Position numbers and translations under genes: made by a program. The notes under the pieces were generated by a model. It saw only the letters and a program-made list of their open reading frames with translations, made no database searches and had not been told where the DNA came from. DNA of 36,954 nucleotides from assembly GCA_002684935.1 (NCBI GenBank), contig NYWC01000113.1, positions 1 through 36,954 on the forward strand, written 5' to 3'. Numbering within the stretch: position 1 is the stretch's first letter; every line of letters starts with the position of its first letter. Source of the stretch: Gammaproteobacteria bacterium. Lineage in GTDB: Bacteria > Pseudomonadota > Gammaproteobacteria > Pseudomonadales > Pseudohongiellaceae. Below are positions 1 through 36,954 of the stretch, piece after piece.

Positions 1-707
1 TGGCTGCAAGCTGGTCAGAGAAGGCTTACAACCAGAAGAATAAGGACGCCATAAAGATAGAAAACAAGATCACAGGAGCCACGGCTTTTGTAATCAAGCG
101 CAAAAGCATAGATGTTATTGCTTTTCGAGGTACTGAGAAAAAGCTAAACGACATCATAACTGACCTGACTGCTATCCCGGTTCCGTATGCCGGAAGGATG
201 TGCCACGCAGGTTTCGTTCTACAACACGCTTCTATCTGGAAAGAGATCAAGAAGCACATTGACCCAAAAAAGCGAACGATGTTTACAGGCCACAGTCTAG
301 GAGGTGCGCTCGCAGAGATGTCTGCCTCCAAGATGAACGGCAAGCACGACAATATCAATCTCATCACATTCGGTAAGCCGAACACGTTTTTTAAAGGCTT
401 TAAGAGGCCGATGAAGCTCGACAATCAGATATCCTGCGTAAACGGCAGTGATATGGTTGCACGAGTCCCACGGCTGCTCTACGGGCCTTCTAAGTCGCAG
501 ACAATGCTATACTTTAGCAATACAGGCCCAGACTATATAAATCCCAGCAAGGACACTAGAAGAGCTGACAGAGGCGGCGTGGCGGATAGAGTCGCTGACC
601 ACAGCATGAACGATTACAAGAAAAGGCTAAAAGAGTATCTTGATTCTCAAGAGAAGGTAAAGCCTATAAACCAAGAAGCTGCTAGGCAACTGGAGAAAAT
701 GAAATGA
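1..707 (+). CDS. Class-3 lipase/esterase, 5'-truncated by the window edge (full copy at 34268..35002)
   Basis: In frame with the full copy. Carries the GHSLGG nucleophile elbow, the GSDMVARVP Asp motif and the ADHSMNDY His motif. Confidence 0.7.
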   Translation, partial: AASWSEKAYNQKNKDAIKIENKITGATAFVIKRKSIDVIAFRGTEKKLNDIITDLTAIPVPYAGRMCHAGFVLQHASIWKEIKKHIDPKKRTMFTGHSLGGALAEMSASKMNGKHDNINLITFGKPNTFFKGFKRPMKLDNQISCVNGSDMVARVPRLLYGPSKSQTMLYFSNTGPDYINPSKDTRRADRGGVADRVADHSMNDYKKRLKEYLDSQEKVKPINQEAARQLEKMK

Positions 708-907
708 GACTGATCGGTTTATTGTTTGTTTTTACGTTATCAAGCTGCACATCTGTTGAACAAGTTATTGCTAACAAAGAAATATACTGCTCTTCCTTTT
801 ACAAAGGTGTTCGGGCAGTGGGCAGAGGAGCGCTTTCTGCTACGGCTGGCGTTATTGTTCCTGACGTTTGCGACACAATTGACACTATTGTGGAAACTGT
901 CGAATGA
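704..907 (+). CDS. Small lipoprotein (o-spanin or exclusion-lipoprotein candidate)
   Basis: MRLIGLLFVFTLSSC is a signal peptide plus lipobox L-S-S-C. Its start overlaps the lipase stop as ATGA. The mature part is about 52 aa with 2 further Cys. Confidence 0.6.
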   Translation: MRLIGLLFVFTLSSCTSVEQVIANKEIYCSSFYKGVRAVGRGALSATAGVIVPDVCDTIDTIVETVE

Positions 908-1371
908 AATTAGGCGGCTTGCTAAAGTCCCTTGCTCCGACTATAGCTAGTGCTGCAGGCGGTCCGATGGCAGGAATGGCTGTAAAGATGGCTGCATCTA
1001 AACTAGGCTTGCCTGAAACTGCAACTGCTAATGAAATCGAGGATTTAATAGAGCGCGAACCTGACAAAGCGGTTCTTGTAAAACAAGCAGATCAAGATTT
1101 TAAAACAAAGATCCGAGAAATGGAGATAGACCTTGAGTCATTTAAGACTGAGGTTGAGGACAGGAAGGATGCTAGGACTAAGTTTGCAAGCGATGTTACG
1201 CCTAAAGTCTTTTGCATTCTTGCTCTTATTTTGTACGGAGCTTATGTAATGACCGTGACTATTCTGCCTCATGATCAAAATGATGAGACCATAATCTCAC
1301 TCGTGCTGGGCCAGCTATCAGGAATACTGGGAACCTGCGCGGCGTTCTTCTATGGAGGCTCTCAGAAGTGA
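904..1371 (+). CDS. Putative holin (amphipathic/charged N-terminal half, two C-terminal TMDs)
   Basis: Hydrophobic segments VFCILALILYGAYVMTVTIL and IISLVLGQLSGILGTCAAFFYG. Sits directly upstream of the lysozyme, with an ATGA overlap upstream and a GTGA overlap downstream. Confidence 0.5.
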   Translation: MKLGGLLKSLAPTIASAAGGPMAGMAVKMAASKLGLPETATANEIEDLIEREPDKAVLVKQADQDFKTKIREMEIDLESFKTEVEDRKDARTKFASDVTPKVFCILALILYGAYVMTVTILPHDQNDETIISLVLGQLSGILGTCAAFFYGGSQK

Positions 1372-1799
1372 ATAAGATGGATAAGCTAATTGAACAACTA
1401 AAGCGCCACGAGGGCGTAGAGACTCACGCTTACAAATGCTCAAGCGGTAAGCTGACTATTGGCGTTGGTAGAAATATTGATCCAGAGGGCGGCATAGGGC
1501 TGGCAATGGAAGAGATAGAATACCTGCTGTCCAATGACATCCTTCGATGTATAAAAGAGCTTAGCGCTGAGTATCCGTGGTTTGGTCAACTAGATGAAAC
1601 TCGTCAGGAGGCAATCATCAATATCTTCCTGAATCTGGGTGCGACAAGGTTCCGGCTTTTTAAGCGAGCATTAGCCGCGATGGAAGAGGGTAATTACGAT
1701 GAGGCTAGCACTGAGTTTCTTGATAGCCGATGGGCAAAGCAGGTAGGCGGTAGAGCGTTAGAGCTTACCGATATCATAAGGTCAGGCGAGTATGTATGA
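1368..1799 (+). CDS. Endolysin, T4/P22-type lysozyme (GH24)
   Basis: LKRHEGVETHAYKCSSGKLTIGVGRNI matches the GH24 EG...AY.D..G..TIGxG signature, with Cys at the usual Asp position. GGAGG lies 10 nt upstream of the GTG start. Confidence 0.85.
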   Translation: MNKMDKLIEQLKRHEGVETHAYKCSSGKLTIGVGRNIDPEGGIGLAMEEIEYLLSNDILRCIKELSAEYPWFGQLDETRQEAIINIFLNLGATRFRLFKRALAAMEEGNYDEASTEFLDSRWAKQVGGRALELTDIIRSGEYV

Positions 1800-2190
1800 T
1801 CCTTATATTTACGTTTGTGAGATAGTGAAGGTTGTTGATGGAGACACTATTGATGTTAATGTTGATTTGGGTTGGTCTGTTAGTGTGCGTAAGCAGCGCA
1901 TTCGTTTGTATGGTATTGACGCTCCCGAGTCTCGCACTAGAGATTTGGAAGAAAAACAATTCGGCAAAGCCTCTAAGAAGTTTGTCAAAGACTTTCTGAA
2001 CAGCGATCACATACTTCTCAAGACGAGAGAGAAAGGCAAGTACGGCAGATATTTAGGTGATTTCTGCGTAGATGATAAATGGCTCTGCGATGAGATGATA
2101 CAAGCTCACCACGCTGTCCCATATTACGGGCAGAACAAAGCTGATATAGCAGCCGCACACATCCGCAACAGAGCCTTAGTGAAGCTCTGA
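1792..2190 (+). CDS. Staphylococcal-nuclease-like (SNase/thermonuclease fold) nuclease
   Basis: VVDGDTIDV ... RIRLYGIDAPE ... GKYGRYLGD are the classic SNase motifs. Overlaps the lysozyme stop by 8 nt. Confidence 0.75.
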   Translation: MYDPYIYVCEIVKVVDGDTIDVNVDLGWSVSVRKQRIRLYGIDAPESRTRDLEEKQFGKASKKFVKDFLNSDHILLKTREKGKYGRYLGDFCVDDKWLCDEMIQAHHAVPYYGQNKADIAAAHIRNRALVKL

Positions 2191-2394
2191 GCCGTAGCGG
2201 TCACTCTCTTCCATATACCTAAAGAACTCTTTGCTCCGAGCTTCATCACCAAAAACAAAATCTTCAAGATGTCCAAGGTTCCAAGCAAGCGTGGCGATGT
2301 AGTTGAGGTCACGGCTGTTAAAGTTTTCAGCAGCTTTCTTCAGCCATTCTTCGCAGTCTTCTGGATTCTTCAAAATAAAACTTATGCCTTCCAT
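2176..2394 (-). CDS. Hypothetical protein (72 aa), last gene of the leftward operon
   Basis: ORF coupled by a 13-nt overlap to the upstream minus-strand gene. No recognisable motif. Confidence 0.55.
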   Translation of the reverse strand: MEGISFILKNPEDCEEWLKKAAENFNSRDLNYIATLAWNLGHLEDFVFGDEARSKEFFRYMEESDRYGSELH

Positions 2395-2888
2395 TTTGCG
2401 ATCTCTTCGATATCTTTTAAATAACGGTATCCTAACAGCCTAGCGTCTGATTTTATTGGCCTAGTCTTAACTATTTCTCCGGCGGCGTAATCCTTTCCTT
2501 TTTTTGTGGTCCAAAACCATTCTTTGCTGCAGTAGCCCATAACAGCAATTTCTTCTTTGTCTATGTCAACGCAGCAAAAAATGTAAACATCACACTTTTG
2601 ATGGTCTCGGAGATACGCCGTAACCAATCCGTTACCTGCTTCTCGCTTTCCGTACTTCGACGCTCGACTACTTTTAACGTCAAATCTAAGACCCTTCACA
2701 ATTAGATCGTAATCTTTGGAATCGGAAAAATCAAAAGAGATGCCGAGTCCATCTAATACCTGACAGGTAGCTAGCTCGCCAAGAGTGCCTGTTATCTTGC
2801 TGTTACTATTTACGCTTTGATGATTTAGCGTTTCAGGCTCGCCGTAGGCAATGTCTAACCAGTTGGGATCAATCTTCAGTATTATCAT
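2382..2888 (-). CDS. Putative PD-(D/E)xK-fold nuclease
   Basis: GTLGE ... DYDLIV ... FDVKS fits an E / D / (D/E)xK arrangement. Lies in the recombination operon. Confidence 0.4.
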   Translation of the reverse strand: MIILKIDPNWLDIAYGEPETLNHQSVNSNSKITGTLGELATCQVLDGLGISFDFSDSKDYDLIVKGLRFDVKSSRASKYGKREAGNGLVTAYLRDHQKCDVYIFCCVDIDKEEIAVMGYCSKEWFWTTKKGKDYAAGEIVKTRPIKSDARLLGYRYLKDIEEIAKWKA

Positions 2889-3288
2889 TCACAGGCCACG
2901 GAACGTGGATGCCGAACTTTTCGCCAAGGTATTTATTCAAAACTTCATACGTTTTAATGTAGTCTACTTTGTTTACCTTTGCGCTTGATTCTTCACCCGT
3001 CTGAGCCTTCTGCACGGGTTTCCACAAGTAGCTTTTAACAGCCTCACGGTTCCATTCGATCTCTGGATGATGCTCAAGCAGAACTCGTACATCTAAATGG
3101 CGTTCGTTCAGCTCAGCGGCTATCTGTTCGCACCATAAATGAAGTGCAGAGTTTTGCCTGATGCTCCGCTGCTTACCTGTCTTGCAGGTTATGACCAGAT
3201 ATCGGTCCTTTTGCCAAGCCTCTTCGATATGCTTCTTAACATTTTCTAGCTTATGCTCAGTGTTTACGATCCACAACTCACCCGTCAT
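2869..3288 (-). CDS. NinB/Orf-like recombination mediator
   Basis: KQRSIRQNSALHLWCEQIA resembles the lambda NinB RSLDQNRKLWACL core. Size is 139 aa and the context is a nin-type module. Confidence 0.5.
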   Translation of the reverse strand: MTGELWIVNTEHKLENVKKHIEEAWQKDRYLVITCKTGKQRSIRQNSALHLWCEQIAAELNERHLDVRVLLEHHPEIEWNREAVKSYLWKPVQKAQTGEESSAKVNKVDYIKTYEVLNKYLGEKFGIHVPWPVNDNTED

Positions 3289-3297
3289 TTGAGTCTC

Positions 3298-3723
3298 CTA
3301 GTATTCAATGATGTCTATAAAACCAACCGCACCAGCATCTCTGACAGCCTTGATGCGCTTGTACTCCTCACGGTAGTGCCGTGCCACATCCTTCTTGTTC
3401 TTGTTGATGGTCTTAGCTAGGCCGATGTCGTTGCGTTTCTCACGCAGTATCTCAAGCATCGCCTCTCCTACCTTGTTGACCATCCATTTGTGAAAGTCAT
3501 CCGGGTTGCCGCCGAGTTTCTGATGGCATCCGAAGCAATGAGCAAAAACATTGTCAGGGCAATATCTTATAGCCTTGTGCCGCCGAGAGAAGTAGTGCGA
3601 GGCGTGGAGCGCAGAGCTGTTCTCCTCGTACTTCTTCCCGCAGCATTCACAAGTCCAATCAGCAGCCTCTCGGACGCACTTGGAAAACCATCTATCTTCT
3701 GGCTTGATGGTTATCTTAGGCAT
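3298..3723 (-). CDS. NinG/Rap-like Cys/His-rich endonuclease
   Basis: CECCG ... HASHYFSRR ... HCFGCHQKLGGN parallels the lambda NinG CISCG...AGHY...QCVVCNQHKSGN pattern. Confidence 0.45.
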   Translation of the reverse strand: MPKITIKPEDRWFSKCVREAADWTCECCGKKYEENSSALHASHYFSRRHKAIRYCPDNVFAHCFGCHQKLGGNPDDFHKWMVNKVGEAMLEILREKRNDIGLAKTINKNKKDVARHYREEYKRIKAVRDAGAVGFIDIIEY

Positions 3724-3946
3724 CAGACTTCCTCACCTTTACAATATGAAAGCCGCCATTGGTGACCTGCTGAACGTCAAAGGTAATATCCTTGCCGCGC
3801 AGCCAGCCTTTGATTGACCAGTAAGCTCTCCGCATTTCATCGTAATCCTCAAACTCGATGGCCTGCGAGTAGCCCATCTCAACAAACGCTTTTACTGCTT
3901 CGTTTTTGATCTGTCGCTCAGCTTTCTCAAATTCGACAACTTTCAT
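3716..3946 (-). CDS. Hypothetical protein (76 aa)
   Basis: ORF in a tight operon, with an 8-nt overlap downstream and a 1-nt overlap upstream. Confidence 0.55.
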   Translation of the reverse strand: MKVVEFEKAERQIKNEAVKAFVEMGYSQAIEFEDYDEMRRAYWSIKGWLRGKDITFDVQQVTNGGFHIVKVRKSDA

Positions 3947-4248
3947 CAGAACGGTACATCCTCAGCTAATTTAATTGTTGCGTCTGGACCGCTGGCAGGA
4001 TTAGGCGCTTCGCTCGCAATCTTTTCCCATTTCAAGGAAATAAATTTAGCACCAGTTTTACTGTTGGTATTTACCCAGCCTTTCAACTCATACCCGTATT
4101 GTGTCTTTTTTATCTGACCGGAATTTACAGCCTCAAACAGAGCCTTCATGTCATCCTCCGAAATGCTGGCGTAATACTGATCATCCTCAAACTTAGACTT
4201 ATTAATGCCCATCAACTGGACCCATTCTTTTGGCTTGTAACTATCCAT
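3946..4248 (-). CDS. Small protein with an SSB-like C-terminal tip (…LAEDVPF)
   Basis: Sits between the exonuclease and downstream genes. The C-terminus, an acidic residue followed by VPF, resembles the bacterial SSB D-I-P-F tip. Confidence 0.4.
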   Translation of the reverse strand: MDSYKPKEWVQLMGINKSKFEDDQYYASISEDDMKALFEAVNSGQIKKTQYGYELKGWVNTNSKTGAKFISLKWEKIASEAPNPASGPDATIKLAEDVPF

Positions 4249-4840
4249 CTATCAATCTCCTTGTTTGTTTATCTGCTAATTGTGCGGCCTCGATAATTAT
4301 CTTGGACGCTTTGTCGATCCATTCATCATCACGTTCTACTTTTAGTTTAAAATCATGATGATCTGGGTTGTAAGAGTAAAACCAGTAATAATCCAAGCCA
4401 AGCACCCACATAGTGCCTTGTACTTGCTGGAAATACTCGCTAGGAAGGCCGCCATCAAGCCTGTAACCTGTATGAGTATGACGCTCTGGGCATTTGATTT
4501 CGATGCCTGTATCGGCCCACAGGCCGTCTGGCGAGCACCCTACATCGTGATCGTCCAAAGCAATCATGCCAACCTGCTTAATCTCTATGTTGTGCAGCAG
4601 CTCAAATTTGCTTCGAGCTTCATCCTCTCGCTCAGTGCCTGTCTCCATTGATTTAGATTTGTAAGTTTCAATGGGTATAGGAACTTCGCGCTCAGCGACA
4701 ACTTTATTCAGGTAGGTTTTGGCTGACCGACTTTTAGTGCCTGTCGTTGTAACTAAAAGTTTGAAGTTAGACGCAGTGATGAACCCGCATCTGCTTCTCA
4801 GCCATTCATCGCTGCCTTGCTCGTGATAGAAATATCTCAT
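4241..4840 (-). CDS. YqaJ-type (lambda Exo-like) recombination exonuclease
   Basis: GSDEWLRSRCGFITASNFKLL is the YqaJ N-terminal signature. Adjacent to the annealase. Confidence 0.85.
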   Translation of the reverse strand: MRYFYHEQGSDEWLRSRCGFITASNFKLLVTTTGTKSRSAKTYLNKVVAEREVPIPIETYKSKSMETGTEREDEARSKFELLHNIEIKQVGMIALDDHDVGCSPDGLWADTGIEIKCPERHTHTGYRLDGGLPSEYFQQVQGTMWVLGLDYYWFYSYNPDHHDFKLKVERDDEWIDKASKIIIEAAQLADKQTRRLIDG

Positions 4841-5400
4841 AGGAATGAGTCCTGCTGAGATACTTGCTCTCGCTCTTTGAGAATCTTCCTAAGCTGGCTT
4901 ATCTGCTTGTCGCTTAGGTTCCAATTGTCAGCCTTCACAGACCGCAGGCAGGTCACCAGATTCATGCCAGCCTTCTCGCAGTCAGCCTTGATGCTGTCTA
5001 TCTTTCCGGTCTCAGCAGGTTCTTCTTCGTGCTGCGCGTCATTGTCGTTCTCAGGATCGCCCAGAGCGAACAGGCCCATCAGGCAGTAGCGCTTGGCGTA
5101 GGTATAGCCAGTGCCACAGCCTTGCTCTGTCTTCTTTACCTTATCGACTAGCGTGAGCTGGGAGTGTGACTGACCGCTCTTCAGATGGATCAAAGTAATA
5201 GTGCAGCCTACCTGATCCTCGGCGTTGACATCAGTGAAGTAGTACACAATATCATCACCGAAACAGTCTCTGGCAGCATCGTTCAGAACCGCTACAGACC
5301 AGTATTTCTGCTTGGTATGCTTATTAGTTTGGTCTTTTTCTGGTGTGACAAAATTGCCTCTGCATTTGGCAAAGGACTTCCAAAACTCAATGTTTTCCAT
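4837..5400 (-). CDS. erf: ERF-family single-strand annealing protein
   Basis: GTGYTYAKRYCLMGLFALGDPENDND closely parallels the P22 Erf SSYARKYCLNGLFGIDD core. First gene of the leftward operon. Confidence 0.8.
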   Translation of the reverse strand: MENIEFWKSFAKCRGNFVTPEKDQTNKHTKQKYWSVAVLNDAARDCFGDDIVYYFTDVNAEDQVGCTITLIHLKSGQSHSQLTLVDKVKKTEQGCGTGYTYAKRYCLMGLFALGDPENDNDAQHEEEPAETGKIDSIKADCEKAGMNLVTCLRSVKADNWNLSDKQISQLRKILKEREQVSQQDSFL

Positions 5401-5434
5401 AGATTTTTCCCGTCAAGGTGTAAAAGGAAAGGCG

Positions 5435-5463
5435 AGTGTAGTTGAGTGTGACAGGCGTGTCAA
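5435..5463 (-). promoter_or_regulatory. Leftward early promoter (TTGACA-N17-TACACT)
   Basis: The reverse complement of 5458..5463 is TTGACA. A 17-nt spacer follows, and the reverse complement of 5435..5440 is TACACT. It lies about 35 nt upstream of the erf ATG. Confidence 0.65.
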
Positions 5464-5589
5464 CAGGTGAAGAGGAGTGCGATCAGCCGGACACAGGATA
5501 TGGACACATAGAGGACAATCCGCTTGCTGACGGGTGCAAGGTGCTATTTGTTAACACGATGACCGCACAACACAATGTTAACACAAAGT

Positions 5590-5640
5590 CACGGACAAAT
5601 TCGCAAAAAAAAAATGCGTTTTTGTCCGTGCATTATTTTT
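5590..5640 (+). other. Long imperfect hairpin with an A9 loop, followed by a T-rich tract (terminator-like or regulatory)
   Basis: CACGGACAAA (5590-5599) pairs with TTTGTCCGTG (5621-5630). An inner CGCA/TGCG stem pairs 5602-5605 with 5615-5618. CATTATTTTT follows. Confidence 0.6.
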
Positions 5641-5942
5641 GGGTTTAGATTATGCTCGCAAGACGGTGTGGTAAATCCTGACCGAAACTCAGTGATTATG
5701 CTCACGATGAGCTGATAACTTGGAACACGATACTTTAACGGCTTTTAGAGGCGGCCGCGCCAGATCAGCGAAGAGATGGCGGCAAACAGGTTTTGTGGAC
5801 ACGAAGGAGGCTAGACGCGGCTACCACGGATTGGTGAAGGCGTTCCTGCAATTTTGAAGTATCGTACTACGCTCTGAATATGACCACAGGTGTCCCAAAG
5901 CCTCTAAATGACATTTTCGCCTAGAAAAGTGTAAAAGATGTG

Positions 5943-5970
5943 TTGACGAGGTGTAATATATAGGTATAAT
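5943..5970 (+). promoter_or_regulatory. Rightward early promoter (TTGACG-N16-TATAAT)
   Basis: -35 at 5943-5948 and a perfect -10 at 5965-5970. About 47 nt upstream of the first rightward ATG. Confidence 0.75.
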
Positions 5971-6016
5971 AGAATCATTGAGAGGCATGGTGCAGCTCAC
6001 AAACGGAGAAAAACGA

Positions 6017-6271
6017 ATGACAACTTATTATGTGATCGCTGAAAGGTACATCAACAGCAATACTGAAGAGCATGGATATGGTGATTACCCAGAGAGACGC
6101 TCTTACATTACTTTGCGAGTGCAAGCTGACACAAAACGCAAAGCGCAAAACAAAGCTAAGAAGATAGACCCAAGAATTTCTTTCAGTGGTATGTTTGGAA
6201 ACCAAATTTTAGAAACGCATGAAGTGCTTGAACGCACTTACATTGACCGCAATGGTTTAGAGATTAGTTAA
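6017..6271 (+). CDS. Hypothetical early protein (84 aa)
   Basis: The ATG is preceded by GGAGAAAAACGA. The track start at 5978 is an upstream alternative without an RBS. Confidence 0.65.
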   Translation: MTTYYVIAERYINSNTEEHGYGDYPERRSYITLRVQADTKRKAQNKAKKIDPRISFSGMFGNQILETHEVLERTYIDRNGLEIS

Positions 6272-6294
6272 TTATAAAAACCGGAGAAAAACGA

Positions 6295-6618
6295 ATGTTA
6301 GATGTCTTTACAACTTCAACTTATGAAGAAATCCGAAGAGCTACAGTTGATGGTTACGTTGACTTTGATGTGTTTGATCGACAATTGTTTGAGGACATTC
6401 GGGATCAGCTCACTCACCCAGATAACTCAGACGCTGCTCACAACGTGATGTATGAGGCTTTCGATCTTTGCGCTGACGCTGGAGAAATCACCAATGCTCT
6501 TATGTCATTCATGAATAGCGGTTCGCTGGACAGCGCTCAGTTTGCTCGCAAGATAATGCAGGAAGCTGTTGATAAAATGACCCGTGACGAAATTCAGAAG
6601 ATCGCGGAGGCTCAATAA
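6295..6618 (+). CDS. Acidic early protein (107 aa; 22 D/E vs 9 K/R)
   Basis: Has the same GGAGAAAAACGAATG initiation cassette. Composition was counted by hand. Confidence 0.7.
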   Translation: MLDVFTTSTYEEIRRATVDGYVDFDVFDRQLFEDIRDQLTHPDNSDAAHNVMYEAFDLCADAGEITNALMSFMNSGSLDSAQFARKIMQEAVDKMTRDEIQKIAEAQ

Positions 6619-6851
6619 TGAAGATAGTAAAAGAAAGCCTGTACGCAGCGGCCACCACAATTCTGTTTATGTTTATGCTCATAATGCTGTTAAACGGAAT
6701 ATTCTCGACAGATCCCTATTACAGCGATGCTTGTGAAGGACGCAAAGCGTGGGAAGCGACAGGGCATGACTATGTGGGCATTCCGGCAGGATCTGAGCAT
6801 TGCGAGCCGTGGAAGCCAACTTATAGATGCGGTAGCGCCTGTGTCAATTGA
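6618..6851 (+). CDS. Small membrane protein (one TMD, 4-Cys C-terminal domain)
   Basis: TAATG coupling to the upstream gene. TMD is AAATTILFMFMLIMLLNGIF. Confidence 0.5.
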   Translation: MKIVKESLYAAATTILFMFMLIMLLNGIFSTDPYYSDACEGRKAWEATGHDYVGIPAGSEHCEPWKPTYRCGSACVN

Positions 6852-8382
6852 GCTAAGGCCACACCAGAAGACCGCAGTTGACGCACTCCGCGCCAGCTTG
6901 CGGTCAGGCCATAAGAGGCCAGTGCTAGCAGCGCCGTGCAGCATGGGCAAGACGCACATTGCGGCCTATATCTTGATGAACGCTGTGGAGAAGAACAAGC
7001 ACAACCCAGATTATCGGGCTGTGTTCTTTGTGGACAGGTTGAAGCTGTTGAGTCAAACCACAGATGTGTTCGACAGTCTGGGAGCCAGCTATAGCGTGAT
7101 GCAAGGTGATGATCCGCGCTATGATCCAAGTAAGCCTATTCAAATTGTCAGCATCCAGACGGCTCTGCGGCGTAAGAGTTTTGGTTTTGACATTGCGGTA
7201 GTAGACGAGTGCCATACGCTGTACAAAGGCGTGACAGAGCTTATGAGGCGCTTGAACGGCATACCGTGGATTGGCCTGTCCGCCACGCCGTATGCGAAAT
7301 CTATGTCTGCCGAAGGCTTGTACGATGACCTGATCGTCACTTGTACGCCGAGGGATTTAATAAGTGACGGATGGTTGACGAAAACAGAGTATTACGTCGG
7401 CAGGTCAGTTGACGCTTCTGGACTCAAGACAAAGGCGCTCAGCACTGGCGGCAGTGACTATGACCCGAAGGCTCTAGGCGAGAAGATGCTGGATGATGAC
7501 ACGCTGGCTGGCGATATCGTGCAGAATTACGTCAAGCACAGCAACGGCCTTACCAGACGCGCTTTGTGCTTTGCTCCGTCCATAGCCTACAGTAAGAGCC
7601 TAGTTGAGCGTTTCAACTCTGAGATCGGCTCTGAGATCGCCGTACACGTTGATGGCTATATGGACAGGGAGTTACAGAACTACATCTTTGAGGACTTTAA
7701 GCGCGGAGATTACAAGATTCTGGTCAATAGCAAGCTGACCAACACAGGCTTTGATGATACGGGCATTGAGATCATCATTGACGCCTACAAGACCAAGAGC
7801 CGCATTGCGTGGATTCAAAGAATCGGAAGGTGCTGGCGGATACATCCCGGCAAGGAGAAGGCTACGGTGCTTGATCACGCTGGCAATCTTCAGCATTTTA
7901 ACTCCTTCCCGGAGGACATCATCCCGCATGAGTTGGATTCAGGTGATCGCAGATTTGATGAGAAGAAGCAGACCAAGCAGGAGGAGCGAGAGCCAATAGT
8001 CCGACCTTGCCCAGTATGCCGTAGTGCGATGACAGGCAGGCGCTGCAAGGCTTGTGGACACGTTTTGCCTAGCGATGTGCCTGTGCTGAAGGACAATGGC
8101 GAGATGCTTGTGAAGGCTGAGAAAGCAGCTTCAAAACTGACCTCAGCAGCAGTCAGAAGAGAAAAGATGAGCAAAACGGGCAAGCAAGCGTGGTACAGCA
8201 CACTGCTCTTATATGCTAAGCAGAAAAATTATAAACACGGTTGGGCATATTGGAAATACAAAGAGTCTATGGACTGTTCTCCTTCTGGTTTGCGGCAGGT
8301 TGTTGCGAAGGAACCGCTGAAAGAGGCGCTAAAATGGATTCAGTCTGAGAACATCCGGTACTCTCATAGGCGTGACAAGTAG
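6727..8382 (+). CDS. SF2 DExH-box helicase with a C-terminal CxxC...CxxC zinc ribbon
   Basis: Motifs PCSMGKT (I), VVDECH (II), SATP (III), QRIGRCWR (VI) and CPVCRSAMTGRRCKAC. The start is ambiguous: ATG at 6727, 6766 or 6772, or GTG at 6841. Confidence 0.85.
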   Translation: MLVKDAKRGKRQGMTMWAFRQDLSIASRGSQLIDAVAPVSIELRPHQKTAVDALRASLRSGHKRPVLAAPCSMGKTHIAAYILMNAVEKNKHNPDYRAVFFVDRLKLLSQTTDVFDSLGASYSVMQGDDPRYDPSKPIQIVSIQTALRRKSFGFDIAVVDECHTLYKGVTELMRRLNGIPWIGLSATPYAKSMSAEGLYDDLIVTCTPRDLISDGWLTKTEYYVGRSVDASGLKTKALSTGGSDYDPKALGEKMLDDDTLAGDIVQNYVKHSNGLTRRALCFAPSIAYSKSLVERFNSEIGSEIAVHVDGYMDRELQNYIFEDFKRGDYKILVNSKLTNTGFDDTGIEIIIDAYKTKSRIAWIQRIGRCWRIHPGKEKATVLDHAGNLQHFNSFPEDIIPHELDSGDRRFDEKKQTKQEEREPIVRPCPVCRSAMTGRRCKACGHVLPSDVPVLKDNGEMLVKAEKAASKLTSAAVRREKMSKTGKQAWYSTLLLYAKQKNYKHGWAYWKYKESMDCSPSGLRQVVAKEPLKEALKWIQSENIRYSHRRDK

Positions 8383-8533
8383 CGTCAGCAGGCGGTGCGT
8401 TGGATTCTTCCCAAAAAACACCTGCAGTCAGAGCAAGCCTAATCGCCAATTCGTGGCAACTCCAGCTTGTGATCTGACCGACTGGCCCACGCTACGGGCT
8501 TTTCAATTATTTTGAAAAAAGTGTAGAAAAGTG

Positions 8534-8561
8534 TTGACTCTGTGTGAGATACCAGTAGAAT
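8534..8561 (+). promoter_or_regulatory. Second rightward promoter (TTGACT-N16-TAGAAT)
   Basis: -35 at 8534-8539 and -10 at 8556-8561. It has the same upstream AAAAGTGTA..GTG motif as the 5943 promoter. Confidence 0.65.
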
Positions 8562-8608
8562 GGGAACCATAGAGCGGCGCGGTGCTGCTCCTTTGAGGAG
8601 AAAAACGA

Positions 8609-8902
8609 ATGACTAATCCAGCAAACATCCAAACGGTACAGGCTAAACAACTTAAGAATGGCAAGTATGAATTCACTGCAATCCTCGAAGATGGCTCGCA
8701 GGAGATCATTAAAAAGGCTGGAGCTTTCAAGCCTGTCGTAAATGTCTACTCCGTGATAGTAAACGGAAATTCTTACAGAAATGTTGGTAAACACTGCACT
8801 TACAACAATAAAGCAGGTGGAAGACAACTTAAATACTGCGAAACCGCAGGTTATAGAATCTGTCACTCGCCCATCAAATCAATGGAAGTCGAGCTGATCT
8901 AA
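8609..8902 (+). CDS. Hypothetical protein (97 aa)
   Basis: Starts with the GGAGAAAAACGAATG cassette. Confidence 0.65.
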   Translation: MTNPANIQTVQAKQLKNGKYEFTAILEDGSQEIIKKAGAFKPVVNVYSVIVNGNSYRNVGKHCTYNNKAGGRQLKYCETAGYRICHSPIKSMEVELI

Positions 8903-8926
8903 TCAAAAACTCACAATTAAACCCAG

Positions 8927-8948
8927 ACCCGCTTAACTGCGGGTTTTG
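8927..8948 (+). terminator. Weak rho-independent terminator/attenuator
   Basis: ACCCGC-TTAACT-GCGGGT stem-loop followed by TTTTG. Confidence 0.5.
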
Positions 8949-8971
8949 TGCGTTATGAGAAGGAGAAACGA

Positions 8972-9406
8972 ATGTGGTATGACCAAGTATTAGACCGTCT
9001 GGACAAGGTAAGGCGGCGCGGAGAAGAGAGCTGGATAGCCTGTTGCCCGGTTCACGATGACAAGAATCCCAGCATGACCGTCAGCGTGAAGGACAGAAAG
9101 CTGCTGATGTATTGCTTTGCCTGCGGCGCTAAAGGTGATAGTGTGGTAGAATCCATAGGTCTAAATGCAAGTGCGCTGTTTGAAGACAGTAAAGAATTTG
9201 ACGCTGATCCGCATTATCTTCTGAAGAAAACACAGGAAGATGATGATTTTCTCATTGCGATATACCAAAGCGCAAAGAGATCAGGAGAGCGAATAAAATA
9301 CAAAGATCACAAAGCCTACATGGAGGCTATGGCCCGTAGGCATAATCGAACTGAGGCTGGCATAGCTCAGACAATTATCCCAGAGACACAACAAGAGTTT
9401 CTGTAA
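8972..9406 (+). CDS. Stand-alone DnaG-type CHC2 zinc-finger protein (primase zinc-binding domain only)
   Basis: CCPVHDDKNPSMTV...YCFACGAKGD matches CPFHxEKTPSFxV...CFGCGxxGD. No TOPRIM or RNA-polymerase domain follows. The start was chosen at the GGAGAAACGAATG cassette. Confidence 0.7.
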   Translation: MWYDQVLDRLDKVRRRGEESWIACCPVHDDKNPSMTVSVKDRKLLMYCFACGAKGDSVVESIGLNASALFEDSKEFDADPHYLLKKTQEDDDFLIAIYQSAKRSGERIKYKDHKAYMEAMARRHNRTEAGIAQTIIPETQQEFL

Positions 9407-9777
9407 TGGCCAGACCAGAGAAAGTATTTACCGATGATGAGGTAGCCGAGGTAGAAAGGCTTGCTCCATCATTAACCCAGCAGCAGCTCGCTGATTATTT
9501 CTGTATTAGCGTCAACACGTTAAAGGAAATCATGAAGCGGGATAGCAGAGTTTCTGATAGTTATAAGCGTGGCCTGACCAGAGCTGGCATCATTATGGTT
9601 GAGAAGCTCTATGACAAGGCTATGGAAGGTGATCATCCAAGCATGAAGCTCTGGCTGTCTCAAAGGATGGGATGGACCGAGAAGAGCCGTCAGGAGATAT
9701 CAGGCCCAGAGGGAAGGCCGATTGAGAAGGACTACCACGTTACCATTGAAGTGGTGAATCCGGGAGACCTAGACTGA
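9406..9777 (+). CDS. Terminase small subunit (HTH type)
   Basis: HTH-like LTQQQLADYFCISVNTLKEIM and KLWLSQRMGWTEK, immediately upstream of TerL. Confidence 0.6.
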   Translation: MARPEKVFTDDEVAEVERLAPSLTQQQLADYFCISVNTLKEIMKRDSRVSDSYKRGLTRAGIIMVEKLYDKAMEGDHPSMKLWLSQRMGWTEKSRQEISGPEGRPIEKDYHVTIEVVNPGDLD

Positions 9778-9806
9778 ATCTGCAGATCGCTCCAAAGCTG
9801 TTACCA

Positions 9807-11201
9807 GTGCTTGAGGCTAAACAACGCTTCATTGTGGTCTACGGCGGTAGAGGCAGCGGCAAAAGCTATGGCCTAGCATCCCTGTGTCTCCTAAAGGCAC
9901 TGCGCGGCCAGAAGATCGGAGCCTTCCGAGAGTTTCAGAACTCTATTGATGACTCGGTACACAGCCTGCTGGCCTCGCAGATAGAGAGCTACGGGCTTGA
10001 GGACTTTGAGGTCCAGAACAATCAAATACTCTTCAACGGTGAACCTAGCTTTAAATTCAGAGGCTTGGCCCGCAACGTCGAGGCCGTTAAGTCGATGTTC
10101 GGCTTCAACCTTTTCTGGGTAGAGGAGGCTCAGACAATATCATTCGATAGCCTCAAGGCTCTCACTCCCACTCTCCGAGAGCAGGGCAGTCAGATATGGC
10201 TGTCGGGTAATCCACGGTCAAGCACTGATGCTTTCTCTGAGCGCTTTATCAAGCCATTCGAGAAGCAGCTTAACCGTGATGGCATATACGAAGACGATAT
10301 GCACCTAGTGATCCGAATGAACTACGAAGATAACCCGTGGTTTGTGAAGACTCCGCTAGAACAGGAGCGGATACATGATCGGCAGAATTTGCCCAGAGCT
10401 ATGTACGAGCACATCTGGGAGGGTAAGCACTTAGATACGGTGCAGGACAGTATCATAGAGCCCGATTGGTTTGATGCCGCGATAGACGCTCATAAGAAGC
10501 TTGGATGGAAGCCAGAGGGTGCTTTGCTTGCTTCGCATGACCCGTCGGATGAGGGCGGTGACAGCAAGGGTTACGCACTGCGCCACGGCAACGTCATTCT
10601 GGATGTGTGTGAAAACTTAACAGGTGATGCCAATGAGGGTATGGACTGGGCCTTGGACAAGGCAGTAGCAGCTCAGGCAGACCACTTCATCTGGGACTGT
10701 GACGGTCTTGGGATAAGCCTCAAGCGACAAGTAGATCAGGCGCTTGAAGGCAAGAAGATGGAGTATCACATGTTCAAGGGTTCCGAGTCGCCTTATGACC
10801 CAGAGATGCCATACACGTTAGGCGGAAGCCAGAGAGCAAAGACTAATAAAGAAACCTTCTTTAACAAACGTGCCCAAATGTGGTGGACTTTACGGGATAG
10901 GTTTGAGGCAACGTATCGGGCTGTGGTGAAGGGCCAGTACATCAATCCAGAAGAGCTGATTAGCCTGTCATCAGACATTGATAGCATTGAGCAGTTGCGC
11001 TCTGAGGTTTGCAGAATTCCGTTGAAGCGCTCAAACTCTGGTAAAATCCAGATACTGAGCAAGATAGAAATGGCGAAGAAGCCGTATTCAATACCTTCTC
11101 CGAATATGGGCGATGCTTTAATGATGTCGATGCACTCGCCAAAACTTAAAAATGTGAAACCTGTAGAGATAAATTTCTCAGGATGGAAGAATTATGGCTA
11201 G
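9807..11201 (+). CDS. Terminase large subunit (PBSX/Terminase_3-like)
   Basis: Walker A YGGRGSGKS and Walker B LFWVEEAQ, with a nuclease half downstream. The true start may lie upstream of the GTG at 9807 (see findings). Confidence 0.9.
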   Translation: MLEAKQRFIVVYGGRGSGKSYGLASLCLLKALRGQKIGAFREFQNSIDDSVHSLLASQIESYGLEDFEVQNNQILFNGEPSFKFRGLARNVEAVKSMFGFNLFWVEEAQTISFDSLKALTPTLREQGSQIWLSGNPRSSTDAFSERFIKPFEKQLNRDGIYEDDMHLVIRMNYEDNPWFVKTPLEQERIHDRQNLPRAMYEHIWEGKHLDTVQDSIIEPDWFDAAIDAHKKLGWKPEGALLASHDPSDEGGDSKGYALRHGNVILDVCENLTGDANEGMDWALDKAVAAQADHFIWDCDGLGISLKRQVDQALEGKKMEYHMFKGSESPYDPEMPYTLGGSQRAKTNKETFFNKRAQMWWTLRDRFEATYRAVVKGQYINPEELISLSSDIDSIEQLRSEVCRIPLKRSNSGKIQILSKIEMAKKPYSIPSPNMGDALMMSMHSPKLKNVKPVEINFSGWKNYG

Positions 11202-13416
11202 TTATGATGATGGCAAAGAGCTAGAGGATCGCGGTGCGACTGAGGACGATCTTGCCTACAAAGCAGATTACGAGGAGCATCAGGACGTTATCGAGCTGCT
11301 TGATAAGTGCCAGCAAGCAGACAAGGACAACCGTGAGCGCGTCAGAGAAGCTCATTTGTTCTTGGACAAGCGCGATGGTCAGTGGGAACCCTACTGGTGG
11401 AACTCTAACGAAGCCAAGCCGCGCTATACGTTCGATATGGTGAATCCCATAGTGGATCAGGTTGCCTCTGAGATAGAGCAATCCGACTACGACATCCGAG
11501 TATCTCCAGCTGGAGGTGATGCAACTAAAGACCTTGCCATTGCCTATGACGGCATCATCCGCAACATTGAGCAGATGTCTAACGCTAAGACGACCTACGC
11601 CCAGTGCGCTCGCAATATGGTGATCGGCGGGATGGATGGCTGGCGCGTGGTCCAGAAGTACGTTGATGATAATAGCTTCGACCAAGACCTAGCCATTGAG
11701 CATGTCGGTAACTTCGTGGACCGGGTGTGGTTCGATCCCGCAGCTGAGAATCAAGATAAGTCTGACAGTCGGTATGCGTTTGTGCTTCACGCAATGGCGA
11801 AGGATGAATACGAGGCCAGATTCCCTGAAGGCTCTGGTGAAAGCGTAGATGATGACCGAGAGGGCGAAGCATACTACGACAAGGCTGAGTGCATTGTGGT
11901 TGGTGAGTTTCTGTATCTTGAGTCAGAAGACCGCGAGCTGGTCATGATGTCCAACGGTCAGGTGCACGAGGTTAATGAGGACTTTGACAAGGTTGTAGAT
12001 GATCTAGCAGCCATTGGTGTGACAGAGGCAAAGCGCCGGACCCGCAAGAAGCACTATGTTTGTTCGAGGTTCTTTGATGCGAAGGACTTCCTTGAGGACA
12101 AGAAAGAGACCGTATTTTGCCGAATCCCAGTGGTCCCTGCTTACGCCAACTTCAAGATATTCGAGAATAAGACAATCTACTGGGGAGTAGTTGAGAAGCT
12201 GCTTGATCCGCAGCGGGTGATGAACTACAGCGTATCCCGTGAGATTGAGGAAGGTGCGCTTGCTCCGAGGGCCAAGTATTGGATGACAATGGCTCAGGCT
12301 TCAGGGCATGAGAAGCAGCTCCAAACTTTAAATACCAACGCTGATCCGGTTCAATTCTACAACGTAGACCCAGAGTCACCTGCCGTGCCACAGCAGCAGG
12401 GAGGAAGTCAGGTCAATCCCGGACTGGCGCGGATATCTGAGTCTATGCGAGCAATCATAGGTCAGACGGCTGGTATGTTCGCTGCGAATATGGGAGACAA
12501 TCCCGGTCTACAGTCTGGCGTTGCTATCAAGCAGTTGCAGGACCGTGGGACCAATAGCACGATGAAGTACAGTCGCGGCCTAGAGATTGCGGTAGCGGCT
12601 ACAGGAAGGCTCCTAAAGGATGCTATACCGATGGTCTACGACACAGAGCGTCAGGTCAGGATACTCCGAGAGGATGAGTCCTACGATATGGTGCCAATCA
12701 ATCAGAAGGTGATCGACAACGCCACAGGCGAGATTGTCACCGTCAATGATCTGCAGGTTGGAACCTATGACGTTACCTGTCGGGCTGGCCCTAGCTTCCG
12801 CAACCGTCAGCAGGAGACCATCGAAGCAATCACGACACTGGCTCAGACTGATCCGAGCCTGATGCAGATCGCGGGTGACCTTTTGTTGCAGAACATCTCC
12901 ACTCCGGCGGCGTCACAAATCGCAGAGCGCAAGCGGATACAGATGATCGCGCAAGGTCTCATTCCTCAATCTCAGATGACCGAGGAAGAGCTGCAAGAGA
13001 TGGCCGCTAAGATGCAGGCGCAAGGACAGCAGCAGGCTCCTGATCCGGCTATGGTGCTCGCACAGGCAGAGCAGATGAAGGCTCAGGCTGACATGATGAA
13101 GGCGCAGATAGATGCCCAGAAGGTGCAGAACGACACCTTGAGGATACAGCTGCAAGCCCAGAACGATCAAAACGAGCTGGTAGCCGAGCAAGCCAAGACG
13201 CAAGTTGATGTCTTCAACGCCCAAACCAATCGCATAAAGGCGCAGGTAGAGGCTGAGAAGGCTGGTGCTACGATAGACCACACCAACATAAAGGCGTTTG
13301 GTGACCAGCTAGACAACCAAGAGCAGATGACCGATATGATGGATGAGCAGGAGCGCAAGGCCCGGATGGCTATGATGTCCGACGTGGACCTAATGAGGAT
13401 TGCTAACAGTGGCTGA
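11194..13416 (+). CDS. Portal protein (P22-like, with a long C-terminal helical Q/A/K-rich barrel)
   Basis: 740 aa directly after TerL with an 8-nt overlap. The C-terminal ~140 aa are coiled-coil-like (QAEQMKAQADMMKAQIDAQKVQ...). Confidence 0.75.
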   Translation: MASYDDGKELEDRGATEDDLAYKADYEEHQDVIELLDKCQQADKDNRERVREAHLFLDKRDGQWEPYWWNSNEAKPRYTFDMVNPIVDQVASEIEQSDYDIRVSPAGGDATKDLAIAYDGIIRNIEQMSNAKTTYAQCARNMVIGGMDGWRVVQKYVDDNSFDQDLAIEHVGNFVDRVWFDPAAENQDKSDSRYAFVLHAMAKDEYEARFPEGSGESVDDDREGEAYYDKAECIVVGEFLYLESEDRELVMMSNGQVHEVNEDFDKVVDDLAAIGVTEAKRRTRKKHYVCSRFFDAKDFLEDKKETVFCRIPVVPAYANFKIFENKTIYWGVVEKLLDPQRVMNYSVSREIEEGALAPRAKYWMTMAQASGHEKQLQTLNTNADPVQFYNVDPESPAVPQQQGGSQVNPGLARISESMRAIIGQTAGMFAANMGDNPGLQSGVAIKQLQDRGTNSTMKYSRGLEIAVAATGRLLKDAIPMVYDTERQVRILREDESYDMVPINQKVIDNATGEIVTVNDLQVGTYDVTCRAGPSFRNRQQETIEAITTLAQTDPSLMQIAGDLLLQNISTPAASQIAERKRIQMIAQGLIPQSQMTEEELQEMAAKMQAQGQQQAPDPAMVLAQAEQMKAQADMMKAQIDAQKVQNDTLRIQLQAQNDQNELVAEQAKTQVDVFNAQTNRIKAQVEAEKAGATIDHTNIKAFGDQLDNQEQMTDMMDEQERKARMAMMSDVDLMRIANSG

Positions 13417-15112
13417 GCAAACATCTCTGCGCCAGTTTATTCCTGAGCCTACTACGTCATTGATGAGCGTAGAGGGCTTGTCTGGCTACACACAGCAGAA
13501 TCCTTTACCAGTTGATGAGAGGGACAGACAGGAAGCCGCAAGGGAGCTGAGCCGCAGAGGCATAACAGCGCAGGCTCCTGTGCCGTCCAATCAGAGCGTG
13601 ATGGCTGCGCCTACGTCATACAATCCGTTTAATCCTGCGTTTAGAGAGACCGCAAGATCAGCTCTAAATGACTTCTTTGGCGGTAGCAATATTGCAGGCA
13701 GAGAAGGTTATCGCACAGGCCAGCTAGTAGATACTGCGGTAGGAGCGATGGACTTTGCGCCTGCTCTTGGCGATGCAATGGGTGCAGGTGATCTGAGGCA
13801 GTCTATTGGCTCTGGTGATCTGATAGGTGCTGCTGTAGACACCACGGCTTTGGCTGCTGGAATGTTGCCAATTTTAGGAGACGCTGCTGCAAAAGGTATA
13901 AAGGCAAGTGAAACCAGCCTAAGAAGTTACATCGATGTCCCGACAAGAAGCGATTACGGGCCGGTAGTACAGACCGCTGAGGCTGGCAGGATTGTTGAAA
14001 CACCGCCCAGAGATTTTAGGAACGAAAAAGGTTACAGCACTAACCCGCTAATGGCTGCGACTGACTTACAGTCAAGACCAGAAAATATTGCAAAAGGATC
14101 GTATCGCGGTCTAGTAAACAGATACGAAACTGATCCAGACTTTGCAATGCGGGAACAGGCTCGACTGCTGGGCGGTAGATATACTCAGCCTGACAATTTG
14201 TTTATGCAATCTGCGACTTACGAAGACTTGCTAGGAAAGCCTCTGGTGATTTTGCCTGCTGACAAAACAATTTACGGAGAAGTTGATAGAATAGCTGGAA
14301 TCGACATTGATCCAGTGCTGGTAGAAGGAGGCCCGCAGCATTTAGACAGATATGGTAACTGGATGAGCATGGGCGGCGCTGCTAGAAGCAAGCAAGCTCA
14401 CGTTAATCGTGTGCGAGAAGAGACGCAGCAAGACCCAGTATTGATGTACACAGCAATGGCAAATCCCGGCTCTAATTTTTCTGTGCCGCCGTCTCAAATT
14501 GCTGTCAACATGATAAAGCAACAAGGTGATTTGACCAGAGATCAGGCTGTTATGCTGGACTCGGCTATTGCCAACTTAAATCCAAATAACAAAGACCTGA
14601 AAGGAATACCAGAAAGTTGGCCCGGTTATGAATCACCGGAGCAGCTATTGGAATGGCTGACAACAGATTCTCCTACTGCTTCAGCAGGAAACAAGCGTAA
14701 AGCCTTTATGGGAGATGCAATATTAAACAAACCAGCTTTTCAAAAATCAGGGTTCCCAATACCAAATGACATTTACTCTGTTGTCAATGAGCAAGAAATG
14801 ATGAATATGCCCAAAGGCATGAGCGGTGCTAGGGCTATGGTATCAACGGATATAAATCCATCTGACATGGTTGTTGATCCAACTCTGAATAGGTCTTACA
14901 ACACGATTATTCCGAGTCAAGGCGGAATTGCAATAACGGAACCAATGGTTCCTTATGATGTTATGTATCCTGATCCAATAGCGGCAAGAGCTGGCAGGCA
15001 TGACCCGTACAGGTCTTTTCAGACATCAGGATCGGCTCAAGATTATCAAATGGCTAATGAACAATGGCTGGAAGGTGTATATCGGAACTTAGAATCTCGT
15101 GGATTAAAATAG
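13400..15112 (+). CDS. Hypothetical 570-aa protein between portal and scaffold (possible minor head or internal protein)
   Basis: Long ORF starting at TTG 13400 or GTG 13409 and overlapping the portal stop. Gly/Ala-rich N-terminal third. No motif recognised. Confidence 0.6.
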   Translation: MLTVAEQTSLRQFIPEPTTSLMSVEGLSGYTQQNPLPVDERDRQEAARELSRRGITAQAPVPSNQSVMAAPTSYNPFNPAFRETARSALNDFFGGSNIAGREGYRTGQLVDTAVGAMDFAPALGDAMGAGDLRQSIGSGDLIGAAVDTTALAAGMLPILGDAAAKGIKASETSLRSYIDVPTRSDYGPVVQTAEAGRIVETPPRDFRNEKGYSTNPLMAATDLQSRPENIAKGSYRGLVNRYETDPDFAMREQARLLGGRYTQPDNLFMQSATYEDLLGKPLVILPADKTIYGEVDRIAGIDIDPVLVEGGPQHLDRYGNWMSMGGAARSKQAHVNRVREETQQDPVLMYTAMANPGSNFSVPPSQIAVNMIKQQGDLTRDQAVMLDSAIANLNPNNKDLKGIPESWPGYESPEQLLEWLTTDSPTASAGNKRKAFMGDAILNKPAFQKSGFPIPNDIYSVVNEQEMMNMPKGMSGARAMVSTDINPSDMVVDPTLNRSYNTIIPSQGGIAITEPMVPYDVMYPDPIAARAGRHDPYRSFQTSGSAQDYQMANEQWLEGVYRNLESRGLK

Positions 15113-15278
15113 ATTCGTGTTCAGTAAAGCTGCCAGATTCGAATATCTCTTCTGCGGTTAAAATACCTTCAAAATCAAGGTGTCCAAAGCAGTCAAAATA
15201 CTTTTTAATTAAGTCATCCATTGAGTGAGTATAACAAAGTATACGAAAGTGTTAAACAAGTGCATTTGCAATAATTGC

Positions 15279-15305
15279 TTGCAAAAGCACAATATGTGGT
15301 ATAGT
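15279..15305 (+). promoter_or_regulatory. Promoter upstream of scaffold/coat (TTGCAA-N15-TGgTATAGT, extended -10)
   Basis: -35 at 15279-15284, TG at 15297-15298 and -10 at 15300-15305. It lies in the only sizeable gap of the structural block. Confidence 0.5.
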
Positions 15306-15370
15306 TGGGATACAGCGAACTCCACGCTTACTTGGAGGCACGGAACGTCACCGTTTATTTGACGGCATTT

Positions 15371-16189
15371 ATGGAAGGTAAGATGGAACAGGAAGATATT
15401 GTCGATGAGGCTGAAATAGAGCTTGAAGACGTAGAAACCGAAGGTCAGGAAACTGGCTCCGAATCATCACCGGATACTGAGGAGGCTCAGGAAAAACAAA
15501 CCAAACCTGTCTTTGACGATAGGCAGCAAGAGGCGTTTGATAAAGCTATAGCTGAGAAAGTTTTCAAGCTCAGGGAAAAAGAGCGAGAAGCTGAAGAGCT
15601 AAAACAGCGTTTATCAAGCCTTGAGCAGCAAATGCCAAAGCAGGAAAGGCCAAACGTGCCGAAGGAGCCGGACCCGTATGCCCTGAGTGATCAGGAGTAT
15701 CAGCAACAGCTCCGAATGCGCGATGAAGCCATAGCTAGACAGGCTGCATTTGATGCACAGCAGCGCTTCCAACAACAGGAAGCACAGCGTTTGCAACAAG
15801 AGCAGGCAATGAAACAGCAGGAGGCTTTGAACGAGAAGGTATCTACCTACTCGCAGCGAGCTGTCCAGCTTGGCATTACTAATGAAGAGTTACAGGCAGC
15901 GGGTAATTCCGTTGCTGCGTTTGGCATCTCGGATGATGTAGTCAACTATATTTTAGAGGACGATCTGGGACCAGCTATAACAAAGTACCTCAGTCAGAAC
16001 GTAACCGAGCTAGACACCATCCGGTCTATGAGTCCGGCGCAAGCTGCGGTGAGGATAGCAACTCATGTACGAGAAAAGGCTGCTGCATTGAAACCTAAAG
16101 TAAATGCCGCTCCTGATCCGGTTAATCAGCCAGCAAAAGCTGGTGTTGCGCCTAAAGCGCGAGGACCGAAAGGAGCAATGTTTGAATGA
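15371..16189 (+). CDS. Scaffolding protein
   Basis: Acidic N-terminus, Gln/Glu-rich coiled-coil middle and basic C-terminus. Immediately upstream of coat. The start is ATG 15371 or 15383; the track's 15305 is TTG and lies inside the promoter. Confidence 0.6.
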   Translation: MEGKMEQEDIVDEAEIELEDVETEGQETGSESSPDTEEAQEKQTKPVFDDRQQEAFDKAIAEKVFKLREKEREAEELKQRLSSLEQQMPKQERPNVPKEPDPYALSDQEYQQQLRMRDEAIARQAAFDAQQRFQQQEAQRLQQEQAMKQQEALNEKVSTYSQRAVQLGITNEELQAAGNSVAAFGISDDVVNYILEDDLGPAITKYLSQNVTELDTIRSMSPAQAAVRIATHVREKAAALKPKVNAAPDPVNQPAKAGVAPKARGPKGAMFE

Positions 16190-16205
16190 ATGAGGTGATC
16201 CGAAA

Positions 16206-17477
16206 ATGGCTAATAATCTTAATAGCAATATTACCCGGAAAGTGGCCCGTGTCTTTTTAGAGGCATTCGAGTCCAGCCGGGTTGTAACAAAGACCGTTGA
16301 CACTCAACTCCTGAGTGGCAAATTCAACCCATCAAGTGGTAGCAATGTAGACTTCAAGCGTCCACATGACTACAACTCCATCCGTACTTCTGGCGGTAAT
16401 ATTTCATCCGCTACAAAGTCAGACATCATTGCTGGTAAAGCAACTGGTACTGTACAGAACTACTTCACCGTAGCCACTGAGTGGGGAAACGTCGAAGAGG
16501 CTCTGGAACTCGACCAGTTGGAGCAAATCCTTAACCCAATGGCACGACGAATCGTAACCGATTTGGAGATTGACCTTGCGAGCTTTATGCTCAAGAACGC
16601 ATCTTTAAAGTATGGTGCTCACGGTCAGGCTGTTGATGCTTGGGGAGATGTAGCTGGTGCTGGTGCACTGATGGATTCTATCGGCGTACCTGCTGCTGCA
16701 GAACGCTACTACCTGATGAATCCTTTTACTACTAGCGCACTTGCTAACATCCAGCAAGGTCTGAACGCATCAGATCAGTTGGTTCGTACCGCTTGGGAGA
16801 ATGCACAAATCTCTCAGAACTTTGGCGGTCTGCGAGCGCTGACATCTAACGCTCTGTCCAGCTTTACTGCTGGCACTGGCGCTGACCGTGCGGGTACTCT
16901 GTCTGCGGCTCCTGACGCAACTTATGTCACAGCTAAAGACACTATGACTCAGACTATCGCCGTTACTGCTCTCCAAGCAAATATGGTAGTTAAGGCTGGT
17001 GATATGATCACAATCGCTGATGTGAACCGTCTGAACCTAGACACTCGCACAGCTATGATTGACGCTGCTGGCGCTAACGTGCCGTGGACAGGCGTTGTAA
17101 CTGCTGACGTTACTCTTAACGGTAGTGGTGCTGGCAACCTTGTTGTTGCTGGTCCTGCGATCTATGAGGCCAATGGTCAGTACAACACTGTAGACGCTGC
17201 ACCTGCTAACGGTGCTGTAGTTACCGTTCTTAGTGCTTCAGCTACTCTGTACCAACCAAACTTGTTCTTCACTAAGCAAGCATTTGGAATGGGTACTGTG
17301 AAACTGCCTAAGCTCTACTCTACTGACACTATTGCTACTACCGAAGACGGTATGAGCATTCGAGTTAGTAAGTACGCAGATGGTGATGCCAACACCCAGA
17401 AGATTCGTTTTGACTTGTTGCCTGCATACGCAACATTCAATCCGTTTATGGCTGGTCAAGGCTTCGGCGTAGCATAA
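16206..17477 (+). CDS. Major capsid (coat) protein, P22-coat-like size and position
   Basis: 423 aa with a strong GAGGTGA SD. Follows the scaffold and is followed by a strong terminator. Confidence 0.75.
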   Translation: MANNLNSNITRKVARVFLEAFESSRVVTKTVDTQLLSGKFNPSSGSNVDFKRPHDYNSIRTSGGNISSATKSDIIAGKATGTVQNYFTVATEWGNVEEALELDQLEQILNPMARRIVTDLEIDLASFMLKNASLKYGAHGQAVDAWGDVAGAGALMDSIGVPAAAERYYLMNPFTTSALANIQQGLNASDQLVRTAWENAQISQNFGGLRALTSNALSSFTAGTGADRAGTLSAAPDATYVTAKDTMTQTIAVTALQANMVVKAGDMITIADVNRLNLDTRTAMIDAAGANVPWTGVVTADVTLNGSGAGNLVVAGPAIYEANGQYNTVDAAPANGAVVTVLSASATLYQPNLFFTKQAFGMGTVKLPKLYSTDTIATTEDGMSIRVSKYADGDANTQKIRFDLLPAYATFNPFMAGQGFGVA

Positions 17478-17492
17478 TCCCTTGAGACGTTA

Positions 17493-17527
17493 TGGGAGCT
17501 GTTTAGTATTCGGCTCCCAATTTTTTT
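17493..17527 (+). terminator. Rho-independent terminator after the coat gene
   Basis: TGGGAGC (17493-17499), a 13-nt loop, GCTCCCA (17513-17519), then A followed by T7. Confidence 0.85.
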
Positions 17528-17803
17528 ATGGCTAAACCGAGAAAAGGCAAAGCTAAAGTTAAGGTCACCAAAAGCGGTAAGCGAGTCTCCTACGGGCAGG
17601 CTGGCGAAGCCAAAGGAGGTGGTCCGAGAGTCAAGCCGGGTACAAGTAAGGGTGATTCCTATTGTGCTCGGTCTCTTGGCATCAAGAAAAGATTGCCAAA
17701 AGAAAAGCAAAACGATCCCAATACTCCTAACAACTTGAGCCGCAAGCGCTGGAAATGCAAGGGCGCTAAGTCGATGAAAAGCAAGGGTGCTAAGTATGAG
17801 TGA
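17528..17803 (+). CDS. Very basic small protein (91 aa, Lys/Arg-rich), ends ...KGAKYE
   Basis: ORF starts right after the terminator T-tract. Composition read from MAKPRKGKAKVKVTKSGKR.... Confidence 0.6.
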   Translation: MAKPRKGKAKVKVTKSGKRVSYGQAGEAKGGGPRVKPGTSKGDSYCARSLGIKKRLPKEKQNDPNTPNNLSRKRWKCKGAKSMKSKGAKYE

Positions 17804-17972
17804 CGGTCTATATTCCAATATCCACAAGAAGCGGAAAAGGATAAAGCGGCAAAAAGCTCAGGGCAGAACACCTGAGCGCATGAGATCGCCGGGAAGCGCT
17901 GGAGCGCCTACTGCTGGCGCATTCCGACAGAGTGCGCGTACTGCTAAGAAGAAAAAACCAACATTTGAATAG
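17796..17972 (+). CDS. Basic small protein (58 aa), ends ...KKKKPTFE
   Basis: The ATG overlaps the upstream stop (ATGAGTGA). Contains the run NIHKKRKRIKRQKAQ. Confidence 0.55.
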   Translation: MSDGLYSNIHKKRKRIKRQKAQGRTPERMRSPGSAGAPTAGAFRQSARTAKKKKPTFE

Positions 17973-18036
17973 GAGGCAAAAATGCCAAACAAAAAAGGCA
18001 AAAAGAAAAAACCATACTAAGCGCGGAGAGTGACAA

Positions 18037-18225
18037 ATGGCTAAAGGTGTATCGCATTATACAAGGAGCGGCAAACTACACTCTGGTGAAATGCACAAGA
18101 TGGAAGATGGGACGTTGCACACTGGCAAATCGCATACAAAATCTAGCGTTCAACTATTTCACTTAGGCGAATTGTCCAAGTCTGTGCAAAAACGTATAAA
18201 GCAAAAAGGAATGAATTTCGAATAA
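18037..18225 (+). CDS. Basic, His-rich small protein (62 aa), ends ...KGMNFE
   Basis: GGAGAG lies 6 nt upstream of the ATG. Confidence 0.6.
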   Translation: MAKGVSHYTRSGKLHSGEMHKMEDGTLHTGKSHTKSSVQLFHLGELSKSVQKRIKQKGMNFE

Positions 18226-18707
18226 TGGCTACTGTGGCGCAGGTTGCAAAGGCATCCTTACAAAGAATTCTAGTGCAGGCCAGTGAGGCACCGCTGCAGC
18301 CTGATGAGTATAGTGATTTCATATTTTCTATGAATAACTACATGACAGAGCTAGATGCTCAGGGTATCCAGTTAGGGTACACAGAGGTATCTGACTTAGG
18401 TGATGACGTAACGATTCCTACAGGCGCCCTGAGAGGCTTGATTGCTAATATGGCTATAGAGGTTGCGCCTGACTATAACGGCGTGATCTCTCAAGGTCTG
18501 GTGAAGGCTGCGCGGGATGGTTTTAACACAATGCGCCTGTTAGGGCAGACATTAGGTAAGAGCAAGAATCCTGCAACACTGCCGATTGGCTCAGGCAACG
18601 AAGATACGCTGTTTGGCTTTCCCGGACATTTTTACCCAGAGTCTGAAGAAGAAATATTGGCCGAATCTACTGGCGCGATAGGATTGGAGCTGAATACAAA
18701 TGGTTGA
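18225..18707 (+). CDS. P22 gp4-like head-completion/tail-adaptor protein
   Basis: 160 aa. AIEVAPDY and LPIGSGNE...HFYPE resemble, from memory, the P22 gp4 APDY / PTGSGN / YFPGE motifs. The position matches the P22 gene order. Confidence 0.55.
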   Translation: MATVAQVAKASLQRILVQASEAPLQPDEYSDFIFSMNNYMTELDAQGIQLGYTEVSDLGDDVTIPTGALRGLIANMAIEVAPDYNGVISQGLVKAARDGFNTMRLLGQTLGKSKNPATLPIGSGNEDTLFGFPGHFYPESEEEILAESTGAIGLELNTNG

Positions 18708-19545
18708 TAGATCGCAGGGCAGGAAAAAATCAGATTTTGTTGCGAAGACTTCGGTAGACGCTGGCGCGTTTATGGATTATTTCGTAAACGGCACAAACTA
18801 CAAGATCACATACGCTAACTTTGTGGGAGGTCTCGGTGTTACAGGATCTATCACTCAAACTGGTGCGGCTACTGGGATTGCAGTCTTAGACATAGATGGA
18901 TCAGTAAACAAGATTAGAAATATCGAGAGCGGTGCTGGGATATTGGCTAGCGTATCTTCCCAAAACGGTGTAGAGCTAAAGCATAACTTTTCCGCTGATT
19001 CTACTGGTAGACCTCTGCTCCTAAACACTACTGACGCTACTCCTGATATAGCCAGTATTGTTGGTGGTGATGGGATAACCGCTACTTCAACAAGTAACTA
19101 CGTCACGTTATCAGCAGATGCTCTGCCGTATGCTCAGGTGCATATTCAGGGTAACTCTAACGCAACGACCATTGGAACGGCAGGAACGCCAGTTAAAGCC
19201 GCAGGCACGTTTACGGTGGGTATACAGTCAGGTTTTACCGGAGATACTACTGGCAAGATTGTCTACAACGGAACAACGACTAGAGTAGTTGCTGTCCACG
19301 TTACCGCTACTATTAAGCCTGCGTCTGCAAACAATCAAGACTTGTTTATACAGATTGCCAAGAATGGCACGGTAGAGGCTGGATCTAAAATCGTTAGAGA
19401 AGTAGACACGGCGCAAACAGCAAACTGCTCTACGTTTTTCAATGTGTCCTTAGCTCAAAATGATTACGTTGAATTGTATGTTGGTAACGCGACCAGCACA
19501 GATAATGTGGTAGTTACTGATGCAATTCTTGGATTAGTTAATTAA
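18700..19545 (+). CDS. Structural protein, fibre-like (Gly/Thr/Ser-rich with a beta-rich C-terminal domain)
   Basis: 281-aa ORF between the gp4-like and gp10-like genes, with an 8-nt overlap upstream. Confidence 0.5.
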   Translation: MVDRSQGRKKSDFVAKTSVDAGAFMDYFVNGTNYKITYANFVGGLGVTGSITQTGAATGIAVLDIDGSVNKIRNIESGAGILASVSSQNGVELKHNFSADSTGRPLLLNTTDATPDIASIVGGDGITATSTSNYVTLSADALPYAQVHIQGNSNATTIGTAGTPVKAAGTFTVGIQSGFTGDTTGKIVYNGTTTRVVAVHVTATIKPASANNQDLFIQIAKNGTVEAGSKIVREVDTAQTANCSTFFNVSLAQNDYVELYVGNATSTDNVVVTDAILGLVN

Positions 19546-20972
19546 TGCCAAAAGTCATCCTGCCAATAGCTAACGGGTACTATGAGAGCGATTCTCTGCC
19601 GATATCAGCGCAGGAATGCACTAACTTATACCCAAACATAGCTCAGGCTCCTGCGTTGAATCAGGAGACTCTCTTCGGCACTCCCGGACTTACTCAGGTT
19701 GCTAGCGCAAGTGAATTAGATAACTGTCGTGGCGCACATGAGATGAATGGTGTGCCTTACTTTCTGATCGGCAGTCACCTGTACAGTATGGCAGAGGACT
19801 ACACTCTTACGACAAGAAGCAATGTGGCGATAGGTGGTAGTGGCAGGGTGTCAATGGCTGACAACGGAACGCAGTTATTACTGTTGGTTCCGGGCGGTGC
19901 TGGATACATCTACAATCACGTTGCTAATACTTTTGCCCAGATTACTGATTCTGATTTCACGGCTAACGGTAATCCGCAGCAGGTTGTGTTTATTGACGGG
20001 TTTTTCTGCCTCACTACTGACACCAAGAAGTTTATTGTAAGCGCACTGAATGATGGTTTGGCGTATAACGCGCTAGACTTCGGCACTGCAGAGTCGGACC
20101 CAGATGAAATTGTTGCTCCGATAGTCTTCAAAAACCAGCTATTTATCGGCGGTTCGCAGACGATAGAAGCATTTCAGAACATTGGCGGCGCTGACTTTCC
20201 GTTTCAGCGCACTGGTTTGTTCCTAAGTAAAGGTATATCGAGCCCGTTTAGCATTCAGTCTATCCAAGATACGTTTGTGTTTGTTGGTGCTGGTGCGAAT
20301 GAGTCGCCTGCGATCTGGGCGCTAAATGGTAACAGTGTAGCCAAGATATCTACCACTGCGATAGACAAAGAGCTAAGTGCTCTTACTGAGGCCCAGATAC
20401 TTGATATATATAGCTGGGCATACGCAGAAAAAGGTGCGTATTTTGTTGGCTTTGCGCTACCCGGCACTACGTTGGTTTATGACACGATCAGCAAGCGATG
20501 GCATGAAAGGAAGTCATTTGTTGATGGCGCTCTAGGTGCGTATCGGGTAAACGCTTTAGTCCGTGCATACAATCAATTGTGGGCTGGCGATCTGGTAGAT
20601 GGAAGGGTTGGCCTGTTAGGCCAGAATGTGTACACAGAATATAACACTGAGATTCGCAGAACTATCGTAACTCAGCCGTTTCAAAGCAATATGCAGTCGT
20701 TTGTCCTGCCAGAGCTAGAGCTTACAGTTGAAAGCGGTGTAGGTAATTCGTCTGCTGTGGACCCGAAAGTGGGATTAGAGCGGTCTGTAGATGGTAAAAT
20801 ATGGTCAGATGCTAGATACCGCAGCATTGGTAAGGTTGGCGAGTACAACCGTAGGGTGATATGGAATCGCAACGGCAGGGCTTCGCGGTTTGAGCTGTTT
20901 AGATTTACGATGAGTGAGCCTGTAAAGCCAGTATTTATACAGATGACTGCTGACATTGTGGCAACGCAATGA
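19545..20972 (+). CDS. P22 gp10-like tail hub protein
   Basis: 475 aa (P22 gp10 is about 472 aa). GGSGRVSMADNG and the C-terminal DGKIWSD...RRVIWNRNGRASRF parallel gp10 GSGRVSMA and DGINYG...KRVLWKRVGRIRR, as recalled. Confidence 0.65.
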   Translation: MPKVILPIANGYYESDSLPISAQECTNLYPNIAQAPALNQETLFGTPGLTQVASASELDNCRGAHEMNGVPYFLIGSHLYSMAEDYTLTTRSNVAIGGSGRVSMADNGTQLLLLVPGGAGYIYNHVANTFAQITDSDFTANGNPQQVVFIDGFFCLTTDTKKFIVSALNDGLAYNALDFGTAESDPDEIVAPIVFKNQLFIGGSQTIEAFQNIGGADFPFQRTGLFLSKGISSPFSIQSIQDTFVFVGAGANESPAIWALNGNSVAKISTTAIDKELSALTEAQILDIYSWAYAEKGAYFVGFALPGTTLVYDTISKRWHERKSFVDGALGAYRVNALVRAYNQLWAGDLVDGRVGLLGQNVYTEYNTEIRRTIVTQPFQSNMQSFVLPELELTVESGVGNSSAVDPKVGLERSVDGKIWSDARYRSIGKVGEYNRRVIWNRNGRASRFELFRFTMSEPVKPVFIQMTADIVATQ

Positions 20973-21220
20973 GCTATAAGCTAAACGCGGCTCAGCCGAT
21001 AGTTGATGCTAATGGCACGATGGAGCAGCCATTCAGGCAGTTTACGCAGGAAGCGGCTTTATCTATACCGATAACAGGTGCAGGAAGCCCAGAGGGTGTA
21101 GTTGAAGCGGTACAGTTTAGTTTATATCTCGACACCACTGGAAGCGCGGGATCAATTCAATATAGAAAGATGCAGCCAGAGATCGGTGGTGACCGAAGCA
21201 AGGGTTGGATAGCGGTTTAG
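20969..21220 (+). CDS. Hypothetical structural-module protein (83 aa)
   Basis: ORF coupled to the hub gene by a 4-nt overlap. Confidence 0.5.
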   Translation: MSYKLNAAQPIVDANGTMEQPFRQFTQEAALSIPITGAGSPEGVVEAVQFSLYLDTTGSAGSIQYRKMQPEIGGDRSKGWIAV

Positions 21221-21229
21221 GAGAATATT

Positions 21230-21847
21230 ATGGCAATACCATTTTTGGCACCATTAGTTGCGGCAGGAAAGGGCATAGCTGGCGCTCTTGGAGGCGCTAA
21301 GGGTTTAGCTGCCATAGGCGGCACGGCTCTTGGGTATATGGGCCAAAGAGATGCCAATAAGATAGGCGAGGAAGCTGCCGCTCAATCTGCTCAGCAGCGA
21401 GCAGAGCAAATGGCATTGATCAGAGAGTTTGGTCAAAAGGCGTTAGAGCCATTAGCTCCAGCATATCAGCGTTCTCAGGATATTCGGCAAGAAAGCGCAA
21501 ACAGGGCTCTGGCTTTAGCTGGTTCAATGTTTAGACCGCAGCTAGAGCAATTCCGGGAAGGTAACTATATGGCTCAGCAGCGAATCGCTGAGGCGGTTCC
21601 TTTTCGTATGTCAGCTCTTCTTGGAACTGGTTCATTGGGATATATGCCGCAGGCTCAGAATGTCGGCGGTCAGTTAGATTACGGTGTGCTTGATCCGCTT
21701 ATGAATCCAGAGCCTATGCAGTTTACTCCTGTTCCGGGCGGTCAGGGACAAGCCACACAACAAGCCACACAACAAGCAGCCGCGCCAGTTGATCAAATGC
21801 AACAAGCAATGCTGACATTCCAAAGCGATGGGCAGATACCGTTATGA
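21230..21847 (+). CDS. Putative ejection/internal protein (Gly/Ala-rich hydrophobic N-terminus)
   Basis: FLAPLVAAGKGIAGALGGAKGLAAIGGTALGY is a glycine-zipper-like segment. The position is analogous to the P22 ejection genes. Confidence 0.45.
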   Translation: MAIPFLAPLVAAGKGIAGALGGAKGLAAIGGTALGYMGQRDANKIGEEAAAQSAQQRAEQMALIREFGQKALEPLAPAYQRSQDIRQESANRALALAGSMFRPQLEQFREGNYMAQQRIAEAVPFRMSALLGTGSLGYMPQAQNVGGQLDYGVLDPLMNPEPMQFTPVPGGQGQATQQATQQAAAPVDQMQQAMLTFQSDGQIPL

Positions 21848-23970
21848 TGAGAGGCAAGCGAGAAGATACAGAGGGCGTAAGAGAAGCCGAGTTTATTGTT
21901 CTCGATTTCATTAAGTCTACGCCAAATGCTACGGTCCCAGAGATCGCTAGGCTTATTGATGATGTCGGCGCTGATCTTAATTACATTGCAAATGTGATGG
22001 GTGTTGACCCAGCAGTTGCGAGACAGGCTTATGATCAGGTTATAACTGATGCGCCTCCTATCCAGCAGGTTATTGAGAAGCAGGTCCAATCTGAACCTGT
22101 GAACACTCCCACTCGTCCTCTTGATGAGGTGATAGACACTTCTCGCCCAGCATTTACACAAGAAGATATAAACAGGGCCGTAGGTGAGCTATCAAGCGGT
22201 GCGAAGACTCCACAGCAGGTTGCTCAAGAATATGGCGTTAGCGTTGATTACGTTAATAACAATCTCGGCAGAATACAGAATCAGGTGTTTGATGATTTGC
22301 TTTCTGGAGCAACAACTGCTCAACAGGTAGCTGACCAGTATGGTTTAAGTCTTGATTTTGTAAACAGCGCGTTTGATCGCATAAGAGCAGAAAGAGTGCC
22401 GCCTCCTGTTACACAGCCGCCTGTAACGCCTCCTCCTCCTGTAACTCCTCCTCCGGTTGTTTCGCAGCCTCCGGTTGTTGCGCAACCTCCCGCAGTTATT
22501 ACAGTACCTGATGCCAACAATCCCAACCTTTTAAGAAACGCACAAACAGGCGGTATGGCTGGCGCACAGCTACCCGTAGGTTTAGCAGCAGCAGAACAAG
22601 CTGCGTTAGGCGGCGCAGGAAGGGCTACAGGGCTTTTGGGAACTACCGCAGGCGCAGCAGGCAGAGAGCTAACTGCTGGCACACTGGGCGGCATAGGAGC
22701 GCTCAGAGGCGGTATAGGCCAAGCTAGACAAGACATAATGCAGGGTACTCAAACTGGTATAGGCGCTCTCCAGCAAGCTCTGGGAGGCGCTAGAGCTGAC
22801 ATTGAGTCAGGATTCACTGGAGGCCGTGGAGACATACAGCAGGCTCTCTCTCAGTCCAGAGGAGATATTCAATCCGGTTTTGGAAGAGCTGAGGCAATGT
22901 TTGATCCATACGCTCAGGCTGGCGGTCAGGCGCTACAACAGCAACTGGCACTGTCTGGAGCGTTAGGCCCAGAAGCATTCCAGCAGGCTTATCAAGAAAG
23001 CCCACAAATGCAATTCCTACGAGAGCAGGGTGAGCAGGCAGCTCTTCGCACAGCAGCCGCTAGAGGCGGCGTGGGTGGCGGCAATGTTATGAAAGAGCTT
23101 GCCCGGTACGGTACAGGACTTGCTTCTCAAGACTTACAAAATCAGATAGGTAATCTTCAAGCGTTATCTGCTCAAGGGCTTGGCGCTAGAGGCAGCGCGG
23201 CTAATATTGCGACAGGTGGCGCTCAGCAGCTTGCGGGACTAGCCTCTGGTGCTGGTCAGAATCTGGCTAATTTATCTACTGGTCAAGCTCAGCAGCTTGC
23301 TAATCTGGGTGTGCTTGGCGGGACCACAGAAATGCAGGCAGCTACACAACAAGGTACGCAGTTGGCTAACTTAGCGCAGCAGTTGGGTGTCAGCGAAGCT
23401 GATTTAAGAACCGGACTAGGTGCAGGCCGATCCAATATTGCGTTAGGCATAGGTACTCGCGCAGCCGACCTTGCTGCTCAGACAGGGCTTAACGTAGCAG
23501 GCATGAGGACTCGCGCAGGCGAACAGTTAGATAGAATGATTGGCACAACATCATCTCAGATAGCTGATCTACAGCAGGATCAGGGCGCTCGCTCGGCTTC
23601 TATGATTGCGGCCCAGACGAACTACATGAACCAGTTACAGCAGTCAGCAGCAGCAGGTGATGCGGCAGCACAGACTGAATTAGCGCAGTTGCAGGCTCAA
23701 GGCTATAGCAACATAGGTTCTCAGCTTGCTGGCACTCCGCAAGCGCAGACGTTTGTCGGTCAGAGCCCTTTGGCTGGTGCATTAGGCGGTGCTGTAGTTG
23801 GTACTCAAATAGCTGAAATGTTTCCAAGCGAGCAGGCAGCTCAAAGCACTTTTAGAATAGGCTCTGGGTTTGCTCCGGGCTATTTTTCTAACCCAATGAA
23901 TAGCAGCGTAATGACTGCGCCTCAAGTTTCTCCAATGGCAAATATGTCTATGATTCAAGGATTAGCGTAA
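21844..23970 (+). CDS. Putative ejection/internal virion protein with HTH-like repeats, a Pro-rich linker and a Gly/Ala/Gln-rich body
   Basis: 708 aa with an ATGA overlap upstream. Contains PPVTQPPVTPPPPVTPPPVVSQPPVVAQPP. Confidence 0.5.
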   Translation: MMRGKREDTEGVREAEFIVLDFIKSTPNATVPEIARLIDDVGADLNYIANVMGVDPAVARQAYDQVITDAPPIQQVIEKQVQSEPVNTPTRPLDEVIDTSRPAFTQEDINRAVGELSSGAKTPQQVAQEYGVSVDYVNNNLGRIQNQVFDDLLSGATTAQQVADQYGLSLDFVNSAFDRIRAERVPPPVTQPPVTPPPPVTPPPVVSQPPVVAQPPAVITVPDANNPNLLRNAQTGGMAGAQLPVGLAAAEQAALGGAGRATGLLGTTAGAAGRELTAGTLGGIGALRGGIGQARQDIMQGTQTGIGALQQALGGARADIESGFTGGRGDIQQALSQSRGDIQSGFGRAEAMFDPYAQAGGQALQQQLALSGALGPEAFQQAYQESPQMQFLREQGEQAALRTAAARGGVGGGNVMKELARYGTGLASQDLQNQIGNLQALSAQGLGARGSAANIATGGAQQLAGLASGAGQNLANLSTGQAQQLANLGVLGGTTEMQAATQQGTQLANLAQQLGVSEADLRTGLGAGRSNIALGIGTRAADLAAQTGLNVAGMRTRAGEQLDRMIGTTSSQIADLQQDQGARSASMIAAQTNYMNQLQQSAAAGDAAAQTELAQLQAQGYSNIGSQLAGTPQAQTFVGQSPLAGALGGAVVGTQIAEMFPSEQAAQSTFRIGSGFAPGYFSNPMNSSVMTAPQVSPMANMSMIQGLA

Positions 23971-25238
23971 TGGCTGACAACTTATCATTGCTAGGCGGCA
24001 GAATGCCTACACAGCAGCAAGGCCCAAAGCTAAGCACTGTATTGCAGGGATTGCAGGCTGCGTACACAGGTCAAGGCCCGCAGTTTCAGCAGCAGATGCG
24101 AGCTGAAGAGCAGTATCAGCGTCAGTCTGCTATGCAGGATTTTCAGATGCAGGAAACGCTTGCTAAGTCTGCTGCTCAGGACGCTGTAAGAATTAGAGGT
24201 TTGCTGGGTGCTGGGAATGTGAATCAGGCTATCGAGCTTCTGCGAGACAGGGCTCAGCTAGAAAATAGGATTGGCGCATCTAGTGATGCAACGCAAAATC
24301 TCATGCAGATGCTCATGAGCGATCCCGCGTCTGCTATACCATCGCTTGATTCCGCGATAAACAGCGCGTATCAGATCGGCCTAATACAGATGCCAGCGCT
24401 TTCTGAAACGCAAAAATTGCAAATGCAAGGTATGCAGGCAGATTGGAACGCTGCCAGAAACTCTATTGTTGACACAATGGAGGGAAACAACAAATTGGCT
24501 GCTGATGCTGTTACTGGCTTTAACAAGCTAGAATCTTTGGCTGGGTTTATCACAAAAGCGCAAGACAAAAATGCAACCGATATTGAAAAACGATCTGGCA
24601 GACAGGCGGCGGCAACTATTCTTACGATTATGGCAAGAATGGCAAGTCCCGGTGTTGTGACTGATAGGGATTTTGCTAATCAGGCTGGAGGTCAGAGTCT
24701 TCAGGCTGGTGTTATAGATTATATTAGAAATTTAGGTCAGTCTGATCCACAAGTTGCCTCTTTACTTGCATCTTTTGACCCAACAAATCCTGAATTGCTA
24801 GATGTTGATGCTTTAGTTGGTCAAGCTAGAGGTTTAATTACTGGACAAGCTCCATCAATCCTTTCGACTTATGCCTCTCAGAAACAAAGAGCGCAGGCTT
24901 ACAATCCTAGTCAAAATTTCATGAGTGCGGAATTTGGAGCGTCTTCGGCGAGGAACATAAGGGACTTAATTAATGTTTCTTATGGTGATGCCTTTGACTC
25001 AAGAGAGTTTTTTAGAAACCCAACATCATACTTGGAGAGACAAATTCAAGATATGCCTGCCGTTGGGCCTAATACAACTGTTCCATCTGCAGCAGGATCG
25101 ATTGGTGTCCTGCAATATGAAAGTGAAGAAGAAATGAATGCAGCCCTTCAGAGTGGGCAAATAACTGAAGCTGATGTTCCAAACATTAAAGTAAAAGCGT
25201 CTGATGGAAATTATTACCCAGCAAGATTTAGGGATTGA
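23970..25238 (+). CDS. Putative ejection/internal virion protein (Gln-rich, 422 aa)
   Basis: TAATG coupling upstream. Position between hub and fibre. No enzymatic motif seen. Confidence 0.45.
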   Translation: MADNLSLLGGRMPTQQQGPKLSTVLQGLQAAYTGQGPQFQQQMRAEEQYQRQSAMQDFQMQETLAKSAAQDAVRIRGLLGAGNVNQAIELLRDRAQLENRIGASSDATQNLMQMLMSDPASAIPSLDSAINSAYQIGLIQMPALSETQKLQMQGMQADWNAARNSIVDTMEGNNKLAADAVTGFNKLESLAGFITKAQDKNATDIEKRSGRQAAATILTIMARMASPGVVTDRDFANQAGGQSLQAGVIDYIRNLGQSDPQVASLLASFDPTNPELLDVDALVGQARGLITGQAPSILSTYASQKQRAQAYNPSQNFMSAEFGASSARNIRDLINVSYGDAFDSREFFRNPTSYLERQIQDMPAVGPNTTVPSAAGSIGVLQYESEEEMNAALQSGQITEADVPNIKVKASDGNYYPARFRD

Positions 25239-25241
25239 TAT

Positions 25242-27365
25242 ATGGCTCCCCAAACGAAGACATTAATAGCAGATACAAGTCAGGCTCCTGTTGTTACTAG
25301 CGCTCCTGCGCCTCTAAGAGAGATAGGCGAGCCTCAAAGAAGTCTTGTAGCTGACATACCTCTTACGCCCGAGCAGAAATCTGCAAGAGAACTGTACCCT
25401 ACAAGAGTGGGCGAGGTGCTTCCTGAAAGTGGAGTTGTCGCTCGCACAGGACTGGGTGCGCTTAGTGCTTTAACATTTGATCCAAACGAATTCGCGCAGA
25501 TACTAAAGGTTGCTGATCCTAGAATACAGGTAAGCACAGGGCCAAGAGGCGGTGTTTACATTAATCACCCTGAGAATCCTCAGACCTATGTTGTTAATAA
25601 GCCGGGTTTAAGCTTAGGAGATGTTCCTCAAACAATAGCAGCAATTACTGCGGCAACTCCTGCTGGTTTTGGTAGAACTTTGTTGACCAGAGCGGCATTA
25701 GAAGCGGCAACGCAAGCTGCAATAGAATTAGCCCAAAGTAAAGCTGGTGGCGAGTTTAATGTCGGAGAGGTAGCAATGGCTCCGATGTTTAGCGTTGCTT
25801 CAGATTTGCCCGGAGTGGTCTCTGCGGGAAGACAAGAATCCGCAATGAGAGGTCAGGTAGCCGGAACGCTTGAAGAGGAAGCGGCTCCTGAAATATCTCG
25901 CGTAGCAAGAGAGGCAACAACTGGGCGGGCTCCGCAAGCTGCTGAGCGTATGGTTGATGTTGTTCGACCTGATCCTGTTAGGGCTAGGGCTGTTGAGGAG
26001 TTAGGATTAGAAGAAGTCACTCCAGCAAGGATGGTTTCTCAAAATCCTCAATATATTCAGGTTGAACAGGCTCTGGCTCAGATTCCCGGCTCAGCAATGG
26101 CTAATTCGGAGAAGCAGTTTATAGACCAACTATCCGCTAGGGCTGGAAACTTTATAGATGACTTTGGAGGAAGCCGGGATTTAATCACCGTAGATGATCG
26201 CATCAAGAAAGAAATGAGCGACACAATGGATGGGCTGAGAACTCAGTCTGATGCTCTTTACGCAAAGATTAGCGCAACAATTGACCCTAGAACTAGAATA
26301 AGTAATTTGCGTCCACTTAGGGACGCGCTTAGGTCAAAGGCAATAGATGCTGGCGGTGTAAAAAATTTATCTCAACCAGAGCAGCAATTATTTAGAGAAG
26401 TGCAAAGATCAATGTCAGCAACAGGTAGAGCTGGTCAGATGACTTACACTCGACTTGATGAACTTAGGAAGAAAATAGGAGAGCAATACGGCAACGCGTC
26501 GAGAGGTATGTTTGCTGGAGATGCCGCATCGTTTCAGCTTGGTAGATTGTATGACGCTCTTACAGAGGCGCAGGATCAGGCTCTTAGAGACATTGACCCA
26601 TCTATGTCTCAGGTTTGGCAAACAGCAAAAGGTCTTGTTGCTGAAAGAAAAGGTCTTGAAGAGATAGCCAAGAATGTTGCTGGCAGGAATATGGAGAGGA
26701 ATATTGTTCCTCAACTAACCAGAGCTATGAATCAGTTATCTCAGGGAAACAGTCAATTGTTCAAGCAGGTTATAGAAGCGGTCCCAGAAGGTATGAGACA
26801 AGAAGCTGTAGTAACTGCTCTTGGTGGTATTTTTACCCGTGGAGGCAGAACGAACGTGGAATTATCTCCCGGTCAATTTGCTGCTTGGTGGAGTAAAATT
26901 AAGAGAGACACTGGCGCTAGGGATTTGCTTTTTAGAAATCTTCCTTCCGGCGGCGCAAAGTATCTCAATAACTTAGCGTCTATATCAAAGGCTTATGCAG
27001 ATGCAGCGGCGTCTGCTCCCAGAACTGGTATAACTAACGCAATGGAAATGATGAATAACGACAATGGATTCATCAGCAAGTTTTTTGGAGAAATACCTAT
27101 AGCTGGCAAGTGGGTAAAATGGGCTTTGGAGTCTGCTCCAGAAGATACCCTTAAAGCCGCGAGTCAAATGATGGGAGATCCAACATTTAAAAGAATTATC
27201 GTTAGATCTGCAAAAGGAGAGCCCACAGATAGAGCTGAGGCTAGCTTTATAAAAAGCAAGGTATTTAATAACTGGGCAAACACTGTTCCAGCCAATATTA
27301 AAGAAAGAGCATTAGCCGTAGGTGTGGCTAATTACTTTTTGAACAGTACAAGCGGTGATGAATAA
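25242..27365 (+). CDS. Putative ejection/internal virion protein (707 aa)
   Basis: Long ORF directly upstream of the fibre gene, with TAATG coupling downstream. Confidence 0.45.
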
Positions 27366-30300
27366 TGGCTAGATTCGGCGAGATAAACGCACAATACTTT
27401 GATGACGCTGGCGATCCTCTAAGCAGCGGTAAGATATATTTCTACGAGACAGGTACGACTACTCTCAAGGATACCTTCAGCGACATCAACCAGACTATTG
27501 CTAACACCAATCCGGTCATTCTGAGCGCGGCTGGTAGGCAACCAAACATATTCTTCAGCGGTACTGCTAAGGCGATACTGGTAGACAAGAACGATGTGCA
27601 GATACTGGTCCGTGACCCTATAGGTCAGACAGCTAGTGTATTTGGTGACGGTTGGGTAGCTACGAAGATATACAGTGCTGATGCTGTGGTATTGGGTAGC
27701 GATGGTCAATACTACCGATCTCTCGCCGCAGGCAACCAGAACAACGATCCTACGTCTACGTCAGGATACTGGACGCTTCTCTACTCGGTAGAATGGAACG
27801 CCGGGATAACCTATCAAACTGGCGCAGTTGTTACTTACAACAATCTCCAGTATCAGAGTCTGCAGAACAGTAATTTAAACAACAATCCCGCCAGCGTTAC
27901 GGCATACTGGGCAAGCATAGCCTTTGCGTGGTTATCTACTCGCACCTACGCTATCCACGAGAATGTGGTAGGCACAGATGGCATCTTGTACACCAGTTTG
28001 CAAAACAGCAACACGGGTAACGTCCCAGCCAGCTCTGGCAGTCACTGGGTAGGTACGTCAGCGGCAGCAGCGGCGAGTGCTACGGCGGCGGCAAGCTCAG
28101 CGACAGCAGCGGCTACCTCTGCAACGAATGCGGCTACTTCTGCAACCAATGCTGGAAACAGTGCAACAGCGGCAGCTTCAAGTGCAACCAGTGCTGCCTC
28201 AAGTGCAACTACCGCTACTACAAAGGCTAGCGAAGCAGCAACGTCTGCTACAACAGCCACTACAAAAGCTGCAGAGGCATCAACATCTGCCTCAAATGCC
28301 GCAACCTCGGCAACTAACGCGGGCAACTCCGCAACTGCTGCGGCCAGCTCAGCTACTGCGGCTGCAACTTCAGAGACCAATGCCGGGAACTCGGCAACGG
28401 CTGCTGCAACCTCTGCGACTAACGCAGCAAGCAGTGCTACAGCAGCGGCTTCAAGTGCAACCACAGCAACAACTAAGGCTAGCGAGGCGGCAACCAGCGC
28501 TACTAATGCAGCTACGTCAGAAACTAATGCAGGCAACTCTGCTACAGCGGCAGCGACTTCAGCAACCAATGCAGCGACAAGTGCTACAGCAGCGGCAGGA
28601 AGTGCTACTTCGGCTGCTTCGTCAGCCACAGATGCGGCTAATAAATACGATGAATTTGATGATAGGTATCTAGGCGCTAAGTCGAGTGATCCAACAGTAG
28701 ACAACGATGGCAATGCGCTAGTTACTGGTGCGATTTATTTCAATACGTCTTCCAATGTGATGAAAGTATACGGAGGCTCTTCTTGGGCAAACGTAGCACC
28801 TACTGCAACAAGCATTACTTTATCTCAGGTGTCTGATGTCACAGCTACGGCAGCAGAGGTAAACGTATTAGATGGCATTCCTGCTGGTCTTACAGCTACA
28901 GAGTTGGGCTATGTGGATGGTGTGACCAGTAGTATACAAACACAGTTAAACAATATTTCTGTGACCGCTGGCACTCAAACCAAGACATACTCCGCAGGTG
29001 AAACATCTACTATTACCTTGTCGAGTAATGTGCTGTCTCCTGTCGTTGGAGTAACTAAAGAAGTGGCTCAGACAGGTGTAAGCAATAACGCTTGGGATGT
29101 AAATTCATCCTCAGAGAACTACACGAGATATAACACTGCTACTGCGACTACTTTGACACCTTCTGCTGTTGGTAATGGTACATTTACACTTGGGTCAGGG
29201 TCGTTTAGTTCTGCGGATGTTGGGAAAACAATTGTGGGTAATGGCGGAGTGGCAGTTCTTACCGCAACAAGTGGAGCCTATGTAACATCAACAAATTTCA
29301 CAAACACAAACGCAATAGCTTCAGGCTCTTGGCAAATGTATGCAATGGTATTTAACACAACGGACGGTGACTTAGAGCTAAGTGCTTATAGCGATACTTA
29401 TAATTTTAGTGCTCAAACACAACTTTATAATCCCACTTTTTATCAAGGCTCAGGCAGTGAAAGTGATTTTACAAGACCCGTAGGAATTCACTGGAATACT
29501 GCGGGTACTTATTTTACGACTATAGATAGTAATGGTGACAAATTATACACATGGGCAGCTAATGGTGCTTATGATGGCTCATCTTTTAGTTTAGATAACT
29601 CTCATAGTGTTAGCAGCCAGACAGGATCACCAACAGGGTTTTGCTTTCTTTACAATGGAGGTTCTTACAATAAATTATTTGTTGTTAGTGGAAGTACTAT
29701 TTTTTCATACAGTCTTACTGTCGCACAAAGAGTAAATGGTGGTACGTCGTATGATAATGTAAGCAAAGCAAGTATGTCTGATGTAACTGGTGTTCTAGTG
29801 ACTAATGATGGTACGCAAGTGTATTGTTGTGCTGATGATGGTGATATTTATCATTACACCATGAGTACTGCTAATGACCTATCAACAGCTTCAAACGCTG
29901 CTACTGGTGAGCAATTCCATTTGCCTAGTTACAGCAGTGCTACATGGAAAGATATGCAATATCAAAATAGTGGCACTGAGTTGTGGCTAATAGATGGCAG
30001 TAATTATATTTATAAATATTCATTATCTACAGCCTACCGTATAGAAACAGCAAGTTTTGTTGCTCGCTACTCCTTTACAGACCCACAAACTACAGCAGGA
30101 TTCGCAATAGAAAATAATGGCTCAAGATTCTATACAGTAGGCGATTATGGAAGATTATATGGATACAGTATTGGTGCAGGAGTAAGCATACCAACTGGCT
30201 ATCACGCAGCCCACACTATAACCTCCACAGACTCAACCTACTGGACTGACATCAACTCAATGACAGCAGATGAAGCTGCTGGTAATGGTGCTATCTACTA

Positions 30301-30754
30301 CTGCGTATCTACTGATGACCGAACAACTTGGAAGGTTGCCAAAGGTACTGATGGTGAAAGAAACATTGCTAAGAATAATTCAGGAACTTGGCAGTATAAC
30401 TCTAACGCGACTTATGGTTCAGAGACTTGGACTAACGCAACAGTCAATGCAGAGCTTTATGCCATACAGGAGGCGATGGGAACAGCAGCGAATCAAATGA
30501 ACAAAACCCAGCTAGACGCTATCCCTGATGCTAATCACTTTACGTTAGCTAACGATCTTGATCTAGCAATCATATTCAACATGAGCAGCGGCTCAACAAT
30601 TCCAAGCAGTGACGGTGTAGCTATCAACTATGATGCCAATGTCTTAAATCAAGGTGCAATACTAGGCACTGACTACACCTACGATGCGCCTGCGCAGAAC
30701 AAGGTTAGGATAACGTCAACGAGCGCGGCTAACTTAAAGGTTAGGATTGTTTAA
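27365..30754 (+). CDS. Tail fibre: conserved N-terminal anchor, 3 CBM5/12-like repeats, ~27 Ser/Ala/Thr heptads, beta-propeller-like distal domain
   Basis: Motifs [21 protein letters not shown], 3x W..Y..G..V...G..Y......N..P.....W, SATxAxx heptads, [28 protein letters not shown], and five Y-rich blade-like repeats. Confidence 0.8.
28058..28642 (+). repeat. 21-nt (heptad) tandem-repeat tract inside the tail fibre gene
   Basis: About 27 consecutive SAT(N/A/S/T)A(A/G/T)(S/T/N) heptads. All frames are open on both strands here, hence track ORFs 28042..28713(-) and 28077..28673(+). Confidence 0.9.
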
Positions 30755-30763
30755 TTTTGTGCG

Positions 30764-31657
30764 ATGAAAAAGTACGTTGCGGTTATAGTGGCCAGCTTTT
30801 TAGCTTTCCCTGTCTTTGGACAGGACACTACGACTAACATAAACACGACTGCAACTAACACTGCAACGTCTACCGCTACGTCTACAAATACCAATAATAA
30901 TAACAACGTAAACAGTAGCACGACTAACTATACTGGTACGTCTACGAACACTAATAATAACAACAACGTAAACACGAACACTAATACCAACAATACAGAT
31001 TACACTGGTACGTCTACTAACGTAAACACAAACACCAACACAAACACGACAGATTACACCGGGCTAATAACTAATTTAAACACTAACACCAACACGAATA
31101 GCACCACTAATAACAGCACTTCTGTTAGCAGCGCAACAAACGTAAATCAAAATACAAATAACAGTACCAGCGTGAATACATCGTTATCTAACAGCACAAG
31201 TTTTCAGACTACAAACTCTGTGTCGGACATTAACGCAATAAATCAAAACAGTAACACCAACACCAACAGCTCTATCAGTAATTCAACCCAGCGAGTTACT
31301 CAGAAAGTGGAATCACCGCCTCCATCAGCTATTGCGCCGTCAATAGGCAGCTCTTACAGCCAAGACCTTTGCACCACAGGTATATCAGGCGCTGTCCAAA
31401 CCCAAATACTTGGATTCTCTACCGGGAAGTCTGTTCGTGATCAAAACTGCGAAAGAATTAAATTGGGTAAGACCTTATATGATATGGGTATGCGTGTTGC
31501 AGCGGTAAGCCTCATGTGCCAAGACTACCGCGTGTGGTCTAGCATGATGTACGCAGGTACACCCTGTCCGTATGAAGGCAAGATAGGTGACGAGGCGAAA
31601 CTCTTGTGGGAGGCCAACCCAGACAAGATACCTGAGCCTGACAGGAGAGTGCGGTGA
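30764..31657 (+). CDS. Sec-exported Asn/Thr-rich low-complexity protein with a 4-Cys C-terminal domain
   Basis: Signal peptide MKKYVAVIVASFLAFPVFG-QD. TN-rich repeats with 3x (N/D)YTG(T/L) units. C-terminal ~110 aa are non-repetitive with 4 Cys. Confidence 0.7.
   Translation: MKKYVAVIVASFLAFPVFGQDTTTNINTTATNTATSTATSTNTNNNNNVNSSTTNYTGTSTNTNNNNNVNTNTNTNNTDYTGTSTNVNTNTNTNTTDYTGLITNLNTNTNTNSTTNNSTSVSSATNVNQNTNNSTSVNTSLSNSTSFQTTNSVSDINAINQNSNTNTNSSISNSTQRVTQKVESPPPSAIAPSIGSSYSQDLCTTGISGAVQTQILGFSTGKSVRDQNCERIKLGKTLYDMGMRVAAVSLMCQDYRVWSSMMYAGTPCPYEGKIGDEAKLLWEANPDKIPEPDRRVR
30827..31313 (+). repeat. Low-complexity ACN/AAY (Thr/Asn) tract
   Basis: Runs of aacaccaacac / aataataacaac read directly from the sequence. 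Confidence 0.85.
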
Positions 31658-33558
31658 AAAGGTTTGTACTGCTTTGCCTGCTTCCCGTGTTTGCGTCTGC
31701 CGCTGATCTCAGCCCAACAGGTATGACACAAGTCCTGAACGGTGTGGACGATAGTGCTTATCACGTTGAGCTTGGGCATACCTTCCCTCATCTGGATAAA
31801 GTGTTTACTGATGCGTGGATGTCCACCAACGGTTTTATTCTCCTCTGGTCGCCTACGAATAACCTTGGTCAGCAAACCCTGCCGACAGGTGGTCACTGCT
31901 GTGACGGATATAACTTTGGAGCGGGTACGCCTAATTATCTAGATAACAGAGTAGGGCAGTTTAGCTATATGCTTGCTCCATTATGGACAGATTTAGATGA
32001 CACTAACGTGTTTGATGATGACGGTTACTATTATTCTACTAATACAGAGCGGTCTAGTTTTCTTTGGTACAAGGTCAGGGAATACAACAATCCTCTGGCA
32101 ATGAATACCTTTCAGTTAAACATAGACAAGTCTGGAGGGTTTGAATACATCTACGATGACGTATTTATTAACAACCATGAGGTGTTTATAGGCTGGACAG
32201 GAGACACCGCAGCCGATCCGTTTTGGCACACTCAGCAGTTTTATGGAAATAAATTCACTATGAGTAGCACCTACGCCAACGCAACAGGAGCGCAGCTTAT
32301 ATCTGCTTATGGTGGTGATTTGTCTACTAATAGCTACAGCAATGGAAACTTTGGGCTTGTAGGTAGGCCAGATTGTACAAACCCTGCAAACGATTCAACT
32401 TGTGATGGCTACTGGGACGCGGTGGCGCAGTCTAGTGTGACCGATCAGTACACAGATAATGTGTTTGGCGATGAAGTAGAAGACTACTTCTTTACTGATA
32501 ATCAAAGTCGTCAAGGACAGCCACAGACTACACCGCCTCCACAGCCTTATCAAAACACTTCTCAAGAGCGCGAGATGTTCGGGCTTGCTCCCAGAGCAGA
32601 TGAGCCACCAACTGGAGAGCCTGAGCGTCCTGAGCAACAACGTCAGCAACAACAGCAGCAACCTGAGCCGATTGTAAGAACTGAACCTGAGCGCGTTGAA
32701 AGACCTGTAGAGGTAGCAGAAGAGCCAGTGCAGGTGGTTAGGGAATCAAGGCCCGAGCCACGCCCTGACCGTGCTGTAGTCCGTCAAGAACCCGTGGAAG
32801 TCGAGCGGGTGCAAAGAGAAGAGCGTGTAGAGATTGTTCGTGAGCCAGAACCCGAGAAAGAGGCAGAAAAAGTAATAGAGCGTGAGGTAATACGCCCTGC
32901 TGTCGATGTCGTGGGTATAGCTCTTAGCACTGTCGGGCAGTCAGCTTATCGAAATAATTCAGTCAATTCGCAAACACAGATGGTGCTTCAGGATCAGCAA
33001 GAGCTTGAACAGACAACAAGTGTTTTCAGCACCGAGGCTCAGATTACTCAAGTTGTAGCGCAACAAGCCCAGCAGCAGAAGACTAATACAATCACTACAT
33101 CGGAGCTTGCACCGCCAACGCAGATGCAGTTTGAGAATGATTTTAATGACGCGATAGCTACAGGCCAAAGCGTAGGTCAATTCCTGTCAGCACAGCTTCC
33201 AGATTTCAGCAGGTTTGACGTCTCGCCTCCCAGTCAAGATGAGCAACGTACAGTGCAACGGGCTGAGACTCAGATACAGACTATGAGCCAAGCTGATGTA
33301 CAGCAGAGCTTAGATAGTCAGCTAGAGAACTTAGAAGATACTGGCGGTTTTACCGATCAAAGTCTTGCGGTGTTTCTCATATCAAACAATCCAGCTTTCT
33401 CGCAGTACGACAACGTAAATATATCCGACAGACAACAGTTTTACTCGTCCACGCAGCCCTATCCATCGAACAGTATTCGGGCAAATCCATTAGGTGTGCT
33501 GCGCGTGACGGGTAATTCGGGCTATGACGATTTGGTGGATTTACAATGGCAGAGATAG
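31654..33558 (+). CDS. Sec-exported protein: NIDO-like N-terminal domain, Pro/Glu/Arg-rich (TonB-like) spacer, Gln-rich C-terminal region
   Basis: Signal peptide MKRFVLLCLLPVFASA-AD. LAPLWTDLDD...NTFQLNIDKSGGFEYIYDDV resembles the APFWxD...NTFQ signature. Spacer reads EPERPEQQRQQQQQQPEPIVRTEPERVERPVEVAEEP.... Confidence 0.7.
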   Translation: MKRFVLLCLLPVFASAADLSPTGMTQVLNGVDDSAYHVELGHTFPHLDKVFTDAWMSTNGFILLWSPTNNLGQQTLPTGGHCCDGYNFGAGTPNYLDNRVGQFSYMLAPLWTDLDDTNVFDDDGYYYSTNTERSSFLWYKVREYNNPLAMNTFQLNIDKSGGFEYIYDDVFINNHEVFIGWTGDTAADPFWHTQQFYGNKFTMSSTYANATGAQLISAYGGDLSTNSYSNGNFGLVGRPDCTNPANDSTCDGYWDAVAQSSVTDQYTDNVFGDEVEDYFFTDNQSRQGQPQTTPPPQPYQNTSQEREMFGLAPRADEPPTGEPERPEQQRQQQQQQPEPIVRTEPERVERPVEVAEEPVQVVRESRPEPRPDRAVVRQEPVEVERVQREERVEIVREPEPEKEAEKVIEREVIRPAVDVVGIALSTVGQSAYRNNSVNSQTQMVLQDQQELEQTTSVFSTEAQITQVVAQQAQQQKTNTITTSELAPPTQMQFENDFNDAIATGQSVGQFLSAQLPDFSRFDVSPPSQDEQRTVQRAETQIQTMSQADVQQSLDSQLENLEDTGGFTDQSLAVFLISNNPAFSQYDNVNISDRQQFYSSTQPYPSNSIRANPLGVLRVTGNSGYDDLVDLQWQR

Positions 33559-34049
33559 AAGTTGGCGAGGTAAAGCTTTCTGGCGGTAAGTTACTGCTTG
33601 TTATACCGTTTTTAGGTAGTATTGGCGCAGCGATGTGGGGCGGCTTCGAGTTGTATCAGCGTTTGTTAGATGCCGAAGAAGCAGTAACTGCCTACGTCTC
33701 ACCTGACTTTAGCTCGTATGATGAAGAATTAGCCGTACTAAGCACTAAATTAGATGCTGCTGAAGTCTTAATAGCAGCCGTTGAGCGAGCTTTAGATCAG
33801 GATATAGTTGAGCTAATGAACAACATTGACCGCCTACAGGTCGATATAGACGCCACAGAGCGCATTGCTAGAGGGACGGATGATTCTGTTGTCTTAGCCA
33901 CGAGAGAGCTTAGAGATGACGTGTACGCTTTAGAAGAGCGTGTAAACGACAGTCTTAGAGATGTAGATAACGAACTACGAGCAATGCGTGATGACCTTGA
34001 GGAACGTATCCAGCGCATACTGGATAACCCTTTAAACGTGGAAGAGTAA
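33546..34049 (+). CDS. Bitopic membrane protein with a coiled-coil ectodomain (i-spanin-like architecture)
   Basis: N-terminal TMD LLLVIPFLGSIGAAMWGGF followed by about 130 aa of charged helical sequence. Confidence 0.5.
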   Translation: MAEIEVGEVKLSGGKLLLVIPFLGSIGAAMWGGFELYQRLLDAEEAVTAYVSPDFSSYDEELAVLSTKLDAAEVLIAAVERALDQDIVELMNNIDRLQVDIDATERIARGTDDSVVLATRELRDDVYALEERVNDSLRDVDNELRAMRDDLEERIQRILDNPLNVEE

Positions 34050-34271
34050 ATGGAATTTCAAACTGGATTTAACGTATTTTTAGCAATCATTAGCTTTGGT
34101 GGCGGTTGGCTAGTTAATCGTGTTTTTGTCTTGCTTGATAGAATCGACGCTGACATGAAGCAAATACCTGAGAAGTATGTTGCCAAAGATGATTACCGCG
34201 AGGACATCCGTGAGATCAAAGAAACACTAGGCGCTATTTTTAAGAAACTAGATAACAAGGCCGAGAAATGA
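34050..34271 (+). CDS. Small single-TMD membrane protein (holin/antiholin candidate)
   Basis: FNVFLAIISFGGGWLVNRVFVLL followed by a highly charged C-terminus. 73 aa. Confidence 0.5.
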   Translation: MEFQTGFNVFLAIISFGGGWLVNRVFVLLDRIDADMKQIPEKYVAKDDYREDIREIKETLGAIFKKLDNKAEK

Positions 34272-35002
34272 AACTTGATCCTGTTTTACTAAATATGGCT
34301 GCAAGCTGGTCAGAGAAGGCTTACAACCAGAAGAATAAGGACGCCATAAAGATAGAAAACAAGATCACAGGAGCCACGGCTTTTGTAATCAAGCGCAAAA
34401 GCATAGATGTTATTGCTTTTCGAGGTACTGAGAAAAAGCTAAACGACATCATAACTGACCTGACTGCTATCCCGGTTCCGTATGCCGGAAGGATGTGCCA
34501 CGCAGGTTTCGTTCTACAACACGCTTCTATCTGGAAAGAGATCAAGAAGCACATTGACCCAAAAAAGCGAACGATGTTTACAGGCCACAGTCTAGGAGGT
34601 GCGCTCGCAGAGATGTCTGCCTCCAAGATGAACGGCAAGCACGACAATATCAATCTCATCACATTCGGTAAGCCGAACACGTTTTTTAAAGGCTTTAAGA
34701 GGCCGATGAAGCTCGACAATCAGATATCCTGCGTAAACGGCAGTGATATGGTTGCACGAGTCCCACGGCTGCTCTACGGGCCTTCTAAGTCGCAGACAAT
34801 GCTATACTTTAGCAATACAGGCCCAGACTATATAAATCCCAGCAAGGACACTAGAAGAGCTGACAGAGGCGGCGTGGCGGATAGAGTCGCTGACCACAGC
34901 ATGAACGATTACAAGAAAAGGCTAAAAGAGTATCTTGATTCTCAAGAGAAGGTAAAGCCTATAAACCAAGAAGCTGCTAGGCAACTGGAGAAAATGAAAT
35001 GA
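34268..35002 (+). CDS. Class-3 lipase/esterase (full-length copy, 244 aa, no signal peptide)
   Basis: AFRGT, HAGF, GHSLGGALA, GSDMVARVP and ADHSMNDY give a complete Ser/Asp/His set in the Lipase_3 order. Confidence 0.75.
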   Translation: MKLDPVLLNMAASWSEKAYNQKNKDAIKIENKITGATAFVIKRKSIDVIAFRGTEKKLNDIITDLTAIPVPYAGRMCHAGFVLQHASIWKEIKKHIDPKKRTMFTGHSLGGALAEMSASKMNGKHDNINLITFGKPNTFFKGFKRPMKLDNQISCVNGSDMVARVPRLLYGPSKSQTMLYFSNTGPDYINPSKDTRRADRGGVADRVADHSMNDYKKRLKEYLDSQEKVKPINQEAARQLEKMK

Positions 35003-35202
35003 GACTGATCGGTTTATTGTTTGTTTTTACGTTATCAAGCTGCACATCTGTTGAACAAGTTATTGCTAACAAAGAAATATACTGCTCTTCCTTTTACAAA
35101 GGTGTTCGGGCAGTGGGCAGAGGAGCGCTTTCTGCTACGGCTGGCGTTATTGTTCCTGACGTTTGCGACACAATTGACACTATTGTGGAAACTGTCGAAT
35201 GA
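34999..35202 (+). CDS. Small lipoprotein (second copy of 704..907)
   Basis: Identical to the first copy. Confidence 0.6.
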   Translation: MRLIGLLFVFTLSSCTSVEQVIANKEIYCSSFYKGVRAVGRGALSATAGVIVPDVCDTIDTIVETVE

Positions 35203-35666
35203 AATTAGGCGGCTTGCTAAAGTCCCTTGCTCCGACTATAGCTAGTGCTGCAGGCGGTCCGATGGCAGGAATGGCTGTAAAGATGGCTGCATCTAAACTA
35301 GGCTTGCCTGAAACTGCAACTGCTAATGAAATCGAGGATTTAATAGAGCGCGAACCTGACAAAGCGGTTCTTGTAAAACAAGCAGATCAAGATTTTAAAA
35401 CAAAGATCCGAGAAATGGAGATAGACCTTGAGTCATTTAAGACTGAGGTTGAGGACAGGAAGGATGCTAGGACTAAGTTTGCAAGCGATGTTACGCCTAA
35501 AGTCTTTTGCATTCTTGCTCTTATTTTGTACGGAGCTTATGTAATGACCGTGACTATTCTGCCTCATGATCAAAATGATGAGACCATAATCTCACTCGTG
35601 CTGGGCCAGCTATCAGGAATACTGGGAACCTGCGCGGCGTTCTTCTATGGAGGCTCTCAGAAGTGA
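35199..35666 (+). CDS. Putative holin (second copy of 904..1371)
   Basis: Identical to the first copy. Confidence 0.5.
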   Translation: MKLGGLLKSLAPTIASAAGGPMAGMAVKMAASKLGLPETATANEIEDLIEREPDKAVLVKQADQDFKTKIREMEIDLESFKTEVEDRKDARTKFASDVTPKVFCILALILYGAYVMTVTILPHDQNDETIISLVLGQLSGILGTCAAFFYGGSQK

Positions 35667-36094
35667 ATAAGATGGATAAGCTAATTGAACAACTAAAGCG
35701 CCACGAGGGCGTAGAGACTCACGCTTACAAATGCTCAAGCGGTAAGCTGACTATTGGCGTTGGTAGAAATATTGATCCAGAGGGCGGCATAGGGCTGGCA
35801 ATGGAAGAGATAGAATACCTGCTGTCCAATGACATCCTTCGATGTATAAAAGAGCTTAGCGCTGAGTATCCGTGGTTTGGTCAACTAGATGAAACTCGTC
35901 AGGAGGCAATCATCAATATCTTCCTGAATCTGGGTGCGACAAGGTTCCGGCTTTTTAAGCGAGCATTAGCCGCGATGGAAGAGGGCAATTACGATGAGGC
36001 TAGCACTGAGTTTCTTGATAGCCGATGGGCAAAGCAGGTAGGCGGTAGAGCGTTAGAGCTTACCGATATCATAAGGTCAGGCGAGTATGTATGA
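35663..36094 (+). CDS. GH24 lysozyme endolysin (second copy; carries the single synonymous difference at 35986)
   Basis: GGC vs GGT Gly codon. The protein is identical. Confidence 0.85.
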   Translation: MNKMDKLIEQLKRHEGVETHAYKCSSGKLTIGVGRNIDPEGGIGLAMEEIEYLLSNDILRCIKELSAEYPWFGQLDETRQEAIINIFLNLGATRFRLFKRALAAMEEGNYDEASTEFLDSRWAKQVGGRALELTDIIRSGEYV

Positions 36095-36485
36095 TCCTTA
36101 TATTTACGTTTGTGAGATAGTGAAGGTTGTTGATGGAGACACTATTGATGTTAATGTTGATTTGGGTTGGTCTGTTAGTGTGCGTAAGCAGCGCATTCGT
36201 TTGTATGGTATTGACGCTCCCGAGTCTCGCACTAGAGATTTGGAAGAAAAACAATTCGGCAAAGCCTCTAAGAAGTTTGTCAAAGACTTTCTGAACAGCG
36301 ATCACATACTTCTCAAGACGAGAGAGAAAGGCAAGTACGGCAGATATTTAGGTGATTTCTGCGTAGATGATAAATGGCTCTGCGATGAGATGATACAAGC
36401 TCACCACGCTGTCCCATATTACGGGCAGAACAAAGCTGATATAGCAGCCGCACACATCCGCAACAGAGCCTTAGTGAAGCTCTGA
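36087..36485 (+). CDS. SNase-like nuclease (second copy)
   Basis: Identical to 1792..2190. Confidence 0.75.
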   Translation: MYDPYIYVCEIVKVVDGDTIDVNVDLGWSVSVRKQRIRLYGIDAPESRTRDLEEKQFGKASKKFVKDFLNSDHILLKTREKGKYGRYLGDFCVDDKWLCDEMIQAHHAVPYYGQNKADIAAAHIRNRALVKL

Positions 36486-36689
36486 GCCGTAGCGGTCACT
36501 CTCTTCCATATACCTAAAGAACTCTTTGCTCCGAGCTTCATCACCAAAAACAAAATCTTCAAGATGTCCAAGGTTCCAAGCAAGCGTGGCGATGTAGTTG
36601 AGGTCACGGCTGTTAAAGTTTTCAGCAGCTTTCTTCAGCCATTCTTCGCAGTCTTCTGGATTCTTCAAAATAAAACTTATGCCTTCCAT
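36471..36689 (-). CDS. Hypothetical protein (second copy of 2176..2394)
   Basis: Identical to the first copy. Confidence 0.55.
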   Translation of the reverse strand: MEGISFILKNPEDCEEWLKKAAENFNSRDLNYIATLAWNLGHLEDFVFGDEARSKEFFRYMEESDRYGSELH

Positions 36690-36954
36690 TTTGCGATCTC
36701 TTCGATATCTTTTAAATAACGGTATCCTAACAGCCTAGCGTCTGATTTTATTGGCCTAGTCTTAACTATTTCTCCGGCGGCGTAATCCTTTCCTTTTTTT
36801 GTGGTCCAAAACCATTCTTTGCTGCAGTAGCCCATAACAGCAATTTCTTCTTTGTCTATGTCAACGCAGCAAAAAATGTAAACATCACACTTTTGATGGT
36901 CTCGGAGATACGCCGTAACCAATCCGTTACCTGCTTCTCGCTTTCCGTACTTCG
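36677..36954 (-). CDS. PD-(D/E)xK-like nuclease, 5'-truncated by the window end (second copy of 2382..2888)
   Basis: Same sequence as 2382..2659. The ORF runs off the window. Confidence 0.4.
   Translation of the reverse strand, partial: KYGKREAGNGLVTAYLRDHQKCDVYIFCCVDIDKEEIAVMGYCSKEWFWTTKKGKDYAAGEIVKTRPIKSDARLLGYRYLKDIEEIAKWKA

Follow-up and report, generated by a model that had tools for sequence, protein, structure and literature searches.

The scaffolding protein of a marine P22-like podophage and three small, very basic proteins encoded downstream of its coat gene end in a common C-terminal peptide, K-G-A-x-F-E on the scaffold and K-[GK]-[AP]-x-[FY]-E on the small proteins. Comparison with related loci shows that this tag follows the scaffold terminus, co-occurring strictly with an FE-type scaffold end, that several unrelated protein families have acquired it, and that it is under purifying selection at the protein level. 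The best explanation, to which we give somewhat better than even chances, is a scaffold-mimicking tag that docks the small basic proteins in the procapsid as cargo.

Four gene products with a common C-terminus

The window (the whole stretch of 36,954 nucleotides analysed) represents a complete 34.3-kb P22-like podophage of marine origin. The features under discussion all lie on its forward strand:

15383..16189, +, scaffolding protein gene with its probable start, between portal and coat (phrog_8865 head scaffolding protein, E 2e-27)
16088..16186, +, disordered 33-residue scaffold tail LKPKVNAAPDPVNQPAKAGVAPKARGPKGAMFE (AF2 coil, pLDDT mostly <50)
16169-16186, +, K-G-A-M-F-E, putative terminal hook of the scaffold at the end of the disordered tail
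16206..17477, +, coat protein, P22/Sf6-type HK97 fold (PF11651, E 3e-70)
16206-16280, +, coat N-arm MANNLNSNITRKVARVFLEAFESSR, net charge +2
17493..17527, +, intrinsic-terminator-like hairpin and U tract, directly 3' of coat
17528..17803, +, p91, 91-aa basic protein, pI 10.7, with a DUF6321-like core (residues 18-77)
17783-17800, +, p91 tag K-G-A-K-Y-E (stop at 17801-17803)
17796..17972, +, p58, 58-aa basic protein, pI 11.8, GLYxNIHKKRKRI family (phrog_16028, E 2e-16)
17955-17969, +, p58 tag K-P-T-F-E (stop at 17970-17972)
17982..18020, +, conserved 12-codon mini-ORF MPNKKGKKKKPY with AGGAGG upstream, read from the sequence
18037..18225, +, p62, 62-aa basic His-rich protein, pI 10.0, MKGVKHY...HKM.DG.LH.GK.H family
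18205-18222, +, p62 tag K-G-M-N-F-E (stop at 18223-18225)
18225..18707, +, head-tail adaptor, P22 gp4-like (PF11650, E 6e-9; phrog_637), downstream border of the variable cassette slot

The four C-termini read exactly as the initial annotation gave them: ...RGPKGAMFE on the scaffold, ...KSKGAKYE on p91, ...AKKKKPTFE on p58 and ...KQKGMNFE on p62. Its description of the tag as basic residues followed by any residue and (F/Y)E captured a real common ending and stopped short of the full motif, which extends over six positions. The very basic character that it assigned to the three mini-proteins is borne out by the pI values above, and p62 contains six His. Among the 325 six-frame window ORFs with a length of 30 aa or more, exactly four have a terminus of the form [FYW]E, namely the scaffold, p91, p58 and p62; none of the other 40 plausible window genes has one. 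When 81 related loci were added to the window, [FY]E ended 229 of 2,007 ORFs on the coding strand against a background of 5 of 3,590 on the minus strand. By our own arithmetic, the chance expectation for four tagged genes among about 44 is ~1e-6, and we reject chance as the source of the common C-terminus.

The three small ORFs are real genes, with dN/dS values, where dS was measurable, of 0.04 (p91), 0.08 (p58) and 0.10 (p62). They lie within the late structural operon, whose cassette genes are translationally coupled through ATGAGTGA and TAATG overlaps. The p58 ATG at 17796 is built from the last two bases of the p91 Tyr codon and the first base of the p91 Glu codon (an upstream GTG would give 61 aa), and the p62 stop and the adaptor ATG overlap as TAATG. 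The three are not paralogues, an origin that we rejected, as they form separate families, each with untagged relatives. Pfam and NCBIfam searches of the small proteins returned no significant match, and PHROGs returned function-unknown families only.

The p91 family has 1,854 homologues with a nearly invariant core, and the AF2 model of p91 shows a small folded core followed by a disordered tail. Pfam DUF6321 did not match the window p91 even at E <= 10; the SYCARS...RKRWKC core is common to p91 and a protein of locus L087 that does match DUF6321 (34.3 bits vs a cut-off of 28.5). A fold search of the p91 model against the PDB gave no match with E < 6. A single variant of p58 appears in 253 indexed blocks of the contig collection, and tblastn of p58 against cultured phages gave no match, for which low-complexity masking is possibly responsible. 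For the p62 family, 189 cluster representatives were found. The mini-ORF between p58 and p62 carries no [FY]E tag; at its position locus L039 has MPGKKGKKKKGY with its own Shine-Dalgarno sequence, and the mini-ORF may represent a vestige or a miniature version of MPNVGGKKF proteins.

The initial annotation had placed the small genes just behind a strong coat terminator, and the hairpin there is real. It has a 9-bp stem at 17493-17519 (dG -15.6 kcal/mol, z -3.0) followed by an A and seven U, and the U tract is directly abutted by the p91 start codon. Stem-loops or terminators are annotated at the equivalent place in P22 and Sf6. That this element holds the dose of the small proteins under that of the coat is plausible.

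The scaffold tail and the coat N-arm

The scaffold gene ends with a stop at 16187-16189 and probably starts at ATG 15383 rather than at TTG 15305 of the longest ORF, because the ribosome-binding site GGAAGG precedes this ATG and the resulting 268 aa agree with its homologues (267-285 aa). The product is acidic (pI 4.7) and is 34-39% identical to the scaffold of phage H6/1. In the AF2 model a helical body extends up to residue 235 and the last 33 residues are coil, so that the P22-type C-terminal basic helix-turn-helix (P22 residues ~268-303) is absent from the prediction. The helix-turn-helix sequence that forms the C-terminus of P22 gp8, GDVETYRKLKAKLKGIR, likewise has no counterpart in the window scaffold. 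The modelled terminus is thus a linear motif, not a domain. It is also strongly conserved: at 50-99% identity, 118 of 120 homologues of the scaffold have a G-[AV]-[TIVM]-F-E terminus (the G-A-x-F-E type), and wider relatives (H6/1-like, Sf6 and Vibrio 234P9) retain G-[AT]-x-[FYI]-x.

The P22 scaffold binds an acidic coat N-arm through its basic helix-turn-helix (PMC9965877). The N-arm of the window coat carries a net charge of +2, compared with -4 to -5 in P22 and in clades whose scaffolds have a helix-turn-helix. Judged from sequence, this reversed charge fits another docking chemistry with an acidic FE-COO- end. The scaffold studied here resembles P22 gp8 in gene position, in its helical body and, as we infer, in a coat-binding role of its C-terminus; it differs in having a disordered tail in place of the helix-turn-helix and in the reversed charge of the coat N-arm.

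The tag follows the scaffold terminus

Of 64 related loci from metagenomes, 61 carry one to four tagged small basic genes in the gap between the coat and adaptor genes. The tagged proteins belong to at least five unrelated families: p91, p58, p62, a DUF5872-like protein of 134-141 aa and MPNVGGKKF; a possible sixth comprises proteins of 35-43 aa ending in NGTYE. The 134-aa member scored 24.5 bits against DUF5872, under the cut-off of 27.5, with E 4.5e-5 over the whole profile, and is likely a distant member of that family. The position frequencies of the small-protein tag match those of the scaffold's own.

A control clade of P22-like phages, whose scaffolds have a P22-type basic helix ending in ...KVMAYKRGKKT, has no tagged protein among 183 ORFs at 66 loci. 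The same slot in this clade holds p58, p62-like and DUF6496 proteins, all of them untagged. The contrast between 61 of 64 and 0 of 66 loci counts related lineages, the independent events numbering about five to six, one per family. Untagged relatives of p91 and p58, up to 92% identical, also occur in SU10-like and other phages, and wherever tagged P0026 and P0054 occur, the neighbouring scaffold ends in ...GATFE. It is because the same families are untagged wherever the scaffold ends otherwise that we regard the tag as tracking the scaffold terminus. The presence of an FE scaffold does not entail tagging of every neighbour: FE-scaffold phages also encode untagged basic proteins, including a ~95-aa SF[KM]ARH family (...AAKVKW, loci L077-L081) and an orf69-like family, and H6/1-like phages have an FE scaffold and no tagged proteins. 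P22 itself lacks such proteins, and its orf69 ends in ...SDADKD. The number (0-4) and family of the small genes vary freely between close relatives. The group is common in marine metagenomes, and IMG/VR contains roughly 500 relatives of the coat. No cultured phage was found to carry tagged proteins, and a prophage and host search with one genome per bacterial species returned only four MAG fragments.

The terminal (F/Y)E, whose conservation among homologues the initial annotation proposed to check, is nearly invariant on the scaffold and found on a minority of homologues of the small proteins. The tag is present on only 14 of the 120 best p91 homologues; [FY]E ends 38 of 120 p58 homologues, the others ending in Lys/Arg runs; and among the best 150 p62 homologues one other ends in YE, the representative of the window's own p62 cluster ending in MNLE. 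Where the tag is present in the related loci, its codons occur in all combinations of TTT/TTC/TAT/TAC, GAA/GAG and TAA/TGA/TAG, and in p58 homologues the linker varies in length while [FY]E remains terminal.

Docking, cargo and alternative readings of the tag

Our favoured explanation, a scaffold-mimicking tag that brings cargo into the procapsid, would work as follows. K-G-A-x-F-E-COOH, at the tip of the disordered Pro/Gly/Lys-rich tail, would act as a hook by which the scaffold docks on the inner coat shell, standing in for the helix-turn-helix of P22 in this clade. A copy of this hook on a flexible Lys-rich linker of p91, p58 and p62, or of other families in relatives, would occupy the scaffold's coat sites during procapsid assembly, so that the proteins are built in as cargo, with the terminator behind coat holding their dose under the coat's. 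When the acidic scaffold leaves, the strongly basic proteins would probably stay with the DNA and could then enter the next host together with the genome. We infer that the coat is the receptor of the tag and that the small proteins are incorporated into procapsids; their retention in the virion, their ejection and any function assigned to them are speculative. The proposal that the small proteins use the same contact as the scaffold C-terminus thus draws strong comparative support from the invariant scaffold tag, the protein-level selection, the five or more families and the absence of the tag with other scaffold ends, and its analogy to P22 holds only in part, given the disordered tail without helix-turn-helix and the basic N-arm. 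DNA condensation, which the initial annotation had suggested alongside co-injection, is by our own quantitative estimate unlikely to be the main role. Against cargo loading in general, the tagged proteins could compete with the scaffold for coat sites, possibly harmfully, and could exit through the same holes as the scaffold.

Several known systems load proteins in related ways. In T4, a short terminal peptide, the capsid-targeting sequence, takes IPI-III and Alt into the prohead, from which they are injected with the DNA; this sequence lies at the N-terminus, where the prohead protease removes it, and its binding partner is the scaffolding core. The phages described here similarly have several small basic proteins with a common terminal peptide (three in the window, at least five families in the clade). 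Unlike in T4, the tag sits at the C-terminus and is the same as the end of the scaffold itself, and no protease family was matched among the window ORFs scanned, which were part of the full set. P22-like phages are not known to have a prohead protease. In encapsulins, cellular compartments with no scaffold, portal or DNA, a short C-terminal cargo peptide rich in Gly, Ser, Leu and Ile follows a flexible linker and docks inside an HK97-fold shell, on its inner face and close to the N-terminal helix. Here too a C-terminal peptide ends a disordered linker of variable length and the coat has the HK97 fold (PF11651); the consensus differs (K-G-A-x-[FY]-E) and the particle is a portal-bearing phage head. 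Within the same coat family, any protein fused to the C-terminus of the P22 scaffold is loaded into procapsids (PMC9962691). Those engineered particles share with our proposal that a carrier of the scaffold's coat-binding end would be encapsidated in vivo; they are man-made and use a helix-turn-helix fragment of 66-163 residues, while the present tag is natural, about six residues long and of other chemistry.

Another close precedent is CpmB of SaPI1, a protein of 72 aa: its C-terminus has the RIIK hook found on the 80alpha scaffold, and the two bind one and the same capsid-protein site (Dearborn et al. 2017, PMC5644958). As with CpmB, the small proteins share the C-terminal motif of the resident scaffold and would, like it, dock on an HK97-fold capsid protein inside the procapsid. 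This precedent is also what lends weight to the view that the tagged proteins are assembly modulators, that is, mini-scaffolds or competitors at the scaffold's coat site that might modulate nucleation, occupancy, capsid size or the release of the scaffold, and that exit the particle along with it. The comparative evidence for a shared receptor fits a modulator as well as cargo. However, CpmB is satellite-encoded, dimeric and redirects capsid size, and its hook follows a helix, whereas here several unrelated, very basic and apparently monomeric proteins come from the phage's own late operon, with K-G-A-x-[FY]-E on a disordered tail. No dimerisation domain is evident, p91 being predicted to have a small monomeric core. 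The free variation of the small genes in number and family is unlike that of an essential assembly factor, and the untagged families in unrelated phages argue for a core function independent of this coat. We consider a modulator role unlikely.

Distinctly less probable is a tag without targeting function: a C-terminal cap against a host exoprotease or degron system, or a shared degron, acquired separately in phages of one host group. All carriers do have exposed, disordered, basic C-terminal tails, and untagged relatives end in bare Lys/Arg runs. Yet G-A-x-[FY] is kept on scaffolds across hosts as distant as those of Pseudoalteromonas H6/1, Shigella Sf6 and Vibrio 234P9, six positions are conserved, which is more than a cap requires, and tracking of scaffold type within P22-like phages of similar marine samples is not what one would expect of a cap.

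We think just as little of the chance that the tag recognises a portal, an ejection protein or a host factor instead of the coat. The P22 scaffold is reported to contact the portal too; in P22 and 80alpha, the two phages checked, the extreme scaffold C-terminus is nevertheless the coat-binding element, and in the present group the reversal of N-arm charge parallels the change in scaffold terminus. The 570-aa ORF between portal and scaffold was considered as a possible receptor or protease and set aside; it has no family match and is missing from H6/1, which has an FE scaffold.

Least credible, and largely rejected, is a by-product of DNA constraints at gene junctions, in the form of an embedded Shine-Dalgarno sequence (AAR-GGA-GCN), overlapping starts (T-ATG-AG, T-TTG-AG) or a recombination linker at cassette borders: K-G-A is often encoded by AAAGGAGC 12-14 nt upstream of the next ATG, and at several loci the next gene's ATG or TTG lies inside the Tyr/Phe and Glu codons, but every synonymous codon and all three stops are used, GGT and GGC also encode the motif Gly, the scaffold has the motif even though coat owns a separate GAGGTGA ribosome site ~10 nt further on, and the control clade shares the gene junctions and adaptor gene with no FE ends. 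In some junctions the K-G codons may double as a ribosome site.

Our search of the literature on P22/Sf6 scaffold binding, T4-type capsid targeting and DUF6321/DUF6496 returned no published case of a phage copying a scaffold docking peptide for its own cargo, and none on DUF6321 and DUF6496 themselves. If the scaffold-mimicking reading holds, it would supply an example from nature of a tailed phage that loads proteins of its own in this manner, and the Sf6/H6/1 branch of P22-like scaffolds would gain a coat-binding motif that is both new and very short and that could serve as a minimal encapsidation tag. The reading yields a sharp and cheap prediction, that tagged proteins lie inside the capsid and untagged ones outside, and would offer a first functional handle on very abundant uncharacterised small basic families (DUF6321-like, DUF5872-like, p58 and p62). 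A broader proposition, which we advance tentatively and would not ourselves bet on, is natural modular loading: with a scaffold-copied peptide of about six residues alone, any protein could be loaded into a T=7 P22-type procapsid, and this marine phage group would have repeatedly converted a widespread cassette of the p62-p58-p91 type into proteins that reside in the capsid, associate with DNA and reach the next host. The P22 mechanism used by nanotechnologists would then already exist in nature, in minimal form.

Gene content and the four tagged C-termini

The window comprises a complete phage genome, 34,295 bp long and circularly permuted, with a terminal overlap of 2,659 nt (1-2659 equals 34296-36954, with a single mismatch, 1691 versus 35986). 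The phage is a P22-like podophage and its nearest cultured relative is Pseudoalteromonas phage H6/1 (coat identity 57%). It encodes ERF and YqaJ recombination proteins, a helicase and a primase, small and large terminases, portal, a scaffold matching phrog_8865, a coat matching PF11651, three small ORFs in the coat-adaptor interval, a gp4-like adaptor (PF11650) followed by a gp10-like head closure protein, ejection and tail-fibre proteins, a class-3 lipase and a lysozyme. The lipase domain protein (PF01764, E 1e-16) is encoded three genes upstream of lysozyme on the circular map (34268-35002 and 1368-1799, plus strand), which is unusual for a phage lysis region. Further features are as follows.

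13400-15112, plus strand: 570-aa ORF between portal and scaffold, overlapping the portal stop
15054-15221, minus strand: 55-aa reverse ORF between the 570-aa gene and scaffold
15255-15228, minus strand: promoter-like site near the 55-aa ORF, 10/12 matches, TG extension
17982-18020, plus strand: 12-codon ORF MPNKKGKKKKPY between p58 and p62, perfect AGGAGG 5 nt upstream

The 570-aa ORF has no significant match in Pfam, PHROG or NCBIfam and is missing in H6/1, P22 and Sf6, which carry nothing or small reverse ORFs at that place; H6/1 has four reverse ORFs where the window has the 55-aa one.

The initial annotation held that the scaffold and three small, very basic proteins (p91, p58 and p62) end in a common aromatic-Glu tag, and the four C-termini, re-read from the sequence, are exactly as it gave them. 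This observation is confirmed and greatly extended here. The six frames of the window contain 325 ORFs of 30 aa or more, of which only these four have [FYW]E ends, and no other gene of the phage genome has one. The shared [FY]E end stood, although its extent had been drawn too short, as six positions are shared. The scaffold start is most likely ATG 15383, giving 268 aa, which corrects the earlier assignment. The small proteins are strongly basic, with pI values of 10.7 (p91), 11.8 (p58) and 10.0 (p62), and are genuine genes, because their dN/dS against diverged relatives is 0.04-0.10, with synonymous sites saturated in the more distant pairs. The coat terminator of the initial annotation corresponds to a hairpin directly 3' of coat (dG -15.6 kcal/mol) with a U tract behind it, and annotated features occupy this position in P22 and Sf6 as well.

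The motif in close relatives and in scaffolds

In 80 IMG/VR loci with coats 80-100% identical to that of the window, the coat-to-adaptor interval, 192-1,051 nt long, is a slot for variable gene cassettes. Its families are p91, p58 (including a 63-64-aa GLWDNIH variant), p62, a 134-141-aa DUF5872-like protein, a 40-80-aa MPNVGGKKF family and a 35-43-aa family, in combinations that differ among loci. Nearly all slot proteins of these relatives have the [FY]E end, and 61 of the 64 loci with a complete slot carry one to four tagged genes. By position, the small proteins favor K, G/K, A/P, T/K, F/Y, E and the scaffolds K, G, A, T/I/V/M, F, E.

The tag's Tyr/Phe and Glu codons often include the codon at which the overlapping downstream gene starts (T-ATG-AGTGA; T-TTG-AGTAA), as at window 17795-17803 and its equivalents in loci L012, L014 and L015, and the K-G-A codons are often AAAGGAGC, which is ribosome-binding-site-like. 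In the metagenomic proteins P0017 and P0027 Trp replaces the stop after the p58 tag (...TFE-W-...) and the frame continues into an MPNVGGKKF-family gene ending ...KGAMYE; these may be read-through variants or sequencing errors. The 12-codon ORF resembles the N-terminus of that family, ends in Tyr without [FY]E, and has a counterpart at the same place in L039 (MPGKKGKKKKGY, likewise behind a Shine-Dalgarno sequence); it may encode a micro-protein or be the remnant of a gene.

G-[AV]-[TIVM]-F-E ends 118 of 120 scaffold homologues, at identities down to 50%, behind an upstream consensus P-K-x-[KR]-G-P-x. Scaffolds further removed within this coat lineage retain the motif's outline: H6/1 ends KGAKFE, 80 H6/1-like loci end G-A-x-[FY]-x with the last residue mostly E, Sf6 ends PGAKIE and Vibrio phage 234P9 ends PGTVFI. 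P22 gp8 differs, ending in a helix-turn-helix (...GDVETYRKLKAKLKGIR) whose R293 and K296 bind D14, E15 and E18 of the coat N-arm (PMC9965877). An AlphaFold2 model of the window scaffold (alignment of 45 sequences) is helical to residue 235. Its last 33 residues are coil with pLDDT mostly <50, so that in this lineage the place of P22's folded coat-binding domain is taken by a short linear motif at the end of a disordered tail. Net charge over the first 25 coat residues is +2 in the window (NITRKVARVF); P22 and a marine P22-like clade with a P22-type scaffold end have -4 to -5, a correlation compatible with changed docking chemistry.

Untagged homologues and exceptions

Every slot family also exists untagged. 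Among the best 120 of 1,854 p91 homologues (80-93% identical), just 14 carry the [FY]E end; the other 106 have ...RWKC-x-GAKS-[KR]-rich ends. Untagged p91 occurs in Roseobacter phage CRP-7, Vibrio phage 1.036.O, cyanophage S-TIM5 and several SU10-like or other non-P22 contigs, and in several of these its gene adjoins head or packaging genes. For p58, 38 of 120 homologues are tagged and the remainder end in Lys/Arg runs; among the best 150 of 189 p62 cluster representatives there is one other YE end only, and the representative of the window p62's own cluster ends ...MNLE.

The most informative control comes from another marine P22-like clade (80 loci; scaffold end ...KVMAYKRGKKT), whose slot holds p58, p62-like and DUF6496 proteins and has no [FY]E end among 183 ORFs from 66 loci. 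Conversely, the tagged p58 variants P0026 and P0054 (the latter indexed in 253 blocks of the contig collection) always lie beside a ...GATFE scaffold with tagged neighbors. No counter-example to this pairing was found in either direction among the contexts examined; the loci are related, so that independent events number about one tag gain per family, five or six.

The tag is an option for some passenger genes rather than a property of the whole slot, because untagged families and scaffold-motif phages without tagged proteins exist. The scaffold motif without tagged proteins is seen in H6/1-like phages and in L257. The FE-scaffold phages L077-L081 encode a basic ~95-aa SF[KM]ARH family that carries no tag (end ...AAKVKW), and L063 encodes an untagged 114-aa relative of it (end ...GMTVYG). 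The tag is never present in the orf69-like family (P22 orf69, Sf6 gp6, H6/1 gp11; KPxG...GW). This family (KPxG...GW...KRGRKPK) is conserved after the coat terminator from P22 and Sf6 through marine phages:

P22 (L090): 6135-6344
Sf6 (L091): 3266-3451
H6/1 (L001): 7325-7462
further loci: L063, L072, L077

The annotation of the 45-aa H6/1 gp11 as a 'putative acetyltransferase' looks unfounded.

In SU10-like and other marine podophages p62-, p58- and p91-like genes occur together as a cassette (L173 7679-8255; L262 1092-1543), and natural fusions exist (P0369 joins p62 and p58; phrog_11180 matches both p58 and p91), which suggests that these proteins work together. Several untagged small basic proteins of other phage clades end in ...G-Y-COOH (KKGY, KSGY, SNGY, KAGY, KMGY), among them p62 relatives P0362, P0384, P0414 and P0419 and ORFs at L087 4810-4989 and L261 7325-7615. 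These ends might amount to a separate, clade-specific tag; in L087 the scaffold ends differently (...IIGSKL).

A candidate docking element

The extreme scaffold C-terminus is the coat-binding element in both phages checked, P22 and 80alpha. Anything fused to it in P22 is encapsidated in vivo, and the 72-aa CpmB of SaPI1 carries a copy of the C-terminal hook of the 80alpha scaffold and binds capsid protein at the same site. By analogy with these cases, scaffold and small proteins most likely dock to one inner-coat site through the K-G-A-x-[FY]-E end that they share, and the small proteins would thereby be incorporated into procapsids. Their retention when the acidic scaffold (pI 4.7) exits is speculative, and so are the suggested injection and whatever they do later. 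The shared capsid contact suggested in the initial annotation is still unproven, but the comparative data make it the best-supported explanation.

The most credible alternative is that the tagged proteins are CpmB-like assembly modulators, which would use the same receptor and not be kept as cargo. A receptor other than the coat is less credible, and a protease-protecting cap or degron less again. That the tag is an outcome of DNA-level junction constraints is nearly excluded, as the codon data count against it: selection acts on the peptide and its terminal position, not on the DNA, because all combinations of TTT/TTC/TAT/TAC, GAA/GAG and TAA/TGA/TAG are used and the linker ahead varies in length while the tag is always at the extreme C-terminus.

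The bulk DNA condensing that had been proposed is unlikely as the main role, because by a rough estimate (~100-150 scaffold-free coat sites, +6 to +23 charge per small protein) these proteins would offset no more than a few per cent of the charge on the DNA. A more likely role is that of delivered proteins which act early or protect the DNA. The p91 core is nearly invariant and folded in the predicted structure, with no structural relative detectable in the PDB. The tag would be a variant of capsid targeting as known from scaffold mimicry and from cargo-loading peptides.

What the first reader, a model, noticed from the sequence alone, without database searches (positions are those of the whole stretch)
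30764..36485. Oversized nine-gene, translationally coupled envelope/lysis cassette downstream of the tail fibre
- From 30764 to 36485 nine plus-strand genes are chained by start/stop overlaps or near-abutment: GTGA at 31654, a 13-nt overlap at 33546, TAAATG at 34050, ATGA at 34268, 34999 and 35199, GTGA at 35663, and an 8-nt overlap at 36087.
- The chain encodes two signal-peptide proteins with extreme low complexity, a bitopic coiled-coil membrane protein, a 73-aa single-TMD protein, a cytoplasmic class-3 lipase, a lipobox lipoprotein, a two-TMD holin-like protein, a GH24 lysozyme and an SNase-like nuclease.
- Canonical Gram-negative lysis cassettes have holin, endolysin and a spanin pair (3-4 genes). 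This one is about 5.7 kb, roughly one sixth of the genome.
- The spanin-like parts (33546 i-spanin-like, 34999 lipoprotein) are separated by two other genes.
- The arrangement suggests a multi-layer envelope-attack or envelope-remodelling system whose exported components have no assigned role.
Basis: partly seen in the sequence, partly recalled or inferred. Interest (0 to 1): 0.75.

Follow-up and report, generated by a model that had tools for sequence, protein, structure and literature searches.

The report
Composite phage lysis region, novel trio
The nine chained genes at the end of this marine phage genome are real. They are a patchwork of an ordinary cell-bursting core plus add-ons, and the notable add-on is an uncharacterised three-gene cell-envelope module that is very common in ocean phages, including those infecting SAR11.

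Summary
Nine plus-strand genes (30764-36485) are chained exactly as described. They make up 16.7 % of a 34,295-bp genome, because the window repeats its first 2,659 bp at its end.

It contains:
- g7-g8, an ordinary core: a holin-like protein plus a GH24 endolysin.
- g5-g6, a cytoplasmic class-3 lipase and a small lipoprotein.
- g9, an SNase nuclease found only occasionally in related loci.
- g1-g2-g3 (with g4 optional), an obligately linked trio: an exported 4-Cys domain protein, an exported protein with a long charged spacer, and a membrane-anchored coiled-coil protein ending in an invariant NPL.

The trio kept its order in 55/55 and 49/49 related loci. It occurs in hundreds of viral contigs and in cultured Pelagibacter and Roseobacter phages. 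It has no Pfam, PDB or fold match.

g3 never pairs with a lipoprotein, so the proposed g3+g6 spanin pair is not supported.

Genes near the trio are enriched for cell-wall hydrolases (14/47 loci) and lipases. This suggests, but does not prove, that the trio spans the periplasm and acts at the outer-membrane step of lysis.

The parts
30764..31657 (+). g1 (297 aa). Signal peptide, then an N/T/S-rich disordered linker (aa ~20-185), then a conserved ~100-aa C-terminal domain with four invariant Cys. Motifs: PPPSA.APS, DLC, D.NCER.KL, DMGM.VAAV, C.D.RV, AG.PCP. First gene of the conserved trio.
   Evidence: signal peptide, composition. (50-60 % identity to hypothetical proteins of 6 Pelagibacter phages, a Roseobacter phage and others). 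(468 IMG/VR contigs). (>5,327 clusters). (904 clusters at 50 % identity). (invariant columns). (AF2 pLDDT ~90 for a three-helix core). (no PDB match; only uncharacterised viral relatives). PHROG 20531, unknown function.
31654..33558 (+). g2 (634 aa). Signal peptide (…VFASA|AD), a variable N-terminal beta-sandwich domain (aa ~20-280), a P/E/R/Q-rich spacer (aa ~285-420) and a conserved helical C-terminal domain ending LVDLQWQR. Second gene of the trio.
   Evidence: (177 homologues, all unnamed, no Pfam). (conserved columns). (AF2: only aa ~20-175 reach pLDDT 60-86; spacer disordered). (no structural or profile match). (signal peptide, charged spacer and C-terminal [ML][VI][DEN]xQ[YW] motif retained in divergent loci). 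(mosaic breakpoint at ~33109, at the start of the conserved C-domain).
33546..34049 (+). g3 (167 aa). Bitopic membrane protein: TMD at aa ~16-38 (…WGGFELY), an acidic coiled coil (net charge -23) and an invariant C-terminal N-P-L motif. Third gene of the trio. i-spanin-like in architecture only.
   Evidence: alignment A3: invariant G33, N161, P162, L163. (1e-21 to HTVC115P gp49). (always found with g1 and g2). (only coiled-coil-level PHROG hits, including Rz-like spanin in 4/24 members). (no partner lipoprotein in most loci).
34050..34271 (+). g4 (73 aa). One N-terminal TMD and a ~45-aa charged tail, no Cys. Optional fourth member that follows g3 in a subset of loci. Candidate holin accessory or antiholin.
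   Evidence: (PHROG 462 at 6e-8; that family is labelled 'lipoprotein', but g4 has no lipobox). (present in 19 loci, directly after g3). (architectural analogue: Lcc6 of Shewanella phage LambdaSo).
34268..35002 (+). g5 (244 aa). Class-3 lipase/esterase with the GHSLG nucleophile motif and no export signal.
   Evidence: Lipase_3, 1e-16, above cut-off. (PHROG 21992, esterase/lipase). (GHSLG at position 106). (Lipase_3 in 8/47 non-redundant trio loci; lipase family in 43 loci, 42 of them 0-1 kb downstream of g3 and L200 just upstream of g1; all lack signal peptides).
34999..35202 (+). g6 (67 aa). Lipoprotein precursor (lipobox LSS|C, Thr at +2) with two further Cys. The only credible lipoprotein gene in the genome. 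Always sits between the lipase and g7.
   Evidence: lipobox scans of the region and of the whole window. (family in 35 loci, always directly after the lipase). No Pfam, PHROG or NCBIfam match.
35199..35666 (+). g7 (155 aa). Holin-like membrane protein: a ~100-aa amphipathic/charged N-terminal part and two C-terminal TMDs, immediately upstream of the endolysin.
   Evidence: (PHROG 1544, unknown function). (a homologue in Vibrio phage 1.275.O forms a two-gene unit with an M15 DD-peptidase). (occupies the position held by GTA_holin_3TM in other trio loci). (no detectable homology to GTA_holin_3TM).
35663..36094 (+). g8 (143 aa). GH24 (T4-lysozyme-type) endolysin with the E15-8aa-C24-5aa-T30 catalytic motif. 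No SAR or signal sequence, so it would need a holin to reach the wall.
   Evidence: Phage_lysozyme, 1.2e-10. (PHROG 7, endolysin)..
36087..36485 (+). g9 (132 aa). Staphylococcal-nuclease-fold endonuclease with Ca-site and catalytic motifs intact. Last gene of the operon and not an envelope factor.
   Evidence: SNase, 3.7e-13. (PHROG 452, endonuclease, 2e-35). (weak match to calcium-activated nuclease EcnA). (motifs). (present in only a few related loci).
198..2190 (+). Second copy of the 3' part of g5 and of g6, g7, g8 and g9 (704-907, 904-1371, 1368-1799, 1792-2190). It arises from the 2,659-bp terminal duplication of the window (1-2659 = 34296-36954).
   Evidence: 1 mismatch, at 1691 versus 35986.
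27365..30754 (+). Tail fibre gene directly upstream (context). In the nearest relative, its C-terminal part is exchanged as one mosaic block together with g1 and the N-domain and spacer of g2.
   Evidence: PHROG 38058, tail fibre..

Best explanation
The nine genes form the 3' end of the late operon of a 34.3-kb P22-like marine podovirus. They are a composite of units with separate evolutionary histories.

**Shown**
- g7-g8 is a conventional lysis core: a holin-like membrane protein plus a soluble GH24 endolysin.
- g5-g6 is a cytoplasmic class-3 lipase with a small lipoprotein.
- g9 is an SNase-type nuclease appended at the end.
- g1-g2-g3 is an obligately linked, translationally coupled three-gene module. 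It is extremely widespread in aquatic phages and has no known relative.
- g4 is an optional rider on the trio.

**Inferred: what the trio builds**
- g3 is anchored in the inner membrane, with its acidic coiled coil in the periplasm.
- g1 and g2 are exported by Sec.
- The three assemble through their conserved ends: g3's invariant C-terminal NPL, g2's conserved C-terminal domain and [ML][VI]DxQ[YW] tail, and g1's invariant disulfide-bonded helical domain.
- g2's long charged spacer and variable beta-sandwich N-domain reach the wall and outer-membrane side in a host-specific way.

**Inferred: how lysis would run**
1. g7 permeabilises the inner membrane.
2. This releases g8, which cuts peptidoglycan, and g5, which attacks lipid esters.
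3. The pre-assembled trio then takes part in breaching the outer layers, the job spanins do in other phages.
4. The lipase and lipoprotein act as a second, lipolytic aid.
5. g9 would become active on the calcium influx at lysis and degrade host DNA.

**Confidence by step**
- The modular decomposition is about 0.9 likely.
- A lysis or outer-membrane role for the trio is about 0.4 likely.
For: **Anatomy**
- establish the nine genes and their features.

**The trio is one unit**
- g1, g2 and g3 lie in that order in 55/55 loci found through g1.
- Their overlaps are conserved in most of these loci.
- 49/49 loci found through g3 have g1 upstream.
- The layout persists in 29-55 % GC contigs and in cultured Pelagibacter, Roseobacter and freshwater phages.

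**Conserved termini**
-.

**Export signals**
- Signal peptides are present in the g1 and g2 family members inspected across divergent loci.

**Link to lysis**
- A holin-family gene lies within 2.1 kb downstream of g3 in 21/35 loci, with GH24 or M15 endolysins.
- In 47 non-redundant loci, the commonest Pfam families within 3 kb downstream are peptidoglycan hydrolases (14 loci) and Lipase_3 (8 loci).
- The lipase lies 0-1 kb from the trio in 43 loci, even where g6 and g7 are absent.

**No canonical spanin**
- g6 is the only lipoprotein ORF in the window genome.
- There is none near g3 in ~25 loci.
- There is no credible one in the complete HTVC202P genome.

**g7 behaves as a holin**
- It pairs with a different endolysin class in Vibrio phage 1.275.O.

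**Position**
- The closest cultured relative has a compact lysis block at the same place in its genome.
Against: **No direct functional evidence exists for any of g1-g4, g6 or g7.**

**The trio is not always next to lysis genes**
- In L008 and L062 tail and structural genes follow it.
- In L071 and L078 it ends the operon.
- In HTVC202P the M15 endolysin is ~20 kb away.
- Being near lysis genes may only reflect a position at the end of the late module, where unrelated accessory genes also accumulate.

**Weak points in the spanin analogy**
- g3's resemblance to i-spanins is architectural. PHROG hits are at coiled-coil noise level.
- g3's membrane orientation is inferred, not computed by a dedicated predictor.
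- The module is far more elaborate than any known spanin. One variant class adds three more exported proteins.
- g1's extreme conservation across hosts is not explained by a simple bridging role.

**Model quality**
- The AF2 model of g2 is poor (pLDDT 44).
- No complex prediction could be run.
Confidence: 0.42

Rival explanations
1. All nine genes form one co-evolved, multi-layer envelope-attack cassette, in which g3 (i-spanin-like) and g6 (lipoprotein) are a spanin pair separated by two genes.
For: - All nine genes are translationally chained.
- g3 has i-spanin architecture, and g6 is the only lipoprotein in the genome.
- The full g1-g9 order is found in the nearest relative L034. g1-g8 is found in several close relatives.
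Against: - Only near relatives share the full set.
- g3 occurs in hundreds of contigs, always with g1 and g2. It usually occurs without any g6 homologue or any lipobox ORF in or after g3.
- g6 is found only sandwiched between the lipase and g7.
- g8 is replaced by M15, GH19 or Hydrolase_2 enzymes elsewhere, and g9 is rare.
- Mature g6 has a single proline and predicted hydrophobic/helical stretches. By my reading of the literature this is unlike typical proline-rich o-spanins; it was not tested here.
- Tight coupling is the rule across the whole late operon.
Confidence: 0.08
2. The trio is not a lysis device. It is a late-expressed envelope-remodelling or exclusion module that changes the dying or infected cell's surface. 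For example it could mask or tether receptors so that progeny are not lost on debris, or block superinfection. It merely sits at the end of the structural operon, where accessory genes collect.
For: - g2's N-terminal domain and spacer and g1's linker are exchanged as one mosaic block with the receptor-binding end of the tail fibre. From 33109 onward the sequence is ~95 % identical to L034.
- In several loci the trio lies among tail-fibre-like genes.
- In about a third of loci no lysis gene is nearby, and in HTVC202P the endolysin is 20 kb away.
- Some g2 N-domains, in HTVC202P and Baldr, look like carbohydrate-binding modules when read by eye.
Against: - The co-transfer with the tail fibre may be simple linkage.
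- Proteins exported only to the periplasm cannot mask surface receptors unless they are exported further.
- No match to any PADLOC defence or exclusion model.
- All 42 genome-collection hits are metagenome bins rather than isolate genomes. So there is no evidence of prophage carriage, which superinfection-exclusion genes usually show.
- Neighbouring genes are enriched for wall hydrolases and lipases.
Confidence: 0.25
3. g1, g2 and g3 are virion proteins, either tail or fibre accessories or ejection proteins.
For: - Their position is immediately after the tail fibre gene.
- Weak PHROG hits of g3-family members to tape-measure and tail proteins.
- Low-complexity regions are common in fibres.
Against: - g1 and g2 carry cleavable-type Sec signal peptides in the family members inspected. 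g1 has a four-Cys domain suited to the oxidising periplasm, and g3 has a conserved TMD. Tailed-phage virions assemble in the cytoplasm.
- There are no structural homologues among solved or predicted viral structures apart from uncharacterised family members.
- The PHROG hits are coiled-coil noise.
- The gene upstream of g1 is often not a fibre, and 17/133 loci have no same-strand upstream gene.
Confidence: 0.05
4. The trio is the envelope-side partner of the lipase. It recruits, activates or positions the class-3 lipase at a membrane, so the functional unit is a lipolytic membrane-disruption system rather than a fusogenic spanin analogue.
For: - Lipase_3 is, together with lysozyme, the commonest family next to the trio (8/47 non-redundant loci).
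- The lipase family lies 0-1 kb from the trio in 43 loci at 27-70 % identity. This includes loci without g6 or g7, and one where it lies upstream of g1.
- There is a precedent, from my knowledge of the literature and untested here, for small lipoproteins activating an outer-membrane phospholipase to release colicins, and for the mycobacteriophage LysB esterase acting on the outer layer.
Against: - Roughly 70 % of trio loci have no lipase nearby, so the trio must work without it.
- The lipase lacks any export signal, whereas the trio is periplasmic.
- No interaction evidence exists.
Confidence: 0.15

Closest known systems
Two-component spanins (lambda Rz/Rz1 type i-spanin + o-spanin)
   Same: - g3 has the i-spanin layout: short N-terminus, one TMD and a ~130-aa coiled-coil domain with a conserved C-terminal contact motif.
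- The genes sit in the late operon, often beside holin and endolysin genes.
- The phage lacks any other spanin candidate.
   Different: - There is no lipoprotein partner adjacent to, overlapping or embedded in g3. The constant partners are two Sec-exported non-lipoproteins, g1 and g2.
- There are three or more components instead of two.
- No sequence homology to Rz-like families appears beyond coiled-coil noise.
Canonical holin-endolysin cassette of P22-like and other podoviruses (for example gp21-gp24 of Pseudoalteromonas phage vB_PspP-H6/1)
   Same: - g7-g8 is a membrane protein followed by a soluble muralytic enzyme at the end of the late operon, after the tail fibre or tailspike.
- H6/1 gp24 shares g7's layout: a soluble N-terminal part and C-terminal TMDs.
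   Different: - The window has seven additional genes (5.7 kb against ~1.6 kb).
- g7 belongs to no described holin family.
- The enzyme is GH24 rather than M15.
TonB/TolA-type periplasm-spanning proteins
   Same: g2 has a long Pro/Glu/Arg/Gln-rich spacer of the kind that lets TonB and TolA cross the periplasm. One homologue is even annotated 'transport protein tonB'.
   Different: - g2 has a cleavable-type signal peptide rather than an N-terminal membrane anchor.
- It has no TonB_C or TolA domain and no Pfam hit at all.
- The membrane anchor is supplied by a separate protein, g3.
Non-spanin lysis accessories: phiKT gp28 'disruptin' and Shewanella LambdaSo Lcc6
   Same: - Both are precedents that phages without recognisable spanins use other proteins for the last lysis step (bioRxiv 10.1101/515445).
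- Both also show that small single-TMD proteins can be essential at the holin step (bioRxiv 10.1101/2024.01.23.576932).
- g4 has Lcc6's layout: a TMD plus a ~45-aa charged tail.
   Different: - Disruptin is a single cationic peptide, whereas the trio proteins are large and acidic.
- No homology between g4 and Lcc6 was tested, because the Lcc6 sequence was not at hand.
Mycobacteriophage LysB esterase; colicin-release lipoprotein + OMPLA
   Same: In each, a lipolytic enzyme is deployed at lysis to breach an outer lipid layer. In the colicin case a small lipoprotein switches on a phospholipase. g5-g6 has the same cast: an esterase/lipase and a small lipoprotein next to a holin.
   Different: - g5 is a class-3 lipase, not a cutinase-like LysB or the beta-barrel OMPLA.
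- The resemblance is recalled from the literature and was not tested here.
- The substrate is unknown.

Membership tests
Two-component spanin | i-spanin: type II inner-membrane protein with an N-terminal TMD and a periplasmic coiled-coil domain | tested here: met
   g3 has a hydrophobic peak at aa 16-34, the rest is acidic coiled coil, and the layout is conserved across 24 diverse members. Orientation is inferred only.
Two-component spanin | o-spanin: a lipobox lipoprotein gene embedded in, overlapping or immediately following the i-spanin gene | tested here: not met
   The only lipobox ORF (g6) starts 950 nt after g3, with two genes between them. About 25 g3-bearing loci have no lipobox ORF in g3 or within 4.5 kb downstream.
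Two-component spanin | The two components co-occur as a pair across relatives | tested here: not met
   g3 co-occurs with g1 and g2 (55/55 and 49/49). g6 co-occurs with the lipase and g7.
Two-component spanin | Sequence homology to described spanin families | tested here: inconclusive
   4/24 g3-family members touch PHROG 739 'Rz-like spanin' (best 7e-5). This is the same level as SbcC and tape-measure coiled-coil hits. The window's g3 itself does not hit.
Two-component spanin | Loss gives spherical-cell arrest after endolysin action; the protein fuses or disrupts the outer membrane | not testable with these tools
   Needs genetics and microscopy.
Holin (any described class) | Small membrane protein with at least one TMD, encoded next to the endolysin, whose gene context is conserved with different endolysin types | tested here: met
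   g7 has two C-terminal TMDs and lies directly upstream of GH24 g8. A homologue lies directly next to an M15 peptidase in Vibrio phage 1.275.O.
Holin (any described class) | Membership of a curated holin family (for example Pfam GTA_holin_3TM) | tested here: not met
   No Pfam hit even at E<=10. hhalign of the g7 family against GTA_holin_3TM proteins from related loci gives probability 0.6 %. PHROG 1544 has unknown function.
GH24 / T4-lysozyme-type endolysin | Phage_lysozyme domain above the Pfam cut-off, with the Glu-8aa-Asp/Cys-5aa-Thr catalytic motif | tested here: met
   g8 scores 42.3 bits against a cut-off of 22.3. Motif E15…C24…T30. No N-terminal hydrophobic SAR segment.
Class-3 lipase (Pfam PF01764) | Domain above the gathering score and a GxSxG nucleophile elbow | tested here: met
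   g5 scores 61.5 bits against a cut-off of 22. GHSLG at position 106 is conserved in 17/18 homologues down to 27 % identity. The Asp/His of the triad and the substrate were not tested.
Staphylococcal nuclease (PF00565) | SNase domain above the cut-off, with Ca-binding and catalytic motifs | tested here: met
   g9 scores 50.3 bits against a cut-off of 21. DGDT and RIRLYGIDAPE are present.
TonB/TolA family | N-terminal membrane anchor, Pro-rich spacer and a conserved C-terminal TonB_C/TolA domain | tested here: not met
   g2 has only the spacer. It has a signal peptide instead of an anchor, and no Pfam or NCBIfam domain.
Virion structural/tail accessory proteins | Cytoplasmic protein with structural homologues among virion proteins | tested here: not met
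   g1 and g2 carry signal peptides and g3 a TMD. Foldseek against the PDB gave no significant match. Foldseek of the g1 model against BFVD found only uncharacterised family members. PDB profile searches found nothing significant. Actual presence in virions was not tested.
Known anti-phage defence / exclusion systems (PADLOC) | Match to a PADLOC model | tested here: not met
   No hits for g1-g8. g9 hits only a generic SNase-containing candidate model.

The most novel reading that the evidence does not exclude
g1-g2-g3 is a previously unrecognised, multi-component, periplasm-spanning machine. It would carry out the outer-membrane step of lysis in a large fraction of marine and freshwater phages, including the SAR11 pelagiphages, for which no spanin equivalent came up in my searches. 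That would make it a third class of outer-membrane disruptor beside spanins and disruptin. Its parts would be an inner-membrane coiled-coil anchor, a TonB-like extended linker protein with a host-specific head, and a universally conserved disulfide-bonded domain that targets an invariant envelope component.
Probability: 0.3. Interest if true: 0.85.

Novelty: new variant of a known kind. Interest (0 to 1): 0.66.

Why it matters
- **Known gap.** Lysis of Gram-negative hosts is thought to need three steps. About 15 % of phages have no recognisable device for the third step, outer-membrane disruption (bioRxiv 10.1101/515445).
- **What this adds.** The trio found here is a concrete, testable candidate for that gap in aquatic phages.
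- **Why it is a good candidate.** The three genes are obligately linked. The domain family has about 900 clusters at 50 % identity and more than 5,000 at 90 %. It is present in cultured Pelagibacter and Roseobacter phages. It is enriched beside wall hydrolases and lipases. It is unannotated in Pfam, NCBIfam, PHROGs and the PDB.
- **If it has another role.** It is still one of the more abundant uncharacterised phage envelope modules, and its g1 domain is unusually conserved across hosts.
- **Practical corrections.**
  - CRP-207 gp73, annotated 'putative lysozyme', is a g3 homologue.
  - The 'tonB' annotation in MW202481 is a g2 homologue.
- **Secondary lead.** The repeated pairing of the trio with a cytoplasmic class-3 lipase points to lipolytic help in phage egress.

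Tried and rejected
**Annotation searches**
- Pfam, NCBIfam, PHROG and PADLOC scans of all nine proteins and of sub-domains, even at E<=10, gave nothing for g1, g2, g4, g6 or g7. g3 gave only coiled-coil noise.

**Structure**
- AF2 of g2 was too poor (pLDDT 44) for fold assignment. Foldseek against the PDB was meaningless, with a best E-value of 0.39.
- The g1 domain model was confident, but it had zero PDB matches and matched only uncharacterised relatives in BFVD.
- Profile searches of g1 and g2 against PDB sequences found nothing significant.

**g7 as a holin homologue**
- The hypothesis that g7 is a diverged GTA_holin_3TM was rejected by hhalign, with probability 0.6 %.

**False or failed leads**
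- A lysozyme seemed to sit inside the trio in CRP-207. The 'putative lysozyme' is a misannotated g3 homologue.
- A pilin-like extra protein in the variant trio class has no Pfam support.
- A search for prophage copies in isolate genomes, to learn the hosts, returned only metagenome bins with inconsistent taxonomy.
- DNA-level search of the cassette against cultured phages gave only two tiny hits.
- Protein search of g2 against cultured phages found no match, owing to divergence and low complexity.
- A promoter/terminator scan found nothing above chance.
- Literature searches for the module found no description of it. The terms used were pelagiphage+spanin, HTVC115P, disruptin and spanin-less.

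**Spanin scan**
- A scan for canonical o-spanins in the complete HTVC202P and vB_PspP-H6/1 genomes found no credible candidate. This is compatible with the substitute idea but does not prove it.

Full report
**1. The observation**

The nine plus-strand ORFs are at the stated coordinates.

The window is not a simple linear piece. Bases 1-2659 equal 34296-36954 with one mismatch. The genome unit is therefore 34,295 bp, and the last four and a half genes of the finding also appear at 198-2190.

The coupling itself is not special. The whole late operon from about 8.9 kb is joined by similar overlaps. No promoter-like or terminator-like site exceeds chance between 27 and 37 kb.

**2. The genome**

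PHROG matches identify a P22-type portal, Ad3/Hc3 connector proteins, ejection proteins, a scaffold and a coat protein. There is also a minus-strand Erf / exonuclease / NinG / NinB recombination module.

The coat protein is 56 % identical to that of Pseudoalteromonas podovirus vB_PspP-H6/1, and 46 % identical to Sf6, HK620 and APSE. The host is therefore probably a marine gammaproteobacterium. This is an inference.

In H6/1 the tailspike gene is followed by four genes (~1.6 kb), including an M15 endolysin. The position is thus a lysis position, and the window's 5.7-kb version really is expanded.

**3. The recognisable genes**

- **g8** is a GH24 lysozyme with the E-8-C-5-T motif and no SAR or signal segment.
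- **g5** is a class-3 lipase with GHSLG and no export signal.
- **g9** is an SNase-fold nuclease with intact motifs.
- **g6** is the only credible lipoprotein gene in the whole genome.
- **g7** has two C-terminal TMDs. Its homologue in Vibrio phage 1.275.O forms a two-gene unit with an M15 DD-peptidase. In related loci its position is taken by true GTA_holin_3TM proteins. g7 is therefore holin-like by architecture and context. Profile-profile comparison shows no homology to GTA_holin_3TM.
- **g4** is a 73-aa protein with one TMD. It resembles the lysis factor Lcc6 of Shewanella phage LambdaSo in layout only.

**4. The unexpected part: g1-g2-g3**

*g1.* Its C-terminal ~100 residues are 50-60 % identical to hypothetical proteins of six Pelagibacter phages (podo-, sipho- and myoviruses) and a freshwater podovirus. 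They are ~40 % identical to proteins of Roseobacter phage CRP-207 and an uncultured Mediterranean phage, and 30 % identical to a protein of Ralstonia phage RSP15.

In each annotated context I inspected except RSP15, where g1 appears to stand alone, two genes follow:
- First, a gene for an exported protein with a charged spacer.
- Then a gene for a TMD + coiled-coil protein ending in NPL.
- In Baldr a 62-aa TMD gene lies between g1 and the g2-position gene, and in HTVC115P three small genes lie between the g2 and g3 homologues.

CRP-207's 'putative lysozyme' gp73 is in fact such a g3 homologue.

*Linkage of the three genes.*
- In IMG/VR the g1 domain occurs in at least 468 contigs. In all 55 fetched loci with enough sequence the order g1-g2-g3 holds, mostly with the same -4 and -13 overlaps.
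- The reciprocal search with a g3 profile found 546 relatives. 49 of 49 loci with enough upstream DNA contain g1.
- In 42 metagenome-bin contigs of 29-55 % GC, the layout persists wherever enough downstream sequence was present, with one exception (L126). The layout is g1, then ~2 kb, then g3. The middle gene keeps a signal peptide, an E/D/P/K/Q-rich spacer and a C-terminal [ML][VI][DEN]xQ[YW] motif.

*Family sizes and conservation.*
- The g1 family has more than 5,327 clusters at 90 % identity and 904 at 50 %. All members are small proteins with the domain at the C-terminal end.
- g1's four Cys and about 40 other columns are invariant.
- g3 has an invariant G in the TMD region and an invariant terminal N-P-L.

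*No known relative.* None of the three has a Pfam, NCBIfam or informative PHROG match, a PDB sequence-profile match or a fold match. The g1 domain model is confident (pLDDT ~90, three helices). The g2 model is poor apart from an N-terminal beta-sandwich.

**5. How the nine genes break up**

| Unit | Distribution in related loci |
|---|---|
| g1-g2-g3 | Always together |
| g4 | Follows g3 in 19 loci |
| g5 lipase family | In 43 loci, 0-1 kb downstream of g3 in 42 and just upstream of g1 in L200; also with divergent trios lacking g6 and g7; 27-70 % identity; never with a signal peptide |
| g6 | In 35 loci, always right after the lipase; followed by g7 wherever the sequence extends that far |
| g8 | Replaced elsewhere by M15, GH19 or Hydrolase_2 enzymes |
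| g9 | Rare |

The nearest relative, L034, is ~95 % identical at the DNA level from 33109 through g9. Position 33109 is the start of g2's conserved C-domain. The block from the tail-fibre C-terminus through g1 to g2's N-domain and spacer is only ~73 % identical or unalignable. A mosaic boundary therefore runs through g2, and its variable head travels with the host-range end of the fibre.

**6. Is g3 + g6 a spanin?**

g3 has the i-spanin architecture. However, about 25 g3-bearing loci have no lipobox ORF embedded in g3 or within 4.5 kb downstream. g3 is never found without g1, and g6 belongs with the lipase. PHROG hits of g3-family members to 'Rz-like spanin' (4/24, best 7e-5) are no better than their hits to SbcC or tape-measure proteins. 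Membership in the spanin family is therefore not supported. A spanin-like way of working remains possible.

**7. What the trio most likely does**

*Evidence tying it to lysis.*
- Of 35 loci with about 3 kb or more downstream, 21 have a holin-family gene within 2.1 kb, generally followed by an endolysin.
- Among 119 proteins encoded within 3 kb downstream of g3 in 47 non-redundant loci, the commonest Pfam families are peptidoglycan hydrolases (Phage_lysozyme 8, M15_3 2, Hydrolase_2 2, GH19 2) and Lipase_3 (8).
- I estimate, without computing it, that a random 3-kb window in a 40-kb phage genome should contain the single endolysin gene in under 10 % of cases.
- No canonical spanin candidate is visible in the window apart from the atypical g6, in the loci, or in the complete HTVC202P genome.

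*Inferred mechanism.* g3 anchors the complex in the inner membrane. g2's extended spacer crosses the periplasm and its variable head contacts a host-specific wall or outer-membrane feature. g1's invariant disulfide domain binds the conserved tails of the partners, an invariant envelope component, or both. After g7-dependent release of the endolysin and the lipase, the complex contributes to breaching the outer layers.

*Caveats.*
- In L008 and L062 the trio lies among tail genes, and in L071 and L078 it ends the operon.
- In HTVC202P the endolysin is ~20 kb away.
- A variant class adds three more exported proteins of unknown type.
- An end-of-late-operon location is also where unrelated accessory genes gather.

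I rate a lysis or outer-membrane role at about 0.4 and a non-lytic envelope role (exclusion, receptor or debris masking) at about 0.25. A virion role is unlikely (0.05), because of the export signals.

**8. Literature**

Full-text searches found no description of this module. The nearest precedents are two:
- The phiKT 'disruptin', in a phage that lacks spanins. That paper states that ~15 % of phages lack a recognisable spanin (bioRxiv 10.1101/515445).
- The extra lysis factor Lcc6 of LambdaSo (bioRxiv 10.1101/2024.01.23.576932).

**9. Verdict**

It is a composite rather than one nine-gene machine, and the proposed separated spanin pair is not supported.

The real point of interest is the g1-g2-g3 trio. 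It is a very abundant, obligately linked, completely unannotated phage envelope module, and a testable candidate for the missing outer-membrane lysis step in many aquatic phages.

Noticed in passing
window 1-2659 and 34296-36954: The window carries a 2,659-bp terminal direct duplication with a single mismatch (1691 versus 35986, inside g8). The true genome unit is 34,295 bp, which suggests a circular or terminally redundant assembly. An identical g2 protein is on record on a 34,378-bp Tara/JGI contig.
   Followed up: partly
L085 (Roseobacter phage CRP-207, MZ892987.1) 3292-3873; L003 (MW202481.1) 5230-6336: There are two public annotation errors. CRP-207 gp73 'putative lysozyme' is a g3-family TMD/coiled-coil protein ending in DNPL. 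The 'transport protein tonB' of MW202481 is a g2-family protein. The g1 homologue in MW202481 (4851-5357) is not annotated at all.
   Followed up: yes
L095, L098, L101, L102, L110, L113, L115 (e.g. L098 9380-12124); also L181, L192-L195, L198, L201, L202: A variant class of the module has a short g2 (~290 aa) followed by three additional signal-peptide proteins (~165, ~125 and ~135-145 aa) before g3. The 165-aa protein has a pilin-like Cys…Cys pattern (GTV.SKC … GTY.A.V.A.CIA). None has a Pfam match.
   Followed up: partly
L074 10333-10650; L085 3870-4226 (CRP-207 gp72); L092 5222-5569; L108 11619-12062: A small membrane protein recurs next to or inside the trio (between g2 and g3, or just after g3). 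It has an EF-hand-like D.(D/N)GDG.(I/V)..(D/E)E loop, then a charged helix and a TMD. This hints at a calcium-sensing accessory, possibly a holin or antiholin.
   Followed up: no
window 29382-33109 versus L034: A mosaic block comprises the tail-fibre C-terminus, g1 and the N-domain and spacer of g2. It is ~73 % identical or unalignable to the nearest relative, while the flanks are 91-96 % identical. One breakpoint falls inside g2, at the start of its conserved C-terminal domain.
   Followed up: partly
window 36087-36485 (g9): An SNase-fold nuclease without an export signal is translationally coupled to the endolysin at the very end of the lysis operon. Its motifs suggest calcium dependence. 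It might become active only on calcium influx at lysis and clear host DNA; this is speculation. Similar nucleases follow the endolysin in L034, L054 and L067.
   Followed up: partly
L079 7365-8429, L082 7434-8423, L001 4848-5447 (HTVC115P gp54): Some g1 homologues carry an extra C-terminal hydrophobic tail (…GGIGLLLLAL, …AAGGAAALLLLLL, …IIPMVITALAFGVAF) that the window's g1 lacks. It could be a membrane anchor or a sorting signal.
   Followed up: no
L208 (HTVC202P) 29674-30244; L085 (CRP-207) 4228-5227: Runs of very small, extremely basic proteins (for example …KKRRKKSGKKKKKKKST) lie next to the M15 peptidase of HTVC202P and just after the trio of CRP-207. They are reminiscent of cationic 'disruptin'-type peptides, but could equally be DNA-binding proteins.
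   Followed up: no
window 28042-28713 (within tail fibre gene 27365-30754): The tail fibre contains a long Ala/Ser/Thr/Asn-rich repetitive stretch (…[19 protein letters not shown]… repeated). Both strands carry long alternative ORFs there. There is also a weak match to carbohydrate-binding module CBM_5_12 near residue 143.
   Followed up: no
window 34050-34271 (g4): g4 matches PHROG 462, whose label is 'lipoprotein' (6e-8). g4 has no cysteine at all, so the family label cannot apply to this member.
   Followed up: yes
L089-L130 (GTDB genome collection): All 42 'genome' hits to the g1 domain are contigs in metagenome-assembled bins. The bins are labelled as archaea, Actinomycetota, Bacteroidota, cyanobacteria and others. 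These are almost certainly phage contigs mis-binned into MAGs.
   Followed up: partly

Follow-up and report, generated by a model that had tools for sequence, protein, structure and literature searches.

Lysis of a Gram-negative host is generally considered to require, as its third stage, disruption of the outer membrane, for which, to our knowledge, spanins and, in rare cases, a cationic peptide are the only agents proposed to date. Mycobacteriophages such as D29 and Ms6 encode LysB, a serine esterase of the lysis cassette that lies beside holin and endolysin, acts on the lipid outer layer after these two and so completes lysis (PMC6116114). In a siphovirus of Pseudomonas syringae pv. actinidiae, the putative lysis cassette has a GDSL-like lipase gene upstream of those for holin and endolysin; the authors of that study proposed the enzyme as a perturbant of the outer membrane, and an active-site mutation ended the outer-membrane-dependent antibacterial effect of a chimera (PMC12173070). 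Colicin lysis lipoproteins act via the outer-membrane phospholipase A (PldA), producing a quasi-lysis in which cytoplasmic macromolecules are released (PMC9517006).

Here we describe a phage in which a class-3 lipase gene is part of a lysis cassette, an arrangement for which we found no report in the literature on Gram-negative phages. The window, that is, the whole stretch of DNA that was analysed (36,954 bp), holds one phage genome with a terminal overlap: positions 1–2659 are the same as 34296–36954 apart from one mismatch. Positions 1–2190 (+ strand) repeat the cassette starting with lipase residue 10, a product of the overlap of the circular contig, and ORFs 198–707, 904–1371, 1368–1799 and 1792–2190 mirror the cassette genes. 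Because of this repeat the cassette is seen twice in the window but only once in the 34,295-bp genome, and there is no second locus. PHROG matches to portal, Ad3, Hc3 and ejection protein bear out the P22-like virion recognised in the initial annotation. The portal is nearest to those of Pseudoalteromonas and Vibrio podoviruses (41–44%), which points, if only weakly, to a marine gammaproteobacterium as host. The phage DNA has a GC content of about 47% and carries no tRNA genes.

The cassette consists, in order, of a small transmembrane protein (tm73), the lipase, a lipoprotein (lpp67), a holin-like protein (hol155), a T4-type lysozyme and a staphylococcal-nuclease-family nuclease (SNase), all on the + strand. 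ATGA or GTGA overlaps join tm73, lipase, lpp67, hol155 and lysozyme, the lipase stop and the lpp67 start sharing the ATGA at 34999–35002. The SNase gene, the last of the coupled run, shares its first 8 nt with the end of the lysozyme gene. Across 30000–36954, a scan counted 4 promoter-like sites where 11.8 were expected and 8 terminator-like ones where 6.0 were, with neither kind in excess over chance inside the cassette. The initial annotation had placed the lipase within a lysis operon, its stop overlapping the start of a lipoprotein gene followed by a holin-like gene and a lysozyme, and this description stands: the lipobox, two C-terminal transmembrane segments and a PF00959 match characterise the three downstream products, and the whole is a translationally coupled late cassette.

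The first gene of the coupled run, tm73 (34050–34271, 73 aa), encodes an N-terminal transmembrane segment and a charged C-terminal helix, matches phrog_462 (E=6e-8) and overlaps the lipase start through an ATGA. Its homologues lie directly upstream of the lipase at 78 loci; in other lineages, XhlA-like proteins with a C-terminal transmembrane segment take this position. The protein hol155 (35199–35666, 155 aa) is rich in Gly and Ala at its N-terminus and also has a coiled coil and, towards the C-terminus, two transmembrane segments (about residues 101–121 and 130–150). It matches phrog_1544, a family annotated as being of unknown function, and finds no Pfam family even at E<=10 and no NCBIfam family; membership of the GTA-type three-TM holin family had been expected, and no such match was found. 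We therefore call hol155 a holin from its gene neighbourhood only. Its homologues adjoin three unrelated endolysin types, namely the T4-type lysozyme seen here, an M15/VanY-type peptidase in Vibrio phages and a GH108 enzyme in Rhodoferax phage P26218. The endolysin (35663–36094, 143 aa) is a soluble T4/P22-type lysozyme (PF00959, E=1e-10; phrog_7 endolysin) with the motif E15-x8-C24-x5-T30 and no SAR or signal sequence, and its GTGA start overlaps the hol155 stop. The SNase (36087–36485, 132 aa) matches PF00565 (E=4e-13) and phrog_452 (E=2e-35).

The lipase gene (34268–35002, ATG start) encodes 244 aa in which Ser108 (in GHSLGG), Asp160 (in GSDMVARVP) and His210 (in DHSMNDY) follow one another in Lipase_3 order, as had been read from the motifs in the initial annotation. 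The protein matches Pfam Lipase_3 (PF01764) over residues 48–167 (E=1e-16; 61.5 bits, the cutoff being 22) and the esterase/lipase family PHROG 21992 (E=5e-21). On alignment with the PDB sequence of the Thermomyces lanuginosus lipase, GHSLGG pairs with GHSLGG and SDMVARVP with NDIVPRLP, motifs that we take to contain the catalytic Ser146 and Asp201, respectively. In the AF2 model (pLDDT 92.4), the GHSLGG elbow with Ser108 sits between strand 101–107 and helix 109–121, Asp160 follows strand 151–157 and His210 precedes helix 212–228; the lid region is short, with a pLDDT of ~80 over residues 51–70. The triad residues and an H-x-G-F motif do not vary across the family (139/139 members). The protein is thus an intact serine hydrolase of the class-3 lipase fold.

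Foldseek searches with this model gave 1uza as the top match (E=2e-12, TM 0.67) and the T. lanuginosus and R. miehei lipases at E of about 1e-10; feruloyl esterase A, fungal lipases and plant PLA1 are all among the matches. The phage protein resembles these enzymes in sequence and predicted fold, in the GHSxG motif, in the Ser-Asp-His order and in H-x-G-F, whereas it is compact, phage-restricted and apparently intracellular and the fungal enzymes are secreted. Its nearest structural neighbour is a feruloyl esterase and not a phospholipase, and the fold as modelled does not allow a substrate preference to be read off.

No signal peptide was found in the lipase, in agreement with the initial annotation: the N-terminus forms helix 1 of the fold in the AF2 model, and a hydrophobic N-terminal stretch is present in none of the family members (maximum 15-aa Kyte–Doolittle mean 1.33). 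With no export signal, the enzyme should stay in the cytoplasm and reach the envelope only once the inner membrane has been permeabilised. That neither lipase nor endolysin carries a signal peptide counts in favour of holin-dependent release.

These features make LysB the closest analogue in logic, since it too is a serine esterase of the lysis cassette that has no signal peptide. The resemblance suggested in the initial annotation holds as a functional analogy and fails as homology. LysB belongs to a cutinase-like fold lineage; the sole LysB in the viral structure library, from a Gordonia phage, was matched at only E=0.07 and TM 0.2, and no cutinase or LysB families appeared among the Pfam, PHROG and NCBIfam matches of the lipase. 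The LysB substrate, mycolyl-arabinogalactan, is not expected in a host with Gram-negative-type features, and LysB, unlike the phage lipase, has no obligate lipoprotein partner. The GDSL-like lipase of the P. syringae phage differs in having an unrelated fold, SGNH/GDSL, and a carbohydrate-binding domain, with no lipoprotein partner reported, whereas the protein described here is an alpha/beta-hydrolase of the Lipase_3 type.

The tightest link of the lipase, and the strongest signal in our analysis, is its obligate pairing with the small lipoprotein, a regularity that the initial annotation had not remarked on. At each of 135/135 distinct loci, including those where lipase identity falls to 37%, the gene immediately downstream of the lipase encodes a lipobox. 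In this phage the gene (34999–35202) encodes a 67-aa lipoprotein precursor with the lipobox LSSC, the lipid-bearing Cys15 and two further conserved cysteines at positions 29 and 56, and it is the sole lipobox ORF of the genome. Lacking Asp at +2, lpp67 should be sorted to the outer membrane by the E. coli rule. Its AF2 model is a small helical bundle (pLDDT 77) that has no structural neighbour in the PDB, and no family in Pfam, PHROG or NCBIfam matches it. A relation to T5 Llp or to Rz1 was considered and found unsupported, the model being of moderate confidence and having no PDB neighbour; the names YceK and EutH given to lpp67 homologues by JGI look spurious. The association is asymmetric in that an lpp67-type lipoprotein occurs without the lipase at 5/58 lipoprotein-seeded loci. 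The loci L322–L326, which have near-identical coordinates, keep lipoprotein, holin and lysozyme without the lipase, so the lipase is dispensable for a cassette of this type.

A pairing of lipoprotein and lipolytic enzyme recalls the two-part logic of colicin lysis protein and PldA, although PldA is a host beta-barrel enzyme and the phage enzyme is a soluble Lipase_3 protein encoded together with holin and endolysin. Mature colicin lysis proteins are shorter than mature lpp67 (52 aa), and searches of lpp67 against the Pfam, PHROG and NCBIfam family libraries brought up no homology to them.

The asymmetry of the pairing would also be expected of a toxin and its immunity protein, with lpp67 as a periplasmic inhibitor of the lipase, comparable to the Tli proteins that neutralise the Tle lipases of type VI secretion systems (T6SS). 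Such an inhibitor might restrain the lipase until a set time or shield infected or lysogenic cells from the lipase of their neighbours. As in Tle/Tli pairs, a GxSxG lipase gene stands beside the gene of a small periplasmic lipoprotein; the two genes are adjacent and overlapping, the conserved Cys pair of lpp67 suggests a folded periplasmic domain, and a lipase never found without its lipoprotein (135/135) next to a lipoprotein sometimes found without the lipase (5/58) is what one typically sees with toxins and orphan immunity genes. We nevertheless consider this improbable. A lipase without a signal peptide would meet a periplasmic inhibitor only after the holin has acted, when inhibition would defeat lysis; lipase and lipoprotein are here late genes of a phage, tied to holin and endolysin, with no delivery by a secretion system, and the annotations of the window gave phage families only, with no T6SS, VgrG or PAAR among them. 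Moreover, the lipase-less cassettes retain the lipoprotein by holin and lysozyme, which argues for a lysis role of its own.

The same obligate genetic coupling could mean that lipoproteins are the substrate. An esterase of this kind might cut the acyl esters of host Lpp/Pal-type tethers, freeing the outer membrane from the wall, or those of lpp67 itself, releasing and activating it. This option was also raised in the initial annotation, and LysB provides a precedent, as the ester that it cuts links outer layer and wall (PMC6116114). Still, the idea is purely inferential, wall tethers matter little once the endolysin has acted, and in some cassettes lpp67 does its work with no lipase present; we regard its chances as slim.

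A lipoprotein in a lysis cassette also invites comparison with the two-component spanins, exemplified by lambda Rz/Rz1. Upstream of tm73 lies cc167 (33546–34049, 167 aa), which has an N-terminal transmembrane segment (residues ~15–36) followed by an acidic coiled coil and thus the topology of an i-spanin; in Pfam it finds weak coiled-coil matches only. With lpp67 as a small lipobox lipoprotein of the kind expected for an o-spanin, both components might be present in the cassette. However, the genes are neither embedded, overlapping nor adjacent, as tm73 and lipase lie between them, and no lipobox ORF is embedded inside cc167. In addition, lpp67 is helical with a Cys pair rather than proline-rich, most lipase loci are without cc167 (homologues at 27/173, following p634 wherever the upstream gene was recovered), and the L322-type cassettes have no i-spanin-like gene. 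The presence of cc167 nonetheless means that outer-membrane disruption may not need the lipase. The initial annotation had envisaged a lipolytic route alongside or instead of spanins. Because an i-spanin-like protein is present and lpp67 is the sole lipobox gene, the first alternative, action alongside spanin-like proteins, fits better, and replacement of spanins is not favoured.

Several observations indicate that the position of the lipase is a conserved feature. The subfamily is compact (about 230–260 aa), phage-only and common in marine viromes; the best matches in representative bacterial genomes were partial, at 26–37% identity, and the scan revealed no prophage. Among 50,697 phage records searched at DNA and protein level, no close lipase-bearing relative turned up. 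A homologous lysozyme follows the lipase within 2.6 kb at 78/99 loci and a hol155 homologue at 70/99, one or the other being present at 89/99. The association loosens with distance: at 40–49% identity the homologous lysozyme is downstream at only 2/17 loci and hol155 at 7/17, and at several of these loci structural genes (adaptor, nozzle-like protein) come next. Yet at L161 an Amidase_2 endolysin, non-homologous to the lysozyme, lies directly upstream of a distant lipase (~40% identity), and in other distant members XhlA-like membrane proteins of the lysis type do so. The module occurs on P22-like contigs of 34–37 kb and on contigs of 52–56 kb, and the single 110-kb locus with a resolved flank has an SU10-type adaptor gene. 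Placement in a cassette is therefore conserved over a phage-specific subfamily and at least two phage backbones. Homologues that lie consistently outside lysis cassettes, which would have spoken against a lysis role, were seen only among very distant Lipase_3 genes of the phage records, namely those of P-SSM2, Xanthomonas jumbo phages (Xoo-sp13) and marine virus SAGs.

In P-SSM2 and the Xanthomonas jumbo phages these distant genes stand amid metabolic genes or genes of unknown function. Together with the missing export signal, and with the name pimeloyl-ACP methyl ester carboxylesterase that JGI assigns to some homologues, this could point to a cytoplasmic auxiliary metabolic enzyme that remodels or scavenges host lipids (phospholipids or storage esters) and owes its position to the packing of a late operon. 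The JGI name, however, comes from a COG that labels alpha/beta-hydrolases in general, a phospholipase left unregulated in the cytoplasm would hit the inner membrane too early, and mere packing sits poorly with an invariant lipoprotein coupling and a near-invariant placement by holin-like, XhlA-like or endolysin genes over 37–100% identity and different backbones. We give this explanation little credence.

The nuclease at the end of the coupled run, conserved after the lysozyme at 52 loci, raises a further possibility, namely that rupture proceeds without the lipase and that lipase and SNase clean up afterwards. They would then digest membrane fragments or vesicles and DNA, freeing progeny otherwise trapped in viscous debris or adsorbed to receptor-bearing outer-membrane fragments. 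Coupled lipase, lysozyme and nuclease would amount to three hydrolases for three polymer classes, the L322–L326 cassettes do without the lipase, and the i-spanin-like protein and the lipoprotein could already deal with the outer membrane. But many lipase loci have no nuclease, and clean-up leaves unexplained the coupling, at 135/135 loci, to a periplasmic or outer-membrane lipoprotein. We think such a role unlikely, though worth keeping in mind.

Our own proposal, which we hold with about even confidence, is that the lipase assists lysis as a lipolytic accessory, released by the holin and acting together with the outer-membrane lipoprotein; a lipase beside a lipoprotein in a lysis block suggests that the phage may use lipolysis to help open the outer membrane. 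The enzyme would be an active class-3 alpha/beta-hydrolase serine esterase, made late as a cistron of the coupled cassette and accumulating in the cytoplasm as a soluble endolysin does. Permeabilisation of the inner membrane by hol155 would give it access to the envelope, where it would cleave the acyl esters of envelope lipids, most likely those of inner-leaflet phospholipids of the outer membrane (a PLA1-type activity) or of acylated lipoproteins. At the outer membrane, lpp67 might serve as dock, activator or co-effector, and the joint action of the two would weaken this membrane as the last step of lysis. A bolder and more doubtful version is that lipase and lpp67 form an enzymatic outer-membrane-disruption system in a large and abundant group of marine Gram-negative phages, in which lpp67, anchored in the outer membrane, docks or activates a holin-released phospholipase and the pair replaces or backs up spanins.

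The lipase–lipoprotein system is amenable to standard E. coli lysis-complementation assays, and outer-membrane-active phage enzymes are wanted as partners for endolysins that act on Gram-negative bacteria from outside. Should the lipase prove to be no more than an accessory, the analysis would still define three uncharacterised families of the lysis cassette, the lipase subfamily, lpp67 and hol155. If the proposal is true, the lipase–lipoprotein pair would provide the holin–endolysin cassettes of hundreds of uncultured marine phages with an enzymatic, lipid-directed option for opening the outer membrane. It would then be a Gram-negative counterpart of mycobacteriophage LysB; on the bolder version, it would add another kind of device for lysing the outer membrane to spanins and disruptin-type peptides, a phage-encoded counterpart of colicin lysis protein and PldA.

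The 244-aa open reading frame at 34268-35002 (+ strand, ATG start), confirmed together with its motifs GHSLGG, GSDMVARVP and DHSMNDY (in that order) far beyond chance, encodes a class-3 lipase without a signal peptide. It matches Pfam Lipase_3 (E=1e-16; 61.5 bits, cutoff 22) and PHROG 21992 (esterase/lipase, E=5e-21), and among PDB sequences it comes closest to Thermomyces lanuginosus lipase and Aspergillus feruloyl esterase A; in the alignment with the former, GHSLGG pairs with GHSLGG and SDMVARVP with NDIVPRLP. A confident AlphaFold2 model using 39 homologues as input (pLDDT 92.4, pTM 0.89) places the putative catalytic Ser108 at a strand-turn-helix elbow, Asp160 behind strand 151-157 and His210 ahead of helix 212-228. 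Foldseek comparison with this model retrieved feruloyl esterase A (1uza, E=2e-12, TM 0.67) as well as fungal lipases and plant phospholipases A1. The 139 distinct family sequences recovered show no or almost no variation at Ser108, Asp160, His210, H78-x-G80-F81 and G106-H107, and none has a hydrophobic N-terminus, bearing out the initial annotation of an intact Ser/Asp/His triad in a protein lacking a signal peptide. All sequence and fold features tested place the protein, by homology and by model, in Lipase_3.

The lipase gene lies in a + strand cassette 3′ of tail-fibre genes and two Sec-signal low-complexity proteins. Upstream of it are cc167 (33546-34049), a 167-aa protein with an N-terminal TM segment and an acidic coiled coil in i-spanin-like topology, and tm73 (34050-34271; 73 aa), with an N-terminal TM segment and a charged helix. 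Downstream follow lpp67 (34999-35202), a 67-aa lipoprotein precursor with the lipobox LSSC; hol155 (35199-35666), a 155-aa protein, Gly/Ala-rich at its N-terminus, with a coiled coil and, C-terminally, two TM segments; a soluble T4/P22-type lysozyme (35663-36094; PF00959; E15-x8-C24-x5-T30); and a nuclease of the SNase (staphylococcal-nuclease) family without a signal peptide (36087-36485). From tm73 through the lysozyme each gene pair overlaps via ATGA or GTGA, and the nuclease gene shares its first 8 nt with the end of the lysozyme gene. Promoter-like and terminator-like matches within 30000-36954 are not above chance, which together with the overlaps is consistent with one late transcript whose genes are translationally coupled. 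The Sec-signal proteins (30764-31657 and 31654-33558), between a tail-fibre gene and the cassette, contain long low-complexity stretches (Asn/Thr-rich; Gln/Glu/Pro-rich); a family match exists for the first alone (PHROG 20531, unknown function, E=1.5e-10), and the second (634 aa) precedes cc167 in most loci of related contigs. The SNase-family nuclease, which comes after the lysozyme in 52 related loci, may break down host DNA at or after lysis. That lipase and nuclease serve together in post-lysis clean-up or dispersal is a reading we consider unlikely.

Bases 1-2659 repeat 34296-36954 (2659 nt at both window ends, 1 mismatch), and the window is therefore a phage genome of 34,295 bp, circularly closed or terminally redundant. 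Because of this repeat the cassette is present twice in the window, with double entries for the C-terminal part of the lipase, the lipoprotein, the holin-like gene, the lysozyme and the nuclease. Among the virion genes (terminase, P22-type portal, scaffold, major capsid, Ad3 and Hc3 connectors, ejection protein, tail fibres), the portal, Ad3, Hc3 and ejection protein support the earlier claim of a P22-like virion, and gene content identifies the genome as that of a P22-like podovirus. The nearest portals are those of Pseudoalteromonas and Vibrio podoviruses (41-44%). An early leftward module (minus strand, 2176-5400) encodes an Erf-like annealing protein, a RecE-like exonuclease, a NinB/Orf-like protein and a NinG/Rap-like nuclease; no minus-strand ORF listed there exceeds 199 aa. 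Genomic GC is ~47%, no tRNAs were found in the genome, and no cultured phage shares DNA with it or has a close lipase homologue.

Hol155 matches phrog_1544 (annotated unknown function); Pfam yielded nothing for it even at E<=10. Besides that at 35199-35666, hol155-type proteins occur in L010/L011 (4001-4495) and L331 (1786-2316); among cultured phages, homologues in Vibrio phages 234P9 and 1.275.O adjoin an M15/VanY-type peptidase endolysin, and that in Rhodoferax phage P26218 adjoins a GH108 enzyme. Three unrelated endolysin types (T4-type lysozyme, M15/VanY peptidase, GH108) thus lie directly beside hol155-type genes in different phages, which by association makes hol155 a holin or holin-like lysis protein; its family looks like an unannotated holin family.

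A collection of 5.8 billion proteins yielded 515 lipase relatives. All lack annotation or bear generic names, and many come from marine contigs of 30-37 kb, Tara samples included. An exhaustive representative search gave 246 clusters at E<1e-10, among them a compact 220-260-aa set with 35-48% identity that keeps the triad. Since the best bacterial and archaeal matches, among 185,579 species representatives, are partial and only 26-37% identical, the compact subfamily is, judged by sequence, phage-specific. We fetched 173 loci, sorted neighbours by iterated profiles and obtained 140 distinct lipase genes; in all of those with enough downstream sequence (135/135) a lipoprotein gene lies directly 3′, mostly overlapping. 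Where at least 2.5 kb of downstream sequence was available, the homologous lysozyme was found in 78 of 99 loci, hol155 in 70 and one or both in 89. The proposed lysis-cassette placement is robust. The compact subfamily stays in this lysis-type context, whereas the very distant phage Lipase_3 genes of P-SSM2 and Xoo-sp13 have no recognisable lysis cassette around them. That the lipase is a cytoplasmic metabolic esterase seems to us highly improbable.

Only 2 of 17 loci in the 40-49% identity bin have the homologous lysozyme, yet this bin retains neighbours of lysis type. In L161 an Amidase_2 endolysin (PF01510, E=1e-17; phrog_822, E=1e-55) lies directly 5′ of the lipase, an independent lipase-endolysin adjacency; the order there (2643-4686) is T7-lysozyme-type Amidase_2, lipase, a 154-aa lipoprotein and, slightly further, an lpp67-like lipoprotein. 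XhlA-like proteins (coiled coil and C-terminal TM; weakly assigned by PF10779 and phrog_937, annotated 'hemolysin') lie 5′ of distant lipases in L128 (1302-1750), L153 (3618-4048) and L094 (1240-1482); L128 and L153 also have an additional small lipoprotein upstream, which places the lipase between two lipoprotein genes. Between lipoprotein and holin-like gene, one clade (L026, L027, L033, L034, L036, L037, L039, L041) carries an acidic 301-aa protein of unknown function (L026 6009-6914). Contigs bearing the module are P22-like and 34-37 kb long, or 52-56 kb long; the single 110-kb locus with resolved flank has an SU10-type adaptor gene. The module has therefore moved as a unit between phage lineages.

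Lpp67 has no match in Pfam, PHROG or NCBIfam, and its predicted structure, a small helical bundle of moderate confidence, has no PDB fold neighbours. In its family, on ~400 IMG/VR stretches, the lipid Cys is invariant and two more Cys are conserved. Of 58 evaluable loci from a lipoprotein-seeded search, 53 had the lipase immediately 5′; the remaining five (L322-L326, near-identical coordinates) lack it and run portal, two small genes, lipoprotein, hol155, lysozyme, nuclease. Given these five against the 135/135 pairing, co-occurrence is asymmetric: the lipase is never without the lipoprotein, whereas holin-endolysin cassettes can contain the lipoprotein but no lipase. This asymmetry would also suit a toxin-immunity-like pair, the lipoprotein being the inhibitor of the lipase, an arrangement to which we give little credence; a lipoprotein-directed esterase is likewise very doubtful.

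Lpp67 is the sole lipobox ORF in the window (both strands, nested starts counted), so a two-component spanin, if present, must use it as outer-membrane subunit and cc167 (or tm73) as inner-membrane subunit. Cc167 and lpp67 do not have the architecture of canonical spanins; against a canonical spanin speak the separation of their genes, the presence of cc167 in only 27 lipase loci, and the helical rather than proline-rich nature of lpp67. Lpp67 itself may be o-spanin-like, colicin-lysis-protein-like or receptor-blocking. The lipase had been suggested to act alongside or instead of spanins; the topology of cc167 and the uniqueness of lpp67 make action alongside spanin-like proteins the likelier option.

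From the observed fold, invariant triad, missing signal peptide, operon coupling and conserved synteny we infer activity, substrate, release route, lipoprotein partnership and any contribution to lysis. Together with the soluble endolysin, the lipase would build up in the cytoplasm, leaving it once the inner membrane is opened by the holin-like protein. In the envelope it would then cleave ester-linked acyl chains, the outer-membrane lipoprotein serving as its dock, activator or co-effector, and the outer membrane would be destabilised as a result. We hold this lysis-accessory role, the reading with the best support, at about even confidence, outer-membrane disruption itself being hypothetical. 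LysB of mycobacteriophages offers a precedent for the logic of a lipolytic lysis accessory (PMC6116114). The analogy drawn earlier is one of function only, and the lipase is not a LysB homologue: in a viral structure library, the only LysB, a Gordonia one, matched at E=0.07 and TM 0.2. From the same library Foldseek retrieved class-3 lipases of giant viruses and uncultured phages. The initial interpretation is partly supported. A Pseudomonas syringae siphovirus encodes, 5′ of holin and endolysin, a GDSL lipase whose active site is required for a chimera's outer-membrane-dependent antibacterial effect (PMC12173070), and colicin lysis lipoproteins cause quasi-lysis by way of outer-membrane phospholipase A (PMC9517006). 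Our literature searches turned up neither a class-3 lipase nor a lipase-lipoprotein pair in lysis cassettes of Gram-negative phages. The lipase would therefore be a lipolytic lysis factor, a known kind, in a form new to the literature searched. Its interest lies in the obligate lipoprotein pairing, abundance in marine viromes and direct testability in spanin-null lysis assays.
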